The notes below the pieces were generated by a model. That model ran no database searches. It was not told the origin of the DNA and worked only from the letters and a program-made list of their open reading frames with translations. From the sequence record PZ379182.1: a stretch of 46,134 bases of DNA; one strand, written 5' to 3'. Numbering within the stretch: the stretch's first letter is position 1; each line of letters starts with the position of its first letter. Positions 1 to 46,134 of the stretch are shown here, piece by piece. Both the position numbers and the translations under genes were made by a program. Source of the DNA: a phage.

Positions 1-237
1 GTTATCAGAAGTCTTTTTACCGCTTGAACTATCAAGAGTGTCAACCTTAGAGTTCTTCACTTCAGCCTTTGCGCTGGAACTTGAATCAACCTTATTAGTT
101 ATCCCCACTCCAACCTTGTTATTCTCCGCACCTGCTTGAGCGCTAATCTCTGGCCTACTACCAATCAACCCGGTCAGCGCAGATGTTGCCGAGCAACCAG
201 AAAGTATAATTACCGCAGCAATTAACGCAGCCTTCAT
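1..237 (-). CDS. spanin, probable unimolecular (u-spanin-like) outer-membrane lipoprotein; N-terminal part only, truncated by window edge
   Basis: ATG at 235-237 overlaps the endolysin stop (ATGA); translation MKAALIAAVIILSGCSATSAL has a signal peptide with lipobox LSGC; sits last in the holin-endolysin-spanin order. Confidence 0.55.
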   Translation of the reverse strand, partial: MKAALIAAVIILSGCSATSALTGLIGSRPEISAQAGAENNKVGVGITNKVDSSSSAKAEVKNSKVDTLDSSSGKKTSDN

Positions 238-719
238 TTACCCACCCCACTTAAGCATAATTTAATCTCCTCGTTGCGCCTGTTGACGAGGCCTTTAACA
301 ACTTTTAGCTTGCCATTTACTCGAGCTTTATTCCAGGAGGCGAGAGCATTACAACCCTCTTCAATCTTGCCCTGATTAATCAGCCTTACTGCCGTTGACT
401 TCCTCATTGCAGCGCCACCAACGTTGTAGCTAAAGCTGATTAACGCCGCCCTTGTCTGTGGAGAGATTGGGTAAGTTACTGCATCCTGCACATACTTTCC
501 ATGAATCTGGATGTGTTTCTCCAGTAAGTTCCTGCACTCCCTTGCACTGTACTTTTTACCCCACACCACATCAGGACCAGTGATACCTGAACAAACCGTA
601 GGAATGCCTGCAATGTCCATGTAAGGCTTGTATTCCACACCTTCTACTAGCTCAATAATCGGCGCTGCGATGTATATTGCCACAGCCGTCGCTGCACTAA
701 TTACCAGCTTCTGCTTCAT
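234..719 (-). CDS. SAR endolysin (phage lysozyme with N-terminal signal-anchor-release domain)
   Basis: 161-aa ORF; hydrophobic Ala/Ile-rich N-terminus then lysozyme-like core resembling phage 21 R-type SAR endolysins; start overlaps holin stop (TAATG). Confidence 0.85.
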   Translation of the reverse strand: MKQKLVISAATAVAIYIAAPIIELVEGVEYKPYMDIAGIPTVCSGITGPDVVWGKKYSARECRNLLEKHIQIHGKYVQDAVTYPISPQTRAALISFSYNVGGAAMRKSTAVRLINQGKIEEGCNALASWNKARVNGKLKVVKGLVNRRNEEIKLCLSGVGK

Positions 720-934
720 TACTTACTCCTAATATTGATAGCTGTCTTTAAATCTCCTGACTCTAGCGCCTTCCTAATCGCCTGGCTATCCTTAAACTTC
801 CAATAAGCTCCCCACAAACCGAAAACGACTAGAGCTATAAGACTGATTATTGCGATTGTCATTTGACCAGTTGCGGCACCAGTTACAGCAGCGCCGCCGG
901 TTGATGCCGTAGCGGCGTTAATTACTTCCCTCAT
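719..934 (-). CDS. holin (small membrane protein, pinholin-like)
   Basis: ORF 719..982 in track; internal ATG at 934 is preceded by AAAGGTGA RBS giving about 71 aa with two hydrophobic segments; directly upstream of the SAR endolysin. Confidence 0.55.
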   Translation of the reverse strand: MREVINAATASTGGAAVTGAATGQMTIAIISLIALVVFGLWGAYWKFKDSQAIRKALESGDLKTAINIRSK

Positions 935-1008
935 GTGATCACCTTTAAATGCTAATTTGTCAATACATAGTGCAAATATCATACATTAGGCGGTGGCAAA
1001 TTATAAGC

Positions 1009-1034
1009 AAAAAAGGGGAGCCAAAAGGCCCCCC
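1009..1034 (-). terminator. putative intrinsic terminator (imperfect GC hairpin plus T-run on minus strand)
   Basis: GGGGGGCC-TTTT-GGCTCCCC followed by TTTTTT when read on the minus strand. Confidence 0.4.
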
Positions 1035-1060
1035 GCATGCAAATCTATGTTTTTGATGTG

Positions 1061-1234
1061 TTAATCTGCGATAATAAATTCCACCAAAGAGCCATCAATC
1101 GGCGCAAGGATGTGAGTCATATCGTCACCGTAAACTTTGTAGTAACCGTCACCTAGAGACTCTGCGCTGTACGGCTGGTTTTCGGTGAACGGCAGTGTCT
1201 TTGAGTTGTTTTTAACGCAGTATAATTTAGTCAT
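1061..1234 (-). CDS. hypothetical protein (57 aa)
   Basis: ORF below the track size cut-off; AGAGGA RBS before ATG; preceded by a copy of the intergenic cassette. Confidence 0.35.
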   Translation of the reverse strand: MTKLYCVKNNSKTLPFTENQPYSAESLGDGYYKVYGDDMTHILAPIDGSLVEFIIAD

Positions 1235-1239
1235 TTTTG

Positions 1240-1311
1240 AATCCTCTGTTGTTTTCGATGTAGTAATTATGCCGGATTACTCCGGCGATTGTTTAGCAAT
1301 TCGTGCTATTT
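1240..1311 (-). promoter_or_regulatory. intergenic cassette copy (palindromic motif, GC hairpin, CGAAA box) upstream of a small ORF
   Basis: Minus strand AAATAGCACGAATTGCTAAA, then GCCGGAGTAATCCGGC hairpin, then CATAATTACTACATCGAAAAC, RBS, ATG. Confidence 0.6.
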
Positions 1312-1846
1312 ATTACGTGCATTACCAAAGCAGAGGTTCCATCAATATCACCATCTACAACATGAACGTCAATTTCTCTTGCGCAGACACCGCGAATGTA
1401 GGAGCGGCTATCTCCATCAAAAGTATAGCCAGGCCTAAAAAGTCTAATCAAAGTAACTTCAACCCCTGAATCAATGAGAGTATTAATCTCGCTAGCGAAG
1501 CCACCATCAGCACAGATATAGCAACCATCACCAAGTGATTGCGCTAGCCTTTTACCGAAAACATCATCACCAAAGACTGGCTTCATAACTGACTCACTAA
1601 TCCAAATCATAAATTCACGAACCGTCATTCCACCAAGAAATTCATGTGGTGATTCTTTGTACTCTCGGTCATCGTAATTCTTAATAAATTCATCAAACTC
1701 ATCGCTTGATAGTATTCCTTTTGCAACATTAAACATTGGTGACTTGAATGAAACCTTATCCTTGCAAATTCCAAGATTAACAATGATATCTGCAACTGTA
1801 TCTTTTCCAGCACCAGGGGTGCATTAAGGATGATTAACTTTTTCAT
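1293..1846 (-). CDS. P-loop kinase, polynucleotide-kinase-like; reading frame interrupted near the 5' end
   Basis: ATG at 1846 with GGAGA RBS gives MKKLIILNA in one frame; Walker A PGAGKDT and the rest (track ORF 1293..1736) lie in another frame; the shift maps to a CCCC run. Confidence 0.6.
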
Positions 1847-1847
1847 T

Positions 1848-2322
1848 TTATTCTCCGTGAGATTCGCAGTCTTTTGGTAATTCTTTATATTCACAAACTG
1901 ACATTACAGTATATCCGCAATTCCTTAGGTGACTGATAACATTAGGATTATCCTCAAAGATTATCACACTTGCTTTGTCACCATTACACAAATCATTTAG
2001 CCACATCTCTTTAATGATATAGTCATTTGCTGTTATCCAATCTACTCCTCATATATATTCCATCATAATTAATATTATTATACTGAAGCCATTCAAGCGT
2101 CATACATTCGACTTCGTCACTTCTTGAAGTCATGATGTAAACTGGCGATAACTCAGCTAACGCATTCATCATGTTTATCATTGGAATTATCGGTGAATCT
2201 CCAGAACAGGCTCTATTGTAATCACTCCAACTTGAAGTCAAGTGAAGGTCACTAGATGGTAAGAGGTGGCTTCTATGTTCATTGTTAGCAATAGTTCCAT
2301 CAATATCAAACACGTAAATCAT
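1848..2322 (-). CDS. HAD-family phosphatase (Pnk 3'-phosphatase-like); reading frame interrupted
   Basis: Track ORF 2023..2322 has HAD motif I (FDIDGTIA) and motif II (IMTSRS); a C-terminal part with a FEDNP motif continues in another frame to a TAA just before the kinase ATG. Confidence 0.5.
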
Positions 2323-2395
2323 TACAACTCCTCATCTCGTTATCGTTTATTCATTTTGCCTCAATCCTTTGAGGCTTTATTAACAAAAAGTGCTA

Positions 2396-3529
2396 TTACT
2401 TAAACATTTCAGGTCGGCAAGTGAATCGACCAACTTCACCGTACTCTGAGCTATAGATAATTACTGAGGCCTGACGATAAGAGCGATACCCTCCGTTTGC
2501 GCTGTACGCATCTTTAGCACCCAACTGACCGTGTGACTCATCAATTCCAAGATTACCCTCAGTAACCGTCTGATGATGATAATGGCCACTATGTGTATAA
2601 ACGTATTCAGCATTACCAAATGCTTTGCGATGGTCGCGCGCAAGAGTTGAAAGACGAGTGTCAGGCTTTCGCAATTCATGACCATGGCAGTAACCCAACA
2701 ATGTTTTACCAAACTCCGTCACATGAAGAGCGGCTGGTGAGGCATCAACATTTACACGAGGCTCATCCATGTAGAAGGCAGCCATTGCAGCTCGAAGCCA
2801 AATCATCCCAGAAAGGTCGTGGTTGCCTGGTATAATCTGAACCTCAACCTCTTTATGCTTGTCAAGCATCTTACTGACTGCGCGGCGAGTTGCACGAACA
2901 GCTACGTAGACAAGTTTATGATAACGGCTATCTTGATCAAGTACGTGCTTGCTGGTTGGAGTTACAGCTTCCATTCCATCCGAGTGAAGGAAGTCTCCAC
3001 CAATCAGTAATACGGCTTTTGATGAATTCGGGGCCTTAGCAACTGCATAATCAAAGTATTGGTTAAGCACTCGCTCTGCAATTTCTGTACTGTAGTTCTC
3101 CCCACACTCTGCATGGTGAGCCATTGCGCCAATATGCATATCAAACACGGGGTAGAGGCTCAAGGTGTCCTCATAGCTTGATTCACTGAGTGGTTTCGGA
3201 GTCTCTCGAGGGAGCTCATCTGTAAGCGCCTGAACAATCTGCTGAAGCATCTCTTCTTGTTTCTGTTCGTCGATGGAAGTTTTAACCCAGCGCAGCTTCT
3301 CATTACCATCCGCATCAATCATTGTTGAAGTGCCTTTAACAAGATAGCCATCAGGAACTAGCTTCTTGATGCCTTCATTACCATGCCCAACCCCACTCTT
3401 AGCCAACTTGCTACGACGAAGCTCAACGTTTCGAATGTTCATTCCGTACTTCTCTGCAATCGCCTTGTTAGTCAGGCCGTTTTTCAGTTCTTCGATCAAC
3501 TGCTCGTTGGTAATCTTTGCTGCTGCCAT
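2396..3529 (-). CDS. calcineurin-like metallophosphoesterase with N-terminal helix-turn-helix domain
   Basis: 377 aa; motifs DMH, GDFLH, GNHD, GH, GHYHH of the metallophosphoesterase superfamily; N-terminal HTH-like segment. Confidence 0.8.
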   Translation of the reverse strand: MAAAKITNEQLIEELKNGLTNKAIAEKYGMNIRNVELRRSKLAKSGVGHGNEGIKKLVPDGYLVKGTSTMIDADGNEKLRWVKTSIDEQKQEEMLQQIVQALTDELPRETPKPLSESSYEDTLSLYPVFDMHIGAMAHHAECGENYSTEIAERVLNQYFDYAVAKAPNSSKAVLLIGGDFLHSDGMEAVTPTSKHVLDQDSRYHKLVYVAVRATRRAVSKMLDKHKEVEVQIIPGNHDLSGMIWLRAAMAAFYMDEPRVNVDASPAALHVTEFGKTLLGYCHGHELRKPDTRLSTLARDHRKAFGNAEYVYTHSGHYHHQTVTEGNLGIDESHGQLGAKDAYSANGGYRSYRQASVIIYSSEYGEVGRFTCRPEMFK

Positions 3530-3610
3530 TTTTAAGTCCTTAGTTCATCACGATAAAATATAAGATAGTAAAGCTAACCAGTGGTGCTAATGCTACTAGG
3601 GCTACGTACC

Positions 3611-3862
3611 TCATTCAACCTCTTTTAACCAGAAATCCAACAAATCAGCACTAATTGCTAATTTTTGGTCCATGTCTGTCATGCACAGATTACCGCACGC
3701 TGGAGAGTAGTAAATCTGTACCCATTTACCGTCCTTCGTCTTCGCGTTAACATCCACATAGTCAGGTGGAAACCAGTCATCAATAGGTATCGCTCTAAAC
3801 CTGGCTCCGCTACTACCATGCACTAAATCATAATGCTTTGGCTGGAAATCTAATCCAAACAT
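3611..3862 (-). CDS. hypothetical protein
   Basis: 83-aa ORF co-oriented with the leftward operon. Confidence 0.45.
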   Translation of the reverse strand: MFGLDFQPKHYDLVHGSSGARFRAIPIDDWFPPDYVDVNAKTKDGKWVQIYYSPACGNLCMTDMDQKLAISADLLDFWLKEVE

Positions 3863-3880
3863 AATTAACCCTTCGTTATC

Positions 3881-4108
3881 TTAAATTTGAATCCCTGTCT
3901 CTTTCAGGAACTCATTCGTGTTTATCGTGACGCCAGGTTTAACACTGAGATACTTGCGCGGCCTTTCATCCATGTACGTAAACTTACCGTTGAAGATGAC
4001 ACTGATATCTTTTATATCGAAGTACTTAGATATCATCTTAATGTCGTCCTGAATGCCAGCCTCTGCGCAGTGGGCCCAGACTGCGGCCCGTCCTGTTTCA
4101 ACTATCAT
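3881..4108 (-). CDS. hypothetical protein
   Basis: 75-aa ORF co-oriented with neighbours. Confidence 0.4.
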   Translation of the reverse strand: MIVETGRAAVWAHCAEAGIQDDIKMISKYFDIKDISVIFNGKFTYMDERPRKYLSVKPGVTINTNEFLKETGIQI

Positions 4109-4263
4109 AAGCCGTATGCCAATTTCAGGTATTCACGCGCACACATCCAATGACTCATTCTGATTGAAACTCAACTGCATCAACTCAGTATAAATGTTGG
4201 GCAATCCTAAACATCTCCTTATCTACGATTTTCATTATTCAAAATCCTCCGGGCAATCTTTTT

Positions 4264-4458
4264 TCATTTCCGCAATGTCTGCAACCATGCGGTCGCGCCA
4301 TGTTTCGATGTCCGTTCGCAAGTAATCTTCTTCAAAACTGTAATCAAGGCATCCAGGCTAAATCCCATAACATCACCTTTATAACCAGCATTGTGTAGCT
4401 CCTGAACCGCCATCGCCTGAAATAGTTCCCATTGTTTGTCAAATGTTAAAATTGCCAT
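4264..4458 (-). CDS. hypothetical protein; 3' part appears to continue in another frame
   Basis: 64-aa ORF; a protein-like continuation (DYSFEEDYLRTDIETWRDRMVADIAEMKKDCPEDFE) is readable in a second frame downstream to about 4190. Confidence 0.35.
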   Translation of the reverse strand: MAILTFDKQWELFQAMAVQELHNAGYKGDVMGFSLDALITVLKKITCERTSKHGATAWLQTLRK

Positions 4459-4463
4459 TACTC

Positions 4464-4658
4464 TTATACCTCATCAAATTTTTCGCCGAATTCGTTTTTA
4501 ACAGTTTCCAGATCATATCTGTAAGTTGGGCTAACTTCGAATGCATATGTGCAGTCTTCAATGTCAACCAAAACATAACCATCTTCAGTTACTTGCATCT
4601 CGTAGATGTAGCCAGTCTTGCGTGATTCGTAGAATTTACCAGTATAGATAGTAGCCAT
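4464..4658 (-). CDS. hypothetical protein
   Basis: 64-aa ORF; AGAGAGAAAG RBS region; preceded by intergenic cassette copy at 4680-4742. Confidence 0.5.
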   Translation of the reverse strand: MATIYTGKFYESRKTGYIYEMQVTEDGYVLVDIEDCTYAFEVSPTYRYDLETVKNEFGEKFDEV

Positions 4659-4679
4659 TTTCTTTCTCTCTTTGTGTGT

Positions 4680-4742
4680 TTCGTTTCGATGAGTTGATAA
4701 TACACCAACTCACCAATTCGTCTTTAGCAATTCGTGCTATTT
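4680..4742 (-). promoter_or_regulatory. intergenic cassette copy
   Basis: Minus strand AAATAGCACGAATTGCTAAAG ... TATTATCAACTCATCGAAACGAAAC then RBS. Confidence 0.6.
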
Positions 4743-5006
4743 TCTTATCATCTCTGCGAATGCCGCAAGAAAACCCTCTCTTCCATAAGCCACCGCTGCG
4801 AAACCGCCTGATTCCCTTACGCTTTTTAGGAATGACTTTTGCTCATTGCTAACTGGGCTTGCTTGCGTTTTACCAGCCCTCTTTAACTCTATGGCGCCAA
4901 ATGGATAACCGCCACGCAATGACTCAGGTATCAGAAATAAGCAGTCTGACACACCTTTGAGAAGCCCCTTGGCTTGGTCTTTCCTTGCTTGGCCAATGCT
5001 CTTCAT
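4737..5006 (-). CDS. VRR-NUC domain nuclease (PD-(D/E)xK fold)
   Basis: Track ORF 4737..5036 begins at a TTG; first ATG at about 5006; IPESLRGGYPFGAIELK resembles the VRR-NUC core. Confidence 0.6.
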   Translation of the reverse strand: MKSIGQARKDQAKGLLKGVSDCLFLIPESLRGGYPFGAIELKRAGKTQASPVSNEQKSFLKSVRESGGFAAVAYGREGFLAAFAEMIRK

Positions 5007-5159
5007 TGATTCATTAACTCGTGTGCCAATAGACAATCTGAGGGTAATTGATACTTAACCCAGTCAGAGCAAAATATTTGTTCGTCATCTTCCTTTGGGC
5101 ATGACTTTACAGGGCCGCCGTAGAACTCGAGGTAATCAATTTTGTCTGTAATTTTCATG
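4998..5159 (-). CDS. hypothetical small Cys-containing protein (about 53 aa)
   Basis: ORF read by eye (MKITDKIDYLEFYGGPVKSCPKEDDEQIFCSDW...); below track cut-off; coordinates approximate. Confidence 0.25.
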
Positions 5160-5393
5160 TTAATCCTCCATCGTGAATGATTTGTTGGCGATAATGTCTT
5201 GAGACTTCTGGTTTTTACGGTGTGTGATTCTCAATGGGGCACGGAATAGATGTGCATTTGTCATAATCATTCTAGCATTACGCAATCTGCCAATTCTGAA
5301 TGCCTCAGTCCTGTTCTCGATGTGTGTTGAGCAGAAACGCCTTCCATTTAACAGAGCAAACGCGATGGTCTGATTCAGGGAAGAATGTTTCAT
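5160..5393 (-). CDS. hypothetical basic protein
   Basis: 77-aa ORF; start overlaps helicase stop; Arg-rich, could be spurious. Confidence 0.3.
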   Translation of the reverse strand: MKHSSLNQTIAFALLNGRRFCSTHIENRTEAFRIGRLRNARMIMTNAHLFRAPLRITHRKNQKSQDIIANKSFTMED

Positions 5394-7159
5394 AAGCTCG
5401 GAATCTTATCTCCACTATGAGCCATAACCTCATATGAAGCAACAATCCCTGACTGGTTCTTTGTTAACCCAATCTTGAAGTCATAAACTCGCAACCAGTC
5501 CCCCTTACGATACATTTTTCCTGATAACTTAGCATTCGGGTCTATGAGCATCTCACCACAGCATCTGCAATTCTTAGCTGCAATATCATTCTTCTCACCG
5601 CATCCTTTCTTAATGATAGCTTTGGTCTGTGGGTCCGCTATATCTTCACACAGTCTAAACTGAAAGAAGTGCTCACAGCGCTTCCAGTCAATTACGTTAT
5701 TGCAGCGCCTGGCTAATGGAGAGTTCACATAAGAGCATACCTGACAGATTCTTGGCTCATCACCACGCTTTCTTGCTGACCTAAATTTCTGGTCTTGTAC
5801 CTCTTCTATAATTGGGTCGAAGTAAAGTTCAGCCATATCATCAAGCGTTCCAGCAAAATCAAGAACAACATGGTCATCTTTTACCATTCCAGCTTCTTTG
5901 TGCTTCTTCTTAAGGATACGCATACCACGACCAAGCAACTGAATGAGTAGAGTAATGCTACCAACCTTCCTCAGGATAATGCTTGTATCCCACGGGGGGC
6001 AGTTTACGCCAGTTGTGAGGCAACCAATCTGAAATATGAACTTATATTCTCCGTTGGCTGCTTTCTCAAGTATCTCCCTACGCTTTTTCTCACCTGTAGA
6101 GTCAGTAACTATGGCCCAAGTAACACCTTTAGGTAGCGCGCTCAGCCGCTTCAATCACAATGCTGTTTTCCAGCGCAAGTTACCAATGCAGCATTCCTTG
6201 TTTCCATAAACTTAGCAGCAAATCCCATTATCTTTTGTGTCATCGTTTGGTTTTCGTGAATCTTTGCAGCCATCGCATCCATTTCTTTCTTGCTGAAGTC
6301 CTTAACCCCATCACTTCCATCAGGAGTGAACTCACTAAGGTCGTAGCCCAAATCACCAACTTCACCGTAGACAGTAGGAACAACGAACCCCAAGTCAACA
6401 AGGTAGCTGGTTGGCACTTGCATTACAGTTTTGCGCCAGAATCCACGGACATTTGGGTTACTAACTACAATGTGGTCGTTGTTACGGTACGGGCTACCAG
6501 TTAACCCAAAGATACGAAGTTCGCGACCGTACTTCTCCTTGCATCGACGCTTCATTTCGGTAATGATTAACGTGTATTGCGCGCGACCAGTGCCAAGCAA
6601 GCCCGGTATTCACACCATCCTTAAAGACCATCTCACCCTTCTTCGTGCTCATCTGCTCGAATGTTTCCTCATTCTCTTCAGCTTCTACGATATCCATATG
6701 GTCAACCATATGACATTCATCTATCGCAATAACGGCAGGAACATAGTCACCAAGGCCCTTAAACAAGCCGTTAGCAGCTGTGCCCTCACTAGCCACTATG
6801 GTTGGGTAGTAAACTGATTTAACGTTAAGGCCAGCGCAATAGACGCTATTACGGATGCCGAAGTTACGAAGCTCTTCTGAGTTCTGGCTGATTATCTCTG
6901 ACTGGCGAGAAAGAACCATATAAGGAAGCCCAAGCTGCTCCATGCGCTTACCAATCATAGCAAGAATAATTGTCTTACCCGCAGACACCGAGAGGTCTGC
7001 GATAAATGGGGCCTCGTACTTTCCAATAGCCTTTCCGATTGCATCAAATGTCACGCACTGGAACTCGTAAGGTGTTATCTCTCCAAACTGATAATCTTTC
7101 TGAATCTGTTTAATTCTTTCTTTATCGAAATTTGCAACCAGCTTCTCGATAGGCAACAT
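5390..7159 (-). CDS. superfamily-2 DNA helicase (DEAD/DEAH-box type); reading frame interrupted twice
   Basis: Track ORFs 6494..7159 (motif I SVSAGKT, motif II DECH), 6151..6600 (LTGSPYR, motif IV-like ALVTCAGKQH) and 5390..6154 (motif V TTGVNCP, motif VI QLLGRGMR) are consecutive parts of one helicase in different frames; the two downstream track ORFs begin at TTG right after stops in their own frame. Confidence 0.7.
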
Positions 7160-7176
7160 ATCTAAATTCCTATAAA

Positions 7177-7205
7177 AATTGTCTTGTAGCGTTTAATTGA
7201 GTACA
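7177..7205 (+). promoter_or_regulatory. candidate sigma70-type promoter for rightward regulator/primase operon
   Basis: TTGTCT, 17-nt spacer, TACAAT about 55 nt upstream of the 7261 ATG. Confidence 0.35.
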
Positions 7206-7260
7206 ATACTACCATCAAATCGGAATGACTTTTAACAAAAAATGCTATTGAGGTAATGAA

Positions 7261-7743
7261 ATGAGCGCAATTGACAAGCGAACCATTAACGGTAACAACG
7301 GAACAGTCCGCACCGAAGACAAAAAGCAACGGAAACGACCTTCAGGTTACTACGTTTTAAAAGATGAAGTAAGAGCCGGACTACGCGCACGGCTTGAGAT
7401 GATCCTTGATTTCTTCGGCACAAAGGCAAATATCGCAAAGCAGTTAAAGGTGACACCTCAGGCTGTAGAAGAATGGTTTAAGCGTGGGATGATTTCTGCG
7501 CGTGGCGCTCAGTTGTCGCACAACTACTATAAGCGAAATGGAGAAGGTTTTCGCGCTACATTCTGCCGACCAGATCTGCAATTCGACGGTAACGGGAAAC
7601 CGCTAACTCTACGTTGCAAGAAGCGTCATATGCTGCGTGTTGTTACTGAGGCTGAGCTAGCAACTAAACCAGAGTGTCGCTCATGGCGCAAGATTAAGGC
7701 CGCTAACGAAGCAGCACGAAAAGATAAAGAGCAAGGGAAATAG
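7261..7743 (+). CDS. helix-turn-helix DNA-binding protein (Cro/YdaS-like putative transcriptional regulator)
   Basis: 160 aa; segment TKANIAKQLKVTPQAVEEWFKRG typical of a Cro/CI-type HTH. Confidence 0.6.
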   Translation: MSAIDKRTINGNNGTVRTEDKKQRKRPSGYYVLKDEVRAGLRARLEMILDFFGTKANIAKQLKVTPQAVEEWFKRGMISARGAQLSHNYYKRNGEGFRATFCRPDLQFDGNGKPLTLRCKKRHMLRVVTEAELATKPECRSWRKIKAANEAARKDKEQGK

Positions 7744-7808
7744 CACGAATTGATAAACAGTGGCGCTATACATTGTGTATAGTGCCTTTATTGTTTATGG
7801 AGGTAACT

Positions 7809-8735
7809 ATGAGTCACCATGATAAGAGCGAAGTGATAGCAAAAATGAAGGGAATGTGGGGCGAATTCTACTCATCGAACCTTGGATGGACAAAGGAGAA
7901 TCTCAGCAAGAAACATGGTCCGTGCCCTTACTGCTTTGGCAGGGATAGGTTTCGCTTCACTGATGAGTTAGGTCAGGAAAAGGGAAATGGCGCAGCAATA
8001 TGCAACCAGTGCGGAAATGATTCTGGTGTTGGCTGGGTTATGAAATGCTCGGGAATGAGTTATAGCGAAACAATAGATACGCTTGGTGATTGGCTGAATC
8101 TCGTTCCAGTAGAGGTTATATCAAAAGCAAACAAAAGAGCATCTCGTACATCACCATACAAAATTGGCGCCAAGATTGATCACGAAAGATGCTTAGAGAT
8201 AATGGAAAGGACGGAAAGAGTAGAATTAACTCCGCTCAGTACATACGAGGGTATCTATAGCGAATTTGGTTTTGATGTTGGCAGGACGAAATCAGGCGAA
8301 CTAATACACGCAGTACCGTGCTTTATGGCTTATAGTGACGGCATATCAGATGATATGTGCAATGTAATGTTTATCAATGAAGATGGAGATGTTAGCTATG
8401 CTGCAAAAGATTATACTCGCCAGTCTGTTTCTATTATTGGCACCTTTAAAGATGATGAGTACGCTTATCTGGTCGATAATTGGATTGATGGTGTTCGCGT
8501 TCATCTTGCTACTGGAAATCGCTGCGTGCTTGTTTGCCACTCCAGCTACAACATGGAAATGGTTGCTTATGCGCTTAGGAACTACAAGTTACGCGTCGCT
8601 TGTACTCGCAACTCTTTTGATTTACTTGCCGTTGCTGACGATCGCAATCTTGATATTGTAATTCCAAATGATGGTAATTTTTTCAAGTCAGGCATAAGAA
8701 AGAGAATATACAAGGCAAACGAATTACTAGACTAA
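7809..8735 (+). CDS. DNA primase (zinc-ribbon plus Toprim-like domain)
   Basis: Track ORF 7773..8735; ATG at 7809 preceded by GGAGG; zinc-binding CPYCFGRDRF...CNQCG followed by primase-like core. Confidence 0.7.
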   Translation: MSHHDKSEVIAKMKGMWGEFYSSNLGWTKENLSKKHGPCPYCFGRDRFRFTDELGQEKGNGAAICNQCGNDSGVGWVMKCSGMSYSETIDTLGDWLNLVPVEVISKANKRASRTSPYKIGAKIDHERCLEIMERTERVELTPLSTYEGIYSEFGFDVGRTKSGELIHAVPCFMAYSDGISDDMCNVMFINEDGDVSYAAKDYTRQSVSIIGTFKDDEYAYLVDNWIDGVRVHLATGNRCVLVCHSSYNMEMVAYALRNYKLRVACTRNSFDLLAVADDRNLDIVIPNDGNFFKSGIRKRIYKANELLD

Positions 8736-8756
8736 CCTCCTTCGGGAGGTTTTTTT
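8736..8756 (+). terminator. intrinsic terminator
   Basis: CCTCC-TTCG-GGAGG hairpin followed by TTTTTTT right after the primase stop. Confidence 0.75.
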
Positions 8757-8822
8757 ATACCTGAAAGATGATACAATCCACTTTAGCAATTAGTGCTACT
8801 TTACAAATGGAGACTTTACACA

Positions 8823-11351
8823 ATGGCAATTTATGACTTAGGAACAGCGTCGCTAGCCGCAAATGGCGAGGTTACTGGCGTCGGGACAACATGGAAAGCA
8901 CCACTTACACTTATTCGTGTAGGTGCAACCATTATTTTTAAAACCAGTCCACTTAAAATTTATACCATCTCTGAAATCATCAGCGACACTCAGATTAATG
9001 TTTACAACCCTAATTCTGAAACTGTTCCTGCCGGAACTGGTTACGCGATTCTTGCTCACGATGGCATTACCGTTCAGGGTTTAGCTCAGGATGTTGCTGA
9101 GACTCTGCGTTACTATCAGTCAAAGGAGACTTCTATTGAAAGTTTGCTGCAATTTATCGGGCAAGATAATTTCGATTGGCCTCGCTTCGAGCAATTAGCA
9201 AACCAATCAGTAACAGGGGCTGCCGAGTCTTTAGCTAGCCAGATTGCTGCCGCAGAGAGCGCCGCTACTGCCGTTAGCGCAAGGGATACAACCACATCAG
9301 CGAGAGATGCTACTATTGAGGCAATTAATAGTGCTGGTGATGCTGGCACAATGGTAACTCTTGCCAATATGGGTATCGGTGGCTCGCTTACACCTCAGTT
9401 GACAGAACTTGACTGGAATACGTTTGATTTCAAATCAGGAGCTAGATACCTATGCCAAAAGTCAGCAATGATCAACGCTCCAGAGGTGATAAATATAACC
9501 TACTCCGATAGCACGCTTTGTGCGATTGAGGTTAAGTCAGCAAGGGGGATTACTGGTGTTAAGAACATACAAGTGTCAGCATCAACCGGATCCGATAATA
9601 CGTACAGGTTGATTGATTTAACTCAGACTGGCACGGCACCAAACAAAACTTACTATTCAAGAGAGGCTCTTTATGTCGCATCAGGAAGTCAGGTTGGCGG
9701 CGCTAGCGCCCAGCGAGTAAGAGGCTTGCTTGATGTTTACTCAAAAAATGAGACTTTTCAAAAATCATTGAATTTATCTGATGTTGCAGATAAAGCAAAA
9801 GCAAGAACCAACCTTGATGTTTACTCAAAGAGCGAATTATCATCAATTTTAAATACAGATTCAAAAAGCACATCAAGCTATAGCGGCTCAATATCTTCAG
9901 CAATAGAAGCCGCTGGCGATGGCGGGTCGGTAGTTATAAGCCCGGGAACTTATGAGAGTAATAACTACTCCTTTGCTGGCAGGAACATATCAGGCTCTGG
10001 ATATAATACCGTAATAAGTGTTAAACCTTTTGAAACCGGACTCACCTCAACGCTATCGGTTCCGCACTGGAGGCAAAAGCATTTATCGGATTTGCAGTTT
10101 ACAGGTACTGCAATACAAGGTAATAACGGCTTTCAATTCCCGGATGACCCTTATGCTGGAAGGGTTGTATTGGATAGGCTTTACTTCAATGACCTGGATG
10201 TTGGTATAAGGAAAAATGCTGGCAACATTGGAAATACCTACAGAAACGTAAGTATTAGAAATGCGAATTACGGGTATCGAGCAAAAGCTCATGACGAAAT
10301 GCATATAGGAGCGGACACTTTATACGGATACCACTCAGATACAATCTCTCAATATTCAGTAATGCTAGATGCGACAAGCACAAGTAGCGCAACGAACCCT
10401 GGCGCTGGAGGAATTGGTGGGTGGTGGATTAGGGATTCAATAATGGAGGCCTCTGCTGGCGGCGGTATAAGGTTAAAGAATAAACCTGGAGATTGCCCAA
10501 CATCACCTTGCGGATTGTCTAACGTATGGTTTGAAGCGATAGCAACTGGTGGGGCAATTAACGTAGGTGAGGGAGCTGAACTCCCAAGGGTTTTGAAGCT
10601 CATCGATACGTCCGTTTTCTTTGCTGAGCATTCTTATATTAATAACATTGAGTTATCAAATTCAAACCTTGTAACTTATGGGTGCAGGTTTGATAACGCT
10701 GATGGGCACCAAAGTTTCTCTCTTGATTCGAACAGTATTATTTTTGCTAAGGATGCATACCTGAATGGCTCTTCAACATCAAACGTTATAGTTGAGTCAC
10801 TGGTATCACAGACAGCCAAGATAACGGGTACATCTGACTTATCTGTTAGAGGATATGTTACTAAAGGTCGAGTTTTTAACCCTGATTCCGGAACTGTTTT
10901 AGTAAGGAGGCCTTTTGGTACTGGTGGGAACAACTTTGGTGGAACAGGGTCGGCAAGTGAAGGTTCTGATACAAGGGGTATACACTCGCAATCATCTGGA
11001 TACTACGAATTGGCTGGTGCGGCTCAGTACGAATTGATAAATGGTGGCTTTAATATAACTTCCGGCAAATGGTATGCTTGGGGTATTTCTGCAAACAGGA
11101 TTCAAGGCGGTGCTGATGGTATTATAAACATTTTTGGTAGCGCATCATTAGGAACTGTATTCACAGAAGCTGGTAAGTGGGTTCATACATTTGGCGTTGG
11201 TAAGGCTTCGGTTTCTGGCGTTGCAAACCTTAACATTAACCTCAATGGATTAACTGGTATGGTATTAAGCCTTGCTGATTATTTTGTTGTAGAATTTGAT
11301 AATCAAAGGGACGCCTTGATATTTGCAAACTCAAGAGTTTCTCTTGCATAA
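8823..11351 (+). CDS. tail fiber / tailspike protein with candidate enzymatic central domain
   Basis: Track ORF 8793..11351; ATG at 8823 (MAIYDLGTASLAANGEVTG...); Gly/Ser/Thr/Asn-rich repetitive beta-type sequence typical of fibers; enzymatic domain is inferred, not shown. Confidence 0.65.
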   Translation: MAIYDLGTASLAANGEVTGVGTTWKAPLTLIRVGATIIFKTSPLKIYTISEIISDTQINVYNPNSETVPAGTGYAILAHDGITVQGLAQDVAETLRYYQSKETSIESLLQFIGQDNFDWPRFEQLANQSVTGAAESLASQIAAAESAATAVSARDTTTSARDATIEAINSAGDAGTMVTLANMGIGGSLTPQLTELDWNTFDFKSGARYLCQKSAMINAPEVINITYSDSTLCAIEVKSARGITGVKNIQVSASTGSDNTYRLIDLTQTGTAPNKTYYSREALYVASGSQVGGASAQRVRGLLDVYSKNETFQKSLNLSDVADKAKARTNLDVYSKSELSSILNTDSKSTSSYSGSISSAIEAAGDGGSVVISPGTYESNNYSFAGRNISGSGYNTVISVKPFETGLTSTLSVPHWRQKHLSDLQFTGTAIQGNNGFQFPDDPYAGRVVLDRLYFNDLDVGIRKNAGNIGNTYRNVSIRNANYGYRAKAHDEMHIGADTLYGYHSDTISQYSVMLDATSTSSATNPGAGGIGGWWIRDSIMEASAGGGIRLKNKPGDCPTSPCGLSNVWFEAIATGGAINVGEGAELPRVLKLIDTSVFFAEHSYINNIELSNSNLVTYGCRFDNADGHQSFSLDSNSIIFAKDAYLNGSSTSNVIVESLVSQTAKITGTSDLSVRGYVTKGRVFNPDSGTVLVRRPFGTGGNNFGGTGSASEGSDTRGIHSQSSGYYELAGAAQYELINGGFNITSGKWYAWGISANRIQGGADGIINIFGSASLGTVFTEAGKWVHTFGVGKASVSGVANLNINLNGLTGMVLSLADYFVVEFDNQRDALIFANSRVSLA

Positions 11352-11380
11352 AAAAAGCCCCGAAAGGGGCTTTATCTTTT
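11352..11380. terminator. bidirectional intrinsic terminator between convergent tail fiber and SSB genes
   Basis: AAAAAAAGCCCCGAAAGGGGCTTTATCTTTT; hairpin flanked by A-run and T-run. Confidence 0.75.
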
Positions 11381-11381
11381 A

Positions 11382-11837
11382 TCAGAATGGAATATCTCCG
11401 TCGAATGTGTTTTGCTGTTGTTGTTGTTGTTGTTGCTGTTGATGTTGTTGTTGCTGTTGATGTTGCGGTTGATGGCGCTGTTGTTGCTCTGTATTTTTAT
11501 GTTGCTGTGCACCCTCACCACGCTGACTAAACTCAAGACGAGGATTGTTCATGTTAATTGTTATGTAAGTCTTGCCATCTTTATCTCGAACATCTAATGC
11601 TAACGTCTCACAACTTACGCTAACAATCTTCCCTTCCTGAAACGCTTCGTTATACCATGTAAGCATTGATTCCTTTGCGAAGAAGACGGCACGATAGTTG
11701 CTATACTGAGATTGACCATCTTTATCCTTGTAACGCTCACTTAAATCAACCGCGTACATCTTCCAACTGCCATTTGCATTCTGACCTTCTTTAGTGAACG
11801 GAGCGCGACGGATAACACCAGTGATTACATGACTCAT
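11382..11837 (-). CDS. ssb: single-stranded DNA-binding protein with glutamine-rich linker
   Basis: 151 aa; OB-fold-like N-terminus, C-terminal acidic tail DGDIPF, poly-Q/H linker. Confidence 0.85.
   Translation of the reverse strand: MSHVITGVIRRAPFTKEGQNANGSWKMYAVDLSERYKDKDGQSQYSNYRAVFFAKESMLTWYNEAFQEGKIVSVSCETLALDVRDKDGKTYITINMNNPRLEFSQRGEGAQQHKNTEQQQRHQPQHQQQQQHQQQQQQQQQQNTFDGDIPF
11412..11495. repeat. CAG/CAA trinucleotide repeat tract encoding the SSB poly-glutamine linker
   Basis: Plus strand reads (TTG/CTG)n continuously over about 80 nt. Confidence 0.8.
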
Positions 11838-11877
11838 TTTCTTTCTCTCTTAATGTTGGGGCCGCAGCCCCGTTAAA

Positions 11878-12528
11878 TTAGAATGTGTCGATTTCTTGAG
11901 ATTGTACTTCAACTTTTTCTTCTTGAACAGACTTTTGTGCAACCTGTTTAGGTTTTGCAGGATTGAAGCCGTTAGTTGCATTAGCCTGAATTTCTGCCTT
12001 ACGCTCAATGATGTGAGGTTCAATCACCAGCCAACCAGCTGAATCAAGAGACTGCTTAGCTTCTTTGTATACATCACGCAGGTCATCAAGAGTGTTGCAC
12101 TTAGCTAAATCTTTCTTAAATGAGTTGATACCCTTAACTGCAAGCTGACCATCATCATCTGCCTGGCTCAAGCCTAATGCCGCTGTAATTGCATAACGGC
12201 GAGCATATGTAAGTGATGAGCCGTAACCTTGAGCATCTTGCTTGCTGATTGGGACGATTGTCAGGAAGCTGACCCACTCTCCAGATTCTGCATGATAGAC
12301 AGTTGTTTCAACCTTAATTCTAGTTGTGGCTTCATCATCAATCATGCCTTGAAACATGACCAGGCCGCTATCTGCAAGGCCAGGCTCTACAGCCGCCAGT
12401 ACGTCTTCCAGGGTGGCGTACCTGTTCTTTAGGTGCGAGTTCTGCTTTGACTTTTCAGCCTTTGCAAACTTTGATTTGGCCTCAAATAAAGCCTTCAATA
12501 CTTGCTTGTTTTGATCTGAAGTTTTCAT
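11878..12528 (-). CDS. erf: ERF-family single-strand annealing recombinase
   Basis: 216 aa; conserved core with GYGSSLTYARRYAITAALGL motif; located with exonuclease and SSB. Confidence 0.7.
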   Translation of the reverse strand: MKTSDQNKQVLKALFEAKSKFAKAEKSKQNSHLKNRYATLEDVLAAVEPGLADSGLVMFQGMIDDEATTRIKVETTVYHAESGEWVSFLTIVPISKQDAQGYGSSLTYARRYAITAALGLSQADDDGQLAVKGINSFKKDLAKCNTLDDLRDVYKEAKQSLDSAGWLVIEPHIIERKAEIQANATNGFNPAKPKQVAQKSVQEEKVEVQSQEIDTF

Positions 12529-12539
12529 TAACTATCTCT

Positions 12540-12606
12540 CTTTCGTTTCAGTGGGGAAATCATACCTCACCTTTTGATTTTGTCTTTAGCAATTAGTGCT
12601 ATTTTA
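12540..12606 (-). promoter_or_regulatory. intergenic cassette copy between exonuclease and ERF genes
   Basis: Minus strand AAATAGCACTAATTGCTAAAG ... CCCCACTGAAACGAAAGAGAG; motif contains the exonuclease stop codon. Confidence 0.6.
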
Positions 12607-13570
12607 GAAGTTCTTGATACTGCTTACTTACCCACTCAGGAATCATCAAATCTTGCTCTGTAATCCCATTGCTATACCCAGGCCATACATCAAGCTCCTT
12701 GCACTGTTTGTATGTTGCTAGTGCCTCACAATATTGTAAACGACCAATGCGAAGCTGTTCATCTGTAAGCGTGTAGCTCATTGGTAAGTAAGGCTCCGTT
12801 TTTTCCTGCGCCAGAAGTCGAGCCACAACCTTACGCTTCTCGTTAAATGTCTTCACGAACAAGTCACGCTGAAGGCTCATTTTGCACAGGTATCCATGGT
12901 CATAAGCTGACTTGCCAAATCCTCTCGGGCTTGCGTCCGCCGTCGTCTTGTAGTCAGTAATGAAAACCACGCCATCAACAACATCCACGTGATCAAGCCT
13001 AACCTTAACACCACACCCAAGAATCTCACCAAAGATTGATAGCTCTTTCTGTGCTGTTGGTGAGTTAATAATCGCATCGTAAGCTGGGATATTAGTCAGA
13101 ACCTCGCGCATTGAGATTACCTTATCGTAATCTTTCGCAGTAACGAGCTCTTTGCCACTAATTAACGCCTCAGCGCTCTCCTGCTGCTCAATTAACCATT
13201 TAACAGGCCAATCCTCACCAGATTTATACATCATCTCCACGAGCTCGCTATATCCCTTACCTGACGTGCCTGAAACTCCAACTTTTTTAAGCGCTGCGGA
13301 TAAAGCCGTTTGGCTAGTAATCAATCCTTCCACTTCGTCAAAGTCAGTAGCTCGCATGTATGTTGAGTCAAATACCTCGCGCTCTAGCATCATGCAGTGA
13401 CTTAGTGTGCCAAATTTAAGTGCTGCGCTAGAGTTGCTGCGCTGCTTAAATTTCCATTTTGCTGGAGAAGTAGCAAGAATCTCAGCCAGCGAAGAGCCAG
13501 AGATATGGTCTTTCTCTTCGTGATAGGCTTCATTGGTTAGCTCGTCGTTCGTATAAACTTTAAATGTCAT
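12599..13570 (-). CDS. recombination exonuclease (PD-(D/E)xK, RecE/YqaJ-like)
   Basis: 323 aa; D...D/E..K-type motif region (VRLDHVDVVDGVVFITDYKT); synteny with ERF and SSB. Confidence 0.6.
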   Translation of the reverse strand: MTFKVYTNDELTNEAYHEEKDHISGSSLAEILATSPAKWKFKQRSNSSAALKFGTLSHCMMLEREVFDSTYMRATDFDEVEGLITSQTALSAALKKVGVSGTSGKGYSELVEMMYKSGEDWPVKWLIEQQESAEALISGKELVTAKDYDKVISMREVLTNIPAYDAIINSPTAQKELSIFGEILGCGVKVRLDHVDVVDGVVFITDYKTTADASPRGFGKSAYDHGYLCKMSLQRDLFVKTFNEKRKVVARLLAQEKTEPYLPMSYTLTDEQLRIGRLQYCEALATYKQCKELDVWPGYSNGITEQDLMIPEWVSKQYQELLK

Positions 13571-13573
13571 GGC

Positions 13574-13768
13574 TCAATCCTTAATTTTAACAATCTTAAC
13601 AGCTTTCAAATCTTCCTCAGTGAAATATCCGGTCAGAATAGATTTTGCCTCTTCCTTGCTATCGAATCGGTCCGCTTCAGATTTGTGAACTGTATATCCA
13701 GCGGGGCCACCAAAGTAGCAATCGCCGAACAGTGCGTTGTTTTTCTCTTTAATAATGAAGTATGGCAT
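13574..13768 (-). CDS. hypothetical protein
   Basis: 64-aa ORF, first gene of the leftward SSB/ERF/exonuclease operon. Confidence 0.45.
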   Translation of the reverse strand: MPYFIIKEKNNALFGDCYFGGPAGYTVHKSEADRFDSKEEAKSILTGYFTEEDLKAVKIVKIKD

Positions 13769-13900
13769 TTCTCTATCTCTCTATTGTTGTTTGCTTTCGA
13801 TGCGTTAATGATGCCGCACGCAAGACACACAGTCCAATTGGTATCACCGATTAATTAATCAAGTATACGCGTATAAATCCGTAACTATGTGTAGACATTG

Positions 13901-14155
13901 CCATTAGTTACGTTTTTCACCACTTCAGCCCAGCTATAGCTCAATGTAAATAGTGCGTATACCGTGTATACCGATTTTTGCGGAGGGTGCATAGTTATAT
14001 GCGCCACGCAATACTGTATAAAATCACATTATATAAAAATTATAACCGGAACACTCCAGAACAGTAGTTACATGATATACACAGTAATATATATAATAAT
14101 AATAATAAGAGTAAATGGTTGATATATATAGATATTATTATGTAACTATGGCGTA
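13901..14155. repeat. AT-rich regulatory/origin-like module, copy 1 (palindrome, (ATA/TAA)n microsatellite, 30-bp conserved core)
   Basis: GTTACGTTTTTCACC...CAGCCCAGCTATAGCT at 13901-13941, (ATA)n at 14086-14108, core GGTTGATATATATAGATATTATTATGTAAC at 14117-14146; the same blocks recur at 41546-41785. Confidence 0.7.
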
Positions 14156-14309
14156 TCAAAGCGTAACTAGGCGTATACGATTTCCCGCTGATGCATATGG
14201 TATACATAGAGTTACATCGGTTACGCGTAACCAACAGCACGAATAGCTAAAACTAATCCGCAAAACCATGTATAGTTGGTCACACAAAAAAACGAGAGAG
14301 GATTTCAAA

Positions 14310-14999
14310 ATGGTTATCTGGTCTTTATTTGATGGTTCAGGGCTGGCTGTGAAAGATTGGGCCGAAGCTGGTCACGAGTGCTACTGTTTCAACTTTGATG
14401 AGTCTGACCACGGTAGTTACGGGGATTTAAATGCAAAATTTGAACATGAGAACATCACCTACGTTAATGCCTGGATAGATGGCAACTTCGACTTTGATGT
14501 GAAGCCTGATATCATTTTAGCGTTCCCGCCGTGTACGGATTTAGCCGTGAGCGGGTCAAGGCACTTTGAGCGAAAGCGACTGGTTAACCATAACTTCCAG
14601 ATTGAAGCTGCGGAAACATGTAAAGTTGCTTTTAACTTGGCTAATAAGTACGAAGTCCCATACATGATTGAGAATCCAATCAGCGTACTGTCATCACTCT
14701 GGAGAAAGCCTAATAAGACTTTCCACCCATATGAATACGGAGGCTATTTGCCGGAAGATGATTTACACCCGTTTTTTAGCGACCTAATAAAGCCAAAAGA
14801 CGCATATCCCAAGAAGACATGCATTTGGTATGGCAATGGGTTTAAATGGCCAGAGGCGATTCCTGTGGACGTTAACGATGGATTCTCTGACCAATACAAG
14901 AAGCTTGGTGGGAAGAGTAAGAAGACAAAGGTAATTCGCAGTCTAACTCCTCGCGGTTTTGCAAAAGCAGTCTTCATAGCAAATAGCACCAATTGCTAA
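14310..14999 (+). CDS. SAM-dependent DNA methyltransferase, cytosine-C5-like motifs
   Basis: Track ORF 14268..14999; ATG at 14310 with GAGAGGA RBS gives MVIWSLFDGSG (motif I-like), PPC-T-DLAVSG (PC catalytic-motif-like), ENP; short for a typical C5-MTase so specificity is uncertain. Confidence 0.5.
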   Translation: MVIWSLFDGSGLAVKDWAEAGHECYCFNFDESDHGSYGDLNAKFEHENITYVNAWIDGNFDFDVKPDIILAFPPCTDLAVSGSRHFERKRLVNHNFQIEAAETCKVAFNLANKYEVPYMIENPISVLSSLWRKPNKTFHPYEYGGYLPEDDLHPFFSDLIKPKDAYPKKTCIWYGNGFKWPEAIPVDVNDGFSDQYKKLGGKSKKTKVIRSLTPRGFAKAVFIANSTNC

Positions 15000-15060
15000 A
15001 GACAAATCTCAAGGATGAGATATCATTACTCCATTGAAACGAAACACACCTTCTAAGGAA
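14982..15060 (+). promoter_or_regulatory. intergenic cassette copy between methyltransferase and cor-like genes
   Basis: AAATAGCACCAATTGCTAAAG, ATCTCAAGGATGAGAT hairpin, TATCATTACTCCATTGAAACGAAAC. Confidence 0.6.
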
Positions 15061-15067
15061 TACGAAA

Positions 15068-15313
15068 ATGACTAACTTAATCAAACTTTCAATCATCGCA
15101 GCAGCAGCAATCATGATGGTGGGTTGTTCTTCTGCTCCGCGTCCTGACGGATGGTGTGCAACGCAAGCAAACGGCGTGTGCGTGGCTAAATGGGAAAATG
15201 GTGTGGTTGTACCGTCTGGTGAAGTTGATGTGCGATACGCTGGTATTGAGAGCAAGGCTGGCGGCGGTTACGGTGGCTCTGTTGCTGACCATGGGTCTAA
15301 GGAGTGGAAATAA
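15068..15313 (+). CDS. small lipoprotein, Cor-like superinfection-exclusion candidate
   Basis: 81 aa; signal peptide with lipobox MVGCSS; T1/phi80-type phages carry a small lipoprotein cor gene near tail genes. Confidence 0.5.
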
Positions 15314-16275
15314 TGCCTCAAGGAATATTGATTGACCTTAATGATGGAAGGCCACCTATGGAAATAACGGCAGGATTAAGAGCACCCGCTGTGACTGGCT
15401 CAATAAATACCAATGGACTTTCGACGCCAGCATCATCATGGGATTTTGGTTTAACCATGTCCCCAGGCTCAACAGCATTCTGCCTTCCAACAAAGGCTGT
15501 GCACGTTGACGCTTATGATGTTGTACCTGAAGTTTATTATATGAACGGGTTCCAGAAGGTAAATGACGGAACTGGCAGGATAAAACTTAGTAACTTCAAT
15601 GGCGCAAGAGGTCGTATAATTGACTTTGCTGGCAATTGCTTTGAGATACTAGCTGCTTCATCCTCTTCAAGCCCGGGCATACTTGTTGAGAACTCAACTG
15701 ACTTCCTGGCAATTTCAAGTAATTCGCGGTTAATGTCTGCGGCGTGGGTTGGTGGAATCCAAGTTAACGGCGCGGCTTCACTTCCAGTTAGCGGAGTTCC
15801 GTTTGGTAAGTGGGATAACCCAGGAGTTTCTCTGGAGAGCGACGGGAGCACAATTTGGTGCCGAAATATAAACTACACTGGTACAGATGACGTGGCGGCA
15901 AGCACTTACGTGCAACTGGTGATATTCAGAAACGAACCGCCGATAGCTGGACCCGGGCTTACAATGTCTAACAGCTTGGGCCAGATTGTCTTTTCCAGCG
16001 TTAGGCGACCGTTTGTGCTTGGTGGCTTTATACAAATGACTAACGGTTTCCAGTCAATAAATGGTGGATTCTTCCCACTACTTAGGTGTGGAGCTACAAC
16101 AAGGGTTACTGGAGGGTATAACAACTTAAGATACAAAGGCATATGCATGTCTGGCGGCGCCGTAAGGGCCGTTCCAGGGACTGTAATAGGTAACTACTCA
16201 ACGCAGACGGGAGCCCAATTCCCATTCGACACAAACATATCAATGGCTCTACCATTCATACCAAACTTCTACTAA
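15313..16275 (+). CDS. hypothetical Gly/Ser/Thr-rich beta-type protein (possible tail- or receptor-associated)
   Basis: Track ORF 15304..16275 begins at GTG; ATG at 15313 overlaps the cor-like stop and follows AAGGAG; composition resembles fiber proteins. Confidence 0.45.
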   Translation: MPQGILIDLNDGRPPMEITAGLRAPAVTGSINTNGLSTPASSWDFGLTMSPGSTAFCLPTKAVHVDAYDVVPEVYYMNGFQKVNDGTGRIKLSNFNGARGRIIDFAGNCFEILAASSSSSPGILVENSTDFLAISSNSRLMSAAWVGGIQVNGAASLPVSGVPFGKWDNPGVSLESDGSTIWCRNINYTGTDDVAASTYVQLVIFRNEPPIAGPGLTMSNSLGQIVFSSVRRPFVLGGFIQMTNGFQSINGGFFPLLRCGATTRVTGGYNNLRYKGICMSGGAVRAVPGTVIGNYSTQTGAQFPFDTNISMALPFIPNFY

Positions 16276-16300
16276 AAGAAAAGGCCCCGAAAGGGGCCTA
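16276..16300. terminator. bidirectional intrinsic terminator between convergent operons
   Basis: AAAAGAAAAGGCCCCGAAAGGGGCCTAATCATTT. Confidence 0.75.
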
Positions 16301-16305
16301 ATCAT

Positions 16306-19300
16306 TTACCACACTCCAACTACAACCCTTCCACCATTCGGTAAATTAACTGTAATTCCATTATTGTTAATCTGAACAGTGTTGTTGGTTCCGTTAAACG
16401 CAAAGTTGCCGTTACTTGCGTACAGACTACCCCTTACAGTTGCATTGTTAAGTTCCGCACTGCCTGACTTATCAATGGCCCAACCCTGAGAACCAGCCAC
16501 GTAGTTATTAGATTGAATCCGGTTACCAATCTTCGCGTTAGTGATTGAACCATCCTGAATCACTGCGCTTTGAATGAATACCTGATTACCTTCAACTACG
16601 AAAGGCAATGACCACTGACCGGATCCAGAGCTAATGCCGTTACTGATTGCGAACCTGTTAGCATCGAAAATGAACTGACTACGAACGTTGCCACCAGATC
16701 CGGTTAGTTCCATGCTCATCCCTGAATTGTACTCAACCCCATTGTAAGTAAGACCCAGCTTAATGCCGTACTGCGCACCAATTGAATCAGCTGTAACGTA
16801 AGTATCCAGCTTCTCATTTAAAGCAGCTTCATTCTCACCGAGCCTTGCAGATAAAGCAGTGTCCGCAGTGGTCCTTGCTTGCGTTTCTTCCGCTAGCGCC
16901 GTATCAATCCTTGTCAACGAAGCCACAATCTCATCATCAATCTGCGCTTTAAGCTGCGTCAGAGCCTCTACGCGAGCCCTTTCTTCATCGGCGATAAGAT
17001 TCACAGCCTGAACAAATTCGGCCTTCCTCTTGCCGTTTTCCTTCGTCATTCTACGCACGTCACCATCATTAGCCAGGGCGTTCTCAATTATTGATTCCGC
17101 TTGCGCCTGAATAGCTCCGTTTGACTCAATGGCATTCTGTTGGAGATACTTGAACCCATCTGAGTTTTCTATATCAACCTTAATATCACCAATGATTGAC
17201 GACACATCATCGCTTGCCATACCCCTTACAAAATCAGTCCATGGTGAGACGTTACCAATCTTGTCAATCAGTCGCGCCCTGTACCAGATAACCTTTCCTG
17301 CCGGTAATGTAGTGTGCCAATACTCGTAACCCGGGTAAGGAACTAGCGTTAACAAACTGGCGTTCTCTGGTGAGTAAGTACCATCACCATTGTCGGCTAC
17401 TTGCTGCAATTCAGTGTATGACGTATCGGCTGAGTTTTCAGGGAAACCCCACTTAACCCTAATGCCAAATATTTCATCATCTGAAGCTGTGATTACCGTA
17501 GGCTCAGACGGCGTTCCAATTTTACCAGTTAGGCTTACTGAAACAATGTCAGACCATGCGGATACGTTTTCAGTATCAGAAACGGCCCTTACGCGAACCT
17601 GGTAAATTCCGGCATAGATACCTTCAATATCAACCTCTGTGCTTGCTGTGCGCGGCACGTTAATCCAGTTTCCGTTCTCCTTGCGCCACTGGACCGTGTA
17701 GGTTTTCGCGTACTGAACCTTGTCCCACGTGATTACCATTGTCTCAACTGATAAACCCTGAACAACCTTACTGTAACTGCTAACCTGAACATTCTCGGGT
17801 GCCAGTAATGTATCTGGCTCCACGATTGAAGTTGGCCTATCCTGAATGTTTACGCCGTAATCAATTTCGTCGTATTTATTCGGGTCGTACTCGACTGCCG
17901 TAATGCTGTAACCGAACGCATCGTCTCCATCGCTGTCTGCTTTTTGAATCCCGGTCACAACATATTGCTGAAGAGCAAGATTTTCCTTATCAATCGCAAA
18001 TACTGTGTCAGGCTGAGGAGTAAAGCTAAACGCTGTATTAAGTTGCAGCGTCATACCATCTTCAGATACAGATGCAATGGTCCTGTACTCTGGCATTCCA
18101 TCAGGCTTGTTTATTAGAATCCTGTCGCCAGCAGTAGCATCAATCTTAAATGGCACAAAAACTTGCAACCCACTTACTGACTCGATACGACCAGAAAGGT
18201 TAAGGGTGTAGTTGCTAGACCATGCCTGGTCATTAACTGCAATAACCTCACCAATCATTGGAATCATACCTTCCAGACCAGTAGTGAAACTAATAGTCTC
18301 GCTGCGAATGTTCGTCTTTAATAACCAGCGCCCTCGGCGGTTTGCCTCACTCCTGCGAGTACATCCAATAGCTGTAAGGTCGACCGGGTTGTAACCAAAA
18401 CGCCTTGTTGCCTCTAACTCGAATACTGGCTCAACATCCTGTTGGTATGAGTTTTCAACGTCATCAAACTGAACGTTGGCAACCGTGTAAAGTGACTTAT
18501 CGCTACCAAATGTACGGTTGAACAATCCATCAACAACGTTGTCATTGGTGAATACGTACGATGGTTGACGCGGCTTATCGACAACAATCCCTATCTGCTC
18601 GCCGTCATAGAATGTCAGCCCACGGAAGATAGAGCAAATATCACGGATTACCTGATATGCTTCAACTTTCTGCTGAATGACAACATCACACAGGTAGCGC
18701 GGCTCAACTCCACCCTTACCATCTGGAACCATCTGGTCACAGAATTGCGCCGCCTCATACAGACCCCACTTATCAATAGTAATGCCAAGCTCTCGCTGGT
18801 CAAGTCCGTAACGCTGATTCGTCACCAAGTCGTAAAGAACCCACGCCGGGTTATTGGAATACGCCATCTTAAAGGTGCCGTTCCAGGTTCCGCTGTAAGT
18901 CCTTGTCTCTGGGTTGTAGTTAGTTGGAACGCGAATCAACTTCCACTTCTTCTTGATTGAAATCGTCGGGATTCCGTTAGGGAAGAGGTCAGAACTGAAC
19001 TCAACGTAAACCAGCGCTGTAAGTGGGTAGCGGAATTTAGCATCAATTACTTCCTGATAGGTCGTAATTTGCATGTCGTTAACCAGCGTCGAACTTTCTG
19101 AATATGCCGTGATCTTACGAACCCTCACCAACGCACTCGAGAACTCAGCAGGAAGGTTAACCCTGATACTTCTGTCGTACCCGCTAGTTGTCTTGCCATT
19201 AGCTACTCCGCGCGTGTACTCAGTGTATGTAGCGCCATCAACGGACAGGTCAATCGCATACTCGCAAGTGGTACCGTTAAGATCTCCGTTACTTTCCTGA

Positions 19301-19731
19301 TTAATCAGACGAGGCCAAAACAGCTTAACCCTAATCGCTGATAGCTGGGTGTTATTAACAGCAATGATGTAAGGAGTTGAGTTTTTAATCTCCCTGTTCA
19401 CTTGCACTTCCGAGTTAGCACCCTCTAGCCCGGCAATGTAATCCTGACTCTGTGTGCCAGGGCGAAACTCTGCCGTTACACCCTCGTAGTTGTATGTGCC
19501 ATTCTGGTTCTGTACAGGAACGTCAGCAAGGTAAAGGTCCTTTAGGGAGAATGAGCTATCAACCTCACCATCAGAAACAGCTAGCAAAACCTTAACCTTG
19601 TTTACGGATATCAGGTTATCAGGCTGCTCTACAGGTTGGTGCTGCTTTGGCTGTCCGCCCTTACTTCCATAAATCTTAATTTCTTCCGCCATATCACATA
19701 GCTCCGCATTTGTTTTGACCATTTGTGCCAT
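16306..19731 (-). CDS. central tail fiber / host specificity protein, lambda J-like
   Basis: 1141 aa; segment YSGTWNGTFKMAYSNNPAWVLYDLVTNQRYGL closely parallels lambda J; last gene of an M-L-K-I-J-like series. Confidence 0.9.
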   Translation of the reverse strand: MAQMVKTNAELCDMAEEIKIYGSKGGQPKQHQPVEQPDNLISVNKVKVLLAVSDGEVDSSFSLKDLYLADVPVQNQNGTYNYEGVTAEFRPGTQSQDYIAGLEGANSEVQVNREIKNSTPYIIAVNNTQLSAIRVKLFWPRLINQESNGDLNGTTCEYAIDLSVDGATYTEYTRGVANGKTTSGYDRSIRVNLPAEFSSALVRVRKITAYSESSTLVNDMQITTYQEVIDAKFRYPLTALVYVEFSSDLFPNGIPTISIKKKWKLIRVPTNYNPETRTYSGTWNGTFKMAYSNNPAWVLYDLVTNQRYGLDQRELGITIDKWGLYEAAQFCDQMVPDGKGGVEPRYLCDVVIQQKVEAYQVIRDICSIFRGLTFYDGEQIGIVVDKPRQPSYVFTNDNVVDGLFNRTFGSDKSLYTVANVQFDDVENSYQQDVEPVFELEATRRFGYNPVDLTAIGCTRRSEANRRGRWLLKTNIRSETISFTTGLEGMIPMIGEVIAVNDQAWSSNYTLNLSGRIESVSGLQVFVPFKIDATAGDRILINKPDGMPEYRTIASVSEDGMTLQLNTAFSFTPQPDTVFAIDKENLALQQYVVTGIQKADSDGDDAFGYSITAVEYDPNKYDEIDYGVNIQDRPTSIVEPDTLLAPENVQVSSYSKVVQGLSVETMVITWDKVQYAKTYTVQWRKENGNWINVPRTASTEVDIEGIYAGIYQVRVRAVSDTENVSAWSDIVSVSLTGKIGTPSEPTVITASDDEIFGIRVKWGFPENSADTSYTELQQVADNGDGTYSPENASLLTLVPYPGYEYWHTTLPAGKVIWYRARLIDKIGNVSPWTDFVRGMASDDVSSIIGDIKVDIENSDGFKYLQQNAIESNGAIQAQAESIIENALANDGDVRRMTKENGKRKAEFVQAVNLIADEERARVEALTQLKAQIDDEIVASLTRIDTALAEETQARTTADTALSARLGENEAALNEKLDTYVTADSIGAQYGIKLGLTYNGVEYNSGMSMELTGSGGNVRSQFIFDANRFAISNGISSGSGQWSLPFVVEGNQVFIQSAVIQDGSITNAKIGNRIQSNNYVAGSQGWAIDKSGSAELNNATVRGSLYASNGNFAFNGTNNTVQINNNGITVNLPNGGRVVVGVW

Positions 19732-19741
19732 TCTACACTAA

Positions 19742-19768
19742 ATAAAAAACCCGCACTAGGCGGGTCTT
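19742..19768 (-). terminator. putative intrinsic terminator/attenuator
   Basis: Minus strand CCCGCCTAGTGCGGG followed by TTTTTTATT. Confidence 0.5.
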
Positions 19769-19771
19769 AAT

Positions 19772-20347
19772 TTAAGCGATATCTTCTGAGTAACTCCCAG
19801 CACTAAATACAGAGCCGCCAACACTTCGATAACCGTATGGCAAACATATTGGGTATCCAGCAGCTACAGTGTTAACAGCCGACCCGAATGCGTATGAAGC
19901 CCTGTTTTGCGCAGACTCCTGCGTCTTTAATCCAGTTGCTTGTGGGGAAAGTAACTGAGCTACACCGCCAGCAGCTAGTGAGATACCAGCACCAAGAACA
20001 GCGGTTGCAATACCACCAGTAAGGAAGAAGCTAGCACCAATGAGCGCCGCACCTAGTACTGTCTGGAATAACCCTCCGCTTTTTCTTCCTTGAGGTATTG
20101 GCATAATACGAATCTCACCAACTGCCTTAAAATCCTTGATACGATGTTCATTAAGGTTCTTCCCGTCAGCAAATATTGCGAACCTAGTCCTTTGTCCAGC
20201 ATGGCTTTGCATGAACTCTTTAAATGCTGGAATGTTTACCGATAATGCTCGAAGTGCTTCCGGTACAGACTCCACGCACAACTCATGGACTTTCCCGTAC
20301 CTTCTGCCAAGTGACAAGCCCAGCTTAACCTTAATCAGTCTCTGCAT
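19772..20347 (-). CDS. tail assembly protein, lambda I-like
   Basis: Track ORF 19772..20416; probable start at about 20347 (MQRLIKVKLG); Gly/Ala-rich hydrophobic C-terminal region; position after the K-like gene. Confidence 0.55.
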   Translation of the reverse strand: MQRLIKVKLGLSLGRRYGKVHELCVESVPEALRALSVNIPAFKEFMQSHAGQRTRFAIFADGKNLNEHRIKDFKAVGEIRIMPIPQGRKSGGLFQTVLGAALIGASFFLTGGIATAVLGAGISLAAGGVAQLLSPQATGLKTQESAQNRASYAFGSAVNTVAAGYPICLPYGYRSVGGSVFSAGSYSEDIA

Positions 20348-21089
20348 TGTAATTTGCTCCTTCTGGTAAATCTTTGTGGCGAACGATTCGAACGGTACGC
20401 TCACGCCAGTAATCACTATAGGTATCCACTTTACTCATCTTGCCGTAAAGATGGTGCAAGAACTTATTGTCTCCAATGTAGATTCCTGCGTGGTTTGTGG
20501 CCTCACTTTGAATCTGCATCATAATCATGGAGCCAACTGGAATATCATCAGTTTCGACTAGCTCAAATCCTTCCTTAATCCAGTTGTCATCATAGATATT
20601 TTCTCCATACTCCTTGTTCCACCATGGGTAATTAACGCGGTAGTCAGCCAGTTTGACGCCGTGCTTTGCGTGGAATGACATTATCAATCCCCAGCAATCG
20701 AAGCTACCCAAACCCCACGGTCTTCCTGCTAGCGGCATATCAACTGGTTCAAGGATTCGCAGATCTCCTTCCGGGTAACTAACGATGACATATGGAATCT
20801 CGCACTCATTGCAACTGCATATGTCTGCCGGGCTAGGCCTTGTAGTTGCACCATCTCCAGTGTGTGAGTGAGCTACGTAAACAATTGACTCGCTGTAGCC
20901 AAGATTAAAGACAATATTCATGTACTCACTGGCGTCAAGAATGAACTCATTTTCAGGGTCTTTCGATGCGTTGGTGATTCTATGGTATTTTTGTGCCATG
21001 CCTTTTTGGGTGACTACGCCGCAGCACTCGTTTGGGTAATCCTCTTTTGCGTGGCGCATGATTTCTAGTTTAACTTTTGGTGTAAGCAT
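20331..21089 (-). CDS. tail assembly protein, lambda K-like (MPN/JAB plus NlpC/P60-type peptidase domains)
   Basis: Track ORF 20331..21173; ATG at about 21089 preceded by AAGGAG; Cys/His motifs consistent with JAB and NlpC/P60 signatures. Confidence 0.7.
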   Translation of the reverse strand: MLTPKVKLEIMRHAKEDYPNECCGVVTQKGMAQKYHRITNASKDPENEFILDASEYMNIVFNLGYSESIVYVAHSHTGDGATTRPSPADICSCNECEIPYVIVSYPEGDLRILEPVDMPLAGRPWGLGSFDCWGLIMSFHAKHGVKLADYRVNYPWWNKEYGENIYDDNWIKEGFELVETDDIPVGSMIMMQIQSEATNHAGIYIGDNKFLHHLYGKMSKVDTYSDYWRERTVRIVRHKDLPEGANYNAETD

Positions 21090-21099
21090 TTTAGACTCC

Positions 21100-21855
21100 T
21101 TAGTTCTGGTTATTCTTGGCTTGCAAGCTAGCGGAGGCACAACCTCCAAATGATAGCTGGTTGTTTTCACCAAACCTTAACTTACATGCATCAACAGTTC
21201 CGGCGCAGAAATCCAGGCCAGGGTCATCAACCGGATTATTGTCTTTATCAAAGTATCGATTCCCGGCATAATCACAACCGTTACCACTACGATACCAGCC
21301 ACGAGAAGCCCAATGGCATACTGACTGGACTAACCTCGCAGGAATATAAATACCATCCATGTCAATTGGACTAGATAGCTCAAAAGAAGCAGTTTTGTAG
21401 TCAACCTGCTTTGGTCGCTCAATAAAGTAAACCATCTTACGATAATCGCCATCTGCAATGCTGCCATCCTCATTGATATTATCCTTGATGGTAACCCAGA
21501 TTGTCACCTTAGCCTGAACCATACCATTATACTGACGGATTAGCGCTGAAACAGCCTGGTCAACGTTTGATAGAATTAGCGTGAGTTTGTTTGCTTTGCC
21601 GTCAGAAGTTAGGTTAATTCCGCTAATACCGAATGGCCTTGCTCCATATTCTTCACCACGAAATGTAATTGTCTTGGCTGGCAGTGGCTGGCCAGAGGAT
21701 TGTGATTGCATGATTTCTTCAGGCGTGTATGAGATGTTCTCACCATGGAACCTGTAAACCCTTGCGCCAAACTTACTGCCGTCAACCTCAATAAGCGTAA
21801 CCACCTCACCAGGGAAAAGTGATTGAAGCTGGTTCTCAAACTTTACACTTGCCAT
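21100..21855 (-). CDS. minor tail protein, lambda L-like
   Basis: 251 aa; C-terminal Cys cluster as in gpL-type tail tip proteins; synteny. Confidence 0.7.
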   Translation of the reverse strand: MASVKFENQLQSLFPGEVVTLIEVDGSKFGARVYRFHGENISYTPEEIMQSQSSGQPLPAKTITFRGEEYGARPFGISGINLTSDGKANKLTLILSNVDQAVSALIRQYNGMVQAKVTIWVTIKDNINEDGSIADGDYRKMVYFIERPKQVDYKTASFELSSPIDMDGIYIPARLVQSVCHWASRGWYRSGNGCDYAGNRYFDKDNNPVDDPGLDFCAGTVDACKLRFGENNQLSFGGCASASLQAKNNQN

Positions 21856-21893
21856 ATTCTCTCCAATAAAAAAAGGCCCACATGAGCCTTAGT

Positions 21894-22241
21894 TTAACTC
21901 ATTGACGTGAAAACTTCAGTAAATTGCATACTAACAGTCTGAACTTCTTTTGTGCTCGGAGAGACGCTAATGCTATCCTGCTGAATAACAAAAAGTTTTA
22001 GCTCACCCTGCGGCGTAGTCCATGCGAAAGGTTTTACGATATGGTCAAAGCAGAAGTTCATTACTGCCTCCCACTCACGACCAACGTAGCTAACCGTGTA
22101 AGTCCTTTTGTTTGTCCTGTACCCACCAGTTCCACGCTGCTGGAATCCATTCCCAAATGATACAACTCTGACGTTATTCTGGTTTGAGAATGATAATCCA
22201 GCCTGAACGTTCAAGCACCAATTAAAAGTTTGCAATGCCAT
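21894..22241 (-). CDS. minor tail protein, lambda M-like
   Basis: 115 aa immediately after the tape measure gene. Confidence 0.65.
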   Translation of the reverse strand: MALQTFNWCLNVQAGLSFSNQNNVRVVSFGNGFQQRGTGGYRTNKRTYTVSYVGREWEAVMNFCFDHIVKPFAWTTPQGELKLFVIQQDSISVSPSTKEVQTVSMQFTEVFTSMS

Positions 22242-22272
22242 TTAAAATCCTTAGGGGCCGAAGCCCCATTAA

Positions 22273-25245
22273 TTAGTTGTAACCGCGCAAGAACTGATAC
22301 GCTCTGCCACCCTGTTGGAATGATTTGCTGATTTCCTCAGCCACGATAACCTTAACTCCAGATTCTATCGCCTTAGCATCATTTCCGCCACCGATTCCAG
22401 AGTTTACGTTAACCGTCACACCACCAACACTGACATTAGTACCGCCGACAACCCCACCATTAGCATAACCAGATGGCCCACCAACAGCACCTCCATTTGC
22501 ATAACCGCGCATCAGCTTGTACAGATTCTTAACACCAATCCTGCTTGTAGCCTCTTTTGTGAATACAAACTCACCACGGTGAACAGTCCCAGCAGGTTGA
22601 TATTTCCCGCCATCACCAGTATAACCTCCGCCAGCAAAACCAAGCGCACTACCAATTGAACCAATAGCGCCGCCAGTACCACCAAAACTACTCAGACTTG
22701 ACTCAATGGCCTTAACAATTAAGAGTTGAGTCGCAATCCTGGCAATCTGTTTCAGGATCTCAACGGTAAAACTCCTGAAGTCTGCCGTGCCAGTTGTTAC
22801 AAGGCTGGTGATCTGCTCGGTAATTCCGGTAAAGACGGAAGTGGTCAATTCACCAGCGATAGAGAATGCATCTGTCGCGCTCTCTGCCCAATTAGCGAAG
22901 GATGATTGCACACCAGCAAGCCAGTTTTCACGTAGCGCATCCTCTTGAGCATAGAAATTACGCCTGGCTTCTAGTAATGCCTGAAAATCAGTATCATCTA
23001 CAGAACCACCTTTGTTTACCTGATTGGATTGAAGTGCCTGAAGCTCTTTTGCTCTTTGCTTCTCCCTGTCAGATAAATTAGCAGCAAGTGAAAAATTATT
23101 TGCTTCATTTGTAATCTGCACAGTCTTCTTAAGGTTGTCATCAAGTAACTTGTTTGACCTCTCCTGAAGCACAATCTGGTCACCAAGTTCAGCCTTCTGT
23201 TTAGCCTGTTCAAGAATGATATTCTTCTGCGCAAGTAGCTTAGCCTGTGATTTTGTAAGCGTACCATCCGCTTGTCTTTGTTCAAGTATTGCAAACTTCG
23301 CTTCTTCCTGGAATAACTGCTTTCTTTCATTGCTTATTACATCATTTATCGTTCTGTGCTCTTGTAAGACCTTTAACTGAGCCTGAAGTGCAAGAACGCC
23401 AGATTCATAAGATAAAGTTAAATCCCTTTCTTCTTTTACAGCCTTTTTCCTCTCACTCCTTGCTTTCTTTATCGCATCATACTCATCGGCAAGAGCCTTC
23501 TTCCTTGCTGCAAACTCCTTATCGGTTGATGCATTATTGCCGCTAAGGTTGGTGTTATTGTTGTTCTCGACATAACCAAGCTCACCCTTCCTGATTCTCG
23601 CATCTCGCTCAGCTATGCTTTTTGCTAACTCCTCATTTTGCTTCTTAGCTGCATCAACAATCTTTTGCTGCTCAGCGATTGCTTCATTGCCTAAATCGCC
23701 AAGTCCAGGTATTGACTGAAGTGTCTTGGTTGCTGCTATTGCAAACTCGCCCAATAGGATATCGCCGGAGTTTATTAACGACCTTATCTGCTCAATAGTC
23801 CCAGCAACAACGTCAGTTATTAAGTTAAGCGCCCCAAGCGTCCTTTTGCTTATATCATCCCAAATCTCACTTACAAACTTCCTGAAGCTATTCCATGCGC
23901 TCTCAAGAGGGTTAAGGCTTAGTGCTACGTCTGCTAGCCTGTTTTCCATAACGTTAGCGAATAGCTCAGTAGCTGCGGTTACAGCCTCTGTTTCTCCAGC
24001 CGTCTTCCTGATATTCTCAATGTATTTCAATTGCCCAGACTGAAGGAAGTTGAACTGCTTATCGAGTGCAATCAGACCTTGAATTGGGTCCTTTGTAATC
24101 TGATCAAAGTATCCAAGAATAGTTTTCGAGTCTGTTGATGTTACAGTTGCCCATTGTGCTGTCGCCTTGGTTATCTTATCTATCTGCGTAAGAGTCAGAT
24201 TACCGTTTGCTACCAGGCTGTTAGCTATCTCCTGGATAAGTCCGCGCGTGGCTAGTGTTGAACTCTCAATTCCATCAACAACCTGATTTATCTGCGCTGT
24301 CGACGTGATAGTTGAGTTGCCAACCAATGTTATCGTTGATGCTAGTCCGCGAGTGTTCTTGTCAGCCTGATAAGCAGCAACACCAAGAGCGCCGAGGGCC
24401 AAGCCCAAAGTCCCAACAACTGCCGTTAATGGGTTAATGGCTGCCAGTGCGAACCTTGCGGTGTTAGCAATACCACCAAAGCTATCCTTAATCTGCCCAC
24501 CCTGCTGAATTGCAATGAGCCAGATTGGGATGCCGCCAGCAAGAGATGTTCCGATATCTGTAATCTGAGCTGGTAGCTGTCGTATTGCTTGCTTGTACTG
24601 ACCGGCGCTTAAACCTGACTTAACAAAAGCGGAGCTTTGCTTCTGTAACTGAACAGCAGATGCCTCGGCGGCCTTGCCAATCCTGTCGATAATCGGTGCC
24701 GCTTGGTCACTAACTCCGAGTTGAGCAGCCTTAAGTTGAAGTAGTTCAGTCCTTGTAAGGCTTGCTGCATTCGCCTCGTTCTCAAGAGATTGAATGAACT
24801 TTTGCGCGGCTGCTGTTGCCTTTTCTTTATCTATTGATGCCTGTAGTGCAGCTCGCCCTTCCTCGCTAAGAGCTGCTTTAGACCTGTTTAGCTTATTTAT
24901 TTGAGTTTCAATAACAGAGCCAAGCCGGAAGAACTCATCATCAGGAACTATTCCAGATTCAAACGCCTTGTCTAATTCAGTTGCTGCTTTCTGAAGCTTC
25001 TGGAATTTAGCGGCAGTTGGGTCTATGACTTGTTGAAGTGATGCGAAAGATTTGCGCTGCTCCTCAAGCTGCCTTGCGGTGTCCCTTGCTTGAGTCTTGG
25101 CTACAAGTTCGGCGTTGACGAAGCTATTAATGCCTGTTGCAGCTTGCTCGTTTGCTTGCCTGAATTTCTGTAATGATTGTGTACCCTTATCGACCTGAGC
25201 GACGTCGACGGCTAGCGTGATACCAGCAATTTCGTTAGTTGCCAT
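22273..25245 (-). CDS. tail tape measure protein
   Basis: Track ORF 22273..25275; ATG at about 25245 preceded by GGAGGA; about 990 aa, coiled-coil-rich with Gly-rich C-terminal repeats. Confidence 0.85.
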   Translation of the reverse strand: MATNEIAGITLAVDVAQVDKGTQSLQKFRQANEQAATGINSFVNAELVAKTQARDTARQLEEQRKSFASLQQVIDPTAAKFQKLQKAATELDKAFESGIVPDDEFFRLGSVIETQINKLNRSKAALSEEGRAALQASIDKEKATAAAQKFIQSLENEANAASLTRTELLQLKAAQLGVSDQAAPIIDRIGKAAEASAVQLQKQSSAFVKSGLSAGQYKQAIRQLPAQITDIGTSLAGGIPIWLIAIQQGGQIKDSFGGIANTARFALAAINPLTAVVGTLGLALGALGVAAYQADKNTRGLASTITLVGNSTITSTAQINQVVDGIESSTLATRGLIQEIANSLVANGNLTLTQIDKITKATAQWATVTSTDSKTILGYFDQITKDPIQGLIALDKQFNFLQSGQLKYIENIRKTAGETEAVTAATELFANVMENRLADVALSLNPLESAWNSFRKFVSEIWDDISKRTLGALNLITDVVAGTIEQIRSLINSGDILLGEFAIAATKTLQSIPGLGDLGNEAIAEQQKIVDAAKKQNEELAKSIAERDARIRKGELGYVENNNNTNLSGNNASTDKEFAARKKALADEYDAIKKARSERKKAVKEERDLTLSYESGVLALQAQLKVLQEHRTINDVISNERKQLFQEEAKFAILEQRQADGTLTKSQAKLLAQKNIILEQAKQKAELGDQIVLQERSNKLLDDNLKKTVQITNEANNFSLAANLSDREKQRAKELQALQSNQVNKGGSVDDTDFQALLEARRNFYAQEDALRENWLAGVQSSFANWAESATDAFSIAGELTTSVFTGITEQITSLVTTGTADFRSFTVEILKQIARIATQLLIVKAIESSLSSFGGTGGAIGSIGSALGFAGGGYTGDGGKYQPAGTVHRGEFVFTKEATSRIGVKNLYKLMRGYANGGAVGGPSGYANGGVVGGTNVSVGGVTVNVNSGIGGGNDAKAIESGVKVIVAEEISKSFQQGGRAYQFLRGYN

Positions 25246-25275
25246 TTTTCCTCCACTAGTAGCTAATAGCACCAA

Positions 25276-25840
25276 AAGTCAAAAACAATAAATCTCAGTA
25301 TGTATAATACATTAACACTTCGACTTTGGGGGTAAAATGTTTAAATATTTGTTTGATTATGATGGAATGAAATTGATATGGAAAAACCCAACATCACCTA
25401 GATTCACAAAGGGCGACGTTGCGGGAACTAAGCATAAGAGAGGATACATTCAAGTTTGCTTTAATAGGAAGCTATACCTTGCTCATAGGATAATATGGGA
25501 GATGCATCATGGCGAGATACCTGAAGGGATGCAGATTGACCATGTAAATCAGGACAAATCAGATAACAGGATTTCAAACCTAAGGCTAGTCACGCAGCAG
25601 GAAAACAAAAAGAACAAACCAAAGCAAGTAAGAAACTCTAGCGGAGTTAATGGTGTATCTTGGAATAAATCAAATGGAAAATGGCAGGTAAGGATAGGTG
25701 TAGATGGAAAAGATGTTCATCTTGGGTATTTTGATAACATTTCAGACGCTAAAAAAGCAAGATTCGATGCTGACTTTAGATTTAAATACCATGAAAATCA
25801 CGGTAACAAAAAGCGCCAGTAGGCGCTTTATTTTTTATCT
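25276..25840 (+). mobile_element. free-standing homing endonuclease cassette (promoter-like sequence, HNH-AP2 gene, terminator-like hairpin) inserted in the tail module
   Basis: TATAAT at about 25310 and GGGGGTAAAATG RBS upstream; AGCGCC-AGTA-GGCGCT hairpin plus T-run at the 3' end; opposite strand to every flanking gene. Confidence 0.6.
25337..25822 (+). CDS. HNH homing endonuclease with AP2 DNA-binding domain
   Basis: 161 aa; HNH motif region IDHVNQDKSDNRISNLRLVTQQEN and AP2-like GVSWNKSNGKWQVRIGVDGKDVHLGYF; antisense to the tail operon. Confidence 0.8.
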   Translation: MFKYLFDYDGMKLIWKNPTSPRFTKGDVAGTKHKRGYIQVCFNRKLYLAHRIIWEMHHGEIPEGMQIDHVNQDKSDNRISNLRLVTQQENKKNKPKQVRNSSGVNGVSWNKSNGKWQVRIGVDGKDVHLGYFDNISDAKKARFDADFRFKYHENHGNKKRQ

Positions 25841-26127
25841 CTCATCATATCAAGGGCTTTAGCTTCCAGCACCCTGATATCGTTAAGTACCATTTGTCTA
25901 TCACTGACTTCGTAAACATCAAAAAGAAAATTCAAGCAGTTGTAATCAAGACCTGTGGCGCCGCATGTACCAACCCTCCACTGAGTAGACATGGCGCAGT
26001 ACAAATCCCAACTTTGCATCATATCCTCATCGAAGTATAACTCTTCAGGCTCCTCACCGTCATAGTCTGATCTTTTCATTCCAATCGCTTCGAGTTCAGC
26101 GTCAGTTGGTGGTGATTGGTACTGCAA
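25828..26127 (-). CDS. tail assembly chaperone C-terminal extension (lambda T-like), probably made as a G-T fusion by -1 frameshift
   Basis: Track ORF starts at TTG; its frame is open back across the end of the upstream chaperone gene and is the -1 frame; a GTAAAAATT run lies at the junction. Confidence 0.45.
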   Translation of the reverse strand: MQYQSPPTDAELEAIGMKRSDYDGEEPEELYFDEDMMQSWDLYCAMSTQWRVGTCGATGLDYNCLNFLFDVYEVSDRQMVLNDIRVLEAKALDMMRDKK

Positions 26128-26141
26128 AAATACAGCGCGCC

Positions 26142-26456
26142 TTAAATTTTTACCCTTTGTCCCGCTAACGCCTTCATGTATGAATCCATTAATGACGGAA
26201 CTGCGGCAGGGAAAAGGTTCGCGAACTCTTCTACGTTCTCATCGTTAAATGGTTCTTCTAAATCCCAATCAGAGCAGATTTCGTTAATCAATTCTTTGGT
26301 GCTGAAGTTCTCACGGTTAAGAATCTCCTGCAACTCAGATGATTTCTTGTGCTTAACTGTTAGCACTACTTCTGCATCATCGCCATTAGCTAACTGGAAC
26401 TTAACTGGAAGTTTAAAGTCAGGCAGCGCCTTAAGTGAAAGTTTAAATTTTGCCAT
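26142..26456 (-). CDS. tail assembly chaperone (lambda G-like)
   Basis: Track ORF 26142..26495; ATG at about 26456 preceded by AGGAGA; acidic protein between major tail and tape measure genes. Confidence 0.6.
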   Translation of the reverse strand: MAKFKLSLKALPDFKLPVKFQLANGDDAEVVLTVKHKKSSELQEILNRENFSTKELINEICSDWDLEEPFNDENVEEFANLFPAAVPSLMDSYMKALAGQRVKI

Positions 26457-26505
26457 CTCGTTATCTCCTTTGTTTGTGTTTGTTGATTGTAGCATAAAGT
26501 GCTAT

Positions 26506-26530
26506 CAATAAAAAACCCTCCGAAGAGGGT
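26506..26530 (-). terminator. intrinsic terminator after the major tail protein gene
   Basis: Minus strand CCCTC-TTCG-GAGGG followed by TTTTTTATT. Confidence 0.7.
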
Positions 26531-26535
26531 TAATT

Positions 26536-27195
26536 TTATACCAGTTCAGAAGCTACAGAACTCAGCCTACCACGGATAGATACTGCGATGGATACCGTTT
26601 CGATTTCGTTGACACCAATGCTAGGGGTGTCGTTGAAAGCGATAGTGCCAGACTGAAGGCGCATCTCACTAGCGCGAGGTACGAACAGACGAATAGCAAC
26701 AACAGTACCAGCTTCGTCATAGTTACGCAGAATCGGATATACCGGGTTGGTGTATTCGTGCGCAAACGTGTAGGTGTTGGTTACCGCAGACTTATAAGTT
26801 GGAATCTGCTGCTCACGATCATCAGATAAACACTGGAAGTTAACGAACTGCTGTTCGCCGCCATCAGTGGATACGTCCTGAACACAAGGAACTTCAAACC
26901 AAGTAAGAATCTTAACAACTTCACCAGTTAAGCCAGCTGGGAACTTAGTGGTGTTGGAGGTATCAATACCTTCAACAGTTACGGTTGAACCAGATACCTC
27001 GGTAACGCGAACTTGCTTATCAGCCAGCAGGGTCGAAGCTGAGCTGGTAAATAGCAGGTAATCACCGCGTGCAATATCAGCAACGCTGGACAAAGTTAAA
27101 ACAGGAGTAACAGCATTGGAAATTGCAGTTACGTCGATAGCAGCTCCGCGAGAGCCTTCTACGAACACCTGGGTGCCGTTTGATAAGTGAGCCAT
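26536..27195 (-). CDS. major tail protein
   Basis: 219 aa; position just upstream of the G/T chaperones, followed by a strong terminator. Confidence 0.7.
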   Translation of the reverse strand: MAHLSNGTQVFVEGSRGAAIDVTAISNAVTPVLTLSSVADIARGDYLLFTSSASTLLADKQVRVTEVSGSTVTVEGIDTSNTTKFPAGLTGEVVKILTWFEVPCVQDVSTDGGEQQFVNFQCLSDDREQQIPTYKSAVTNTYTFAHEYTNPVYPILRNYDEAGTVVAIRLFVPRASEMRLQSGTIAFNDTPSIGVNEIETVSIAVSIRGRLSSVASELV

Positions 27196-27210
27196 GTATT
27201 TTTCCTTTTG

Positions 27211-27612
27211 TTAGTCTAGACGAACATAAAAACGAACCGGGATAAACCACCCAGACTTGGATTTGATAACGGGGTTAACAACTCCAGACTCATAAATGGT
27301 CCCGCTGTCAAGCATTGTACCATCAACGATAGATTCTGCCAATTTATTAGCGATTTGTCTGGGCCTGTCAATTCCAGTACCAGGACTGAAGAATACTGAA
27401 ATTTGAACCATGCCTACGTAGTATTTGCACTTCCTGCTTAATCCGTAGGTTACGGTGTCAACCTCTGTATAGTCGTACTTAAGCCAGATTGATCCATCGG
27501 CAGGAGGAGTAAACTTACAGTTCTCCCAAGCGACTGGATATCTGACCGGAAATTCATTTACCAACAAATCGTTGACGAATTTCCTTGCTGCTAATGATAA
27601 TTCATATTGCAC
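27211..27612 (-). CDS. tail terminator protein (lambda U-like) candidate
   Basis: 133 aa immediately upstream of the major tail gene. Confidence 0.45.
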   Translation of the reverse strand: MQYELSLAARKFVNDLLVNEFPVRYPVAWENCKFTPPADGSIWLKYDYTEVDTVTYGLSRKCKYYVGMVQISVFFSPGTGIDRPRQIANKLAESIVDGTMLDSGTIYESGVVNPVIKSKSGWFIPVRFYVRLD

Positions 27613-28039
27613 GACGAGCCTCCTCTACAGCTTCCTGGAAATACCTGCCCAACCTTGCTTGCACCACGCCAAGAACGCCAGCCGGAGCCTGATTCGAAGC
27701 CCCATACTCAAGGTCGGCAGCGTAATCAAGTCGGTTAGTAATATAAATAACACTAGTAGCTTTTGAGTTAGCGACAGCTCTAGCCTGTCTGGCGAGATAT
27801 GTTTTGGTCTGCCCGCCAGTCTGATCGTACTCATTCAGTGATTGCTGAGCTGGTGAGTTTGCGGTGATTTGCCAGTTAGCCTTGAACCTACCAGTATCGA
27901 CCGGGGATAAGTCCACAATTGCGTTGGCTGTCTTGGTAACCGTGTTGGCGACTACAATTTCAAATCCCTTATCTGCTCTGTTAATCCAGTCAGCAATAGA
28001 TTTCTCAAAGGTAGCGACACTTCCAATATTTCTAGCCAT
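27602..28039 (-). CDS. tail completion / neck protein candidate
   Basis: Track ORF 27602..28216 overlaps the upstream gene; internal ATG at about 28039 gives about 145 aa. Confidence 0.45.
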   Translation of the reverse strand: MARNIGSVATFEKSIADWINRADKGFEIVVANTVTKTANAIVDLSPVDTGRFKANWQITANSPAQQSLNEYDQTGGQTKTYLARQARAVANSKATSVIYITNRLDYAADLEYGASNQAPAGVLGVVQARLGRYFQEAVEEARRAI

Positions 28040-28403
28040 AAGTAGCCACCCTACGAAGAATTGGTCTATACCCAACAACTGTACCAGTTGGCTTAACAGG
28101 TCGCGGATCAACAACAACAAAAGTCTCGCCATCAACTTTAATCTGATAACCCTGCTTGATTTCTGCCTGGGCCGTGAAGATTCCGCGCTTATCGCCAAAC
28201 TGGATAAACTCACCATCTATATCGCGCGTCTTGATTTCTCGCACCAAGCCCTTTAACTGAAATGTTTTTGCTGGTACCTCTACCTCAACGCCGTTAACGA
28301 TTTCAACATATCCAGCGCCTGTACTCATCTCGTAAACGCCATTTGCATCGCTGAAGAAGTTAATACCAGCGCGAGTGATTGATTCTATTTCGCTGTAGTT
28401 CAT
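28032..28403 (-). CDS. head-tail joining (head closure) protein candidate
   Basis: Track ORF 28032..28493; ATG at 28403 overlaps upstream stop (ATGA); about 123 aa. Confidence 0.45.
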   Translation of the reverse strand: MNYSEIESITRAGINFFSDANGVYEMSTGAGYVEIVNGVEVEVPAKTFQLKGLVREIKTRDIDGEFIQFGDKRGIFTAQAEIKQGYQIKVDGETFVVVDPRPVKPTGTVVGYRPILRRVATYG

Positions 28404-28816
28404 CGGCAACCGCACCCACCGCCAGCAGCGGAAGTAATCAATCCAAAGCCGCCACCTTTCTTGCGGAGAAGTGCTTTGTACATGCGGCCCCATGATGAAG
28501 ATGATAAGTCACCCTGGATTGCTGACTGGTTATCATAAGTGATAGAAAATTCACCGCTCAGCGCATAACTTGCCATTCTACGGCTGTATGTTTCCAGGCC
28601 TTCATTCTCACCCTTAAATGCGCCATCAGCAAGCATCAGGTGTAATGCGTAAAGTCCTACCGCCTTATCTTTGTCTGCGCCAAACTTGCTTTCGCATACG
28701 TAGAGACGTGCCAAATCAATCCATACATTAATTGATTCGTCATCCACCGCTTTGAGCGCAGGAACAAGAGATCGCATAAACGCCAAAATTGCATCATTCA
28801 TATTAGCTCCATACAA
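28400..28816 (-). CDS. head-tail connector / adaptor protein candidate
   Basis: 138 aa; position between capsid and tail genes. Confidence 0.45.
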   Translation of the reverse strand: MYGANMNDAILAFMRSLVPALKAVDDESINVWIDLARLYVCESKFGADKDKAVGLYALHLMLADGAFKGENEGLETYSRRMASYALSGEFSITYDNQSAIQGDLSSSSWGRMYKALLRKKGGGFGLITSAAGGGCGCR

Positions 28817-28842
28817 TAAAGGACGCCGAAGCGCCCTGTTTG

Positions 28843-29088
28843 TTATTTGTACTCGTTACCAGTCTCAGCCTCGGAGATGGTTTTCGGTTCTTTGCGCTTT
28901 TTCTTGCTAACAACTTCTTGCGCGATTTGTTTGGTTGCTTTGGTGTCACCCTCAATGGTGAGTTTACCCTCTGCGATTAAACGCTTGAGCCCGTCGCAAA
29001 TTACATCAACCTCGAAAGTGTCACCAGGCAAATATTTCTCACCTTTGTAAACGATAAGGCAAGCTCCAGTGTGTTCTAAACGAATCAT
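28843..29088 (-). CDS. hypothetical head-associated protein
   Basis: 81-aa ORF directly after the major capsid gene and its terminator. Confidence 0.4.
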   Translation of the reverse strand: MIRLEHTGACLIVYKGEKYLPGDTFEVDVICDGLKRLIAEGKLTIEGDTKATKQIAQEVVSKKKRKEPKTISEAETGNEYK

Positions 29089-29149
29089 TTTTGTCTCCTT
29101 TTATTAGTTGATGGTTGATTATAACCCAACAAATCCATTAGGTACAGAC

Positions 29150-29174
29150 GTAAAAAAGCCCTCATAAGAGGGCG
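29150..29174 (-). terminator. intrinsic terminator after the major capsid gene
   Basis: Minus strand GCCCTC-TTAT-GAGGGC followed by TTTTTTAC. Confidence 0.7.
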
Positions 29175-29179
29175 ATTTA

Positions 29180-30121
29180 TTACGCGAAGGTGATGCCTTT
29201 GATTACAGCCATCGTCAGAGGGCGATAAACAATCAATCCCGTCGCTTTTGATGTTACAGGATAGCGGAAATGCAGGTCTTTAGGTTGAGCTGGAAGCACG
29301 TTAGTAACCTCTGGAATCTCAATACTCATATTGAGTGGATCCTTCTCAAACGCCAGAGCAGCTTTGCCACCTGCGCCATCGTAGTTATCCAGGAACTGCA
29401 GATAACGCAGATTGATGCCCGAGTTGTTGGTAGCAAACAACTGCGCGTAACTGATAGAGGTGTTAGGAACCAGCTCTTGCATCAGGCGGCGAGCGGAAGC
29501 GGGCAGCAAGATATCAGTTGCGGTGTGAGTGCCATTGGTCGAAGTCTCGATCGCATCAATAAGTGCGGTGATATCAGTCATGGCGGCAGCTGCGGAGTTC
29601 CACGTACCAGCAACAACGTTGTTGATGTTAGGATGGTCGAATACGCTAGGGATACCGTGCGGGGTGGAGCCAGACCAAACCAGTTTATCAAGCAGGTTGT
29701 CGTGCGCTTCGAAAGCTAATGCCTGTTTGCGAGTTGACAGTGATTGACCAGTAGCAGCGCCAGCCTTGATTTCGTCAGTAGAAATCAGGAATGCGTTACC
29801 GAAACGGAACACTTTACCTTGTTTCTCGGTCATGAAAGCATCAACCAGCGGCAAGTCATCAGAGTAATCAGCGATAATCTGAGCAATACCAACACCATCA
29901 AACTCTGGATATTCGAAATACTTCGCGTGACCAGGAATTTCATTAGTTACCGGGAAGATATTAACAACTGAGTTTTCTGCGTATTCTTTTTCGTAAGCGC
30001 GATTCAGAGCAGCGGTAAGCTGGCTAACGGTCCAGATACCAGCGGCATCAGCTTTATCTACGCCCATTTGCTCAAGGTGAGAGGTGATTTTTGCTTGTTC
30101 TGCATCAAATTTAATGGCCAT
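29180..30121 (-). CDS. major capsid protein (HK97-fold type)
   Basis: 313 aa; position after scaffold/protease and an abundant-gene terminator/promoter arrangement. Confidence 0.85.
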   Translation of the reverse strand: MAIKFDAEQAKITSHLEQMGVDKADAAGIWTVSQLTAALNRAYEKEYAENSVVNIFPVTNEIPGHAKYFEYPEFDGVGIAQIIADYSDDLPLVDAFMTEKQGKVFRFGNAFLISTDEIKAGAATGQSLSTRKQALAFEAHDNLLDKLVWSGSTPHGIPSVFDHPNINNVVAGTWNSAAAAMTDITALIDAIETSTNGTHTATDILLPASARRLMQELVPNTSISYAQLFATNNSGINLRYLQFLDNYDGAGGKAALAFEKDPLNMSIEIPEVTNVLPAQPKDLHFRYPVTSKATGLIVYRPLTMAVIKGITFA

Positions 30122-30228
30122 TCTTGTTTATTCCTTTTCAGTTAGGTATGTACGAGTCAATTATACACGACTTTGTGGTTGTTACAATAGCATCATACAT
30201 GAGGCTTAAATCTGGATGGCAAAATACA

Positions 30229-30251
30229 CAAAAAAACCTCCCGAAGGAGGC
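30229..30251 (-). terminator. intrinsic terminator upstream of the capsid gene
   Basis: Minus strand GCCTCC-TTCG-GGAGG followed by TTTTTTTG; a TTGTAA-N16-TATAAT promoter-like sequence follows. Confidence 0.7.
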
Positions 30252-30271
30252 TTGTTTAATTAATGATAATC

Positions 30272-30769
30272 TTACTTCTGCTTAACCTGAACTTCTACCA
30301 GAGGACCATCAACGCTATCACCTTGAGTTGGCATTGCGCCATCTGCGGTTGCTGCGGGAATGAATCCGCCAGCGAATGTCCAGCCAGTTGCCACTCCGCC
30401 AGCTGCTGCGTCTGCAACAACTACGCCAGTTGAATCCACCAAAACGGCAATACCGAAGTTTGGCGCTACTGTAAGGTTAGTGCGCATCCAGATTCGGCCA
30501 GCGGTCATTACGTTAACAGCCTCTTTCACTTTAGCGGTGCCACCTGGAGTCTCGTAATGAGAACGAACAACTACGCCATAAGCCGCGTTTGCAGCAATAC
30601 CAGTTGCAACAACGGATTTGTGACCATCAACTAACGGTTCTAGCGTAGATACTCTAACAGCTACACCAACCGGAATTGCATCGCTGCCGCCAACCACGCA
30701 AGCTCCGTCGATGTTATACAGAGAAGTATCAGAAACCATACCAGCCAGTGCTACGGAACGAATTGCCAT
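30272..30769 (-). CDS. head decoration / accessory capsid protein candidate
   Basis: 165 aa, Gly/Ala/Val-rich, between scaffold and major capsid genes. Confidence 0.4.
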   Translation of the reverse strand: MAIRSVALAGMVSDTSLYNIDGACVVGGSDAIPVGVAVRVSTLEPLVDGHKSVVATGIAANAAYGVVVRSHYETPGGTAKVKEAVNVMTAGRIWMRTNLTVAPNFGIAVLVDSTGVVVADAAAGGVATGWTFAGGFIPAATADGAMPTQGDSVDGPLVEVQVKQK

Positions 30770-30781
30770 GTTTATAACTCC

Positions 30782-31888
30782 TTATTTCTTAATTTTAGCT
30801 AAACGAGCACGTGGGTCTAATTTCTTAGGCTCATCGGCGCTGTCAGATTTGTCGGAAGCGGTAGTCGCTTTACGTACTTCAGCCATTTTATCAGATTCTT
30901 TGGCAATGTCGAACGCTGCATCGATGTATGCGTCGGACTTCTCGGAAACATCAAGGCCGGAAACTTCTTTAACGTATAATACCTTAATGCCTTTAGCATC
31001 CAGGCCATCAGTCTTAACACCAGCTTCAGTGGCTACAGTAACCAGAGCGGCAAGTGCTTCAGCGTCAGCTTTGGCAGCTTTGACTGCTTTCTCGATTTCA
31101 GCGGGCATTGCGTCTACTTTGGCTTTCAGTGCGTCACGCTCAGCTTCGATGGAATCAACCTTAGCTTTCTGTGCTTCAACAGCGGAGTTAATTTTGGAGA
31201 TGTGGTCTGCAACCTCTTTAGACACCTCAACTTCAACAGAGTCAATCTTAATCTTAACTGTCATTTTGTTTTCCTTAGTATTTAAATCAACGTTGTCAGT
31301 ATACGGGTTTTCTTGCTGCCCGTCCATATTTAGCTTAGCAATTCCAGCCCTACCCCTGAAGACCATAGCTAAATGGTTTACCTTAATGTCTCTCTGGATT
31401 GCGTCGAACTCTTGCCAGTCAGGAGGTATGTCGAGCCCCTGTGTGTTGTCACTTCTAAGGATATAATTACCAGTTGCAGGGTCACCCCAACCCGGAGTTT
31501 CATCAAGAACGGCAGAGTAACCTACAGATAATTCCTTAGCGTTACCTGAGCGAGCCTCGTCAATAGCTTCTTGAGAGTATACGACAATTGGCGCAATTAC
31601 CGTACTTCCTAGAGCCTCAGCTTTACCAGTTACCGAGCCGACCACTACGTCTTTAGCGTTATCGGAGTTTACAAAGACGTGGTCAAGAGTCATTGGCTTA
31701 CCCTGGTAACTGGCTAGCGACTCCTCTTTGAAGACTTCTTCTGCTGGCCTGAACTCTCGAACAGTCGAACCGTCCTCTGTGAAATAAACCTGCACACCAA
31801 CCCTTGCTACTACTGGCGTATCGACGAGAAAACCATTCTCGTCAATGGTGGCTTTGAATGTTGCTGTATCAAAGCGATTCTTATACAT
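30782..31888 (-). CDS. prohead protease / scaffolding protein (N-terminal protease-like domain, C-terminal coiled-coil scaffold)
   Basis: Track ORF 30782..31903 begins at GTG; ATG at about 31888 preceded by GAGGAG; C-terminal Ala/Lys/Glu-rich coiled-coil. Confidence 0.6.
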   Translation of the reverse strand: MYKNRFDTATFKATIDENGFLVDTPVVARVGVQVYFTEDGSTVREFRPAEEVFKEESLASYQGKPMTLDHVFVNSDNAKDVVVGSVTGKAEALGSTVIAPIVVYSQEAIDEARSGNAKELSVGYSAVLDETPGWGDPATGNYILRSDNTQGLDIPPDWQEFDAIQRDIKVNHLAMVFRGRAGIAKLNMDGQQENPYTDNVDLNTKENKMTVKIKIDSVEVEVSKEVADHISKINSAVEAQKAKVDSIEAERDALKAKVDAMPAEIEKAVKAAKADAEALAALVTVATEAGVKTDGLDAKGIKVLYVKEVSGLDVSEKSDAYIDAAFDIAKESDKMAEVRKATTASDKSDSADEPKKLDPRARLAKIKK

Positions 31889-31936
31889 CCCAATTCTCCT
31901 CACTAAAATCCATCGAATTCATCTTTCATCCTCATG

Positions 31937-32665
31937 TTATGACTCCCAATCCGGCACAGCCCAACAACGACAGCCGTATTCCTGACCAGGGAAGAGATCG
32001 TTACCGCTCAACCTGAAGCTTAGGCCCTCTTTCTTGAAATGGGTCATTCGCTCCCTTTCATCAAGCATGCCGTGCCAAATGTAATGGGTAACACCAGCAT
32101 CCTCTAGCCTCCTGCGCATGAACGTAGAGTTAATACTGGACGTGATGCCTGAGGCTATATTAGCAGTTCTCTTGCGGTAAATCTTGTACCTTTCGTTAAT
32201 CTTAAGGTAGTCACCACTCTGTATGATTGATGCAGACTGAATAAAGTCGTCCTTGATATTGTTGAGTAACTTTTCAACGGACTTATTTGATGTGTAAAGC
32301 CACTGTTTTAAATCCGGCTGATACCAATCTTCATCTCCATTTATACCGTTAAGTCTCAAGTCCATAACTGACTGGACCGAGCCGCCACCGGTCTTGATTG
32401 CCAGCACAAGAAACTGCGATGAATTATACCTGTATATTGACGCTCCAATTGCCGGAAGTGTAGCTACAACAGAAGCTATAAGCGCTGCTATGATTGCGTC
32501 GAGATAATTATCTTCCTGCTCTAGCTCCTCGGCAGTGTCAATCTTAAGCCGCGTAGCTGATTCTTTCATTGCAGATATTAGCTCAGTTACCGCAACGCTA
32601 AGGTTGCGGTTTACCTGATTCTCAATTGTCTGCGGGTACTTCCAGCGGGTCTTCACTGGTTTCAT
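31937..32665 (-). CDS. head morphogenesis protein (Mu F / SPP1 gp7-like minor capsid protein)
   Basis: 242 aa; C-terminal GCRCW motif typical of this family; directly downstream of portal. Confidence 0.7.
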   Translation of the reverse strand: MKPVKTRWKYPQTIENQVNRNLSVAVTELISAMKESATRLKIDTAEELEQEDNYLDAIIAALIASVVATLPAIGASIYRYNSSQFLVLAIKTGGGSVQSVMDLRLNGINGDEDWYQPDLKQWLYTSNKSVEKLLNNIKDDFIQSASIIQSGDYLKINERYKIYRKRTANIASGITSSINSTFMRRRLEDAGVTHYIWHGMLDERERMTHFKKEGLSFRLSGNDLFPGQEYGCRCWAVPDWES

Positions 32666-33899
32666 TGATTGTTACCTCTGTCTCAATTGAACCTTCACCA
32701 ATCTTAACCTCAGGGGCTAATGCGCGCAAGGTATCTCGTGCTTCGTCTGCATCCATCACGCCGTTAGTGATAAGAGCAGTAATTGAATCAACGTTATTCT
32801 TCAGTACTTCAGCGCGGTCTTTCTTCGATTCCTGAGCTAGAGGGTTAAACTCAACTGACCATTCTTGCTCGGTTGTGACGAACGGGATTAAGAACCCAAG
32901 AACTGGAAGTAGCTCTTCGTTACGCTTGCGGTCAATCAACTTATGGAATGTCTCTAGCGCTGTGTTTTGGCTTGATGACAACCCGCCAACGTTACGACCT
33001 TTGAGAATGATTTCATGGATACCGCTCAGAGCAACAATTCTGTCGAACTTCTTATCGAGGAATCCATCAATCCCACCAATATCCGAGTTAAGAACGCTGT
33101 ACTCTTCAGCTTCAGCGTCGATACCAATCGCGCGACCAACGCCAGAGTTATCATCAACCTGGGCAAGCCTCAACCTGGCCGCACCAAAACCTTCCGCGTC
33201 GTCACACAGTTCAGCAAGGCCTTTAGCCTTCCACACCGCCTGCTGCTTGCGGCGCAATAACTGAGTTGCCAGTTTCTCACACGTCTGATAATCCTTGATT
33301 GATTCAAGCAGGTCAGGAACCAGAACGCTAGCACCCCACCCGTCATTACCGCGACGCAATGAACTAGGAATCTTCTCGCCATCCATAATGTGAACTCGCG
33401 AGTAGTGCACATCATAAAACATGGCGCCACCTTCTGGCGTGATGCGGTACGTTAATGGCTTACCGAATCGCACATTGCGAGGGTTTTCCTCCTTAGTCTG
33501 AACTCTTACCTGGCTACGCTCATAAACGCGAAGTGATTCAAGTTCCGCGCCTTCACGTACCGGGCTAGTTAGCGCACGATTGTCCTTAACGATAGCCACA
33601 ATTGCAGAGCCGCCAAATAACCTCGCCCATGACCATGCGTCAGAGATTGACTCGTTAACCCTCAGGTAATCCCACCTGGACCAGAATTCACCTTCGTCAT
33701 CAATACCATCGATATGGAAACCTGCGGCGATTGCTGTCTCCGGTATGGTGTCGACGATGCGGCGTACAATTGAGTTTGATGCGTACAGTGAATCAGCGAA
33801 AGGAGGTGTAAGATACGTGTTGCCAAAGTGCCCGTAAATCTCGCTACCATCACTGGAGCCACCAAGAAATTGCGTGGCGTATGAATCTGCTTTTACCAT
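32622..33899 (-). CDS. portal protein
   Basis: Track ORF 32622..33926; the first ATG lies inside a hairpin loop, the ATG at about 33899 has a GGAG RBS; about 425 aa downstream of terminase. Confidence 0.85.
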   Translation of the reverse strand: MVKADSYATQFLGGSSDGSEIYGHFGNTYLTPPFADSLYASNSIVRRIVDTIPETAIAAGFHIDGIDDEGEFWSRWDYLRVNESISDAWSWARLFGGSAIVAIVKDNRALTSPVREGAELESLRVYERSQVRVQTKEENPRNVRFGKPLTYRITPEGGAMFYDVHYSRVHIMDGEKIPSSLRRGNDGWGASVLVPDLLESIKDYQTCEKLATQLLRRKQQAVWKAKGLAELCDDAEGFGAARLRLAQVDDNSGVGRAIGIDAEAEEYSVLNSDIGGIDGFLDKKFDRIVALSGIHEIILKGRNVGGLSSSQNTALETFHKLIDRKRNEELLPVLGFLIPFVTTEQEWSVEFNPLAQESKKDRAEVLKNNVDSITALITNGVMDADEARDTLRALAPEVKIGEGSIETEVTINETSEDPLEVPADN

Positions 33900-33911
33900 T
33901 TTATTTGCTCC

Positions 33912-33937
33912 AATAAAAAGCCCCATTTAGGGGCTTA
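33912..33937 (-). terminator. putative intrinsic terminator
   Basis: Minus strand AAGCCCC-TAAAT-GGGGCTT followed by TTTATTGG. Confidence 0.5.
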
Positions 33938-33957
33938 GTTTAGCATAGCTTTTATGG

Positions 33958-34311
33958 TTACTCGAATTTTACTTCGAACTTGATTGATGATGTTTTCACT
34001 CCATTAAGTGTTAACTGGCGAACCTCCCTTCTGACTTCATAAAATGCCTCTTTAGTTACTATGTCTTTGTTGATGAAGTATTTAATCCCAGCCTTTTCAA
34101 CTTTAAAATTATCACCTTTAACGACAAAATCGGTAGGCTCTATAACTTCGAAATCATAAACACTAAGATTAATTACGCCCAAATAGCCTTTATCATCCTT
34201 AACTTTTACGTATTCATTATTACTTCCAGGCGTTCTTGATAAGTCATAAATCTTACCAACGGTAAAATCAAAATAACCAGCTTTTTTATACCCTTTAAAT
34301 ACTGCTTTCAT
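33958..34311 (-). CDS. hypothetical protein inserted between terminase large subunit and portal (moron candidate)
   Basis: 117 aa, Lys-rich; own upstream cassette copy (34330-34386) and downstream hairpin. Confidence 0.5.
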   Translation of the reverse strand: MKAVFKGYKKAGYFDFTVGKIYDLSRTPGSNNEYVKVKDDKGYLGVINLSVYDFEVIEPTDFVVKGDNFKVEKAGIKYFINKDIVTKEAFYEVRREVRQLTLNGVKTSSIKFEVKFE

Positions 34312-34329
34312 TTTTTACTCCTCTCGTTT

Positions 34330-34386
34330 GCGTGAAGTAACTATAAGCCATCCTTGGCGGCGCGTCTTTAGCAAAACGTGCTATTT
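34330..34386 (-). promoter_or_regulatory. intergenic cassette copy downstream of terL
   Basis: Minus strand AAATAGCACGTTTTGCTAAAG, GCCAAGGATGGC hairpin, TTATAGTTACTTCACGCAAACGAGAGGAG. Confidence 0.55.
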
Positions 34387-36000
34387 GATGCCAGCGAGGC
34401 GCATCATCCTCGATTTAGGGTCTTCTGCAATGTTCAGTACCAGGTTGACAGCCATTGTCAAACAGTCTATCTGGTCATCGTGAACATGTGAATCATCTGC
34501 CGTGAATGCCGCAATCTCCGTTAGCAAGCCATTAAGCCAAGTAGCAGACTCCGGAAGGATTACGTTACCAGCTTTAATCTGCGGCAATGCACTCATTACG
34601 CGAGTCAGCTTATCGTTATCAGGAACGTACGGCTCGATAGGCGTTCGCATAACCCTTCCGGCTGATTGAATCAGGCCAATACCAGAGGCTTTCTTCTCGA
34701 TGATGATTTTACGAAGGATACCATCTATCTGATTGGATGCCCTAGCCATCTTCTCGAAATCCAATAACTCAGCCTCGAGCTCAGGAGCTTCAAATTTACC
34801 GCGCCGCTGGTCAAGCAGATAAATCTTCCCATCCTTATAACCCCATAGCTGCATGACGCTAAAGTCGCTGTAACTTTTGGTTGTCATCGCAGTATCAAGG
34901 ACCATAAACCTGTAATCGTACTTAGCTGGCGGTCGCAGAGTGTCGCTAATGCGTTGAAGCCAGTCTACGTTAATCAGGTTGCCGCCAAGTGCTACTGGTT
35001 CTTGCTGATACTGGCTAAGGAATGTATAGCTATCAGAATCCCACATTGCAACTAGGTCGTGAACAGATTCCTTGCCAGGGAAATAGCTATAGTACCTAAC
35101 ACCATCACGCTCAATATATTCGCTTGATAGAACGTCATCAATGAATTGCTGCTTAATCCAGTCAGGGAGCGTGTCGACGTAATTCTCAGTTACGAGCGCC
35201 GGTATCTTAATCAAGTCGAAGCTAATACCCATACCGCCATTCATCATGAACCACGTACTATCATTCACATGAAGGCGCTGTTGGATAGAGATAATCGGCG
35301 TCGCCTTGCCTTTTACCGAGCTAGCCCTACGAGAACGTATGGTGTTCTTTAGCATCACATGGTTGTTGGCACGGAATACAGCCGAAAGCATATCTGCAGG
35401 TTTGTCAAAATCATCTAACAGTACTGCGCCACTATATGAATCTGTTATATACCCACCCCTTGCGCCGGTAATCTGACCGCCAGCAGCTTTTGAGATTGAT
35501 TCAAACCGGACCTTTCCAGACTCATCAAGGACCTGTAACTCATCGTCCTTGCACGTGCCGAACTTGCAAGGGAATAACTCCTGGAACTCAACAGACTTAA
35601 TCAGGTCGCGCACTCGCTTGGAGTTGCGCTTAACCAGTGAGTCAGCAAATGAGATGTTGAGGTTCCTTACCTTCTTTAGCTTCACCATTGAGTATGCTGG
35701 GAAGTGAATTGAGGCTATCTCTGTTTTTCCGCTACCTGGTGCTATGTTAATGATAGTGTCCTTGCGCTCACCTGCGATAATCTCGTCAATGATTCTGCAA
35801 AGGTATTTATGATGCCAGTTTGGGATGTACCGCTCTCCCTGAGTTAGCTGGAACCACACCCGCAAGAATCCCTCGAAGCTATGAGTGGATATCGCCTTAA
35901 CCGCCATCTTTTCTGCTGTCGTCATTTCCTCCCAAACTAAATTAGCCATAATTTCACCAATCCAACCATCACGCCAATTAAGAATCCAGTTGTGAAGCAT
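34381..36000 (-). CDS. terminase large subunit
   Basis: 539 aa; ATPase Walker A-like INIAPGSGKTE, C-terminal nuclease region; follows terS. Confidence 0.9.
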   Translation of the reverse strand: MLHNWILNWRDGWIGEIMANLVWEEMTTAEKMAVKAISTHSFEGFLRVWFQLTQGERYIPNWHHKYLCRIIDEIIAGERKDTIINIAPGSGKTEIASIHFPAYSMVKLKKVRNLNISFADSLVKRNSKRVRDLIKSVEFQELFPCKFGTCKDDELQVLDESGKVRFESISKAAGGQITGARGGYITDSYSGAVLLDDFDKPADMLSAVFRANNHVMLKNTIRSRRASSVKGKATPIISIQQRLHVNDSTWFMMNGGMGISFDLIKIPALVTENYVDTLPDWIKQQFIDDVLSSEYIERDGVRYYSYFPGKESVHDLVAMWDSDSYTFLSQYQQEPVALGGNLINVDWLQRISDTLRPPAKYDYRFMVLDTAMTTKSYSDFSVMQLWGYKDGKIYLLDQRRGKFEAPELEAELLDFEKMARASNQIDGILRKIIIEKKASGIGLIQSAGRVMRTPIEPYVPDNDKLTRVMSALPQIKAGNVILPESATWLNGLLTEIAAFTADDSHVHDDQIDCLTMAVNLVLNIAEDPKSRMMRLAGIK

Positions 36001-36067
36001 GTAGCCGCTATCATGTAATACGCCAATAATGCCTTAATCAATTTTATCATACCAACCCGCCATGTTC

Positions 36068-36592
36068 TTACAGTTTGCTAATCACAGACTCCAGCGCTTC
36101 CTTCATCGTATCGACGTCGTTAGCTGAAGAGTTGTTGCTGATGGTAATCTCCTGCGGCTTGTCGATTCCAAGCTCTTTGGAAATCATGCCAGGGTTAATG
36201 ATGCCAGATGCTGCAAGCTGGTATTTCTGCTCGCGAATCACGGAATCAATGAACGCAATCACCTCATCATAACCAGCCGACTTCCTCCATTTCTCGATAG
36301 CGCTATGGGTGACACCGCAGTAAAGGCAGAATCCGGTTAGCGTGAAGACTCGTGGTTTGTGCACCAGGCTCTCTTTTACCACACCCTGGAAGCTGGCTGT
36401 CTCGATTGCCTTGATTGCCTGGTCCTCAGCCCATGAGAAGTATTTCACGGCGAATTCAAATAGCTGTTCGGGTGTCATGCTTCGGTTTTTGGCTAGCGTT
36501 GTAATGTCTGAGTACTTTTTATTGTACATGGCTTTAAAGTTGCCAGAGCGGACCTTTTCTTGCGCCTGACTGGTGAAGTTTTCGTCTTTCAT
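36068..36592 (-). CDS. terminase small subunit
   Basis: 174 aa; AAGGAGG RBS; immediately upstream of terL. Confidence 0.7.
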   Translation of the reverse strand: MKDENFTSQAQEKVRSGNFKAMYNKKYSDITTLAKNRSMTPEQLFEFAVKYFSWAEDQAIKAIETASFQGVVKESLVHKPRVFTLTGFCLYCGVTHSAIEKWRKSAGYDEVIAFIDSVIREQKYQLAASGIINPGMISKELGIDKPQEITISNNSSANDVDTMKEALESVISKL

Positions 36593-36619
36593 TTTGTTAC
36601 CTCCTTTGTTTAGAGATGC

Positions 36620-36628
36620 ATTATATCA
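36620..36628 (-). promoter_or_regulatory. extended -10 promoter element (TGATATAAT) upstream of terS
   Basis: Minus strand TGATATAAT about 25 nt upstream of the terS RBS, just downstream of a terminator. Confidence 0.4.
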
Positions 36629-36638
36629 TATAGCAAAC

Positions 36639-36664
36639 GAAAAAAAGCCCTCAAGAAGAGGGCG
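36639..36664 (-). terminator. intrinsic terminator upstream of the packaging genes
   Basis: Minus strand GCCCTC-TTCTT-GAGGGC followed by TTTTTTT. Confidence 0.7.
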
Positions 36665-36716
36665 AAGTATCGAACAACAACGAGAGATATGAAACAAACA
36701 GAGAGTAGAACTTCTT

Positions 36717-36905
36717 TTACTTTCGCTCACGAACGTAAGCTACTAGGAATTTGTGGTAATCCGGGTCGGCACCAGACATTACCTTAACTTTCGCTACTGC
36801 TTCCTCTGAGGACTTAGCAGTAACCGACGCGATAAATTCTTGAGTGCAACTTTTGCAACTACGACCCATTAATCGGATTGAAAGCTTAACATCCCAGAGC
36901 TGCAT
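36717..36905 (-). CDS. hypothetical protein (possibly the C-terminal part of the 36886..37098 gene)
   Basis: 62-aa ORF; one fewer A in the AAAAAA run would fuse both ORFs into about 131 aa. Confidence 0.4.
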   Translation of the reverse strand: MQLWDVKLSIRLMGRSCKSCTQEFIASVTAKSSEEAVAKVKVMSGADPDYHKFLVAYVRERK

Positions 36906-37098
36906 TTTTTATCTTCCCGCTCTGATTGCTATAGTTTTGAGTTTCTCTTTCAAGCTCGAGATAACATTTAATATCCGCGCTAACTGAAACCCCGCCAATC
37001 ACACCCTTTAAGCATTTATGTTCACGGTCAAGTGTTGCGTTGAATTTTTGGGAAGTGCCGCTTTCAATATCTTTTACGATGATTGTTACTTTTTTCAT
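36886..37098 (-). CDS. hypothetical protein
   Basis: 70-aa ORF; overlaps the next ORF by 20 nt across an A6 run. Confidence 0.4.
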   Translation of the reverse strand: MKKVTIIVKDIESGTSQKFNATLDREHKCLKGVIGGVSVSADIKCYLELERETQNYSNQSGKIKNAALGC

Positions 37099-37129
37099 TT
37101 AATCCCCCAGGATTATTGGTTTCTTAATT

Positions 37130-37205
37130 TGGTGTTCCGCACTGGACTCGAACCAGTAACTAAGACTTAGGAGGTCTTTGCGTTATCCTGTTACGCCAGC
37201 AGAAC
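37130..37205 (-). tRNA. tRNA-Arg (anticodon CCU, reads AGG)
   Basis: 76 nt folded by eye: acceptor GTTCTGC/GCGGAAC (one G-U), D-arm GCGT/ACGC, anticodon stem AAGAC/GTCTT with loop CUCCUAA, T-arm ACTGG-TTCGAGT-CCAGT, encoded CCA. Confidence 0.8.
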
Positions 37206-37393
37206 AAATCCTTGAGTAGCGATTGCGCTATTGAAGGATTGCTGGTTACGCTTCCAGCGTCGAGTTTCTCGACCGATTTCGCCATATACGCTGCTTAGTG
37301 AGCTATGGACTTTGTGTTGCGCTCCGTGCGCCGTTGCCACTTGGTGGCCTCGTCTGTCTACAGTTGTTAATGTACCAGTCAGGGTTAGATGTG

Positions 37394-37591
37394 TCAACTT
37401 ACTCTTTCGAATTTCCCATAATTCTGGTCATACGGGTAGTCAATGCTCACCAATTCGCCATTATCGCTGTAGCAGAATACGTGGCCAGTCTTCGATACCT
37501 TTTCGACCTGGTAATCGCATCCATCCATGAAGTCATCCGATGCCGCCTTTGTGCACTTGATAGCATCGCCTTTCTTAATAATTTTATTCAT
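37394..37591 (-). CDS. hypothetical protein
   Basis: Track ORF 37394..37594; ATG preceded by GAGGAG. Confidence 0.5.
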   Translation of the reverse strand: MNKIIKKGDAIKCTKAASDDFMDGCDYQVEKVSKTGHVFCYSDNGELVSIDYPYDQNYGKFERVS

Positions 37592-38390
37592 CAAAACTCC
37601 TCAGTTATAAGCATCTTGCCACAATCTTTGCACTCGTAGAATGCACATGCTTTCACCAACTAATAGACTTGGTTTTGTTGACTCGTGGTACTTGCATCGT
37701 TTAGCGCTTTAATGTCAAAATCGTTAATGATTTGATGTGAACACGTAAACGTAGCGATGCTTGTGATTGATTTCTTTATTATTCATAAAGGCTATTCCCA
37801 TTCTGATCATGGCCTACGCGACATTTTCTATAACCAGCAATCCACACAAATTTGTCTCGAGCAATTAGTGTCGAAACCGGCCCCCACACTTGAGTAATCA
37901 GCGCTGCCACTACCTTATCATCTTTCTTCTTTGCGCCCAAGTTTGCCGTATTCGTCATTCAGCTTATCAGCCTGTCGCTTGACTGCGTTAAAGTATGCGT
38001 CGTCTAATCCGAACATTATTCATCATCCTCCTCGCATGCTATGAGACTATCGCAATTATCACGGCATCGCAAATGCCTTTGGTGCTTTAGCTATTCGTGG
38101 CTGTAAATCAAGTCAGCAATGACTTAACAAATTCGATCTGGAGTAACCATCTCATTCGCTTCGTATGGCTCTATGCAATCTCTTCGTTGTATGAATGAGT
38201 TGAACGTTATCATGGCAAATCCGATGCGCTGTCATGCAATTACGCAATTCGTGCGTATGCCATTTCTTATCTTCACGCTCTTTCCATAGATTTCAGTTAG
38301 CTCGTAAGTACATTCATGGCATCTTCGCCAGTCTTAGCCTCATCCATGCATCCGTGCAGGCCCACTGGCTTGGTGTTTCGTAGTTATCCA

Positions 38391-38516
38391 TTAGTAAACA
38401 AGAGCCTCGTGGTTTGCTATGTAAAGCTCCTCATCGTGCTTGTTTTTAATGAAGTACCCATTGCCATCTTCGCTAGGCTCTGCATAGAATACGTCGCCAT
38501 GCTTTAAGCGCGCCAT
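38391..38516 (-). CDS. hypothetical small protein (41 aa)
   Basis: Read by eye: GGTGAGGA RBS then MARLKHGDVFYAEPSEDGNGYFIKNKHDEELYIANHEALVY; below track cut-off. Confidence 0.3.
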   Translation of the reverse strand: MARLKHGDVFYAEPSEDGNGYFIKNKHDEELYIANHEALVY

Positions 38517-38571
38517 ATAATCATCCTCACCAATGATATACGATCTTAATCATGCAATCACCTCACTTAAA

Positions 38572-38706
38572 TTATAGTTCGTTAGAATCGCTTTTAGCGT
38601 CATCTACGGCTGCTGAAATCATGTAAATAATCATGAAGCCCAATGACCAGAGTAACCATGGCAATGCTTCAACCAGAAATTCACCCATCATTAACCCAGT
38701 ATGCAT
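38572..38706 (-). CDS. small membrane protein (about 44 aa)
   Basis: Track ORF 38572..38760; internal ATG at about 38706 follows GAGGAT; one hydrophobic helix LVEALPWLLWSLGFMIIYMI. Confidence 0.4.
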   Translation of the reverse strand: MHTGLMMGEFLVEALPWLLWSLGFMIIYMISAAVDDAKSDSNEL

Positions 38707-38716
38707 TTCTCTATCC

Positions 38717-39139
38717 TCAGATTTTGTTAATTTGCTCAAACTTCTCAAACCAGAAAACAACTGGATCCTCCACTATGGAGATGAGGCCGAACCGCTCTGC
38801 CGTGCGAAAATTCATGCTGCTCTTACGCCCGCGAGCTACTTGAAGAGACACCTGTTCCCTGAACATTTCAAGGGAATAGCAAGTTTTCATGAGGTTGCAT
38901 GGAGCACATGCAGGGTAAAGGTTTTCCATTCGATCAGCTTGTGGTCGATTAAACTCACCTGTCGCCTTCAGCTTGAAAGTTCCTTTCTCCGCTGCCTTCA
39001 TGCATACCTCAGATTTACGTAGCACCGGTTCAACATGGTCAGCATGCCAGCCTTTCTCAGGTAGTTCACACCCACAATAAGCGCAGCGACCACCGAACTT
39101 GCCCTTCAACTCTTCCCTTTGAGATTTGCTTAATTTCAT
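38717..39139 (-). CDS. HNH endonuclease (zinc-ribbon type)
   Basis: 140 aa; CAYCGC...H..H...CAPCN motif arrangement. Confidence 0.8.
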   Translation of the reverse strand: MKLSKSQREELKGKFGGRCAYCGCELPEKGWHADHVEPVLRKSEVCMKAAEKGTFKLKATGEFNRPQADRMENLYPACAPCNLMKTCYSLEMFREQVSLQVARGRKSSMNFRTAERFGLISIVEDPVVFWFEKFEQINKI

Positions 39140-39149
39140 TTTATAAACC

Positions 39150-39329
39150 TTAAATTTTATTCAATTGATCAAGAATCTCGAAAGCCAGTTCTCGAGCTTG
39201 CTCTTCATTTAAGTGGATAGTATGAACCTTAGGTTCATCATGCAAACCGAAAGCCTGGGCGATGATAAATGTTGTGTAACCATCGAAGTTGTTAGCCTGG
39301 AGCTTAGGGTTACTTTGCTGTAATTTCAT
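39150..39329 (-). CDS. hypothetical protein (about 59 aa)
   Basis: ORF read by eye (MKLQQSNPKLQANNFDGYTTFIIAQAFGLHDEPK...); start overlaps upstream stop. Confidence 0.35.
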   Translation of the reverse strand: MKLQQSNPKLQANNFDGYTTFIIAQAFGLHDEPKVHTIHLNEEQARELAFEILDQLNKI

Positions 39330-39544
39330 TCTTCGACCACCTTGTACTCGCCTTCTTCAAAACTAACCATCTGTCCTATTGATACTAACTCAGTATCACG
39401 AATCGCTCGAGCTGATAAGCTACCACACCCGAACCGACCGGTTACTTCTAATACGTCACCAACTCTTAAACCCGCATGTGCTTCAAGCTGTCAGAACGCC
39501 TTACTTCTGGTATGTAGTTCACGTCGATGAATTTTAATTTTCAT
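39326..39544 (-). CDS. hypothetical protein with an in-frame TGA at codon 18
   Basis: MKIKIHRRELHTRSKAF-TGA-QLEAHAGLRVGDVLEVTGRFGCGSLSARAIRDTELVSIGQMVSFEEGEYKVVEE read in one frame; coordinates approximate. Confidence 0.3.
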
Positions 39545-39770
39545 ATCTATACTCCATCTCGTTGTCGATGTGGTAATTATGCCGGATTTCTCCGGCAATT
39601 GTTTATGCAATGTCATGCTATTCACCGAGTTTCATCACGAAGAACATAACACTCAACACCTCTTCAAGAACGTCCAGCTGAGATTTCGCATCATTCGTAA
39701 TACTCATAAGCTCGAATATGCTTAACGCTGTTGAATTTTCCTGTATAGCTCATGTCCTGAACGTAATAAA

Positions 39771-40004
39771 TCATTTCTTTGTCGCCTTATCCCAGTTAGT
39801 GAGGTAGCCAGCATTCTGGATGCTTAGAGCTTCGTACTGGCGAGATGACTCGAAGTCTGATACGTCGAACTGCTGGTTGTTGATTTGTGCGCCAGTCTCT
39901 TTTACGACACGCATCTGCTCAAAGGTCAGCGTTGAATGCATTTGCTTCATGATGATTGATTTAAGGATTGCTGCATCTTTCTCTGACAGGTTAATTGTAA
40001 TCAT
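39771..40004 (-). CDS. hypothetical protein
   Basis: 77-aa ORF in the leftward early series. Confidence 0.45.
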   Translation of the reverse strand: MITINLSEKDAAILKSIIMKQMHSTLTFEQMRVVKETGAQINNQQFDVSDFESSRQYEALSIQNAGYLTNWDKATKK

Positions 40005-40234
40005 TTCGTTTGTTCCAGGTAAGTTTTCATCTTGTTCAGTGAGTCTATTGCGTCATCAAGGTCTGTAATTACGTCCTTGTGGCCTCGTAAACCCATGCAT
40101 AGAAGCTTTTTGATTGCATGCTGACACGCCGGGTCTGTAACGTTGAACGCTGATAGCGTGCGATACACATCAACAATAGCACGCTCGCCATTAAGCCCGA
40201 TAATCTCTCTTTCATATTTGCTCCTTTCCATCAC
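40001..40234 (-). CDS. hypothetical protein
   Basis: 77-aa ORF; stop/start overlap with the downstream gene. Confidence 0.45.
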   Translation of the reverse strand: MMERSKYEREIIGLNGERAIVDVYRTLSAFNVTDPACQHAIKKLLCMGLRGHKDVITDLDDAIDSLNKMKTYLEQTK

Positions 40235-40307
40235 ATCCTCTTTTGCTTTGCTTCAATAAGGCCACTATATCAAATGGCCTTGCGGAAGGTTTAGCAATTC
40301 GTGCTAT

Positions 40308-40493
40308 TCAAAACTTAACATCAATTATGACTTCAACCATCTCCTGCCCAAGCCGGTAGGAGTCGCCCCAAAGAAGTAGTCCCATAAACTCATCCTTACT
40401 AAAAGTGTTGGCATTTACAGTTCTAAGATAGCCACGATGGATAACAGTATCGCCAATCTTAACTTCGCTCTTATGTACCATTTTAGTTTTCAT
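40308..40493 (-). CDS. hypothetical protein
   Basis: 61-aa ORF; stop immediately precedes a cassette motif copy. Confidence 0.45.
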   Translation of the reverse strand: MKTKMVHKSEVKIGDTVIHRGYLRTVNANTFSKDEFMGLLLWGDSYRLGQEMVEVIIDVKF

Positions 40494-40548
40494 GCTGTTT
40501 CTCCAGTTGTCTTATTGAGGCACCCCGCGAGATGCCTTGTAAGATAAC

Positions 40549-40737
40549 TCAGTAGCAGGTAGCCAGGAAGTCGGCGATACCTTTTGAGGTTGCTTCCGGC
40601 ATACTACGTACTGCAACATCGTAACCAGCCTCAACCTTTGCAATCGCTGACTCTTCGTTGTATCCGAACATTGTCAGGATGGTGATTACGTTTTCTTTAT
40701 TCAGGACTTTAAGTTCTTTAGTGATGCGCTTAGCCAT
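40549..40737 (-). CDS. hypothetical protein
   Basis: Track ORF 40549..40809; ATG at about 40737 follows AAGGA and lies downstream of cassette copy 40745-40821. Confidence 0.45.
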   Translation of the reverse strand: MAKRITKELKVLNKENVITILTMFGYNEESAIAKVEAGYDVAVRSMPEATSKGIADFLATCY

Positions 40738-40744
40738 TTTCGTT

Positions 40745-40821
40745 TTCCTTTGTGCCTCTCGTTTCGATGAGATAATTATGCCATCCATGGCATTATATGC
40801 GTTAGGCAAAAAGTGCTATTT
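40745..40821 (-). promoter_or_regulatory. intergenic cassette copy
   Basis: Minus strand AAATAGCACTTTTTGCCTAA, TGCCATGGATGGCA hairpin, CATAATTATCTCATCGAAACGAGAGG. Confidence 0.55.
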
Positions 40822-40926
40822 CCATTCAGTAGTAATTTAGCTTTCCGATATAAATCCATAGCCACCCCAACCTCATCCTCATCCTCACTGTACCGCGGAT
40901 GGTATGGTAGTAGACTACCATACCCA

Positions 40927-41448
40927 CTATTTAGTCTCCTTAATCATTTCTTGGTATGCGTTAATCATTGATACTGCACCCTTAAGTTCATCACCTTCAA
41001 GACCAGCGACGCTTGGTGATAGTTTCAACAATCGAGCCTTGAACCTTTCAATGGTAGCCGCCTCCTTCTCTTGCTCTGCTTTGCTTCTTGAGCCGGATTT
41101 TACAGCGCCAGGAACCAGGCTAAGTGATGCGCAGTATGTCTCACTCTCGCCCTCAAAGTCGGTAAAACTAAGTGAGAACCTTGAGCGCACGTCAGCCGCC
41201 TTAATCTCAGGCATTCGGCTTACGGTGTTTGAAACGTATGACGCTTTTAGTTTTGGCATGTGGTATTCACCACCAGGTAGAAACTCCTCACCACTTAGCG
41301 ATACGAACGTCTCACGACTCATGCCGAAGTATTGACGAGCAATCATGGTCACAGGGACTGTGCACACTTTGTCTTCTGACTTGAGCGCCTGACTCGCCAT
41401 GTATCGAATGATTTCACCCAAACTTACTGCTTCTTTATGTTCTGACAT
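40927..41448 (-). CDS. hypothetical protein, first gene of the long leftward operon
   Basis: 173-aa ORF; AGGAG RBS 8 nt before the ATG. Confidence 0.55.
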   Translation of the reverse strand: MSEHKEAVSLGEIIRYMASQALKSEDKVCTVPVTMIARQYFGMSRETFVSLSGEEFLPGGEYHMPKLKASYVSNTVSRMPEIKAADVRSRFSLSFTDFEGESETYCASLSLVPGAVKSGSRSKAEQEKEAATIERFKARLLKLSPSVAGLEGDELKGAVSMINAYQEMIKETK

Positions 41449-41545
41449 ATTCGTTACTCCTGATTGGTTGCTCTTCGTTAAGATGAAACCATGGTATCAT
41501 GAATATACGCGTTATCAAGTGTTATGTTGTGTTTATATCTGCATT

Positions 41546-41785
41546 GGTTACGCTTTTTGACCTCTCAGCCCAGCTATAGCTGGTGTAATTACCCTGTGTA
41601 AGATTTTACGCGGATTCGCCGGGGGTATGCATATGTATCTATATAGATAAAATTAGTAGTTTTCATAGAAAAACTATCGACCCATCCATACGACCAATCT
41701 ACACCATATACATACATATATATAATAATAATAATAATATAGTAAAAGGTTGATATATATAGATATTATTATGTAACCATTGCGT
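41546..41785. repeat. AT-rich regulatory/origin-like module, copy 2
   Basis: GTTACGCTTTTTGACC, perfect 14-bp palindrome CCAGCTATAGCTGG at 41570-41583, (ATA/TAA)n at 41715-41740, core GGTTGATATATATAGATATTATTATGTAAC at 41748-41777. Confidence 0.7.
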
Positions 41786-42295
41786 AATCTAGCGTGGTAG
41801 GCGTGTATGATTCTTCGGAAGCGCACCTCATATACACACCATAACTTCGATAACGTGTATATCCAAATTGGCTCAGCAAGAATCAAAATCAACTTGTATG
41901 GTAGTCCATCCACCATTCATTCACCCCACATCGATCATTGCAAATTCTGCAACAATCAAAAACATCATTGCATTCGATGCAATATTGCTATATGTGCAAT
42001 AATGAGATGAATCATTGCAATAGCTGCAACAATCTATAAATCCAACGAATAGCACTTTTTGCTAATGCACAATCATTAGTAAGTTGCTACTATGTATTCA
42101 TCGAAACGGTGCTGGACTCTGAGTCACTTCCGAAAGGAACCAAAAGAGTGAACGACACCGCGCAATGTGAGGAAGCGTTACCTTACCCACCAAAGCGCCT
42201 TGCGGGTCCTTTTGATAGGATGCCGGGCCGGGTTTAAAATCCCGAGTTGTAGTGAGTACGTTGAAGAGATTTCGATAACAAGAAAACATAGAGAG

Positions 42296-42466
42296 ATGAC
42301 AGTGATGACAGAAAAAACAGTTGGTTACAGTTACAGTAATGGTCATTGGGTTGTTGAGTTAAAAGGGTTTCACAAGTACCCAAAATTAAGTTTCTTCATG
42401 ACAGAAGATGATGCAAAGTCTTGGGTTCAGGTTCTTAAAGAAAGGTGGTTTAAAAATGAAACTTAA
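42296..42466 (+). CDS. hypothetical protein (first rightward early gene)
   Basis: Track ORF 42167..42466; first ATG at about 42296 after a long leader. Confidence 0.4.
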   Translation: MTVMTEKTVGYSYSNGHWVVELKGFHKYPKLSFFMTEDDAKSWVQVLKERWFKNET

Positions 42467-42641
42467 AGACGAAGCATTTGAGCAATTAAAGCAGGAATGT
42501 GCGCTGACTGGATTGAACAGTGACTATACTGATATGGTTTTACGCGGACGCATCGATATCGACCTTGCTAAGCAATTCCAGTCAGATGATGAATATCTGT
42601 GCTGCGATGGCCTTGGCTGCGACGAATGTTTACCCTGGTAA
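42456..42641 (+). CDS. hypothetical small protein with C-terminal Cys cluster
   Basis: Track ORF 42408..42641; ATG at 42456 follows GGTGG; CCDGLGCDEC at C-terminus. Confidence 0.45.
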   Translation: MKLKDEAFEQLKQECALTGLNSDYTDMVLRGRIDIDLAKQFQSDDEYLCCDGLGCDECLPW

Positions 42642-42652
42642 GGAGCCGAATA

Positions 42653-42844
42653 ATGAAAGTTAAGTGCTTAAATAATCTTAATGATGGAACCTGGGAATTC
42701 AGTAGTGGAAAGCATTACAGTTATGATGAAATTTATGGTTACGTAGTTGGTGATAACTTCAAGCCAGTTTACTGCTACATTGAAAATGGCCTTGTTATTG
42801 CCGCTGTTAAGCGTCGATTGATTTTTGAAATTTTAGAGGATTAA
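42653..42844 (+). CDS. hypothetical protein
   Basis: Track ORF 42599..42844; ATG at 42653 follows AAGGAG. Confidence 0.45.
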   Translation: MKVKCLNNLNDGTWEFSSGKHYSYDEIYGYVVGDNFKPVYCYIENGLVIAAVKRRLIFEILED

Positions 42845-42845
42845 C

Positions 42846-43049
42846 ATGAAACTTCTTTGCACTAACATAATTAAAGACTTTAACGACGCCTTCAATAAGG
42901 GCTCTGAATACAACGCTACCGAGTTTAAAGATGATATGTGCCTTGTTACCGGCGAACGTCCACACAAGCATCACGACACGTTCCAGGCGCTTAAATGCCT
43001 TGATTACGTAATCATCCACGGCATCGCAACTTTTAAGGTGATTGAATAA
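42846..43049 (+). CDS. hypothetical protein
   Basis: 67-aa ORF; GAGGA RBS. Confidence 0.45.
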   Translation: MKLLCTNIIKDFNDAFNKGSEYNATEFKDDMCLVTGERPHKHHDTFQALKCLDYVIIHGIATFKVIE

Positions 43050-43213
43050 TGCTTTTACCATCTGATATAAACTATTTCGATCTGGAAATAATTAGTGCTT
43101 ACAGCGGAAAGGGTTGGCCTTGCGGGGACTGGTTTAACGAGGACCTGCTTGAGTCTCACGAGATTATGTTGAAGGCAATTGAGAAGGCCAGAAAAAATAG
43201 CACTAATTGCTAA
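43049..43213 (+). CDS. hypothetical protein (about 54 aa)
   Basis: Read by eye; 3' end overlaps a cassette motif and encodes NSTNC, as do two other genes. Confidence 0.35.
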   Translation: MLLPSDINYFDLEIISAYSGKGWPCGDWFNEDLLESHEIMLKAIEKARKNSTNC

Positions 43214-43270
43214 AACTCACCGCCACGGATGGCGTATATTTACTCCATCGAAACGAAAGAGAGCAAGAGA
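43193..43270 (+). promoter_or_regulatory. intergenic cassette copy
   Basis: AAAATAGCACTAATTGCTAAAA, CGCCACGGATGGCG hairpin, TATATTTACTCCATCGAAACGAAAGAGAG. Confidence 0.6.
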
Positions 43271-43272
43271 TC

Positions 43273-43392
43273 ATGTTCGACAACTTTTATGACGAGATGG
43301 AAGAGGCGGTTTTCATGGCGTCGCTAGATGGTAAGATTTACGGTTTAGTTCAGAAGTTTGATAAGATTGTTGTGCGTATTGTGCGCAAATAA
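43273..43392 (+). CDS. hypothetical small protein
   Basis: Track ORF 43207..43392 begins at TTG inside the cassette; ATG at 43273 follows the conserved CGAAACGAAAGAGAG box. Confidence 0.35.
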   Translation: MFDNFYDEMEEAVFMASLDGKIYGLVQKFDKIVVRIVRK

Positions 43393-43433
43393 GTACCAAA
43401 CAAATTCATGTGGAAAACTAAGAGATTAAAATA

Positions 43434-43823
43434 ATGACTACTACGATAACCAAAAATTTCATTAGCAACGACAACAAGCTATTTAAAGCTCGCGTTAAAA
43501 AGATTCACCAGTGGGTTAACGGTGTCGCTGAGGAAGTTGAATTTGAGCAAATCAAAAAAGACGGCAAATGGATCAACCTGGAAGAACGTGGAAAATACAT
43601 TAAAACCAAAACTCTTTACTGCACAAAGGTTAACCATAAGTCTGGCGTTAAGAAAGACTTCAAAGAAGGTAAGCGATACCAGGTCAACATGCATAGCGGA
43701 CTTGGTCAGTCAGCTGGATACATTTACGATGAAGATGGCAACGCCTGGCAGCTATATCGCAGCGAAGATGTTGGCTTTTATACGTTGTGTGAAACTTACC
43801 ACTTTGAGGCTCAATACAAATGA
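43434..43823 (+). CDS. hypothetical protein
   Basis: 129-aa ORF. Confidence 0.5.
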   Translation: MTTTITKNFISNDNKLFKARVKKIHQWVNGVAEEVEFEQIKKDGKWINLEERGKYIKTKTLYCTKVNHKSGVKKDFKEGKRYQVNMHSGLGQSAGYIYDEDGNAWQLYRSEDVGFYTLCETYHFEAQYK

Positions 43824-43990
43824 AATTATACATTGTAAGTGGTTGCACACACTATGATGGAAGCGAAGTGATTGCCGCTTTCGATGAAGAATTCAAAGCA
43901 CAGGAGTTTAAATATAACAAAGAAATATCTTCAGAAAATCACTTTGACTACTACAAGATAGATTGCATCTTACTAAATAGCACTAATTGA
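43820..43990 (+). CDS. hypothetical protein (about 56 aa)
   Basis: Read by eye; ATGA overlap with upstream stop; ends in a cassette motif variant. Confidence 0.3.
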   Translation: MKLYIVSGCTHYDGSEVIAAFDEEFKAQEFKYNKEISSENHFDYYKIDCILLNSTN

Positions 43991-44050
43991 TAATGCATTA
44001 TAAGCGGCTATTGATATAATGGCCGCTCAGAAACAATGCGGAGAGAAGTA

Positions 44051-45634
44051 ATGTTTGATTTCAATGAAGATAAACTATCTGTTGAGCAAGTTATGGCGAT
44101 CGCTGCCAATGACAACCTACCACCGCTTCGCGTGGCTATTAATGCCAATGGCTATCGACAGTCTCAATCGTTCTGGAAAGCACCTGTCGAGATTGATACA
44201 GGTAATGATAAGTATCCAGTAATCTCACTCGGTAATGATATTGATGTTGTTGGTAAGCTATCGGCTAATATCGCTCGCTCGGTTCAGTTCCCTGAGTCGT
44301 CAGCTTACATGCACTTTCTTGGTTGTGTTTCTGCTGCAATGCTTGGGCGTTTTACTGTCGAGTATCATGGAACCCAACAGCCAACATCTTTGTACGTGGT
44401 AACAAGTCAGCCGCCTTCAACTGGTAAATCAGCCATTAACTCGCTATCAATTGCGCCGATGATTGCTGAGACTGAGCGGTTGAATGAAGTACGTAAACGT
44501 GATCGAAAAAAGATTATGGCTAAACTGTCCGCTCTGGCTAAAGAGATGAAGCAGGAGAAATCACCTTCTGAAATGGCTTCACTTTTTGAGGAGAAGGAGG
44601 ATTTAGAGGAGAAGCTCGAGAAGCTATGCGATATAGTATTCCCTGTCTCCGATACTACTCCGGAAGGTCTTGCGCGAATCAACAATCGCCAGGGTAATTT
44701 TGCGGTAATCTCTGATGAGGCTACTAGCGTCAACTCACTGTTAGGCATGACTTACGGTGATGGCTCGAAGAAAACGAACAGCGAGCTCGTGCTGAAAGCA
44801 TGGGATGCAGGTAATGTGTCAATTGCCCGTGCGAACGCAGAAAATAACATGAGCTTTGTGGCTATGGGATGCATCTCCGTAATTGCTCAGGATGAAACAA
44901 TCAATGCCATTATGAATGCTGGTGCGCGTGGTATTGGTGTATCTGAGCGTTTCCTTCTGGTGCGTGAAAAATCATTTCTTGGCGACCGTGTATTTGTTGA
45001 TGAAAATGGTGATTCAACCTATGAGGCTATTGATGGCGGCCTGAAAGCAGACTATTTCCGTCTTGTTCATGAGATTATGAATGAAGTTGAAGTGAAACTT
45101 ACTGTAAGCGCGTCATCAATGCGTTACCTTAACCGCGCTCGTCAAGAGATGGAGCCTCATCTTGGTGATGGTGGCAAGTATTCTCACACAATGTTGCGCG
45201 GTGCTCTTGGTAAGTTTGATAAGCAAGCAATCCGCATCGCTTCTGTTCTGCACGTAATTCGTAACTGGTTCTCACCAGCCGGATCCAGCCCTCAAAAGTC
45301 AAGAGAGATTGAACTGGATACAATGCAGGAAGCGGTTATGATTTTCAACGAACTAAGCAAGACTTATTTATCATCCGCTAGTGCTGCTGGTCATGCTGGT
45401 GACAATGCCGAGATGAACAAGCTGGTTGATATCCTGATTAAGCAGGGCAAGAATGGTAAAGGTGTTGTTGGTGTTCGCTCGTTGTATGAGGCTGCACGCA
45501 AGGTTAAACCTTTTGAAGCTCAGGCTGGAATTATGACTCGCATTAAGGACCACTTGATTCCTATGCTTGATGAGAAAAACTACACATGCCTGATTGGTGA
45601 TAAAATTTACATTAATCCACGATTGCTGGGGTAA
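44051..45634 (+). CDS. P-loop NTPase (Walker A/B), possible replication ATPase/helicase
   Basis: Track ORF 44036..45634; ATG at 44051 follows GGAGAG; Walker A-like SQPPSTGKSA and Walker B-like FAVISDE. Confidence 0.55.
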   Translation: MFDFNEDKLSVEQVMAIAANDNLPPLRVAINANGYRQSQSFWKAPVEIDTGNDKYPVISLGNDIDVVGKLSANIARSVQFPESSAYMHFLGCVSAAMLGRFTVEYHGTQQPTSLYVVTSQPPSTGKSAINSLSIAPMIAETERLNEVRKRDRKKIMAKLSALAKEMKQEKSPSEMASLFEEKEDLEEKLEKLCDIVFPVSDTTPEGLARINNRQGNFAVISDEATSVNSLLGMTYGDGSKKTNSELVLKAWDAGNVSIARANAENNMSFVAMGCISVIAQDETINAIMNAGARGIGVSERFLLVREKSFLGDRVFVDENGDSTYEAIDGGLKADYFRLVHEIMNEVEVKLTVSASSMRYLNRARQEMEPHLGDGGKYSHTMLRGALGKFDKQAIRIASVLHVIRNWFSPAGSSPQKSREIELDTMQEAVMIFNELSKTYLSSASAAGHAGDNAEMNKLVDILIKQGKNGKGVVGVRSLYEAARKVKPFEAQAGIMTRIKDHLIPMLDEKNYTCLIGDKIYINPRLLG

Positions 45635-45637
45635 TTT

Positions 45638-45973
45638 ATGTACCTGCTCGACCTGTATAATTTCTGCGAAGGATACAAGAACTTCAACCGCCAGCACCTG
45701 GCAAGATTCATCTATAAGCACAAGGATTGCGCAAGGATGGCCAAGGCTGCCGGGGTTGATGAAAGGTATTTTGCCTCAAGTTGCTCGAAGGAGTTTATGG
45801 CGAGAATGCTTACGGCTGGGTATCTTGATGGAGTTAATGGAGTGTACTGGTGTAAGGGTTCAATTAAGCGACCATTTCAGTTTGAATTCATGAGCCTTGA
45901 AGGTAGGTCCAGTGATTACGTCAGTGAGATGATGAACATAGCCAACATGAGTGATGACGAATTGTTTGCATAA
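45638..45973 (+). CDS. hypothetical protein
   Basis: 111-aa ORF followed by a strong terminator. Confidence 0.5.
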   Translation: MYLLDLYNFCEGYKNFNRQHLARFIYKHKDCARMAKAAGVDERYFASSCSKEFMARMLTAGYLDGVNGVYWCKGSIKRPFQFEFMSLEGRSSDYVSEMMNIANMSDDELFA

Positions 45974-46006
45974 AAATAGCCCCATTACGGGGCTTTTTTG
46001 TTTTTC
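45974..46006. terminator. bidirectional intrinsic terminator
   Basis: AGCCCC-ATTAC-GGGGCT flanked by A-run and T-run. Confidence 0.7.
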
Positions 46007-46134
46007 CTGAATATCATTAAGAGCAGAATGATGATGACGCAAAACATGATTCCACTCCCAATCCACGGGATTGCAGACGAATCATTGTTGGTGATTTCAA
46101 TCTTCTCAGCCGTGATTGTTGATGCCTTGATTGA
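45985..46134 (-). CDS. hypothetical membrane protein, C-terminal fragment (gene continues beyond window)
   Basis: Frame open from the window edge to a TAA in the terminator loop; C-terminal hydrophobic segment IMFCVIIILLLMIF. Confidence 0.3.
   Translation of the reverse strand, partial: SIKASTITAEKIEITNNDSSAIPWIGSGIMFCVIIILLLMIFRKNKKAP

Follow-up and report, generated by a model that had tools for sequence, protein, structure and literature searches.

A gene junction at 1240-1311 of the phage DNA analysed here (sequence record PZ379182.1, 46,134 nucleotides in all; hereafter the window) carries a near-palindromic repeat, a short hairpin and a box that leads into the ribosome-binding site (RBS) and start codon of the next gene. 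The initial annotation had noticed the same three parts at other junctions and suggested a phage-specific promoter, a regulator site or an RNA signal; which of these the cassette is, and what it does at so many gene boundaries, is the question addressed here. The window belongs to an Rtp-like member of the Drexlerviridae (a T1/Rtp-like coliphage); it shares ~91% identity with phage ES and ~78% with ACG-M12 (Braunvirinae), and is in synteny with Rtp and T1. At 1240-1311 all three parts were present, on the minus strand: aaATAGCACGAATTGCTAAA, then caat, the GNRA hairpin CGCCGGAgtaaTCCGGC, and ATAATTACTACATCGAAAACAACAGAGGATTCAAAAATG. A search of the window for ATAGCACNNNTTGNTAAA, allowing up to 2 mismatches, with dinucleotide shuffles as background, returned 16 matches to ATAGCACnnnTTGnTAAA (starting at 1292, 2379, 4723, 7231, 7740, 8782, 12585, 14234, 14983, 26488, 34367, 40290, 40802, 42049, 43197 and 43977) against 0.56 +/- 0.72 expected (maximum, 3). 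Every one of the 16 lay at a gene junction although the window is ~91% coding (rough binomial p ~7e-15), and 8 of them were exact over the 14 specified bases. Matches inside genes, found at 3 mismatches, were without the other two parts and look like chance. All previously listed positions were recovered, those near 38085 and 39595 as degenerate repeats; the copies at 7740, 14234, 25266 and 26488 were additional to that list. Counting three degenerate copies beyond the 16, ~20 junctions carry one portable unit consisting of a 21-bp repeat, a -10 box, usually a hairpin, and a conserved mRNA leader, with ~75 nt (16+22+6+6+25) from the repeat start to the ATG. The repeats were intergenic and oriented with transcription, one window copy (8782) being inverted. 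As had been noted, the repeat encodes the C-terminus NSTNC* of three genes (1293..1736, minus; 14268..14999, plus; 43049..43213, plus); a fourth gene ends in NSTN*.

The repeat itself is not new, having already been published for T1-family phages (PMC11447400). The TLS genome paper describes an 18-copy, intergenic, 21-nt direct repeat (DR1-18) with the consensus aaATAGCACnnnTTGnTAAAA, states its presence also in T1, Rtp and Rogue1, treats its function as an open question for which a stoperator, an enhancer site or an UP element is suggested, and reports only three sigma70 promoters in TLS (PMC11447400). [quoted passage not shown] The TLS paper treats the repeat alone, and the 22-nt register to a -10, the operator-like placements, the strand bias of the hairpin and the recombination chimeras described below are new relative to it. 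The features of the window are given here by coordinates and strand.

1232..1311, minus: cassette; repeat 1292-1309; -10 CATAAT 1266-1271, spacer 22; predicted +1 1259; ATG 1234; downstream genes for a 57-aa DUF7244 protein, then holin and endolysin.
2320..2398, minus: cassette; repeat 2379-2396 (ATAGCACTTTTTGTTAAT); hairpin GCCTCAaaggaTTGAGGC; weak -10 CAAAAT 2353-2358; ATG 2322 of polynucleotide kinase, frameshifted in the window.
4656..4742, minus: cassette; repeat 4723-4740; -10 TATTAT 4697-4702, enclosed by a 14-bp, G·U-rich hairpin; predicted +1 4690; ATG 4658.
7157..7250, minus: helicase cassette; repeat 7231-7248, inside the leader of the divergent regulator gene; -10 TAGTAT 7206-7211, spacer 21; ATG 7159; hairpin absent.
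7179..7207, plus: canonical sigma70 promoter TTGTCT-17-TACAAT, serving the regulator gene; 2-bp overlap of its -10 with that of the helicase cassette.
7261..7743, plus: regulator, the candidate repeat-binding protein; 160 aa, "transcriptional regulator" (phrog_2856).
7738..7811, plus: primase cassette; repeat 7740-7757, overlapping the regulator stop codon; -10 TATAGT 7778-7783 inside an 11-bp hairpin (7762-7786) that runs into TTTATTGTTT and has the shape of a true terminator; ATG 7809.
8769..8799: inverted repeat, 8782-8799 in minus-strand sense, starting 4 nt after the plus-strand extended -10 TGaTACAAT (8769-8777); tail-fibre ATG 8823.
12526..12604, minus: cassette; repeat 12585-12602; -10 TATGAT 12559-12564; predicted +1 12552; ATG 12528 (Erf-like recombinase).
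14232..14312, plus: cassette; repeat with 2 mismatches 14234-14251 (ACAGCACGAATAGCTAAA); -10 TATAGT 14271-14276, spacer 21; ATG 14310.
14981..15070, plus: cassette; repeat 14983-15000, encoding the upstream ..NSTNC*; hairpin ATCTCAaggaTGAGAT; -10 TATCAT 15021-15026; ATG 15068 (genes for a lipoprotein, then a membrane protein).
25264..25339, plus: degenerate cassette; repeat-like ATAGCACCAAAAGTCAAA with 3 mismatches; -10 TATAAT after 21 nt; placed ahead of a gene for an HNH endonuclease (25337-25822), an antiparallel insertion in the tail module.
26454..26507, minus: repeat remnant, 26488-26505, with no phased -10; its right half-site lies within the extended -10 TGcTACAAT; the locus is without a small gene present there in ES, ACG-M12 and Rtp.
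34309..34386, minus: cassette; repeat 34367-34384, carrying the large terminase stop codon; -10 TATAGT 34340-34345, spacer 23; ATG 34311 (virion protein).
38014..38104, minus: degenerate copy ACAGCCACGAATAGCTAAA; hairpin GGCATttgcgATGCC; GATAAT after 27 nt; ATG 38016; the ES orthologue is a regular cassette.
39542..39622, minus: degenerate copy AATAGCATGACATTGCATAAA; hairpin GCCGGAgaaaTCCGGC; -10 CATAAT 39576-39581; box CATCGACAACGA; ATG 39544.
40229..40309, minus: cassette; repeat 40290-40307; hairpin AAGGCCAtttgatatagTGGCCTT, its loop holding the TGn-extended -10 TATAGT 40264-40269; ATG 40231.
40735..40821, minus: cassette; repeat 40802-40819 (2 mismatches); hairpin TGCCATggATGGCA; -10 CATAAT 40775-40780, spacer 23; ATG 40737 (DUF7421).
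42047..42110, plus: first cassette of the rightward early arm; repeat 42049-42066; -10 TACTAT 42088-42093, spacer 23; box CATCGAAACGG; a long leader and no adjacent start codon.
43195..43275, plus: cassette; repeat 43197-43214, encoding ..NSTNC*; hairpin CGCCAcggaTGGCG; -10 TATATT 43235-43240; box CATCGAAACGA; ATG 43273.
43975..44053, plus: cassette; repeat 43977-43994; hairpin AAGCGGCtattgatataatgGCCGCT around the TGn-extended -10 TATAAT 44015-44020; ATG 44051 (DNA helicase/DUF3987 protein).

The third part of the cassette was compared across six genomes (the window, ACG-M12, T1, Rtp, ES and TLS), which together yielded 119 repeats at up to 2 mismatches and 104 cassettes. The best -10-like hexamer after TTGnTA fell at 22 nt, the spacing given in the initial annotation, for 82 of the 119 repeats and at 21-23 nt for 100 of them (control, 14%); a -10 scoring at least 5 bits followed 81% of repeats versus 2.3% of controls. 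TATAGT, CATAAT and TATAAT were the commonest hexamers, with A2 and T6 near-invariant. The sequence logo held 1.3-2.25 bits per position across the repeat (-51..-33), none in the spacer (-32..-18), and then G-14 (0.9 bits), A-11 (1.8), T-7 (1.8), c-1 (0.7) and A+1 (1.1). G-14 was present in 74 of 104 cassettes and the full extended -10 motif TGn in 39, which could fire without an activator. The predicted start, C-1/A+1, lies 7 nt past the hexamer, with a median leader of 25 nt, and an RBS, start codon and open reading frame followed within 12-48 nt of the predicted +1 in 94 of 104 cassettes (control, 11%). Judged by these features, part (iii) opens with a genuine sigma70-type -10, followed by a discriminator, a predicted C-1/A+1 start and what would be the first transcript bases. 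No -35 was found at the cassettes, where the best TTGACA match averaged 2.9/6 versus 2.5 at random positions. A scan for consensus -35/-10 pairs returned promoter-like sites no more often than in shuffles and did not recognise the cassettes; a standard -35/-10 promoter was thus rejected, as the initial annotation had argued from the 22-nt spacing, sigma70 promoters having 17 +/- 1 bp (PMC4390567). Transcript maps or transcript ends of any T1-like phage were not found in the literature.

Several other recognition systems were considered and set aside. The sigma54 consensus is TGGCAC-N5-TTGC with an invariant GG; the repeat reads TAGCAC-N3-TTGC, with AG for GG and a spacing 2 bp short. A resemblance between the sigma32 -10 (CCCCATnT) and TACCCCATCG was treated as coincidence, the C run occurring in a subset only and a phased CTTGAAA being absent. 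An UP element would be A/T-rich over -59..-38, where it is contacted by alpha-CTD, and the highest information in the repeat falls at the G/C positions G-47, C-46, C-44 and G-38. By-eye comparison with the consensus sequences for IHF, CRP, FNR and Fis gave no fit.

The hairpin proved real but heterogeneous. A significant hairpin (z < -1.5) stood beside or around the -10 in 61 of 104 cassettes, versus 11% of random 40-mers, and was missing in 41%; the mean z was -2.5 (-0.03 for random 40-mers) and the mean MFE -9.4 kcal/mol. Stems called without regard to strand contained 59 G·T but 19 A·C pairs (G·T fraction in composition-matched shuffles, 0.44; p = 1.7e-8), and the sense fold was more stable than the antisense fold (Wilcoxon p = 4e-4). 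Its presence followed the upstream gene: 65% of cassettes with a co-directional open reading frame ending at the repeat had a significant hairpin versus 32% of the others (p = 4e-4), and cassettes standing first in an operon kept the repeat, -10 and box and mostly lacked the hairpin. Neither loops nor stems were conserved in sequence, and no Rfam family matched the cassettes. The loop motif, initially read as AGGAT, is in fact GGATG(G), complementary to the (C)CATC that opens the downstream box. Taken together, the sequence evidence indicates that the hairpin is a sense-strand RNA element tied to the end of the upstream gene and not an obligatory promoter component. A tract of at least 4 T in the best 8-nt window past the stem accompanied 14 of the 61 strong hairpins, the hairpin at 7762-7786 being the clear instance in the window; the other 47 were without one, so the term terminator fits a minority only. 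The T1 GenBank record annotates several of the hairpins as terminators. At the level of orthologues, compensatory stem changes were anecdotal (GGGGTA/TACCCC versus GGGATA/TATCCC upstream of erf), and some orthologous cassettes were without any hairpin. A DNA cruciform that presents the -10 or shortens the spacer was rejected on the bias of G·T over A·C and on the ~6-bp spacer that extrusion would leave.

With the hexamer set as -12..-7, the dyad TAGCA-N5-TGCTA of the repeat spans -49..-35 with its centre at ~-42, coordinates that rest on the predicted start. Repeats also occurred at promoters of a different build. The regulator gene has a canonical promoter (TTGnnn-17-TAnnnT) in the window, ACG-M12, T1, Rtp and TLS; in these same five genomes its -10 overlaps the -10 of the helicase cassette on the opposite strand, and the repeat of that cassette lies in the regulator leader, 12-15 nt before the ATG, a placement that may simply come of the two divergent genes sharing 100 bp of intergenic DNA. 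The window copy at 8782-8799 is indeed inverted relative to the downstream tail-fibre gene, as previously recorded, and an inverted repeat exactly 4 nt past the tail-fibre -10 was found in five genomes (the window, ACG-M12, T1, Rtp and ES), apparently placed like an operator, over the predicted start. In T1 and TLS, the promoter ahead of the major capsid gene has an inverted repeat as its very spacer (TTGACG-16-TATTAT and TTGAAC-16-TATATT). Because of the dyad near -42 and this recurrence in operator-like positions at other promoters, part (i) appears to behave as a regulator site and not as a displaced -35.

The candidate binder is the product of the regulator gene, a core gene found in the Drexlerviridae only. 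Its helix-turn-helix (HTH) core is all-alpha and of Cro type, preceded by a basic N-terminal arm that is invariant and followed by a conserved C-terminal extension; the core of its AlphaFold model, a confident one (pLDDT 87), gave N15 Cro and Xfaso1 Cro as best Foldseek matches (TM-score to target, 0.66-0.73), and Pfam returned only sub-threshold matches to P22_Cro and YdaS. Membership in the Mor/C family was rejected on these Foldseek results and the lack of a Pfam Mor match. A Pfam scan of 30 further small open reading frames of the window revealed no other DNA-binding, sigma or RNA polymerase domains, nor do the annotations of ACG-M12 and Rtp or the TLS paper list a phage-encoded RNA polymerase or sigma factor (PMC11447400). 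The case for the regulator as binder is weakened by its predicted recognition helix, which differs between T1, TLS, Rtp-like phages and Vc1 although the repeat does not; invariance in the protein is confined to its N-terminal arm and C-terminal motifs. Covariation of regulator and repeat could not be called on for support: the family is too uniform, and its most distant homologues (Vc1, ~50% identity; Tlsvirus from Citrobacter) go with the same repeat.

The explanation that we favour, with confidence a little better than even, is an activator-type promoter resembling those served by Mor of phage Mu, fused to the 3' hairpin of the upstream gene in a portable gene-boundary module. Host sigma70 RNA polymerase would use each cassette as a compact module of this kind. 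The 21-bp repeat aaATAGCACnnnTTGnTAAAa, with its core 5+5-bp dyad, would be a protein-binding site at ~-51 to -33, just ahead of a good -10, often one with G-14 or TGn, and the bound activator would replace the -35 contact in the geometry of Mor at Pm, Mu C at late promoters and lambda cI at PRM. For the activator, the likeliest candidate is the conserved HTH protein of Cro type encoded at 7261-7743, the phage's only recognisable transcription factor, whose gene would be read from its own canonical sigma70 promoter. As the repeat occurs both in cassettes and in operator-like sites (regulator leader, tail-fibre start, T1/TLS capsid spacer), one protein could switch many promoters on and a few off; it is not obvious, though, that an early-made factor should repress at late-gene promoters. 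Transcripts would begin at C-1/A+1 with an A-rich leader of ~25 nt (AUCGAAACGA..GAGG) before the start codon. The hairpin would act in RNA read from upstream, as the 3'-end hairpin of the preceding gene, probably a terminator where a U tract follows and otherwise an attenuator or stabiliser, and it would overlap the promoter because the space is so short. The three initial proposals thus find support in combination, divided among the three parts, and a phage-specific promoter is tenable only as a host RNA polymerase promoter dependent on a phage factor, since neither annotation nor the Pfam scan has turned up an RNA polymerase or sigma factor of phage origin.

Much of this evidence can be read in other ways. 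Were the cassettes active extended -10 promoters and the repeat the site of a shut-off repressor, much like the stoperators suggested in the TLS paper (PMC11447400), the protein would shut off the early and middle genes along with its own gene and some of the late promoters. The Cro-like fold suits this reading, Cro proteins being repressors, as do the classical repression positions of the repeat at the regulator, tail-fibre and T1/TLS capsid promoters and the share of cassettes with TGn (39/104) or G-14 (74/104), some of which could work without a -35. We consider it unlikely: an operator needs no fixed 22-nt register to the -10, yet 82/119 copies show one; the 65/104 cassettes without TGn or a -35 would be very weak unaided; and with lysis, replication and early genes all cassette-driven, a common shut-off makes little temporal sense. 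L5 stoperators, moreover, serve the lysogenic repressor of a temperate phage, while TLS is described as virulent in its genome paper (PMC11447400), and the annotations of ACG-M12 and Rtp list neither an integrase nor a lysogeny repressor. It seems very improbable that RNA polymerase reads the repeat itself, whether as a displaced -35 (TTGnTA) with an UP-like A tract or after remodelling by a small phage protein (sigma appropriation). TTGnTA does resemble TTGACA, A runs flank the repeat, UP elements are mentioned by the TLS authors (PMC11447400), and many small early open reading frames are without known function; but a 22-nt spacer is outside the sigma70 range of 17 +/- 1 bp (PMC4390567). The most informative positions (G-47, C-46 and G-38) are not A/T, unlike an UP element, and the dyad and the fully conserved inverted and promoter-internal copies fit an autonomous protein site. 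The MotA box of T4, for its part, is at -30 and not at -42.

Two further readings give the promoter less weight. Repeat and hairpin might form an RNA signal, a nut-like antitermination, processing or attenuator site with the apparent -10 as part of the RNA motif; the clear sense-RNA signature of the hairpins, the transcription of the repeat from upstream throughout tandem arrays, and the true terminator shapes, several annotated as such in the T1 record, are all consistent with it. We nevertheless find it most improbable, as the hexamer obeys sigma70 -10 rules in a fixed register while the hairpin moves or is missing (41%), its loops and stems are unlike boxB in not being conserved, Rfam offers no match, and first-in-operon cassettes keep everything but, mostly, the hairpin. 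Least probable of all, and scarcely to be expected, is that conservation of the cassette mainly reflects its spread by homologous recombination and by riding along with ORFan and HNH genes, the cassette being a mobile module like the promoter-stem-loop units (PeSLs) of T4-type phages and its repeat having no specific regulatory ligand. The chimeric cassette and missing gene relative to ES, the remnant and missing gene at 26488, the enrichment of breakpoints at cassettes (relative to their share of the window) and the cassettes of the HNH genes in all six genomes speak for such a history. For recombination, however, homology suffices, and neither a dyad with position-specific information nor an exact -10 register is needed; furthermore, subfamilies with proteins only ~50% identical share an unchanged repeat and differ freely in the spacer, a pattern that points to selection on the repeat itself. 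Recombination of this kind is compatible with the activator-type promoter and hairpin module and not an alternative to it.

Comparison with known systems helps to place the favoured reading. Like the cassettes on that reading, Mu Pm (served by Mor) and the Mu late promoters (served by C) belong to the sigma70 class and have a recognisable -10 but lack a -35 (PMC4390567, PMC2582627). A dyad site at ~-41.5 to -43.5 in place of the -35 gives the cassettes a Mor- or class II-like geometry from which activator dependence is predicted, whereas the candidate activator has a Cro-type fold with no Pfam Mor match and would serve ~20 promoters per genome instead of one to four. In phage lambda, cI at OR2 (centre -42) activates PRM and represses the divergent PR, and class II CRP and FNR promoters are comparable. 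The likeness to OR extends to a putative activator site near -42 abutting the -35 position, a Cro/cI-type HTH regulator with an N-terminal arm, and one control region and site shared by the regulator's own promoter and a divergent one; but the phage here is virulent, without lysogeny, has one site per promoter where OR is tripartite, and its two -10 hexamers overlap face to face. T4 middle promoters likewise have a phage factor replace -35 recognition, with a MotA box at -30 and sigma appropriation by AsiA, but that box is 11-13 bp from the -10 versus 22 here. N4 promoters carry a short DNA hairpin just upstream of +1 for the virion RNA polymerase; the hairpins here bear an RNA (G·U) signature, and an RNA polymerase gene is absent from the annotations of relatives, the TLS paper and the Pfam scans. 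PeSLs are small repeated promoter and stem-loop units at junctions of non-essential small genes, and their stem-loop is proposed to attenuate upstream transcription (PMC2839356, PMC4122927). Gene insertions and deletions and chimeric cassettes arise there by cassette recombination, as seen here at 4740 and 26488, and by analogy the cassettes may be functional counterparts of PeSLs. PeSL promoters, though, have consensus early -35/-10 elements, AT-rich upstream sequence and a stem-loop outside the promoter, whereas here the 21-bp repeat replaces the -35 and the hairpin is nested between repeat and start; the two also differ in phage family and have no sequence relationship. The L5 stoperators invoked for TLS (PMC11447400) are similar in having many asymmetric, transcription-oriented copies in short intergenic regions, but they are repressor roadblocks of a temperate phage with no fixed promoter register, in contrast to the exact 22-nt register here.

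The cassettes also mark recombination joints. Stop codons of upstream genes fell at offsets of +1 (34 cases), +14 (15 cases) and -3/-2 (19 cases) relative to the repeat, so that all three frames are covered. One chimera is proven: the cassette at 4740 combines the left half of the ES cassette at 33924 with the right half of the ES cassette at 34178, with one gene lost and the crossover in the CATCGAAAC box of 4656..4742. Breakpoints in homology between the window and ES lay at cassettes in 14 of 36 cases, the baseline being the cassettes' 4% share of the window and not other junctions. HNH endonuclease genes of the window, ACG-M12, Rtp, ES, T1 and TLS each had their own cassette. Three-frame stops combined with a promoter, leader and RBS of its own would make each cassette portable, a joint for gene gain and loss by homologous recombination. 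A bolder version of the favoured reading, which we put forward tentatively and hold to be rather doubtful, casts the Cro-like protein as master switch for the whole of the Drexlerviridae: reading the repeat, possibly by means of its N-terminal arm, the protein would turn on ~20 -35-less promoters from -42 and, through the same site, repress its own and several late promoters, while titration by replicating genomes would time the late switch and the nested hairpin and stop cassette would drive the mosaicism of the family.

T1-like phages are abundant, notorious as fermenter contaminants and common candidates for phage therapy, and to our knowledge annotation yields just a handful of sigma70 promoters in each genome. 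If the repeat with its phased -10 is their main promoter class, most transcription units could be annotated from sequence alone, and a single regulator would be the obvious place to start with genetic dissection or with attempts to block infection. The cassette would, if this reading is true, also offer engineers a compact, portable, factor-dependent expression unit. A hairpin nested in the next promoter, along with stops in three frames, illustrates how far gene boundaries can be compacted and may explain where genes are gained and lost in the T1 family.

The three-part cassette at gene junctions of this phage (a repeat, usually a hairpin, and a phased −10/leader box) is real, highly nonrandom, and family-wide. 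On the minus strand, positions 1240 to 1311 of the window read aaATAGCACGAATTGCTAAAcaatCGCCGGAgtaaTCCGGCATAATTACTACATCGAAAACAACAGAGGATTCAAAAATG, and a search with ATAGCACNNNTTGNTAAA at up to 2 mismatches recovered 16 copies, versus 0.56 ± 0.72 in shuffled sequences; all 16 lay at gene junctions, as the initial annotation had described, in a window that is ~91% coding. Every position listed there was recovered, the copies near 38085 and 39595 in degenerate form, and the list had missed copies at 7740, 14234, 25266, and 26488. Also borne out were an NSTNC* C terminus encoded by the repeat in three genes and the inverted orientation of copy 8782 to 8799. In the phage TLS genome, 18 intergenic 21-nt direct repeats with the consensus aaATAGCACnnnTTGnTAAAA run along the direction of transcription ~76 nt ahead of start codons, and “similar repeats” were stated for T1, Rtp, and Rogue1 (PMC11447400). 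TLS was found to have just three sigma70-like promoters and neither an RNA polymerase nor a sigma gene; its authors offered stoperators, enhancer-binding sites, and UP elements as options and called the function of the repeat an open question for T1-like phages (PMC11447400). The T1 genome paper, as summarized there, describes “transcriptons” flanked by terminators, together with RpoD promoters and “perhaps enhancers.” Literature searches found no transcript maps or binding studies of any T1-like phage. Because the TLS paper already describes the repeat, this part of the cassette is known as a sequence feature.

By megablast, the window is an Rtp-like member of Drexlerviridae (Braunvirinae), with ~91% identity to Escherichia phage ES and ~78% to vB_EcoS_ACG-M12. 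Its gene order is syntenic with Rtp and T1, and its map is a circular permutation of that of ACG-M12, mostly reverse-complemented, with the following blocks.

Gene blocks and tRNA of the window
1–7159, minus strand, lysis-to-helicase genes
7261–11351, plus strand, regulator, primase, and tail fiber genes
11382–14240, minus strand, recombination genes
16306–36592, minus strand, structural genes
37130–37205, minus strand, tRNA-Arg with anticodon CCU, the sole Rfam/ARAGORN match in the window
from ~41500–42400, two diverging arms of small early genes

At 11354 to 11373, 45978 to 45994, and 8734 to 8751, where convergent or tandem blocks adjoin, strong hairpins carry T runs on both strands and resemble bidirectional terminators. 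Compared with ACG-M12, the helicase homolog (5160 to 7159, minus strand) is spread over four frame segments, the polynucleotide kinase (1848 to 2322, minus strand) over two, and a small open reading frame (ORF) past the 39595 cassette (~39500 to 39544, minus strand) has one base more than in ES; such apparent frameshifts may be either sequencing or assembly indels or genuine pseudogenes. About 20 GenBank records labeled “Campylobacter phage,” as well as “Pseudomonas phage PsgS01F,” fall in this coliphage group, with 78 to 80% DNA identity over most of window positions 1 to 8000; the regulator of one, A110b, is 95.6% identical to that of the window. Their host labels are probably wrong or derive from contamination.

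Across six genomes (the window, ACG-M12, T1, Rtp, ES, and TLS), 119 repeats were collected at up to 2 mismatches, and the best −10-like hexamer was sought 12 to 31 nt past TTGnTA. The spacer of about 22 nt noted initially held closely: it was exactly 22 nt in 82 of the 119 copies and 21 to 23 nt in 100, compared with 14% of random positions for the latter range. At the phased site, 81% of repeats and 2.3% of controls had a hexamer scoring 5 bits or more. The most frequent hexamers were TATAGT (28), CATAAT (12), and TATAAT (10), with A2 and T6 almost invariant. The 86 cassettes whose spacer is 22 nt were combined in a logo, numbered with the hexamer at −12 to −7; in it, the repeat (−51 to −33) carried 1.3 to 2.25 bits per position and the stretch from −32 to −18 none, followed by G-14 (0.9 bits), A-11 (1.8 bits), T-7 (1.8 bits), and a c-1/A+1 pair spaced optimally for a start. 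The predicted transcript would begin AtcgAAAc.Aaa.gagga, with the start codon a median of 25 nt on; a ribosome-binding site, start codon, and ORF of at least 30 codons followed 94 of 104 cassettes, compared with 11% of controls. The initially described box is therefore best read, from its sequence, as the putative −10, discriminator, predicted start site, and initial transcribed sequence. No −35 element was found at cassettes, where the best TTGACA match averaged 2.9/6 versus 2.5/6 at random positions; TGn occurred in 39 and G-14 in 74 of the 104 cassettes. Instead, the palindrome TAGCA-N5-TGCTA spans about −49 to −35 and is centered at −42, a position from which sigma70 RNA polymerase is activated by Mu Mor, Mu C, class II CRP/FNR, and, at PRM, lambda cI. 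[quoted passage not shown]

The hairpin reads as an RNA element of the transcript arriving from upstream. Across the 40-nt stretch that runs from the repeat to about +8, folding relative to shuffles gave a mean z of −2.5, with z below −1.5 in 59% of cassettes; random 40-mers gave −0.03 and 11%. Stem sequences differ among copies, which amounts to paralogous compensation. The sense strand folded more stably than the antisense (−9.4 versus −8.05 kcal/mol; Wilcoxon P = 4e-4), and the best stems from a strand-neutral search held 59 G·T versus 19 A·C pairs, compared with 438 versus 420 in random genomic 40-mers and a G·T fraction of 0.44 in composition-matched shuffles (P = 1.7e-8). Selection on the structure thus acts on RNA transcribed in the direction of the gene, and such RNA can only originate upstream. 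Consistent with this origin, a significant hairpin was found in 65% of the cassettes whose repeat coincides with the end of a codirectional ORF, versus 32% of the others (P = 4e-4). Stem position also differs among copies: 15 hairpins ended ahead of the −10, and in 43 the 3′ arm lay within the discriminator or first transcribed bases, the latter often pairing GGATGG.. with ..CCATC. The functions initially proposed (promoter, regulator site, or RNA signal) found partial support, from the phased −10, the repeat as a putative factor site, and the hairpin in RNA, respectively. A U tract (at least 4 U in the 8 nt after the stem) followed only 14 of 61 strong hairpins. Several T1 hairpins directly after repeats are annotated terminators in GenBank, and the window holds one clear case.

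7762–7786, then TTTATTGTTT, terminator between the regulator and primase genes

The other hairpins are, by inference, more likely attenuators or 3′-end stabilizers. At 43221 to 43250 and in many cassettes of relatives, GGATG(G) just ahead of the −10 complements (C)CATC at the predicted start. Judged from such pairings, some cassettes can form one or the other, but not both at once, of two hairpins, CGCCAcggaTGGCG and GGATGG...CCATC. In the rightward arm, the first cassette precedes a leader (42100 to 42160, plus strand) without a nearby start codon. This leader includes a hairpin with a GNRA loop, cTTCCgaaaGGAAc, and resembles the sequence found after the corresponding cassettes of ACG-M12 and Rtp.

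Fifteen repeats lacked a phased −10, and their placements were not random leftovers. The promoters concerned, together with one that precedes terS, are as follows.

Further repeat placements and promoters
8769–8799, inverted repeat at the tail fiber promoter, starting exactly 4 nt past the −10 (window, ACG-M12, T1, Rtp, and ES)
T1 ~15062–15090 and TLS ~15020–15048, inverted repeat forming the 16-nt promoter spacer upstream of the major capsid gene
7179–7207, plus strand, regulator promoter, TTGTCT-17-TACAAT, −10 at 7202–7207
7206–7211, minus strand, TAGTAT, −10 of the repeat-type helicase promoter
36620–36628, minus strand, extended −10 TGaTATAAT before terS, 28 nt from the start codon (36592)

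Since it starts 4 nt past the −10, the inverted repeat would cover the predicted start site of the tail fiber promoter. In T1 this promoter reads TTGCAA-17-TGaTAAAAT; the Rtp-like phages have the extended −10 TGnTACAAT, which comes straight after the primase terminator. The T1 and TLS capsid promoters (TTGACG-16-TATTAT and TTGAAC-16-TATATT) are followed immediately, ahead of the start codon, by a terminator-shaped hairpin, a layout resembling lambda PR′-qut-tR′; the region upstream of the window capsid gene (30122 to 30270) lacks this layout. Codirectional repeats lie directly against the start codon of a J-like tail gene in T1 and TLS and, in T1 only, against that of terS. A canonical TTGnnn-17-TAnnnT promoter precedes the regulator gene in the window, ACG-M12, T1, Rtp, and TLS; its −10 faces and overlaps that of the helicase, so that occupancy of one excludes the other, and the helicase-cassette repeat lies within the regulator leader, 12 to 15 nt ahead of its ATG. 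The terS −10 comes straight after a terminator (36647 to 36663), and late genes of the window seem to use extended −10 promoters just past terminators (also at 26488 and 8769).

A single sequence, its asymmetric flanks fully conserved too, thus stands both at −42 of promoters without a −35 and atop promoters with their own recognition elements. This occurrence at both kinds of promoter argues against a polymerase contact or UP element; the placements read as the signature of a transcription factor site with two outputs. The main rival, an operator for a repressor only, set on intrinsically active extended −10 promoters, seems unlikely to us. We lean, with some reserve, toward a promoter with an activator site, at which host polymerase would need a phage factor occupying −42.

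Our confidence in the identity of that factor is lower. The only recognizable transcription factor of the window is the regulator, a 160-amino-acid Cro-like protein (7261 to 7743); no DNA-binding, sigma, or polymerase domains were found in 30 other small window ORFs. It matched phrog_2856 (“transcriptional regulator”; 1.6e-83) and, below threshold, Pfam P22_Cro, and its homologs (825 phage records, 113 protein clusters) are confined to Drexlerviridae-type genomes of ~45 to 52 kb. AlphaFold (pLDDT 87) predicts a helical core extended at the C terminus and preceded by a basic N-terminal arm modeled with low confidence; the best PDB matches of the core were all-alpha Cro proteins (Xfaso1 Cro and N15 Cro; TM-score to target 0.66 to 0.73; Foldseek E ~0.1). 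Invariant features are DKRxxNGNNGxxRGxDxxxR in the arm, predicted disordered and basic, and G(F/Y)RA..R(P/F)D..FD.NGK..C in the C-terminal part, where C119 is invariant and C102 nearly so. Vc1, the genome encoding the most distant homolog, carries the same repeat. Counting against the regulator as binder, its predicted recognition helix varies between lineages while the repeat is constant, and that it binds the repeat is a tentative proposal, about as apt to fail as to hold, if not slightly more so.

The cassettes also coincide with gene gain and loss. Upstream ORFs stop at the TAG of aTAGcac (34), the TAA of ttgcTAAa (15), or a TAA immediately preceding the repeat (19), which provides a stop codon in every frame. 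The window cassette at 4723 to 4740 matches ES cassette 33924 exactly as far as CATCGAAACGAAAC and, past that point, is identical to ES cassette 34178, and the ES gene between those two is missing from the window; at 26488 a repeat remnant alone stands where a small gene of ES, ACG-M12, and Rtp is missing. Homology breakpoints fell at cassettes in 14/36 cases versus ES, 10/34 versus Rtp, and 9/35 versus ACG-M12, measured against the cassettes’ 4% share of the window rather than against other gene junctions. The HNH endonuclease genes of all six genomes each have their own cassette, which suggests that it travels with, or attracts, homing endonuclease genes.

25337–25822, plus strand, HNH endonuclease gene, antiparallel in the tail block, with its own degenerate repeat and TATAAT promoter

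The PeSL cassettes of T4-type phages, an early promoter plus a stem-loop terminator, mediate modular shuffling (PMC2839356, PMC4122927); the likeness is functional only, as the sequences are unrelated, and here the repeat takes the place of the −35 and the hairpin is nested within the promoter. The most economical model has two components, a factor-dependent promoter and a hairpin that would serve as the 3′ element of the preceding gene, overlapping the next promoter, and the whole cassette may act as a portable gene-boundary module. The sequence itself was already known; our analysis offers a specific model, open to testing, for a question already posed in the literature.

Follow-up and report, generated by a model that had tools for sequence, protein, structure and literature searches.

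In phage T4, tRNA repair depends on a 5'-kinase and a 3'-phosphatase/cyclic phosphodiesterase acting with RNA ligase 1. The phosphatase of T4 Pnkp (pseT) uses Asp165 as nucleophile and Asp167 as acid/base, together with Ser211, the phosphate-binding Lys258 and the Mg2+-binding Asp278 (PMC3592404). In Pnkp1 of Capnocytophaga gingivalis (PDB 4XRP), kinase and phosphatase are fused, and the protein acts together with an RNA ligase and Hen1. In the Drexlerviridae, a pair of genes is annotated as 'PNK' and 'dNMP kinase/ATPase' (SU57_00064/65, OzMSK 059/060 and AN_ECEAS XES82154/55). In 522 Drexlerviridae genomes surveyed in 2026, the commonest genes placed after the exonuclease gene in phages that have no SH3 gene are 'polynucleotide kinase' and 'dNMP kinase', while the SH3 gene and the kinase/phosphatase pair occur together in 7 genomes only; the authors of the survey suggested a role in nucleotide supply (PMC13164509). 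No experimental work on these proteins was found in the literature, nor anything relevant to an anti-defence role of the Drexlerviridae PNK.

The stretch of DNA analysed here (the window; 46,134 nt, record PZ379182.1) covers the complete genome of a T1-like coliphage (Drexlerviridae, Braunvirinae) in circularly permuted form; the closest phage records are those of Escherichia phages ES and AN_ECEAS (91-94% identity). Its spanin gene is split by the two ends (1-237 and 45988-46134), so that the window represents the genome in full, linearised at an arbitrary position. A phosphatase gene and a kinase gene lie on its minus strand, between a metallophosphoesterase gene on the 5' side and the lysis genes on the 3' side. 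The features that matter for the analysis are the following:

2396..3529, minus strand: metallophosphoesterase gene, 377 aa, upstream of the pair, intact; PHROG 704 'DNA repair exonuclease' (3.4e-150)
2328..2333, minus strand: ribosome-binding site of the phosphatase gene, GAGGAG; SU57 and OzMSK have an annotated ribosome-binding site in this position
2322..1848, minus strand: phosphatase gene of the HAD type with a DxDGT motif, 475 nt against 474 in the intact form, frame-broken
2322..2023, minus strand: N-terminal ORF of the phosphatase, 99 aa, beginning MIYVFDIDGT
2029, minus strand: extra base in the phosphatase gene, C on the coding strand and G on the plus strand, AACAG[C]AAATGAC
up to the TAA at 1850-1848, minus strand: last 59 codons of the phosphatase, including the FEDN motif, in the other frame
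1853..1856, minus strand: ribosome-binding site of the kinase gene, GGAG, within the last phosphatase codons; an equivalent site is annotated in SU57 and OzMSK
1846..1293, minus strand: P-loop kinase gene, 554 nt against 555, with its ATG at 1846 and its stop at 1293, a pseudogene
1816-1819, minus strand: run of four C (C4) in the kinase gene, GCACCCC-TGG, a one-base deletion compared with the C5 of AN_ECEAS and ES
1061..1234, minus strand: DUF7244 (SH3-like) gene, 57 aa, downstream of the pair and followed by the holin-endolysin-spanin cassette
37130-37205, minus strand: tRNA-Arg gene, anticodon CCT; a tRNA-Arg is likewise annotated in phage SU57

The phosphatase stop and the kinase start are one base apart, and for this reason they are taken to form one operon. 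A first reading made from the sequence only had described a HAD phosphatase (DxDGT) followed by a P-loop kinase (PGAGKDT), and both are indeed encoded on the minus strand. It had also pointed out that they are two cistrons, in the reverse order to that of T4 Pnk. The layout is as it was described, but it is no peculiarity of the window, since two cistrons with the phosphatase first are the standard state in the Drexlerviridae relatives, where the genes are intact and encode proteins of 157 and 184 aa. The annotated pairs of SU57, OzMSK and AN_ECEAS are orthologous to that of the window, with the same order, spacing and neighbours, and differ from it in that both reading frames are interrupted in the window. 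The gene pair is already known as a common, annotated accessory module of T1-like phages. In the window it occurs together with the DUF7244 SH3 gene, an association reported in only seven genomes (PMC13164509).

We consider it probable that the locus is an ordinary T1-like pair, formed by a phosphatase and a gp1-like dNMP kinase, in which the kinase break is inherited and the phosphatase break is a likely sequence error, and that it is not a split Pnk. The pair would be the accessory cassette that is usual in T1-like coliphages of the Braunvirinae type, transcribed after the metallophosphoesterase gene and before the lysis genes, and its products would be two enzymes that act independently of each other, in nucleotide and DNA-end metabolism, and not the two halves of a polynucleotide kinase. 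The biological weight of the finding that both genes are disrupted is then small, because it comes down to one trivial pseudogene plus a probable artefact.

The upstream metallophosphoesterase (2396-3529) matched no Pfam model and no PDB sequence in searches of both collections. By eye, it contains DxH, GDxxH, GNHD, HGH and GHxH motifs and an N-terminal HTH-like segment. The gene call for the orthologous protein in L008, a metagenomic contig described below, is 348 aa long and starts further downstream.

When the region was aligned with its four intact relatives (AN_ECEAS, ES, SU57 and OzMSK), the window differed in length at exactly two sites, by 1 nt each. Removal of the base at 2029 and restoration of one C in the C-run yielded genes of 474 nt (157 aa) and 555 nt (184 aa). 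These protein lengths are those annotated in the relatives, with the qualification that the ES annotation has only part of the first gene and that the second gene of OzMSK is 552 nt. The genes are not chance ORFs, since the restored phosphatase matches Pfam PF25109 (HAD_PNKP; 55.5 bits against a cutoff of 27.6, E=8.6e-15) and PHROG 415 (E=1.3e-48), and the restored kinase matches PHROG 139 (E=6e-42).

The insertion at 2029 falls between codons 97 and 98 of the phosphatase and shifts its frame there, close to the site near 2035 from which the C-terminal part had been suspected to continue in another frame. The shift falls upstream of the equivalents of T4 Asp254, Lys258 and Asp277/278, leaving K104 and E123-D124 out of frame. 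In the kinase, the start MKKLIILNAP is one frame off from the Walker A motif PGAGKDT; the C4 run at 1816-1819 is the CCCC run that had been pointed out near 1815. The Walker A frame contains no start upstream of the P-loop, and its first in-frame start is Met37. Apart from this frameshift, the kinase gene has no further defect in the window. Neither gene is able to yield a full-length product in this genome as sequenced. Searches of IMG/VR and JGI metagenomes for the C4, C5 and 2029 alleles gave no exact-pattern matches. Neither the truncated 99-aa phosphatase product nor the metallophosphoesterase had an exact match on record, and E. coli genomes and plasmids likewise gave none.

The proposal that the two genes form a polynucleotide-kinase-like pair held for the phosphatase. 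PF25109 was found in 28/28 phosphatase homologues, and all that the family profile matched in the PDB were polynucleotide kinase-phosphatases, with Pnkp1 at 6.3e-8 and a weaker match to T4 Pnk. Using hhalign, the family aligned to residues 162-298 of T4 Pnkp. Fold comparisons were made on the intact orthologues P0001 and P0121 (97% and 99% identical), modelled in place of the frame-restored proteins, and the best fold match of the modelled phosphatase orthologue was the phosphatase domain of T4 Pnkp. The window phosphatase is like the C-terminal domain of T4 Pnkp (PDB 1LTQ, 5UJ0) in having the DxDxT acylphosphatase fold, equivalents of Asp165, Asp167, Ser211, Lys258 and Asp278, and an R-x-x-x-D-x-R-(K/N)-D-x-x-x-K-E segment. 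Motif I (D6-I-D8-G-T10) is invariant in the family alignment, as are T65/S66-R67, K104 and E123-D124, which align to SGR(211-213), K258 and DD(277-278) of T4; the hhalign register near Ser211 is off by one, making the T65/S66 assignment less certain.

By family, as judged from these comparisons, the gene product is predicted to be a true 3'-phosphatase of the T4 Pnkp type. If the T4 enzyme is taken as the guide, Asp6 would form the acyl-phosphate and Asp8 would act as acid/base, whereas Thr65/Ser66 and Lys104 would hold the phosphate and Asp124 would bind Mg2+. From homology we infer that the enzyme would clear 3'-phosphates from the ends of DNA or RNA, or remove them from 3'-nucleotides. Unlike T4 Pnkp, it is a stand-alone protein of 157 aa without a fused 5'-kinase, it is frame-broken in this genome, and it precedes the kinase as one of two cistrons, with no partner RNA ligase among the large ORFs and relatives' annotations searched. 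It differs in the same way from the fused Pnkp1 of C. gingivalis, and none of the partners of the Pnkp1-Rnl-Hen1 RNA repair complex is present in the window. The label 'polynucleotide kinase' that such 157-aa proteins carry covers the phosphatase domain alone. To our knowledge, no experimental function is known for Pap, a putative acid phosphatase of phage P1. This protein has whole-length BLASTp similarity (4E-17) to the OzMSK orthologue of the phosphatase, according to the OzMSK record.

The second half of the proposal, a Pnk-like kinase, did not survive the profile searches, which assign the kinase to the dNMP-kinase family of T4 gp1, an outcome that the sequence-only reading had itself named as telling against its claim. 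The family matched, PHROG 139, is annotated as 'deoxynucleoside monophosphate kinase'; the restored kinase covers its profile positions 82-260, and T4 gp1 matches the same family (1.8e-65, positions 83-261) as its sole match. The best fold match of the modelled kinase orthologue was 1DEK, which is T4 gp1. Direct comparison of the kinase profile with gp1 gave an hhalign probability of 90.8% over the N-terminal 46 columns only, with weak similarity beyond them, and the alignment with T4 Pnkp was limited to a 27-column P-loop. Searches against Pfam and NCBIfam returned nothing above threshold for the kinase, a single-sequence search of the PDB returned nothing relevant, and a PDB search with the family profile (hmmsearch) returned P-loop-level matches only, with 1DEK at E=0.059. 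The assignment to gp1 rests on the PHROG and fold results, because the sequence searches of the PDB gave P-loop-level matches at most.

The window kinase therefore resembles T4 gp1 in profile family and closest fold and differs from it in its low identity (~18%), in its length (184 aa against 241 aa) and in belonging to a family without a Pfam model, whereas it has no homology to the 5'-kinase domain of T4 Pnkp past the P-loop. On the profile evidence and the modelled fold, the kinase is to be placed with the T4 gp1 dNMP-kinase family and not with Pnk. The 'ATPase' annotated next to the phosphatase in relatives is, accordingly, a dNMP-kinase homologue. All of the ~120 kinase homologues are stand-alone proteins of 181-233 aa, except for one 149-aa fragment. 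One distant homologue adjoins genes for a thymidine kinase, an NT5C nucleotidase and a ribonucleotide reductase, and others are sited away from any HAD phosphatase. By homology, the intact enzyme would phosphorylate dNMPs derived from host DNA to dNDPs, for use in phage DNA synthesis and the dNTP pool, a role into which a 3'-phosphatase does not readily fit.

These identities bear directly on the suggestion that the two genes encode a split, T4-Pnkp-like end-healing enzyme that repairs tRNA cut by host anticodon nucleases, possibly in connection with the phage tRNA-Arg. Its starting points are sound in part: the tRNA-Arg gene exists (anticodon CCT, 37130-37205, minus strand), and the statement that no RNA ligase is evident agrees with our searches: Pfam models run over ten large non-structural ORFs detected no ligase domain, and no RNA ligase is annotated in AN_ECEAS, ES or SU57. 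Among the components of T4 tRNA repair, the window has only the phosphatase of the right kind. The Pnk-type 5'-kinase is missing, and so, as far as these searches reach, is the RNA ligase; the kinase present groups with gp1 and is a decaying pseudogene in this lineage, and its homologues occur without an adjacent phosphatase, beside thymidine kinase, NT5C and ribonucleotide reductase genes. In addition, the target of PrrC is tRNA-Lys and not tRNA-Arg, and no link between tRNA-Arg(CCT) and the phosphatase/kinase locus was found. We therefore regard a tRNA-repair counter-defence as highly unlikely and do not retain it.

A different joint function has to be weighed because of the way in which the genes are distributed. 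The trio of metallophosphoesterase, HAD_PNKP phosphatase and kinase is also found in Kagunavirus/Jerseyvirus-type phages (K1H, L AB-2017; 391 matching records), on the opposite strand and inside the tail-gene block. It occupies 1389-3555 in L021 and 3-1884 in L022, compared with 1293-3529 in the window, and the window metallophosphoesterase is 45% identical to the L021 protein of the same trio. This distribution suggests transfer of all three genes together from one phage family to another. The trio might thus be a mobile cassette whose products act jointly on damaged ends, against nucleases leaving 3'-phosphate and 5'-OH ends: the nuclease would trim, the phosphatase would strip 3'-phosphates, the kinase would phosphorylate the 5'-OH in spite of its dNMP-kinase fold, and the host ligase would seal. 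The retention of the trio in an unrelated backbone hints at such a joint function, and it is a fact for which the view of two independent enzymes offers no explanation. Even so, we rate the joint action on damaged ends as very unlikely. Were it true, the loss of the kinase in this phage would mark a lineage no longer under pressure from defence nucleases.

As to the origin of the kinase frameshift, the most informative sequences are two MEGAHIT contigs, L008 (47.9 kb) and L009, assembled from short-read metagenomes in two different ENA assemblies. Both are 98.7% identical to the window over 1000-3600. Their kinase genes carry the same C4 allele and match the window base for base over ~550 nt, except for two further lesions, namely a nonsense codon (TGC to TGA) and a 19-nt deletion (window 1428-1446). 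In two slightly more distant contigs, L010 and L011, the kinase is intact and the C-run site reads CCTCCA.

The identical C4 allele and the further inactivating lesions of L008 and L009 lead us to the view that the lesion is inherited. The simplest reading of these sequences is that a one-base deletion arose a single time, in an ancestor common to them, and inactivated the gene, and that L008 and L009 would represent later stages in the decay of the same pseudogene. The loss of the kinase in one lineage shows that this enzyme is dispensable. It is for hydroxymethyl-dCMP that T4 requires gp1; host kinases can serve a phage whose bases are ordinary, which fits the loss observed here.

Two other explanations of the C4 run were considered. 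According to the first, the real phage has C5 and an intact kinase, both frame breaks being sequencing errors and the agreement with the C-run of L008 and L009 a coincidence. A change in homopolymer length is the commonest type of error, the window has two other homopolymer undercalls compared with L008 in the next intergenic region (1015 and 1035), and its kinase reading frame has no other defect. Nevertheless, the window kinase equals that of L008 and L009 at every other position over ~550 nt, and these contigs, obtained as short-read assemblies from two samples, bear two more inactivating lesions, as expected if the gene of the ancestor was already dead. An error at the C-run is thus improbable in our judgement.

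The second explanation takes the C-run as a site of programmed frameshifting or transcriptional slippage, from which a full-length kinase would arise by recoding. The position of the break, within a short homopolymer near the kinase start, is the kind of place where recoding could be sought. Nonetheless, a run of four C is too short for known slippage, no slippery heptamer is present, and the kinase is encoded in a single frame in all other relatives. Since the C4 allele has gained a stop codon and lost 19 nt in L008 and L009, programmed recoding was ruled out, and we give it practically no credence.

In the intergenic hairpin that follows the DUF7244 gene (1011-1036), the window has A6 and C6 where L008 has A7 and C7. 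These shorter runs could be real variation or homopolymer undercalls.

The phosphatase insertion has a different distribution from that of the inherited kinase deletion. It is absent in 8/8 relatives (AN_ECEAS, ES, SU57, OzMSK, L008, L009, L010 and L011), and the phosphatase of L008 and L009 (P0121), 99% identical to that of the window, is intact. The base inserted at 2029 does not duplicate a neighbouring base. It is, moreover, one of ~16 single-base insertions (one of them of two bases) that distinguish the window from L008 (96-99% identical) between 2029 and 6597, nearly none of which duplicates an adjacent base; outside the intergenic homopolymers, the same comparison shows no deletions. 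The sites include 2029, 3899, 4153, 4157, 4180, 4191, 4355, 4371, 5018, 5051, 5334, 5404, 6141, 6153 and 6597. These insertions cut a helicase of the SU57 type (664 aa, 7192-5163) into four ORFs (7192-6497, 6609-6154, 6154-5393 and 5405-5163), and they break the VRR-NUC nuclease gene (5158-4740) and three small genes (4458-4238, 4235-4108 and 4108-3887). A second small patch, at 37648-37939, breaks a 78-aa gene (38016-37782). In the structural genes, which extend over ~30 kb, every gene has a single full-length match and there are no frame breaks.

We infer that the insertion at 2029 and its companions are most likely base-calling or assembly errors, because the spectrum consists entirely of insertions, which ignore coding constraint and, unlike natural slippage mutations, are almost all non-duplicative. 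The sequence is probably of poor quality in the stretches 2029-6597 and 37648-37939, and if the insertion block were taken at face value, false pseudogenes would be the result.

The opposite possibility is that all of the frame breaks are real and that the genome is defective or degenerate, with phosphatase, kinase, helicase, VRR-NUC and several small genes as true pseudogenes. The kinase lesion is demonstrably real in the relatives, and the insertions are clustered within 4.6 kb, in one early-gene block, where uniform random error would predict an even spread; this clustering also speaks against an origin by error. Some accessory genes of the Drexlerviridae are, furthermore, dispensable (PMC13164509). 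It is difficult to reconcile with this possibility that ~16 events were all insertions and almost never duplicated a neighbour, as slippage mutations in nature would do, or that a phage with its helicase in four ORFs and its nuclease broken has an otherwise complete genome with all structural genes intact. In the nearest relative (96-99% identical), all of the genes broken in the window are intact except the kinase. A genome degenerate throughout this block is accordingly unlikely, and we maintain the interpretation of an inherited kinase pseudogene next to a phosphatase gene that is probably misread.

The helicase gene is interrupted in AN_ECEAS, ES and L008 (26012-29146 in L005 and 4039-7173 in L008), where it is represented by an ORF of 269 aa, which corresponds to the helicase N-terminus over its first 155 residues, a 201-aa ORF (in L008) and a 557-aa ORF. 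This interruption may be a mobile insertion. The window (7192-5163) has the contiguous arrangement of the SU57 type. An ORF of 161 aa for an HNH-type homing endonuclease lies on the opposite strand of the window (25337-25822, plus strand), between the tape-measure and tail-assembly-chaperone genes. AN_ECEAS has its HNH genes elsewhere in the genome, and they share only 31-50% identity with this ORF.

Follow-up and report, generated by a model that had tools for sequence, protein, structure and literature searches.

Rtp-like coliphages (Rtp, TR1-3, CY1, AN_ECEAS, ES and many metagenome or Logan contigs) share an early/replication module of constant gene order, in which the genes of 664, 139, 73, 41, 80, 83, 377-378, 157 and 184 aa are unbroken in about 25 relatives. 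Apparent frameshifts are also known from genome assembly. In the phased assembly of Trypanosoma brucei, nearby allelic variants misalign reads and give indel errors in the collapsed consensus, which appear as frameshifts (PMC8445201), and the Kastor paper deals with assembly errors that fragment genes (PMC12007338). The DNA analysed here (the window) is the 46,134-nucleotide stretch of record PZ379182.1, a complete, circularly permuted genome of an Rtp-like coliphage (Drexlerviridae, Braunvirinae). Its early genes have the order found in the relatives and, once extra bases are removed, also the lengths (664, 139, 73, 41, 80, 83, 377, 157 and 184 aa); breaks within them occur in the window alone.

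Searches of phage collections with the window gave top matches of 88-94% identity, and Rtp itself (46,219 bp; L010) is about 82% identical to it in the helicase/early region. The main comparison used AN_ECEAS, TR3, L020 (Logan ERR4228857; 97.7% identity to the window over 18 kb), L029 (97.6% across 37648..42068) and L039 (up to 99.8% local identity), combining gap lists, window-private columns in MAFFT alignments and ORF repair. About 50 events were found in total, 48 insertions of one or two bases and 2 deletions, and every one of them is located within 1816-6601 or 37648-42068, in both coding and non-coding DNA (Table 1). The extra bases are private to the window and non-templated. They are grouped in bursts and spare neither coding nor non-coding DNA, and every gene is whole again once they are taken out. 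Judged from these sequence comparisons, the frame breaks very probably stem from spurious bases introduced at the assembly or consensus stage and not from mutations of a functioning phage.

Table 1. Error tracts, affected genes and non-coding sites, and unbroken features of the window.
Feature	Position	Strand	Observation
Error tract B	1816..6601 (~4.8 kb)		16 private +1 insertions, one -1 deletion; gap lists vs AN_ECEAS, TR3, L020, L039; MAFFT; ORF repair
P-loop protein gene, 184 aa	1293..1846	-	-1 at 1820 in G run (G5 to G4)
HAD_PNKP-type phosphatase gene, 157 aa	1851..2322	-	+1 G at 2029; Pfam PF25109
377-aa gene (1.1 kb)	2396..3529		Unbroken, inside tract B
80-aa early gene	3865..4108	-	+1 at 3897; 99.2% nucleotide identity to L039 apart from the extra base
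41-aa early gene	4108..4235	-	Five single-base insertions: 4196, 4187, 4184, 4155, 4150
73-aa early gene	4235..4458	-	+1 at ~4368 and ~4352; repaired: 94.6% aa identity to L039, no stops
VRR-NUC nuclease gene (139 aa in relatives)	4737..5158	-	+1 at ~5049-5051 and 5018-5020; Pfam VRR_NUC after repair
SF2 helicase gene	5160..7159	-	2000 nt vs exactly 1995 nt (664 aa) in 11 relatives
Overlapping gene pair	36717..37098	-	Unbroken; 70 aa + 62 aa, 20-nt overlap
Error tract A	37648..42068 (~4.4 kb)		~33 events, nearly all +1/+2 insertions; small early genes and intergenic DNA
Further non-coding insertions	37650, 37691-2, 37731, 40797, 42068		
78-aa early gene	37779..38016	-	+1 at ~37939-37941
Intergenic/promoter stretch	38018..38104		Up to 10 insertion events (15 extra bases) vs AN_ECEAS and L029
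46-aa gene	38266..38391	-	Six +1 insertions: 38293, 38296, 38305, 38314, 38348, 38360
53-aa gene	38391..38553	-	+1 at ~38535; repaired: 100% aa identity to L029
70-aa gene	39326..39544	-	Insertions at 39529, 39503, 39488, 39479-80 (two bases), 39464
Conserved non-coding element	39600..39615		Two +1 (39606, 39612); five relatives identical here, without both bases
~50-aa gene	39618..39774	-	+1 at 39693, -1 at 39666, +1 at 39629

A sequence-only reading of the window had reported that disruptions cluster in early/replication genes. Their distribution is indeed non-uniform, none of 37 curated sites being in the 24 kb late block (P ~1.6e-12), but the clustering tracks physical position and not gene function. 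Nine of the 37 sites are non-coding, and the primase, DUF3987, Erf and exonuclease genes, which are early/replication genes outside the tracts, are unbroken together with the tiny hypothetical genes at 42.4-44 kb. L029 aligns to the window with 32 gaps over tract A (97.6% identity) and with 0 gaps over the adjoining 42456-44719 (99.25%). The structural, packaging and lysis genes are unbroken, as had been read, and give single stop-free matches, with no frame-changing indels against 96-99% identical relatives. Outside the tracts, natural indels either keep the frame or fall in intergenic runs. An ORF of 93 aa in TR3, which meets five stops in the window when aligned to 13.9-14.2 kb, suggested a real pseudogene there, and this was rejected; the ORF is not conserved as such, and the DNA, which is outside the tracts, is conserved and non-coding, 492 nt of it aligning to AN_ECEAS without gaps. 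The tRNA-Arg(CCT) at 37130..37205 is undamaged and is situated outside both tracts, for which reason tRNA damage was dropped as an error marker. The window also has a private 162-nt segment (38105-38266) with no match among phages or E. coli genomes.

The helicase gene is broken, at five positions and not at the two seen earlier: comparison with relatives gives private +1 insertions at 6598, 6156, 6140, 5404 and 5334. Deletion of the extra bases shortens the gene from 2000 to 1995 nt and yields 664 codons with zero stops, and the repaired protein has 98.3% aa identity to L020 and a Helicase_C domain (Pfam PF00271, E=4e-9). All seven insertions of the helicase and VRR-NUC genes are missing from L020. 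The same helicase gene is also interrupted, and annotated in pieces, in the ES and AN_ECEAS phages, where an insert of ~1.1 kb with a LAGLIDADG endonuclease match and a weak intein-splicing match represents a natural mobile element; the window lacks this intein-type insert and has single-base frame breaks instead.

Relaxed selection on accessory early genes had been offered as one reason for the clustering. Pseudogenisation of this kind would fit the confinement of the breaks to early-region DNA and the small, accessory nature of several affected genes, but the helicase bears no trace of it. Each fragment past a break is still under strong purifying selection in its ancestral frame. The gene's dN/dS is 0.056 overall against AN_ECEAS, and the two largest fragments past the first break have values of 0.05 and 0.009; 60 differences from L020 are distributed over codon positions as 6/5/49, and the third-position bias is kept downstream of every break. 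Substitution-generated stops are absent after repair, deletions are almost absent, and no break is common to relatives. The conserved replicative helicase is struck five times whereas the tiny 42.4-44 kb genes and the primase, DUF3987, Erf and exonuclease genes are spared, and like insertions are present in conserved non-coding DNA inside the tracts. We regard pseudogenisation as exceedingly improbable.

In the remainder of tract B and at its edge, the genes for the HAD_PNKP and P-loop proteins are 99.8% identical to L039, with one indel apiece as the exception. These are the frames that had been called 'kinase' and 'phosphatase', respectively. Both are broken but the identities do not hold, since Pfam assigns a HAD_PNKP phosphatase domain to the first and the second is a P-loop protein. 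Repair of the first gives a 157-aa ORF with 99.8% nucleotide and 100% aa identity to L039, and repair of the second, also at 99.8% nucleotide identity, gives 184 aa. The small gene noted before at 4264..4458 (4235..4458 in Table 1) is disrupted relative to unbroken orthologues. Five broken genes come in addition to those listed earlier, namely the VRR-NUC, 41-aa and 80-aa genes and, in tract A, the 46-aa (38266..38391) and 53-aa (38391..38553) genes. The insertion at 3897 alters and shortens the C-terminus of the 80-aa product. Exact insertion positions in the 41-aa gene are less certain because its nucleotide identity is lower (0.85).

Tract A contains two further small genes that had been suspected of breaks (near 37800-38040 and at about 39600-39770), and both are disrupted compared with their unbroken orthologues (37779..38016 and 39618..39774). 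An in-frame TGA reported near 39491 was confirmed; it sits in the out-of-frame stretch of the 70-aa gene (39326..39544), in which the net change is +6 and the frame is therefore regained. The repaired product is 97.2% identical to that of L029. The pair at 36717..37098, in contrast, had been taken for a single frame broken at an A6 run and turned out to be two natural genes that overlap, as they do in all relatives. It is present at 99.5-100% nucleotide identity in AN_ECEAS, ES and at least five metagenome or Logan contigs, has the same identity to L029 with no indels, and its 62-aa product occurs on 19 public contigs.

The comparison with orthologues that the sequence-only reading had proposed showed the events to be private to the window, about 25 relatives being unbroken at conserved length. 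L020, L029 and L039, near-identical independent assemblies (97-99.8% identity), are free of every event in the regions compared, L029 of all tract A insertions. Identical breaks were sought in the relatives, none of which shares any. Nine truncated ORF products were absent among ~15 billion public proteins, in collections that do not hold the window's own record, and patterns spanning sites 6598 and 2029 exactly, with the base in question optional, had no match in viral and metagenome contigs. Most window proteins are absent in exact-protein look-ups. Once the private bases are removed, all ORFs are restored, free of internal stops and at 86-100% aa identity.

Programmed frameshifts are known from the tail chaperone genes of phages, and ribosomal frameshifting or transcriptional slippage might restore the present frames at expression. 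No specific support was found for such recoding. At none of the sites is an orthologue interrupted in the ~25 relatives, each being a single ORF, and the ~50 sites, many of them non-coding, have heterogeneous and mutually unrelated sequence contexts. The chance of programmed recoding is close to nil.

The makeup of the events bears on the nature of the error. Compared with AN_ECEAS, the window has 36 insertions and 6 deletions; five control genome pairs had 0-9 indels in each direction, and none showed the window's insertion excess. The sequence-only reading had placed most breaks at homopolymers and attributed them to sequencing chemistry. Site 1820 (G5 to G4) fits homopolymer-length miscalls of the 454, Ion Torrent or nanopore type and is the only classic run-length event. 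Among 34 single-base insertions, 8 equal a flanking base, mostly in runs of only 2, and the other 26 are unlike both neighbours. With 48 insertions to 2 deletions, the balance is the reverse of that of homopolymer errors, which are rich in deletions; long runs elsewhere (such as A7 at 21868 and 11357) vary no more than is usual for intergenic DNA, and chemistry errors would be expected genome-wide rather than in two tracts. Homopolymer miscalls are very unlikely to be the cause. The evidence strongly favours the earlier suspicion of an artefact of sequencing or assembly, but not the homopolymer chemistry given as its reason.

Insertions also occur in bursts. Twelve adjacent pairs are ≤20 nt apart where 2.8 are expected (P<5e-5), and one burst, in the 46-aa gene, packs six insertions into 70 nt and brings no substitutions with it. 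These features bear on a further possibility, in which the frameshifts are real and very recent and the window is a defective, cheater or satellite-like genome that a close relative infecting the same cell complements in trans with its replication proteins. Two closely related Rtp-like phages would then be mixed, one with the helicase, nuclease and small early genes inactivated and the virion and lysis genes kept. The virion and lysis genes are all unbroken, the allele-doubling pattern described below hints at a mixed population, and a very recent origin would account for the missing signal of relaxed selection. Non-templated +1 insertions, however, are not a natural mutational spectrum, and six of them in 70 nt without substitutions are implausible as such; non-coding DNA is equally affected, the events are confined to the tracts and not to dispensable genes, and the truncated products occur in no public assembly. 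We consider a defective genome very unlikely.

With a consensus or assembly artefact as the preferred explanation, the two tracts would be blocks of lower-accuracy consensus, and the cause a tract-specific consensus problem. In several places the two alleles of a polymorphism seen among close relatives stand side by side, one as the inserted base and the other as its neighbour, which hints at a collapsed two-variant mixture. Such allele doubling was found at 5 of 18 testable sites (0.62 expected; P ~3e-4), mainly in tract B (4/8, against 1/10 in tract A), and, with a broad panel of relatives, at 8 of 10 sites (4.75 expected; P=0.026). A hand count for transition bias between inserted base and neighbour gave no signal (13/27, ~12 expected). 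The extra bases may have come from two variants, as in a mixed lysate or a metagenome, that were assembled together and collapsed into one consensus, an origin that we rate at somewhat below even; the alternative would be poorly polished gap-filling or long-read sequence. Generic low-quality base-calling was rejected as the full story, as window-private substitutions are not raised in the tracts (32/kb, compared with 53/kb outside), and the error process must therefore be almost insertion-only. It also counts against the artefact that it does not by itself explain the placement in exactly two tracts, and that the 1.1 kb gene at 2396..3529 is unbroken inside tract B.

No new biology follows from the breaks, and the consequence is one of annotation and curation. 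If left uncorrected, the genome gives about 13 false pseudogenes or split genes in annotation, including a seemingly dead replicative helicase, and would seed databases with truncated proteins; the repaired coordinates permit correction. The ratio of insertions to deletions, templating, bursts, codon-position spectra downstream of breaks and near-twins in Logan or metagenome data together provide tests of artefact versus decay that work without reads. The tandem two-allele pattern may also mark sequences assembled from mixed phage stocks.

Compared with known systems, the window resembles true phage and bacterial pseudogenes in its fragmented ORFs opposite unbroken orthologues. True pseudogenes, however, carry deletions, substitution-generated stops and non-synonymous changes, often shared by relatives, a pattern not seen in the window. 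The closer likeness is to draft, long-read or collapsed-allele assemblies (PMC12007338, PMC8445201), in which spurious indels likewise give apparent frameshifts and premature stops, are exposed by close relatives and leave restored ORFs on removal. The collapsed-allele indels (PMC8445201) match the tandem two-allele pattern at window sites. The window differs from the errors described in both papers in that nearly all of its events are insertions, that they do not sit at homopolymers, and that they are contained in two tracts of ~4.5-4.8 kb of a 46 kb genome.

All annotated proteins of the related coliphages TR3 and AN_ECEAS were run by tblastn against the window. Each virion, packaging and lysis protein gave a single stop-free match, which agrees with the sequence-only reading that the structural, packaging and lysis genes are intact. 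A second set of proteins gave matches in several frames or with stops (Table); the disruptions are therefore real in the window sequence, and they outnumber those that this reading had listed. One listed break, at 36717..37098, was included wrongly, the site being an ordinary overlapping pair of 70-aa and 62-aa genes with no indels in AN_ECEAS, the related phage ES or several independent contigs. The helicase gene is 2000 nt long in the window versus exactly 1995 nt in 11 relatives, and alignment with the relatives assigned the excess to five window-private single-base insertions. The names in circulation for two neighbouring genes are swapped or loose: that annotated as 'polynucleotide kinase' (1851-2322) has the HAD_PNKP phosphatase domain only, and the 'ATPase' or 'phosphatase' (1293-1846) has a P-loop (GAGKD) and zero Pfam match.

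Table. Coordinates and character of features in the window
Feature	Coordinates	Observation
Helicase		Several tblastn matches in different frames or with stops
VRR-NUC nuclease		Several tblastn matches in different frames or with stops
73-, 41-, 80-aa genes downstream of VRR-NUC nuclease		Multi-frame tblastn matches or stops
157-aa HAD_PNKP phosphatase-domain gene ('kinase' in the sequence-only reading)	1851-2322	Multi-frame tblastn matches or stops
184-aa P-loop gene ('phosphatase' in that reading)	1293-1846	Multi-frame tblastn matches or stops
78-, 46-, 53-, 70-, ~50-aa genes	37.8-39.8 kb	Multi-frame tblastn matches or stops
Tract B	1816-6601	
Tract A	37648-42068	
Burst	38293-38360	Six events in 70 nt
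Burst	39464-39529	Five events (six bases) in 66 nt
Burst, intergenic DNA	38018-38104	Up to ten events in 87 nt
Non-coding sites inside tracts	39606, 39612	In element identical in five relatives
Further non-coding sites inside tracts	37650, 37691, 37731, 40797, 42068	
Window-private segment, 162 nt	38105-38266	Between 46-aa and 78-aa genes; ~5 nt there in relatives; stops in every minus-strand frame
Conserved AT-rich non-coding region, ~490 nt	13769-14260	91.7% to AN_ECEAS, gap-free; repeated GTTAC/GTAAC and GTATAC, (TTA)n/(TA)n core
HNH_3 homing-endonuclease gene	25337-25822 (+)	Opposite strand, inside tail module, adjoins tape-measure gene
u-spanin gene	1-237 and 45988-46134	Runs off position 1, resumes at 46134

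Alignment with relatives showed the events to be overwhelmingly +1 insertions in the window; of a curated total of ~50, 48 are insertions. Against AN_ECEAS the window has 36 insertions and 6 deletions, an insertion excess seen in none of five control genome pairs (0-9 each way). Most breaks had been placed at homopolymers, which does not hold: the inserted base is unlike both flanking bases in 26 of the 34 single-base insertions, and the only classic run-length change is at 1820 (G5 to G4). Adjacent events no more than 20 nt apart number 12 pairs, versus 2.8 expected if events were spread uniformly over the tracts. In nature, +1 events arise mostly by slippage that duplicates a base in a run; non-templated +1 insertions in bursts are unlike this natural mutational spectrum.

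All events lie in two physical tracts. The 24 kb late block contains zero of the 37 curated sites (P ~1.6e-12, uniform model); the corresponding value for all sites lying inside the two tracts (P ~1e-14, uniform over non-late DNA) is post hoc, since the data themselves had set the tract limits. Outside the tracts, the Cro-like regulator, primase, SSB-like gene, Erf, exonuclease, DUF3987 and the small genes at 42.4-44 kb are intact. L029, an ENA metagenome contig, matches 42456-44719 at 99.25% identity with zero gaps, versus 32 gaps in the adjoining tract. Where the window and close relatives differ by indels outside the tracts, these preserve the frame (3, 6, 12 or 18 nt) or sit within intergenic runs, and a 492-nt non-coding region there aligned to AN_ECEAS without gaps. 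The event pattern tracks position, not function. The clustering in early and replication genes that had been proposed is non-random, but it resolves into positional tracts that include non-coding DNA and leave other early and replication genes intact. The AT-rich region at 13769-14260 may be an origin or have a regulatory role; AN_ECEAS has a second, 69%-identical copy (~38691-38935) in its other divergent-promoter region, and TR3 is annotated at the equivalent place with a 93-aa ORF that is not conserved as an ORF.

Independent near-twins of the window were intact at these sites. L020 (Logan assembly of ERR4228857; 97.7% identity to window 4545-22528) has none of the seven helicase and VRR-NUC insertions, and L029 (97.6% identity over tract A) is without every tract A insertion. 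The related sequence L039 is 99.8% identical over the HAD_PNKP and P-loop genes, with one indel per gene as essentially the sole difference; after repair the products are 100% and 99.5% identical in amino acids. The affected genes are intact and of conserved length in all ~25 relatives, and zero of nine truncated window ORF products were found among ~15 billion public proteins, in which intact window proteins were found. Identical breaks in independent isolates had been proposed as the mark of real biology; since near-twins and relatives are intact and the truncated products absent, no such recurrence was seen. Relative to the window and AN_ECEAS, L029 has one extra C at window 40151, near the 5' end of 40001..40234, giving a 71-aa product versus the 76/77-aa gene; the indel probably belongs to L029 rather than to the window. 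In another related record, L012 (IMGVR_UViG_2974610512, 50.8 kb), the helicase at 10001-12119 was matched twice, in different frames and with overlapping query ranges (1-388 and 346-664), which may represent a frameshift or duplication in that record as well.

Repair, in which private bases were deleted and one G was added at 1820, restored every ORF with zero internal stops and 86-100% amino acid identity to the nearest orthologue. The repaired helicase had a dN/dS of 0.056 against AN_ECEAS, its two largest fragments downstream of the first break 0.05 and 0.009, and intact-helicase control pairs 0.035-0.069. Third codon positions hold 49 of the 60 nucleotide differences from L020 (48 of 59 downstream of the first break). 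Relaxed selection, which had been offered as one explanation, is contradicted by this dN/dS, the persistent third-position bias and the lack of stops after repair. Pseudogene decay of the helicase is likewise ruled out, as five independent insertions with unrelaxed constraint and zero substitution-generated stops are incompatible with it. It is highly improbable that the genome is truly defective and is complemented by a relative infecting the same cell. With the repair applied, the region has the usual content of a Braunvirinae early and replication module: an SF2 helicase with Helicase_C, VRR_NUC, HAD_PNKP, the P-loop protein and small genes of hypothetical products.

The extra bases are most likely spurious and located in two blocks of lower-accuracy consensus. 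Sequencing or assembly error, also raised by the sequence-only reading, is strongly supported by the private insertions, the intact near-twins and the ORF-restoring repair. Window-private substitutions are not raised within the tracts, and the error process is therefore nearly insertion-only, which speaks against ordinary poor base-calling. In comparison with close relatives, many tract B insertions resemble both alleles of a polymorphism in tandem. At 5338, L039 has GAGCAGAAA-GCC, AN_ECEAS GAGCA-AAACGCC and the window GAGCAGAAACGCC; at 4352, AN_ECEAS GCAT and L039 GCAC correspond to window GCATC; at 3897, alleles G and T to GT; at 6598, window CTTG combines CTT and TTG; and at 4156 the window is a common supersequence of the alleles of TR3 and the related L015. 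Allele doubling fitted 5 of 18 sites with close relatives only (0.62 expected, P ~3e-4) and 8 of 10 with a broad panel (4.75 expected, P=0.026). Collapse of two co-assembled variants into one consensus would write alleles in tandem, and such errors would arise only where the variants differ moderately, which would explain the confinement to two tracts. This origin falls somewhat short of probable, because only 1 of 10 testable tract A sites showed doubling and a hand count revealed no transition bias at insertion sites. Alternatively, the bases could come from unpolished gap-filling or long-read sequence, for which gene-fragmenting errors have been described (PMC12007338). Judged by these sequence comparisons, the frame breaks are an artefact of the record, not a biological feature, and the finding is relevant to curation only.

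Other elements were observed alongside. The helicases of AN_ECEAS and ES (L004 26012-29146 and L005 30372-33506) carry a ~1.1 kb insert after about residue 155, corresponding to window ~6695-6748, where the window has none. The insert, with a LAGLIDADG endonuclease match (E=6e-7) and a weak intein-splicing match, is probably an intein; in both records it is annotated under separate gene names ('hypothetical', 'minor tail' or 'ssDNA-binding'). The private segment at 38105-38266 had zero matches in phage and E. coli collections; it may derive from a small gene garbled by the insertion errors, or else from foreign DNA or misassembly. HNH genes of relatives lie elsewhere than that of the window (beside terL, between primase and regulator, or beside the major tail gene), and these differing positions suggest that mobile endonuclease genes move about within the group.

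Each end of the window carries part of the u-spanin gene; the window is therefore a complete, circularly permuted genome of 46,134 bp whose start point is arbitrary. The phage is an Rtp-like E. coli siphovirus (Drexlerviridae, Braunvirinae). Among deposited phages, AN_ECEAS and ES come nearest (88-97% nucleotide identity), with TR1-3 and CY1 next. Much closer relatives than these were obtained by look-up of exact window proteins in public assemblies. Phage Rtp itself has a distinct and more distant genome.

Follow-up and report, generated by a model that had tools for sequence, protein, structure and literature searches.

The window, the whole stretch of 46,134 nt deposited as sequence record PZ379182.1, is a complete, circularly permuted phage genome, and a spanin gene spans both of its ends in frame. 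The region addressed here is of the T1/Rtp-like coliphage type (Drexlerviridae, Braunvirinae) and contains a helicase gene on the minus strand; its neighbours, the primase, regulator, and VRR-NUC genes, are conserved members of the T1/Rtp-like replication module. When positions 5200-7400 were searched by megablast, 97 phage records were matched, 87 of which had a query coverage of at least 80%; the best relatives were ES and AN_ECEAS (89.3%), followed by SU57, ZL19, IME253, and Rtp (83-84%). The matched records annotate one feature at this place, either an "ATP-dependent helicase" or a "DNA helicase." In Rtp the counterpart is rtp53 (1995 nt; gp53, YP_398997.1, 664 aa, "ATP-dependent helicase"), a gene that is conserved in Drexlerviridae and whose record mentions similarity to gp22 of phage T1. 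Beside it lie the divergent regulator rtp52 and the primase rtp51, and the VRR-NUC gene rtp54 follows it after two bases.

As given, the helicase gene of the window contains no single uninterrupted open reading frame; it is divided into six frame segments, the shortest of 6 and 23 codons, and stops are present in every frame. A tblastn search with Rtp gp53 returned five consecutive high-scoring pairs in frames -3, -1, -3, -1, and -2 with E = 0, a succession far beyond chance, which indicated that one gene is read here over several frames. By nucleotide alignment with Rtp, SU57, ES, and AN_ECEAS, we located five extra single bases, which delimit the following features.

5160..7159, minus strand: the whole helicase gene, 2000 nt as given, including the stop codon at 5160-5162
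6599..7159, minus strand: segment 1, in the frame of the ATG at 7159, with motifs I (SVSAGKT) and II (DECH)
6598, minus strand: extra base 1, the G in CTT[G]CTTGG; the C at 6601 is an equivalent placement
6155..6597, minus strand: segment 2, in a shifted frame, with motifs III (LTGSPYR) and IV (ALVTCAGKQH)
6154, minus strand: extra base 2, one T of GA[T]TGAAG
6136..6142, minus strand: extra base 3, one base in GAGCGCGC, of ambiguous placement in a messy patch with a cluster of substitutions
5405..6135, minus strand: segment 3, which returns to the frame of segment 1, with motifs V (TTGVNCP) and VI (QLLGRGMR) and a Cys-rich zinc-finger region
5404, minus strand: extra base 4, the A in GATAAG[A]TTCC; 5407 is an equivalent placement
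5335..5403, minus strand: segment 4, 23 codons (FRAYETFFPESDHRVCSVKWKAF) in the frame of the open reading frame 5305..5445
5334, minus strand: extra base 5, the C in GTTT[C]TGCTC
5160..5333, minus strand: segment 5, the last 57 codons and the stop (CSTHIENRTEAF...TMED*) in the frame of the open reading frame 5160..5393

The original prediction had described a helicase gene read across three reading frames between 5390 and 7159. Its three minus-strand open reading frames (6494..7159, 6151..6600, and 5390..6154) do exist at these positions and carry the pairs of motifs assigned to them, and the first and third share a frame from which the middle one is offset. The gene, however, does not end at 5390; it runs on to the stop at 5160-5162 through further frame changes at approximately 5404 and 5334, and its remaining C-terminal parts lie in the open reading frames 5305..5445 and 5160..5393. 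The proposal of single-base indels was thus right in kind and short in number, as five insertions were found instead of two. In particular, the second junction is made up of two +1 insertions, at approximately 6154 and 6136-6142 and 12-18 nt apart, and it is for this reason that the first and third open reading frames coincide in frame. The prediction had also placed the junctions at homopolymers or near-homopolymers. At the first junction (CCGGGC) this description fails, because the CCGGG run is equally long in ES and AN_ECEAS; overall, four of the five extra bases are not extensions of a homopolymer, and such a context is unsupported at these sites.

Deletion of the five bases yielded an open reading frame of 1995 nt encoding 664 aa, which aligned without gaps over 664 of 664 residues with Rtp gp53 at 92.8% identity. 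By segment, segment 1 showed 98.9% amino acid identity with residues 1-187 of the Rtp protein, segment 2 showed 98.7% identity with the AN_ECEAS helicase, and segment 5 showed 91.7% identity with Rtp residues 605-664. When the frames are followed, SF2 motifs I-VI appear in canonical order from 7159 to 5900. The corrected protein matched Pfam Helicase_C (36.9 bits; cut-off 23.5) and PHROG 16 "DNA helicase" (E = 3e-77), and phmmer aligned it with Escherichia coli RadD (PDB 6JDE chain B, 6jde_B) at E = 2e-28. As in the DNA repair helicase RadD (YejH), its SF2 core precedes a Cys-rich zinc-finger region and a C-terminal domain. In contrast to RadD, it lies far below the equivalog cut-off of the RadD profile (NCBIfam NF053632), scoring 173.6 bits over residues 193-659 against a cut-off of 720, and we therefore regarded it as a RadD-like phage helicase and not as a RadD equivalog. 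Judged by its sequence, the gene is an ordinary 664-codon gene, a homologue of Rtp gp53 encoding a RadD-like SF2 helicase. It agrees with Rtp gp53 in genomic position, in its length of 664 codons once corrected, and in the order of its motifs, and differs from it in the five extra bases and the resulting six frame segments. The apparent multi-frame layout is very probably no biological feature, and we place the gene in the Rtp gp53 helicase family as a standard member.

We addressed the conservation of the breaks in an alignment of 14 sequences, comprising the window, Rtp, SU57, nine IMG/VR contigs, and ES and AN_ECEAS with an intein removed. Each of the five extra bases formed a column occupied in the window alone and was absent from all 13 relatives, 12 of which read as one uninterrupted 664-codon helicase frame (10 of the 11 intein-free relatives have an uninterrupted 664-aa open reading frame as they stand). 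The single exception, L015, bears an unrelated tandem duplication of approximately 115 nt. The helicase relatives in IMG/VR showed 83-93% amino acid identity and were all already-known relatives; a near-identical genome that could serve as a direct control was not found there. None of seven proteins of the window, the intact regulator among them, had an exact counterpart in a collection of 15 billion proteins. Exact patterns of the junction at 6598, whether they contained the extra base or lacked it, had no match in IMG/VR or the JGI metagenomes, and a megablast search with positions 4200-7200 returned no match among complete E. coli genomes or among plasmids. Searches of the literature yielded nothing pertinent on frameshifted helicases or on known poor-quality T1-like genomes.

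The sequence removed from ES and AN_ECEAS before alignment is an insertion of 1140 bp that lies exactly between the DE and the CH of motif II. It starts with CLTGDTMI..., has a TxxH block, and ends with ...HNFIADGVVAHN|C, and given these hallmarks we read it as an intein. The middle of the insertion contains a 235-aa LAGLIDADG_2 open reading frame in another frame (Pfam 30 bits; cut-off 25). The N-terminal open reading frame stops after approximately 121 intein residues, and the C-terminal part restarts at a Met located 41-53 residues ahead of the splice junction. "Fractured genes" that combine a split intein with a free-standing homing endonuclease have been described previously (Dassa et al. 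2009, PMC2677866), and the layout of the ES/AN_ECEAS helicase is alike. This locus may represent a "fractured gene" of the split-intein kind, here in a cultured coliphage; alternatively, it would be a contiguous intein with two frameshift errors. The two genomes are identical over the 6.3 kb compared and therefore do not constitute independent evidence. The window has neither an intein nor a homing-endonuclease insertion at the corresponding site, which reads GATGAA|TGTCAT (DE|CH), and, unlike those of a "fractured gene," its interruptions are single bases.

To describe selection on the helicase gene, Nei-Gojobori dN/dS values were calculated in the corrected frame for the five measurable segments. 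Compared with AN_ECEAS, dN/dS was 0.033, 0.133, 0.054, about 0, and 0.009 by segment and 0.048 overall; compared with Rtp, it was 0.033 overall. Of 64 window-specific substitutions, 48 fell in the third codon position and 49 were synonymous, and 6 of the 15 that changed an amino acid were located in codons 335-343, the messy patch of insertions 2 and 3. No sign of relaxed constraint was observed after the first break, as dN/dS against AN_ECEAS remained at 0.01-0.13 in every measurable segment. These results indicated that the gene is not decaying.

Frame breaks of the same kind were observed in at least 10 further conserved genes of the window (at least 11 in all). We compared the whole window with AN_ECEAS by blastn and counted uncompensated indels that were not a multiple of 3 and lay in regions of at least 85% local identity; 32 +1 insertions and 5 -1 deletions were recorded, and approximately 24 of the 32 insertions were not extensions of homopolymers. 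The insertions were concentrated in two patches, 2029-6598 and 37648-40797. Within the latter, positions 38387-39460 matched AN_ECEAS without gaps at approximately 99.5% identity, and this near-perfect stretch was flanked on either side (38267-38386 and 39464-39621) by at least six single-base insertions together with substitutions; the densest patches contained six insertions in 70 bp. The 33 insertion sites across the genome had no sequence context in common, with no position carrying more than 0.3 bit, and A, C, G, and T were the inserted base in 6, 9, 9, and 9 cases, respectively.

The neighbour of the helicase gene is one of the affected genes.

4737..5158, minus strand: VRR-NUC nuclease gene, homologue of Rtp gp54, with extra bases found only in the window at 5051 and 5018

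Without these two bases, it is an open reading frame of 139 aa that aligns without gaps with AN_ECEAS and Rtp. Likewise, removal of the bases at 4371 and 4357, which are also confined to the window, restored a 73-aa protein in an rtp56-like gene, and the polynucleotide kinase gene contains one extra base at 2029. In the gene next to the kinase, which encodes a P-loop protein, a -1 deletion was located at approximately 1820 in a C5 run inside the Walker A motif. For two genes, the polarity of the changes was checked against two genomes: neither AN_ECEAS nor Rtp has the extra bases of an rtp15-like gene, and those of the homologue of AN_ECEAS CDS 40915-41127 occur in neither AN_ECEAS nor TR2. 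Taking out bases present only in the window likewise restored these two genes and the polynucleotide kinase gene. A tblastn search with Rtp and AN_ECEAS proteins revealed frame changes in the homologue of a 41-aa AN_ECEAS protein as well, and further small early genes were scrambled or truncated. Single-frame matches were obtained for all large structural genes, namely those for TerL, the portal, the protease, the capsid, the tape measure, the J-like tail protein, and the tail fibre, and also for a second helicase, the primase, and the exonucleases.

On the basis of these sequence comparisons, we consider with high confidence that the frame breaks represent errors in the sequence and are not the outcome of pseudogenisation, recoding, or mutation of the phage. 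We infer that the extra bases arose during the generation of the data; the five spurious single-base insertions in the helicase gene would have been introduced in sequencing, in assembly, or in later handling of the record. An error is favoured because the lesions are unique to this record, affect many unrelated conserved genes, lie in dense patches together with substitutions, and leave purifying selection untouched. Thus, where the original prediction had offered sequencing error or true pseudogenisation, the former is sustained by the defects that only the window shows in at least 10 other genes, and the latter runs counter to the purifying selection evident in every segment. Possible sources of error would be stretches covered by a single read or at low coverage, unpolished long reads, or the consensus of a mixed population. 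Weighing against an error, insertions outnumber deletions outside homopolymers, which is atypical of 454, Ion Torrent, and nanopore consensus errors. We rejected homopolymer miscalls as the origin of the four non-homopolymer helicase sites and of the corresponding majority of insertions genome-wide, and the patchy insertions of random, mostly non-homopolymer bases appear to resemble the former sources more than homopolymer miscalling.

Two further observations do not follow directly from an error. At 6598, the insertion stands alone and cleanly within approximately 490 nt that are otherwise 100% identical to AN_ECEAS; this setting counts in favour of an error, but, taken alone, the insertion could equally be a genuine recent mutation. 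In addition, the breaks are limited to early and replication regions and the structural module is clean, so an error requires an extra assumption, which could be uneven coverage, cloning bias, or a mixed population. We also considered whether sequences of different origin had been joined. A mosaic or recombination junction at 6598 was rejected, as the site lies inside the block identical to AN_ECEAS; such a junction is possible in the patch at 6154/6136, where identity falls. More speculatively, a mixed-population consensus might have merged two alleles, CTT and TTG into CTTG at 6598 and TTT/TTC into TTTC at 5334; a merge of this type did not fit the sites at 5404 or 6154.

Alternatively, the frameshifts might be genuine, and the window would then represent a variant that is defective or in decay, its helicase and several other early genes having been inactivated. 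A variant of this kind could persist in a mixed lysate when complemented by a co-infecting intact phage. The breaks are, after all, present in the sequence as given, the clean single change at 6598 is compatible with a mutation, and damage to early and replication regions beside intact virion genes is the pattern expected of a genome that needs only to be packaged. However, five independent +1 changes would have to be reconciled, in one gene of 2 kb, with a dN/dS of approximately 0.05 and a strong third-position bias, and given these two measures the genuine breaks would all need to have arisen extremely recently. Indels in nature tend toward deletions and homopolymers, whereas the +1 insertions of the window outnumber the -1 deletions by 32 to 5 and most of their sites are not homopolymers. 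Moreover, clusters of six insertions and accompanying substitutions per 70 bp, located beside near-perfect matches, look like poor base-calling. We therefore consider genuine frameshifts in a defective variant unlikely, and still less probable is the case in which the extra bases are real in a viable phage.

Recoding, which the original prediction had offered as another route to a full-length helicase, would require multiple programmed +1 shifts in which the ribosome or the RNA polymerase passes over one base per site. Skipping one base at each of the five places would indeed rebuild a fully conserved protein, and as in programmed ribosomal frameshifting the coding information carries on in another frame. 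Known programmed frameshifts (the +1 shift of prfB, the -1 shift of dnaX, and the -1 shift of the phage tail chaperone G/GT) are conserved, use a slippery sequence with a stimulator, and occur once per gene. The window, in contrast, has five unconserved sites without a motif in the helicase gene and dozens more in other genes. The shifts were observed in none of the 13 relatives, and the helicase sites (CTT[G]CTT, GA[T]TGA, GAGCGCGC, AAG[A]TTC, and TTT[C]TGC) have no common motif, slippery sequence, adjacent stop, or rare codon; transcriptional slippage would need a longer homopolymer than any of them offers. A scan of the whole window at the Rfam gathering thresholds detected no frameshift element at these sites or elsewhere and one tRNA only. 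We rejected quadruplet decoding by a phage tRNA, as no quadruplet is common to the sites and the sole tRNA, a tRNA-Arg(CCT), is an ordinary one. Furthermore, five successive shifts in the helicase, together with approximately 30 in other genes, would give a negligible yield. Recoding is accordingly extremely improbable.

A naturally split helicase, in which separate polypeptides assemble into an active enzyme, is just as implausible as recoding: the three open reading frames first noted do part the motifs roughly by subdomain, and the same gene is truly interrupted in ES and AN_ECEAS by the intein at motif II, but the window lacks an intein at DE|CH, its breaks cut conserved, contiguous sequence into six segments (including the two very short ones), and the fragments have no ATG starts or Shine-Dalgarno sequences where these would be required, segment 3 having no Met before motif VI.

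Taken together, the main import of the finding that the breaks are very probably errors concerns data quality. This copy of the genome is unsuited as it stands for gene calling or for the building of protein families, and it is no basis for asserting that genes are split, pseudogenised, or recoded. The likely errors artificially break up at least 11 of its conserved genes, and the helicase, the VRR-NUC nuclease, and the kinase would each become several "hypothetical proteins." If the bases were nevertheless real and the phage viable, the phage would have to tolerate approximately 35 unconserved +1 changes without a motif in at least 11 genes, or bypass them when these genes are expressed, which would imply a previously unknown, context-independent skipping or editing of single bases on early transcripts; in a milder version, the real bases would belong to a packaged defective genome kept by a helper phage. 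Nothing in the evidence supports a new recoding mechanism. One real point of interest at this locus is the intein element with an out-of-frame endonuclease open reading frame in the helicase gene of ES and AN_ECEAS.

Single-base changes that break reading frames were observed in genes of the window other than the helicase gene, as listed here.

1296-2322, minus strand: polynucleotide kinase gene and adjoining P-loop gene
4238-4458: rtp56-like gene, with two extra bases (4371 and 4357)
4737-5158, minus strand: VRR-NUC nuclease gene (Rtp gp54 homologue), read as ORFs 5003..5158 and 4737..5036

In particular, the VRR-NUC gene was broken into its two ORFs by extra bases at 5051 and 5018, both absent from the compared relatives, and removal of these two bases restored a 139-aa ORF that aligned without gaps with its counterparts in AN_ECEAS and in the reference phage Rtp. 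The polynucleotide kinase gene contained an extra base at 2029, and the P-loop gene a -1 deletion at about 1820, in a C5 run within the Walker A motif (ILNAPPGAGKDT); both changes were likewise found only in the window. Single-base insertions, together with substitutions, were also crowded in 37648-40797, chiefly in 38267-38386 and 39464-39621, where several small early genes were broken. The densest of these patches held up to six insertions per 70 bp, and they adjoined a gap-free stretch of about 1 kb with approximately 99.5% identity to AN_ECEAS.

The helicase genes of three relatives carried structures of their own.

L002:2181-3320 (ES, OR466728) and L003:2181-3320 (AN_ECEAS, PP944860): intein element of 1140 bp, in helicase motif II
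L015, about 2540-2790 (IMG/VR contig IMGVR_UViG_2974610512_000001): about 115 nt duplicated in tandem

The intein element, which was identical in the ES and AN_ECEAS records and was not annotated as an intein by the depositors of either, separates the DE from the CH of motif II, at the position that corresponds to 6715/6716 in the window. Its N-terminal and C-terminal splicing blocks both share the frame of the helicase, and the 235-aa LAGLIDADG ORF that it contains lies in a different frame. The element can be explained in one of two ways: as a split intein accompanied by a free-standing homing endonuclease (a "fractured gene"), or as a contiguous intein that carries two frameshift errors. 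In L015, the duplication caused the peptide PYAIITDSTGEKKRREILSDCQTGKYKIIFQIGCLTTGVSVPP to be encoded twice and shifted the frame, which cut the helicase ORF to 393 aa; this duplication may be another assembly artefact.

Three further features of the genome were noted.

45988-46134 and 1-237: spanin gene (Rtp gp65 homologue)
37130-37205, minus strand: tRNA-Arg (anticodon CCT)
25340-25804, plus strand: HNH-endonuclease-like ORF

The spanin gene reads in frame across the end and start of the window, so that the window represents a whole genome, circularly permuted and opened within this gene. The tRNA-Arg, detected with both ARAGORN and Rfam, was the only tRNA and the only RNA family match in the window. 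The HNH-endonuclease-like ORF lies between the tape-measure and tail chaperone genes, on the opposite strand, and showed 43-48% identity to Rtp gp20 and gp40; the HNH genes of Rtp occupy other genomic positions.

The affinities of the window helicase gene itself changed along its length. The first 187 codons (7159-6599) showed 98.9% protein identity to Rtp, with diverged synonymous sites; about 490 nt (6703-6213) were identical to AN_ECEAS; and beyond this block the identity fell sharply, at about 6170-6080. The gene is a mosaic, and the succession of an Rtp-like N-terminal part, an AN_ECEAS-identical block and a sharp drop in identity indicates recent recombination among Braunvirinae phages.

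Follow-up and report, generated by a model that had tools for sequence, protein, structure and literature searches.

The window analysed here is a 46,134-nucleotide stretch of phage DNA (sequence record PZ379182.1) in which a long gene for a fiber-like protein stands apart from the tail operon. What this protein is, how it would be held on the virion and what it recognises on the host are the questions raised by the locus. With approximately 91% identity to ES and AN_ECEAS, two Braunvirinae phages, the window comes by sequence from a Braunvirinae-like, T1-like E. coli phage of the Drexlerviridae. The best explanation of the locus as a whole, which we hold to be very likely, is that it encodes the side tailspike of a T1-like coliphage, in which an anchor found family-wide is joined to a swapped-in beta-helix domain that recognises glycans.

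The gene directly follows the primase gene and lies on the strand opposite to the tail operon, which includes the J-type central fiber. The genes for SSB, Erf and exonuclease VIII lie downstream on the minus strand and are convergent with it. The order regulator-primase-tail fiber-SSB-Erf-exonuclease VIII is identical in AN_ECEAS and vB_Ec-G8. In E. coli Drexlerviridae the lateral tail fiber locus has recombination and primase/helicase genes as its neighbours and is conserved at its 5' end only (Maffei 2021). The present gene lies between primase/helicase and recombination genes, apart from the tail operon, and carries an exchangeable distal part behind a conserved 5' end. The preliminary description was correct about the strand, the primase upstream and the neighbouring replication genes. 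Its view of a gene encoded outside the tail module holds for the position but not as an oddity, as this is the canonical lateral tail fiber locus of all Drexlerviridae. Because it sits at the usual locus the gene is real but ordinary; for a tail spike gene, a position amid the replication genes is a recognised trait of these phages, and no new question arises from it.

A single long open reading frame (ORF) in the ORF list of the window spans 8793/8823..11351 on the plus strand. A chance ORF is ruled out by the 742 homologs of the protein (E<=1e-3) and by its matches to two PHROG tail fiber families, phrog_24092 over aa 1-371 (E 2.5e-162) and phrog_27367 over aa 253-842 (E 6.5e-137). The coordinates first proposed for the gene correspond to an ATG start and 842 aa and are retained. 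The length quoted with them, 852 aa, requires the GTG at 8793 and was discarded, since that codon lies within the conserved intergenic region (terminator to promoter-like TGnTACAAT). The position of the GTG, the GGAG upstream of the ATG and the annotation of the same ATG in AN_ECEAS and vB_Ec-G8 make the ATG at 8823 the likely translation start. The exact protein sequence is absent from a collection of 15 billion proteins, in which the nearest entry is 99% identical. Its body, initially described as Gly/Asn/Ser-rich, is so only moderately (G 10.7%, S 11.3% and N 6.7% of the whole protein); in the beta-helix part the three residues together make up approximately 33%. The features of the locus are collected in Table 1.

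Table 1. Coordinates of the tail spike gene, the domains of its protein and the neighbouring features in the window
Feature	Position	Strand	Residues	Remarks
Primase	7812-8735			phrog_510; directly upstream of the tail spike gene
Intrinsic terminator, hairpin AACCTCCTTCGGGAGGTT then a run of 7 T (T7)	8734..8751	+		Terminator scan
Promoter-like extended -10, TGATACAAT (TGnTACAAT)	8769..8777	+		Direct sequence reading
Shine-Dalgarno GGAG	8809..8812	+		10 nt upstream of ATG 8823
Lateral tail spike / tail fiber gene	8823..11351	+	842 aa + stop	
N-terminal virion-anchor domain	8823..9176	+	aa 1-118	Conserved across Drexlerviridae
Ala-rich long helix	9177..9368	+	aa 119-182	AF2 helices 119-170 and 174-182
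Variable middle beta domain	9369..9722	+	aa 183-300	AF2 all-beta
Junction with two LDVYSK motifs	9723..9857	+	aa 301-345	DVYSK at aa 304 and 332
Right-handed parallel beta-helix	9858..10982	+	aa ~346-720	C-terminal boundary approximate
C-terminal beta-rich domain and short terminal helix	10983..11348	+	aa ~721-842	Boundary approximate
Bidirectional terminator hairpin AAAGCCCCGAAAGGGGCTTT	11354..11373	.		Common to the convergent tail spike and SSB genes
J-type central fiber	16306-19731	-		

The gene would form a transcription unit of its own, set off by the upstream terminator, the extended -10 promoter and the bidirectional terminator downstream, and embedded in the replication/recombination region as across Drexlerviridae. 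The upstream terminator ends the regulator/primase unit and divides the early genes from the tail spike gene. Its stem is kept in AN_ECEAS and vB_Ec-G8 and the loop alone varies. The extended -10 element is likewise kept in both relatives; it is without a good -35 and is the putative promoter of the tail spike gene.

The N-terminal part accounts for the probable attachment of the protein to the virion. The first 150 aa have tblastn matches in 901 phage records, those listed being mostly 44-57 kb in size and annotated as T1-like, so that the anchor that had looked conserved from the letters alone is in fact conserved. Residues 1-181 match the PDB chains 7VYV/7VZ3/7LZJ of Depo32 and DpK2 at E~1e-34. 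This homology, phrog_24092 and the 901 records are those of an anchor of the Drexlerviridae lateral tail fiber locus. The anchor was modelled at a pLDDT of 30-45 in the full-length AF2 monomer and is unusable there. The N-terminal anchor part is unmodelled in the DpK2 structure, and 751 of the 928 residues are present in the Depo32 chain 7vz3_A. The long helix that follows the anchor is 26.6% Ala. In the homologous N-terminal region of DpK2, which is a trimer, the chains form a triple-helical bundle, and the long helix of the present protein is presumably one strand of a trimeric bundle of this kind. The protein would presumably be a homotrimer, with the conserved N-terminal ~120 aa docking the spike on the tail tip and the Ala-rich helices forming a triple helical stalk.

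After the stalk the model places a variable small beta domain and then a linker with a duplicated LDVYSK motif, and it is here that the mosaic structure of the gene is evident. The middle domain is all-beta at aa ~190-285 (AF2 pLDDT ~85-93) and has no PDB match at E<=10 with a 17-sequence profile and no Pfam match in the sub-segment scan. It is 97-100% identical to vB_Ec-G8 and 30-60% identical to AN_ECEAS. Identity to these relatives switches at aa ~150, ~300 and ~340; the first 972 nt of the gene have 99% nucleotide identity to vB_Ec-G8, and the whole protein has 86% amino acid identity to AN_ECEAS. On these comparisons the allele is a recombinant with 5' 972 nt of the vB_Ec-G8 type and 3' 1.5 kb of the ES/AN_ECEAS type. 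The LDVYSK motif is kept in nearly all N-terminal homologs, whose C-terminal parts fall into five or more Pfam types. Because the C-termini of the homologs diverge past the motif and the identity switches there, we place the crossover of anchor half and receptor-binding half at this junction. The middle domain, which is exchanged independently, could offer a further site for docking or glycan binding and so provide dual recognition.

A beta-helix had been suggested for the central region, and structure prediction bears this out. The AF2 model (pLDDT 89) is a right-handed parallel beta-helix whose fold matches the K2-2, CBA120 TSP2 and Sf6 tailspikes at E~1e-8 in Foldseek, and the tail fiber of ES17 ranks first in BFVD (E 2.5e-56). 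The best structural matches are to enzymatically active tailspikes, and capsule depolymerases are among the fold matches. The pectate-lyase-like domain that had been proposed as a check did not appear in Pfam, where the tail spike protein has no match to Beta_helix (PF13229) or Pect-lyase_RHGA_epim (PF12708) even at E<=10; a 36%-identical homolog (P0172) scores 24.9 bits against PF13229, for which the cut-off is 25.9. Neither Pfam nor NCBIfam returned a significant match for the full-length protein or for three of its sub-segments. When the protein alone was compared with PDB sequences, the N-terminal anchor was all that matched, and a profile built from 48 sequences of the C-terminal family picked up no more than the homologs' foreign anchors and the first Sf6 rung. 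The beta-helix itself is covered by no Pfam, NCBIfam or PDB sequence match, and given the negative Pfam search the fold is visible only via structure and distant homologs.

These homologs are widely distributed. Over 94% of its length, the C-terminal module of ~470-500 aa shares 46-48% identity with the RBPs of LM33_P1 and ES17, and its identity to Kagunavirus tailspikes (Golestan, phiEc3/4, fFiEco03) is in the same range; its homology to phrog_27367 extends over all ~500 aa. Further homologs are encoded by P22-like prophages in E. coli, Citrobacter and Salmonella. Anchors of the P22, T7, SP6/CBA120 and tail-collar types occur in front of the module. In homologs that are 45-47% identical the anchor is Head_binding (PF09008, known from the P22 tailspike), Tail_spike_N (PF18668) or the T7 tail-fibre N-terminal domain (PF03906), and one at 30% identity bears a tail-collar anchor (PF12571). 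A polar ladder of R447, K464, N468, H494, D498, E542, W569, E571, D624 and D635 is conserved. Among 84 representatives at 21-47% identity E571, which lies in a VWFE motif, is 100% conserved, and E542, one rung away, is 89% conserved with Q in the remainder. Conservation is 96% for R447, 95% for W569, 94% for N468, 89% for H494, 81% for D635 and 73% for D498. The C-terminal domain has longer strands and a helix at 828-837 in the AF2 models, conserves W786, F825, A831 and N836, and is probably a trimerisation or glycan-binding cap. A self-cleaving chaperone at the C-terminus was rejected because the protein has no match to PF13884 (Peptidase_S74), which is found in some N-terminal homologs (e.g. 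P0027 and P0055).

The distal ~500 aa, comprising the beta-helix and its C-terminal cap, would bind the surface polysaccharide of the host and probably cleave it, with a putative groove lined by E542 and E571 as the candidate active site. This enzymatic activity is predicted from the conserved acidic/polar ladder. An adhesin that binds the glycan reversibly without cutting it is an unlikely alternative. The ES17 tail fiber, a biochemically studied relative, binds heparan sulfate, and neither depolymerase activity nor cleavage of bacterial glycans was detected for it; the present protein and its sub-segments are without a catalytic Pfam signature, and many O-antigen-dependent phages use non-enzymatic fibers (BASEL 2025). 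However, an invariant E571 together with near-invariant E542, H494, R447 and N468 at such low identity suits a catalytic site over a variable binding surface, and the enzymatic nature of the best structural matches argues in the same direction, as do the homologs behind P22-type Head_binding anchors, since the solved tailspikes with such an anchor (P22 endorhamnosidase, Sf6) are enzymes.

The target glycan is most likely O-antigen, which is favoured over capsule. A capsule (K-antigen) depolymerase is suggested by the anchor shared with proven Klebsiella capsule depolymerases, by the capsule depolymerases among the fold matches and by the isolation of phage ES10 (GenBank OR466728, Escherichia phage ES) on uropathogenic E. 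coli, which is often capsulated; no halo or receptor data were found in the ES10 literature. The Klebsiella enzymes, however, share the anchor only and not the receptor-binding module, whose nearest counterparts belong to LM33_P1, a phage with a described specificity for O25b strains, and which also has relatives in the P22-like prophages. P22-like tailspikes classically target O-antigen. [quoted passage not shown]

Modification of the glycan by an esterase or deacetylase, or a lyase in place of a hydrolase, is very unlikely. It is suggested by weak pectinesterase-like matches, one reported for ES17 at E 7e-3 and others in the PDB at E 0.13-0.21 when the family profile was used. The PDB matches were rejected as non-significant and are limited to the N-terminal cap motif of the helix, and the conserved pair E542 and E571 resembles the acid pairs that are a feature of tailspike hydrolases.

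On the preferred reading of a glycan-cleaving tailspike, glycan binding would be the reversible primary-receptor step, and penetration of the glycan layer would allow the J-type central fiber and its partner to reach the terminal outer-membrane receptor. The ~500-aa module may define a glycan-processing tailspike family without biochemical or structural characterisation, recognised by the invariant Glu571 (VWFE), the near-invariant Glu542 and at least five unrelated virion-anchor types. This reading, under which the copy in this phage would have a new O-antigen specificity and, separately, the middle domain could hold a second site, we regard as less likely than not. Which E. coli strains, smooth or encapsulated, the phage can reach is likely determined by the spike. 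The practical value is modest. The LDVYSK junction offers a natural cut-and-paste point for host-range engineering of T1-like phages. The module family is widespread and has among its relatives the LM33_P1 and ES17 proteins, which are directed at the pandemic ST131 lineage; it has no solved structure or defined chemistry, and knowing the structure and substrate of even one member would be of use.

Among known systems, the lateral tail fibers of E. coli Drexlerviridae (BASEL Bas01-Bas13, Maffei 2021) have the same locus, with a conserved 5' end and a variable remainder. The depolymerases of Klebsiella Weberviruses, including KP36 gp50, belong to the same phage family and are likewise encoded in the replication/recombination region, but the KP36 gene follows SSB and the present gene follows the primase. 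DpK2 (RAD2, 7LZJ) and Depo32 (GH-K3, 7VYV/7VZ3) are homologous in the anchor and helical stalk; past aa ~181 they have no sequence similarity, and the middle domain and LDVYSK junction are unaligned. The P22, Sf6 and HK620 tailspike endoglycosidases and CBA120 TSP2 have only 10-13% identity and TM-scores of 0.3-0.44. The module is homologous to those of the LM33_P1 (Kayfunavirus; ST131-O25b:H4 E. coli) and ES17 (75-kb podophage; ST131 E. coli) RBPs and of Kagunavirus and P22-like prophage Head_binding tailspikes, all in phrog_27367, with 45-48% identity across this RBP group and wholly different virion anchors (T7-type, Tail_spike_N and P22 head-binding). The sequence divergence of ~52-55% suggests a glycan specificity that differs from the LM33_P1/ES17-type relatives, and at ~46% identity the O25b specificity of LM33_P1 is doubtful here. 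The nearest known proteins are the tail fibers of ES/AN_ECEAS and vB_Ec-G8. In the present spike the anchor and middle domain are of the G8 type and the beta-helix is of the ES type, a combination found in neither relative, and the spike is a new recombinant allele of a kind of protein that is already known.

A single long ORF on the + strand (window 8793..11351) encodes the lateral tail spike. It is plainly a gene because it has 742 homologs at E<=1e-3 and matches two PHROG tail-fiber families (aa 1-371, E 2.5e-162; aa 253-842, E 6.5e-137). The preliminary description gave 852 aa from position 8823; that length is reached only from GTG 8793, and ATG 8823 gives 842 aa. The ATG is favoured as the start because of the upstream hairpin, the -10-like element, the GGAG, the 87-nt spacer that is almost invariant in the related phages AN_ECEAS and vB_Ec-G8 (the hairpin loop is the only difference), and the annotation of the same ATG for the homologs in both records. 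The -10-like element is a candidate promoter for the gene.

Features of the tail spike locus and protein (window coordinates)
Feature	Window position	Strand	Residues	Remarks
Transcriptional regulator	7261-7743	+
Primase	7812-8735	+
GC-rich hairpin with T-run	8734-8751			Directly after primase stop; terminator scan
TGATACAAT, extended -10-like element	8769-8777			3' of hairpin; read from sequence
GGAG	8809-8812			Upstream of ATG 8823
Anchor			1-118	Conserved in 901 phage records
Stalk			119-182	Ala-rich long helix
Middle domain	9369-9722		183-300	Small beta domain, pLDDT ~85-93
Junction			301-345	Two LDVYSK motifs
Beta-helix (predicted)			~346-720
C-terminal domain			~721-842	Beta-rich, short helix at end
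Bidirectional hairpin	11354-11373			Between tail spike stop codon and convergent SSB gene
SSB, Erf, exonuclease VIII	11382-13570	-
Methyltransferase				Listed between exonuclease VIII and phrog_1265 gene
phrog_1265 membrane protein	15304-16275	+	323 aa	Adjoins J gene, opposite strand
J-type central tail fiber	16306-19731	-		Followed by remaining tail operon, - strand

By sequence the window is a Drexlerviridae coliphage; its first 25 kb align over 93% at 90.9% identity to the Escherichia phages ES and AN_ECEAS, both members of the Braunvirinae. Annotation of the neighbouring genes bears out the layout described earlier, with the spike on the opposite strand from the tail operon and near replication genes. 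The implied oddity of this position does not hold. The gene order is the same in AN_ECEAS and vB_Ec-G8, and in Klebsiella phage KP36 the homolog gp50 lies in the same replication/recombination block, opposite J. Maffei et al. 2021 described the locus in 13 Drexlerviridae between conserved recombination and primase/helicase genes, with conservation in the main fiber gene limited to its extreme 5' end.

Several other features of the region were observed. The phrog_1265 gene beside J occupies the site that the BASEL work assigns, in small siphoviruses, to the genes for superinfection exclusion and for the terminal-receptor RBP. It may determine which terminal receptor the phage uses. AN_ECEAS (L001) carries an insertion of ~1.1 kb in the helicase region (L001 2777-3916, against window ~6714) and an HNH endonuclease gene beside exonuclease VIII, both absent from the window. 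Measured against vB_Ec-G8, whose 664-aa helicase is intact, the replicative helicase gene (5163-7159, -) is split into at least 4 frame segments: aa 1-187 and aa 339-593 fall in frame -2, aa 186-335 in frame -3 and aa 605-664 in frame -1. The breaks may stem from frameshift errors in sequencing or assembly, or mark a pseudogene; in the case of errors, further small ORFs of the window could suffer from them too. The SSB gene (11382-11837, -) contains a long poly-glutamine/histidine tract, QQQRHQPQHQQQQQHQQQQQQQQQQ, directly before the acidic C-terminal tip DGDIPF.

The tail spike consists of six parts. Its anchor occurs in phages of Klebsiella, Escherichia, Shigella, Salmonella, Citrobacter and other hosts. 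Weak similarity of aa 3-98 (window 8823-9116) to the lambdoid 'tail fiber' genes of HK140, HK542 and HK446 (33-37% identity, E 1e-8 to 8e-11) hints at a docking mode shared with lambda-type side tail fibers. The middle domain exists in several variants among homologs, is exchanged independently, and was without match in PDB and Pfam sequence searches; it may serve as a second glycan-binding site, a docking platform or a spacer. The junction is kept in nearly all anchor-bearing homologs, and the sequences downstream of it diverge.

This modularity is evident in the allele itself. Protein identity to vB_Ec-G8 is 97-100% over aa 1-150 and aa 151-300 and 17-40% over aa 361-750; the corresponding values for AN_ECEAS are 90-100%, 30-60% and 100%. 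DNA identity to vB_Ec-G8 and AN_ECEAS is 99.1% and 84.0% over nt 1-450, 99.4% and 56.0% over nt 451-972, and 92.4% and 79.3% in the adjacent primase gene; the 3' ~1.5 kb is 94.4% identical to AN_ECEAS. Because its first 972 nt are closer to vB_Ec-G8 than the neighbouring primase is, the allele is, on these identities, a recent recombinant with the crossover within the LDVYSK junction.

The beta-helix suggested earlier for the central region is confirmed as a predicted fold by AlphaFold2, Foldseek and BFVD. The AlphaFold2 model of aa 302-842 (48-sequence alignment; mean pLDDT 89.0, pTM 0.84) is all-beta from aa ~347. Fold matches of this distal module include a putative pectin lyase, Geobacillus virus E2 ORF18 (27.9), mannuronan epimerases (27.0-27.2), CBA120 TSP2 (26.3-26.5), the KP32gp38 K21 (25.3) and K64-1 S2-4 (25.1) depolymerases, Depo32 (24.9) and the HK620 tailspike (21.7). 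Foldseek ranked the K2-2, CBA120 TSP2 and Sf6 tailspikes highest (E~1e-8, probability 1.0), with TM-scores of only 0.3-0.44, as expected because the compared helices differ in length. In BFVD the ES17 tail fiber came first (E 2.5e-56), ahead of many phage proteins of the 'pectate lyase superfamily'. Sequence searches of curated families and solved structures found none covering the beta-helix; the suggested check for pectate-lyase-like profiles was negative in Pfam. Action as an esterase or lyase is very improbable.

An exhaustive HMMER search for relatives of the distal module returned 203 representative proteins at E<=1e-3. Across 84 of these (21-47% identity), E571 is conserved in 100%, R447 in 96%, W569 in 95%, N468 in 94%, E542 (remainder Gln) and H494 in 89%, K464 in 88%, D635 in 81% and D498 in 73%. 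E571 lies 29 residues, about one helix rung, from E542. The pattern fits a candidate active-site groove. The ES17 tail fiber is reported to bind heparan sulfate, with depolymerase activity not detected; set beside the conserved residues, an adhesin that binds only seems unlikely.

The reading with the best support makes the protein a trimeric side spike, binding O-antigen and probably cleaving it. The family-wide anchor would dock the trimer, the beta-helix would engage host O-antigen as a reversible first step, and the J-type tip would thereby gain access to its outer-membrane receptor. Maffei et al. 2021 proposed O-antigen as a primary receptor for the fiber at this locus. The fold matches include capsule-type depolymerases such as KP32gp38; a capsular target is nevertheless rather doubtful.

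The tail spike is an ordinary finding, and the preliminary description was right except for the implied positional oddity. A tailspike built on a beta-helix follows a textbook design, the annotation of close homologs already reads tail fiber protein, and the locus position and modular evolution are published. Specific to the window are one recombinant allele and its membership in a widespread, biochemically uncharacterised receptor-binding family.

Two public records carry host labels that look doubtful (MZ417522.1 and PP134917.1). One, of 25 kb and named as Mycolicibacterium phage J1, contains the enterobacterial tailspike module at 48% identity. The other is named as Pseudomonas phage PsgS01F; its match to the window has coordinates and a score near-identical to those of E. 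coli phage UALMA_PCEc3, and it shares that phage's length of 44,679 bp.

Residues 1-181 match chains of the Klebsiella depolymerases Depo32 (7VYV/7VZ3) and DpK2 (7LZJ) at E~1e-34; the homologous region of DpK2 forms a triple-helical bundle and could not be modelled. A search with aa 341-842 alone recovered the distal module, at 45-47% identity, fused to P22-type Head_binding (PF09008), Tail_spike_N (PF18668) or the T7 tail-fibre N-terminus (PF03906), and one 30%-identical relative carries tail-collar PF12571; the sequences with these other anchors come from E. coli, Citrobacter and Salmonella. In deposited phages the module reaches 46-48% identity with the RBPs of LM33_P1, a Kayfunavirus whose described target is the ST131-O25b:H4 complex, and of ES17, which targets ST131 strains as well; with myPSH1131; and with a group of siphoviruses of 44-45 kb, among them Golestan, phiEc3/4 and fFiEco03, in whose records the gene is annotated as a tailspike.

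Follow-up and report, generated by a model that had tools for sequence, protein, structure and literature searches.

The window analysed here, a 46,134-nucleotide stretch of phage DNA (sequence record PZ379182.1), is the genome of an Rtp-like coliphage of the Drexlerviridae. It carries a non-coding module of about 370 bp twice, at 13864-14232 (copy A) and 41505-41862 (copy B), with the same block order and the same orientation. We consider it probable that the two modules are replication origins, combining SaPI-type iterons with an unwinding element and duplicated like oriL and oriR of SPP1, or else that they are one firing origin and a second initiator-binding site. This reading is favoured because the module centres are the least stable DNA, the repeats around them are lineage-specific iterons, and the design is linked to an MCM-like winged-helix helicase. 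Two papers on this group state that its replication origins have not been located (PMC11447400, PMC7718038); an earlier description of the module in the Rtp or T1 genome papers is possible.

Anatomy and duplex stability of the two modules

The original prediction described an AT-rich module of about 250 bp present once in each of two large intergenic regions. BLASTN and alignment confirmed that ordered blocks are common to both regions, which match over 116 bp at 82% identity (E 5e-27) and 41 bp at 88% (E 2e-8). Region A had no BLASTN match in the rest of the window besides region B. The two copies are thus real, but 250 bp is too short for their true extent, the limits lying at approximately the coordinates given above. 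Copy A, in the intergenic region on the recE side, is rich in iterons and was aligned with copy B and the modules of 15 relatives; copy B, in the early/pac-side region, keeps the block order of A with fewer consensus iterons. The copies are 27,631 bp apart, in line with the predicted 27.6 kb. As had also been claimed, neither contains a credible ORF: the frames of 50-80 aa found on scanning are broken by stops or not kept in relatives.

Copy A ends in two ACGCGT-containing palindromes, TATACGCGTATA on the left (13864-13875, two CGTATA half-sites back to back) and GGTTACGCGTAACC on the right (14219-14232). The element GTTACG(T/C)TTTT starts at 13907 in A and 41547 in B, and the conserved block CAGCCCAGCTATAGCT lies at 13926-13941 and 41566-41581, respectively. 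Palindromes of 14 bp in copy B and 12 bp in copy A had been proposed here. The first is present (CCAGCTATAGCTGG at 41570-41583, within CAGCCCAGCTATAGCTGG at 41566-41583), but that of copy A, AGCTATAGCT at 13932-13941, measures only 10 bp, the next base being C. The distance from palindrome to core is similar in the two copies, 175 nt in A and 164 nt in B, against the 170 nt or so expected. The core itself, GGTTGATATATATAGATATTATTATGTAAC, consists of exactly 30 identical bases at 14117-14146 and 41748-41777, as originally reported. It belongs to an AT-rich centre, a candidate DNA-unwinding element, at 14069-14148 in A and 41696-41775 in B. Each centre also includes TATAAT (14092-14097 and 41721-41726) and the predicted microsatellite, as (ATA)5 at 14093-14108 and (ATA)6 at 41722-41739.

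The repeats of the window are degenerate variants of YGTAAC, YGTATAC and ACGCGT. In copy A, two minus-strand repeats lie left of the centre; right of it come four plus-strand repeats (TGTAAC, GCGTATC, GCGTAAC and GCGTATAC; 14141-14178) and then four on the minus strand (14173-14232), the last being the right boundary palindrome. GCGTA recurs every 10 bp, with starts at 14151, 14161 and 14171, and tandem plus-strand iterons GCGTATACC and GTGTATACC occupy 13955-13972. Copy B has a similar layout, but through degenerate repeats only (TGTAAC, GCGTAAT, GCGTG and GCGTGTAT, plus strand, 41772-41810, spaced by 9-10 bp). Strict matches to the iteron consensus number 14 in copy A versus 2 in copy B, and this scarcity in B speaks against the origin reading. 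So does the degeneracy of the repeats in the window, since it could mean more than one binding protein.

We calculated duplex stability as nearest-neighbour energy over 80-bp stretches of whole genomes and, in the window, over 40-bp stretches as well. The two module centres were the two least stable stretches in all seven genomes (the window, T145P1, TH30, T1, K7, TLS and Jk06), with z of 4.5-6.3 overall and 4.6-6.3 at 80 bp, while the third-ranked stretch reached about 3.3-3.7. At 80 bp in the window, the centre of copy B was the least stable (z 5.5) and that of copy A second (z 5.2); they held the first two ranks at both 40 and 80 bp (z 4.5-5.5). The equivalent centre was also the least stable stretch in six of seven loci from metagenomic phages.

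Other screens of the window returned little. Rfam and ARAGORN detected a tRNA-Arg only and left the intergenic regions empty, and the RNA fold of the long leader at 42095-42300 was not unusually stable (z -0.89). Resemblances to LexA and DnaA boxes seen by eye in copy A were rejected: each mismatches at least two key positions, and copy B does not have them. GC skew follows gene orientation and is uninformative.

Conservation, lineage-specific iterons and a candidate initiator

A search of related T1-like genomes, suggested in the original prediction, covered complete Drexlerviridae genomes from the Braunvirinae, TH30, Jk06, T1, TLS and the Klebsiella Webervirus K7. Each contains two modules, one directly upstream of the recE-erf-ssb operon and one in the early/pac intergenic region; T1, TLS, Jk06 and K7 have related modules at the same two map positions. 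The modules had been placed between diverging operons, which is true of Rtp-like phages and T1, but in TLS and Webervirus the recE-side module is flanked by co-oriented genes. Conservation of the core among relatives is narrower than the 30 bp identical in the window. Its first 20 nt (GGTTGATATATATAGATATT) are near-invariant in both copies across Braunvirinae and TH30 (at most one change), and each complete Braunvirinae or TH30 genome fetched has exactly two occurrences of this sequence, oriented alike. Identity over the full 30 bp is peculiar to the window phage, whose A copy has a B-type 3' half.

The words repeated around the centre vary with lineage: YGTAAC/CGTATAC in the window, TGTAACA in T1, GGTAAGAT in Webervirus, GTGAACA and TGGAACA in TLS. 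They are concentrated in the modules, which hold 4/4 genome copies of ATGTAAC and 5/6 of ACGCGTA in the window, all six of TGTAACA in T1, and 13 of the 18 of GTAAGAT in K7 (p 1e-18). In most cases the innermost repeats on the two sides of the centre have opposite orientations, as in K7, copy A of T1 and TLS. Most of these phages share one host and the repeats are nevertheless lineage-specific, which points to a reader encoded by the phage.

The original prediction held that none of the annotated genes explains the module. This was too strong, as the DUF3987 helicase (44036-45634, plus strand) is a plausible binding partner and our favoured putative iteron binder. The protein matches Pfam DUF3987, and its AF2 model (pLDDT 88) is that of an MCM-like, hexameric-type AAA+ helicase with a C-terminal winged-helix-like domain (approximately residues 455-531, topology H-E-H-H-E-E). 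DUF3987 proteins have been described as superfamily 6 replicative helicases with a C-terminal wHTH (PMC4889955). Neither the helicase nor the Cro-like HTH protein of the window (7261-7743, plus strand), an alternative candidate binder, gave a significant match in sequence searches against the PDB.

Among phages with the iterons of the window, the helicase is 85-100% identical, whereas primase, ERF, RecE, SNF2 and TerS fall to 39-66%. This wider identity table ruled out the latter five as partners of the module, and an ST7-like protein was ruled out as well. A covariation over three genomes (window, T1 and K7) could not tell helicase and HTH protein apart. Within the helicase, conservation is lowest in the C-terminal domain, and the C-terminal motif RNLKIFKG occurs together with GTAAG iterons both in K7 and in the distant locus L032. 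From the RNLKIFKG motif of another locus, L033, we predicted its iterons beforehand, and they were indeed GGTAAGAT. The covariation between iterons and C-terminal domain draws on a small number of independent lineages, whose iterons all resemble one another in pattern.

A similar design is seen further afield. In other, metagenomic phages, a least-stable AT-rich centre and iterons private to the phage occupy the intergenic region that precedes the operon of the DUF3987 helicase; in the four distant ones, L032, L034, L035 and L036, one small ORF only lies between module and helicase. The iterons are TTGTACGC in L030, GGTAACA in L031, TGTAAG in L032, GGGCATA in L034 (6/6), CGTGGGCG in L035 (7/7) and TGGGGT in L036 (11/11). 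Only a module of the copy B type was seen in these distant phages: L032 and L034-L036 have no module before recE. In L034, the module is also about 1.2 kb from a terminase-side gene cluster. A RecE-based search of viral contigs found no related loci.

These observations suggest how initiation might proceed. The MCM-like helicase would recognize the iterons through its C-terminal winged-helix domain, assemble on both sides of the AT-rich centre and then melt the centre, which would serve as the DNA-unwinding element. Self-loading of the helicase onto the melted region would follow, before the phage primase and host DNA polymerase III take over. In the lineage of the window, an IHF site beside the centre may help to bend the DNA.

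Alternative readings of the module

Of the three options in the original prediction, a pair of origins is the one we favour, a shared operator set is the main rival and sites for a host factor fit less well. In the operator reading, which we regard as rather unlikely, the module would control early transcription, its centre holding one or two sigma-70 promoters, made up of TATAAT and AT-rich DNA upstream of it, and its repeats being operators through which a phage regulator switches both sites. The Cro-like HTH protein, a homologue of T1 ST23 (Pfam P22_Cro E 4e-6, below the family cut-off), would be such a regulator, and boundary palindromes would suit a dimeric protein of this kind. It is as well co-conserved with the module type as the helicase is in close relatives, being 84-94% identical among phages sharing that type while the neighbouring primase falls to 46-53% in TH30 and Jk06. 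Early and recombination operons start at both modules, and in Rtp-like phages and T1 diverge from them. The perfect TATAAT at the microsatellite edge is kept in most lineages and most modules, a promoter-like trait that also counts against the origin reading. Moderate promoter-like matches occur in both centres (TCTACA-17-TATAAT in B, TTTACT-18-TATATT in A), and the predicted leftward promoter of copy B has ACGCGT in its spacer.

However, none of the promoter-like pairs is conserved in position or quality across lineages. When spacings of 16-18 bp were tested, TATAAT was conserved but its -35 partners were weak and differed by lineage, and counts from sigma-70 scans showed no excess over shuffled sequence (5 vs 3.8 and 4 vs 3.7). 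Stronger promoter candidates lie outside the module. Promoter-like sequences for the flanking genes are found beside it, at the 21-nt-repeat sites at 14234 and 42049; another, TTGATA-16-TGnTACCAT, is at 41518-41491, and T1 and TLS have a near-consensus TTGACT-16-TATAAT beside recE. The position of the recE-side module in TLS and K7, not between divergent genes, does not fit either. Moreover, the DNA fetched for distant phages of the same design (L032 and L034-L036) showed no ST23-like HTH gene, not even at the syntenic primase/SNF2 junction of L034 and L036; its absence is provisional, as these loci are partial. Finally, the operator reading leaves unexplained that the two modules hold the two least stable stretches of every genome. 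We found no transcriptome of any T1-like phage.

It is very unlikely that the module is an architectural site at which host nucleoid proteins (IHF, possibly H-NS or Fis) bend or organize the incoming DNA with no phage-specific binder. AT-rich DNA with many TpA steps is a typical H-NS target. Perfect matches to the IHF consensus WATCAANNNNTTR form putative minus-strand sites in both copies, TATCAACCATTTA at 14112-14124 in A and TATCAACCTTTTA at 41743-41755 in B; these are two of the four matches in the window, they lie in the cores, and an AT-rich tract adjoins them on the 5' side as in classical IHF sites. T145P1 has the same arrangement, and TH30 a match in its A copy only. However, four matches in the window compare with 3.05 expected by chance. 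The modules of Jk06, T1, TLS and K7 lack the consensus, so that its restriction to Braunvirinae and TH30 rules out IHF as a general feature of the module, and lineage-specific flanking repeats are not what a mostly shared host would lead one to expect.

Least probable of all is a packaging or recombination site, such as an accessory part of pac or a hot spot for concatemers, even though about 200-250 bp separate copy B from base 1 as set in the records of T1 and Rtp (in T1, base 1 is the start of the 2.8-kb terminal repeat), recE-erf-ssb always follows copy A directly, and pac of P1 likewise has arrays of short repeats around an IHF site. The base-1 positions fall in a separate repeat block at 41930-42040 (ATCATTGC/TGCAACAATC), which only copy B has beside it. 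Two pac sites would mean two packaging series, and T1-like phages show one (PMC11447400); pac is a single site where the terminal repeat begins, and a module in two copies is unlike it. Nor does TerS vary together with the module type, and it is with the helicase operon that the module is associated in distant phages.

Relation to known origins and significance

The closest parallel to the proposed origins is found in SaPIs, the Staphylococcus aureus pathogenicity islands. Their origins have an AT-rich centre surrounded by 6-12 iterons, to which a self-loading Rep helicase binds through its winged helix (PMC9371898). The modules share with these origins the AT-rich centre, short (5-8 bp) iterons pointing opposite ways on its two sides, and variation of the iterons between related elements. 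The presumed reader is likewise an AAA+ helicase of the hexameric kind whose C-terminus forms a winged helix, and that of SaPIbov1, Rep2, also belongs to superfamily 6 (MCM-like), although phmmer detected no similarity between the helicase of the window and those of SaPIs. Unlike these satellites, the window is a virulent coliphage with two modules per genome, 27.6 kb apart. Its modules are longer (about 370 bp) and have more types of block, including the 20-nt invariant core and the IHF consensus. SaPI origins directly follow rep, whereas in the window neither module adjoins the helicase gene: copy B lies 2.2 kb upstream of it, with small ORFs between, and copy A about 16 kb away. This distance is a further point against the origin reading.

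The duplication recalls the Bacillus phage SPP1, another virulent pac-type siphovirus, whose two similar origins are separated by about 13 kb (PMC6316719). Like the modules of the window, the two sites are many kilobases apart and combine direct repeats with an AT-rich stretch, in SPP1 an unwinding element; one is intergenic, and both are bound by one phage initiator, as would be the modules. The second has been proposed to stall forks and so switch replication to concatemer synthesis with an exonuclease, an annealase and SSB (PMC6316719), and copy A, directly upstream of recE-erf-ssb, parallels this oriR. In SPP1, however, the initiator gp38 is separate and needs two partners, the loader gp39 and the DnaB-type helicase gp40, whereas the helicase of the window is MCM-like; we recognized no gp38-type origin binder, loader or DnaB-type helicase among the ORFs of the window that were scanned. 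SPP1 oriL also differs in lying inside gene 38, and the sequences are unrelated.

The satellite phage P4 offers a third comparison. Its ori and crr are separated cis sites with the same short iterons, bound by the C-terminal domain of the alpha primase-helicase. The window would resemble it in having two separated sites with the same short iterons read by the C-terminal domain of a replicative helicase. According to the T1 record, the T1 primase is similar to P4-type alpha proteins. Alpha, however, is a fused primase and SF3 helicase, whereas the window has a separate primase and a separate MCM-like helicase; and crr is not itself an origin. The TLS repeat TGTTCAC resembles the P4 iteron TGTTCACC.

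A 21-nt intergenic repeat of T1-like phages, aaATAGCACnnnTTGnTAAAA (German et al. 2024, PMC11447400), is, like the module, a conserved non-coding repeat of Drexlerviridae, and one copy lies to the right of each module (14234-14251 and 42049-42066). It differs from the module in being family-wide rather than lineage-specific, and neither AT-rich nor prone to melting.

A more ambitious reading joins these elements, and we put it forward as a speculation that we would not expect to hold in full. Copy B would be the ancestral firing origin and copy A a high-affinity helicase site, acting as a second origin or as a fork-staller that starts recombination-dependent concatemers, the latter being the role suggested for oriR in SPP1. 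All phages that encode a DUF3987 helicase would then have a private iteron/AT-rich origin read by the C-terminal winged helix. If so, self-loading MCM-like initiators would be found beyond staphylococcal islands, in a large group of virulent phages whose origins would be predictable from sequence.

T1 is a classic T phage, and Drexlerviridae are common contaminants of laboratories and fermentations as well as candidates for phage therapy. For this family, our analysis provides two precise origin candidates per genome and singles out the MCM-like helicase as a candidate initiator. A simple recipe for other phages with DUF3987 helicases follows from it, namely to seek the stretch of lowest stability that has private short repeats on its flanks. 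The self-loading MCM-like mechanism has so far been worked out for staphylococcal islands only. Confirmation of the origin reading would raise the question of why two copies are kept, and would place MCM-like self-loading initiator-helicases at the iteron origins of bacterial viruses.

Conservation of a duplicated module

The window, 46,134 bp long, covers all or nearly all of the genome of an Rtp-like coliphage (Drexlerviridae, Braunvirinae). Its closest record, phage ES, is 91–98% identical across the two intergenic regions that the original prediction had described as carrying the same ordered blocks. BLASTN alignment of these regions bore this out (116 bp at 82%, E 5e-27; 41 bp at 88%, E 2e-8) and revealed no match to region A within the window other than region B. 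In both copies CAGCCCAGCTATAGCT, GTTACG(Y)TTTT and the (ATA)n tracts occur in the same order, and a 30-bp core is indeed identical at 14117–14146 and 41748–41777. The palindrome of the first copy, given as 12 bp, is actually 10 bp, and the span first noted was too short: the module runs from 13864 to 14232 on the recE side (copy A, with TATACGCGTATA and GGTTACGCGTAACC at its edges) and from 41505 to 41862 on the early-gene side (copy B). As predicted, it holds no credible ORF, those of 50–80 aa within the modules not being conserved.

To the left of region A lie a 64-aa ORF and the genes of a RecE-like PDDEXK nuclease (12599–13570) and an ERF annealase; to its right are a C5-methylase-like gene and those of a Cor-type lipoprotein and a DUF6453 protein. 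Region B is followed by small ORFs and then a DUF3987 helicase gene (44036–45634), and on its left by DUF7174 and then small early genes in a row up to the terminase genes. A Cro-like HTH protein (7261–7743) and a primase (7773–8735) are also encoded. The SNF2-type helicase, a single 672-aa gene in T1 (ST22), is represented at 5390–7159 (minus strand) by three overlapping ORFs (6494–7159, 6151–6600 and 5390–6154), which could have arisen through frameshifts or sequencing errors, unless the gene is truly split. A (CAA/CAG)n tract at 11400–11508 (minus strand) encodes a glutamine-rich stretch within ORF 11382–11837, whose 151-aa protein sits downstream of ERF, where relatives have their SSB gene. 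A tRNA-Arg with anticodon CCU lies at 37130–37205 (minus strand), as reported for other T1-like phages.

A search of T1-like relatives recovered modules at both map positions. The 20-nt core GGTTGATATATATAGATATT is present exactly twice, in the same orientation, in each complete Braunvirinae and TH30 genome fetched (T145P1, 12397V, Msk, A110b, TH30 and ES), once in the recE-side and once in the early-side region; the partial Rtp and EC3a loci also contain it. An alignment of 17 sequences came out as a mosaic in which variable spacers lie between short conserved blocks. The A and B cores of relatives diverge in their 3' third, and the unusual 30-bp identity in the window arises because its A copy carries the B-type version. 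At 14137–14142 this copy reads ATTATTATGTAAC, while all other A copies compared (relatives' loci L005 to L010, ES included) read ATTTTAATGTAAC; two substitutions would account for this, as would gene conversion between the copies.

Two related modules occupy the same two positions in T1 (Tunavirinae), TLS (Tempevirinae), Jk06 (Rogunavirinae) and a Klebsiella Webervirus. Within each genome the two resemble one another (T1, E 3e-10; Webervirus K7, 130 bp at 83%, E 3e-35; TLS, E 7e-6; Jk06, 68 bp at 82%). The divergent gene arrangement initially noted holds in the window but not as a general rule: the recE-side module of TLS and the Webervirus is flanked by genes on the same strand, so the element is not tied to divergent transcription. 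The paired module is clearly conserved and functional.

Unstable centres and lineage-private repeats

When 80-bp stretches were ranked by nearest-neighbour energy in the window, T145P1, TH30, T1, K7, TLS and Jk06, the module centres were the first and second least stable genome-wide (z 4.6–6.3; third-best stretch about 3.3–3.7). The sole near-universal sequence among modules is a (TA)n/TATAAT(AAT)n run. Short repeats crowd the flanks; they cluster in the modules and differ from lineage to lineage. Those of the window are YGTAAC, YGTATAC and ACGCGTA, and its two modules hold 4/4 genome copies of ATGTAAC and 5/6 of ACGCGTA. The corresponding fractions are 6/6 for TGTAACA in T1, 13/18 for GTAAGAT in K7 (repeat GGTAAGAT; p 1e-18), 4/8 and 4/11 for GTGAACA and TGGAACA in TLS, and 8/16 for GCGTAT in Jk06. 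Jk06 also gave four module matches to ACGCGTA versus three genome-wide, the sampled segment wrapping the record ends. Centre-proximal repeats are inverted about the AT-rich centre, and GCGTA starts at 14151, 14161 and 14171, a phasing of ~10 bp. In TLS, whose modules lie at about 241 and 28845, the iterons TGTTCAC(G) are similar to the type I iteron, TGTTCACC, of satellite phage P4; this may be coincidence.

Copy A is much richer in consensus repeats than copy B in four lineages. Strict consensus iterons number 14 versus 2 in the window, 11 versus 3 in both T145P1 and K7, and 13 versus 0 in Jk06, an imbalance that hints at different roles or affinities for the copies.

Seven metagenomic phage loci (L030–L036) were fetched via homologues of the helicase. 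Upstream of the helicase operon these have private repeats around an AT-rich centre, and in six of them no other stretch is as unstable. That intergenic region holds 3/3 copies in the locus of TTGTACGC (L030), 5/9 of GGTAACA (L031), 9/21 of TGTAAG (L032), 4/5 of GTAAGAT (L033, repeat GGTAAGAT), 6/6 of GGGCATA and 4/4 of GTGGGCA (L034), 7/7 of CGTGGGCG (L035) and 11/11 of TGGGGT (L036). In the distant phages L032, L034, L035 and L036 (modules at 9203–9759, 4983–5782, 78–632 and 68–632) only one small ORF, overlapping the helicase start, separates module and helicase, and a module in front of recE is absent. The microsatellite of L032 is (AAC)n in place of (ATA)n.

Candidate readers of the repeats

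The repeats are lineage-specific though the phages mostly share one host, which points to a phage protein as their reader. Among phages with the window's repeats, the helicase is 85–100% identical and the Cro-like HTH protein 84–94%. Primase, ERF, RecE, SNF2 and TerS drop to 39–66% in some of these phages and were excluded on that ground; the ST7-like protein, which is conserved and whose gene lies directly upstream of that for the helicase, was excluded since it does not covary with the repeats.

DUF3987 proteins have been described as MCM-related replicative helicases of superfamily 6 that carry a winged helix at the C-terminus (PMC4889955), and helicase activity has been demonstrated for one member (PMC11724360). 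The AlphaFold model of the window's helicase (pLDDT 88, pTM 0.86) has a C-terminal helix-strand-helix-helix-strand-strand unit. Comparison of this fold gave values of 15.6 for MCM proteins, 9.1 for SCCmec Cch, 8.0 for SaPI5 PriRep, 7.6 for SaPIbov1 Rep and 8–9 for ORC/Cdc6 winged helices (short matches). Conservation across the protein is lowest in its C-terminal 80–100 residues. The Webervirus and the distant L032 share the C-terminal motif RNLKIFKG as well as GTAAG repeats; L033 has the motif too, and GGTAAGAT repeats, predicted there beforehand, were then found. Covering few independent lineages, these comparisons favour the winged helix of the helicase as the probable reader. Within Drexlerviridae the Cro-like HTH protein is a possible alternative. 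A gene resembling ST23, the T1 HTH gene, was not found in the fetched DNA of L032 and L034–L036, syntenic primase/SNF2 junction included. The 69-aa ORF of L035 has the look of a small HTH protein, and origin binding in that lineage could alternatively fall to it.

Candidate replication origins and rival readings

Of the options raised originally, we favour a pair of replication origins, with odds slightly better than even: each module would combine iterons with an unwinding element, and the phage's MCM-like helicase would read the iterons. This reading draws on sequence and structural-model evidence. In SaPI origins a central AT-rich region is surrounded by six to twelve iterons, each a penta- or hexanucleotide, which run in opposite directions on its two sides and are read by the C-terminal winged helix of the self-loading Rep helicase, which in SaPIbov1 belongs to superfamily 6 (PMC9371898). 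The module agrees with this design. Its duplication agrees with oriL and oriR of SPP1, which are alike in organisation (direct repeats together with an unwinding element that is AT-rich), lie about 13 kb apart and both bind the phage initiator; for the second site it has been proposed that forks stall there and set off concatemer synthesis, in which the exonuclease, annealase and SSB of the phage take part (PMC6316719). There are differences, however. SaPI have one copy rather than two, SPP1 differs from the MCM-like helicase without a separate initiator proposed here, and our module is longer, has more block types and lies farther from the helicase gene than in these systems. The SaPI-defining placement of the origin next to the initiator gene is seen in the distant loci but not in the window.

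The main rival, an early promoter/operator complex for the Cro-like regulator, seems unlikely. Simple and weighted sigma-70 scans found only moderate matches in the module centre, in counts not above shuffles and with no pair conserved across lineages. Better promoter candidates adjoin the module: a 21-nt T1-like repeat at 14234 and 42049, an extended -10 promoter-like site at 41518–41491 and, read from the T1 and TLS sequences, a near-consensus TTGACT-16-TATAAT adjoining recE. The 21-nt repeat, ATAGCACnnnTTGnTAAA, is known from T1-like phages, its function unassigned in the literature (PMC11447400). The window has 16 copies versus 0.56 expected (1292, 2379, 4723, 7231, 7740, 8782, 12585, 14234, 14983, 26488, 34367, 40290, 40802, 42049, 43197 and 43977), nearly always intergenic and sharing the strand of whichever gene lies next downstream. 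It holds the inverted repeat TAGCA-N5-TGCTA, with a -10-like hexamer 21–22 nt downstream; the dyad would thus lie near -41, as in a class II activator site. Between 21-nt repeats and start codons stands a conserved leader, ..TATTATC..CATCGAAACGAAAC.. (4670–4743, 12532–12605, 13781–13812, 15021–15049, 40748–40779 and 43230–43270). It is repeated on both strands (repeat families D10, D12, I1, I2, I7 and I8) and might be a 5' UTR or translation signal used in common.

Host-factor, packaging and recombination readings are less likely. The host-factor option gains from a perfect IHF consensus on the minus strand of both cores (two of the window's four matches), and IHF may assist in this lineage; the match is, however, missing from the Jk06, T1, TLS and K7 modules, so IHF cannot be the common function. 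Against packaging, base 1 of the T1 record, the start of an annotated 2.8-kb terminal repeat, and base 1 of Rtp, which maps near it (to about 41989 in the window), both fall in the counterpart of a region B-only block apart from the shared module (41930–42040; ATCATTGC three times, TGCAACAATC twice), and TerS shows no covariation with module type. This block is the better candidate for a pac or small-terminase binding site.

The proposed origin mechanism is itself already familiar. In T1-like phages the origin has not been identified, according to the accessible literature (PMC11447400, PMC7718038). The candidate origins open this long-standing gap in knowledge of a classic phage to direct testing, and they suggest a general rule for phages with DUF3987 helicases.
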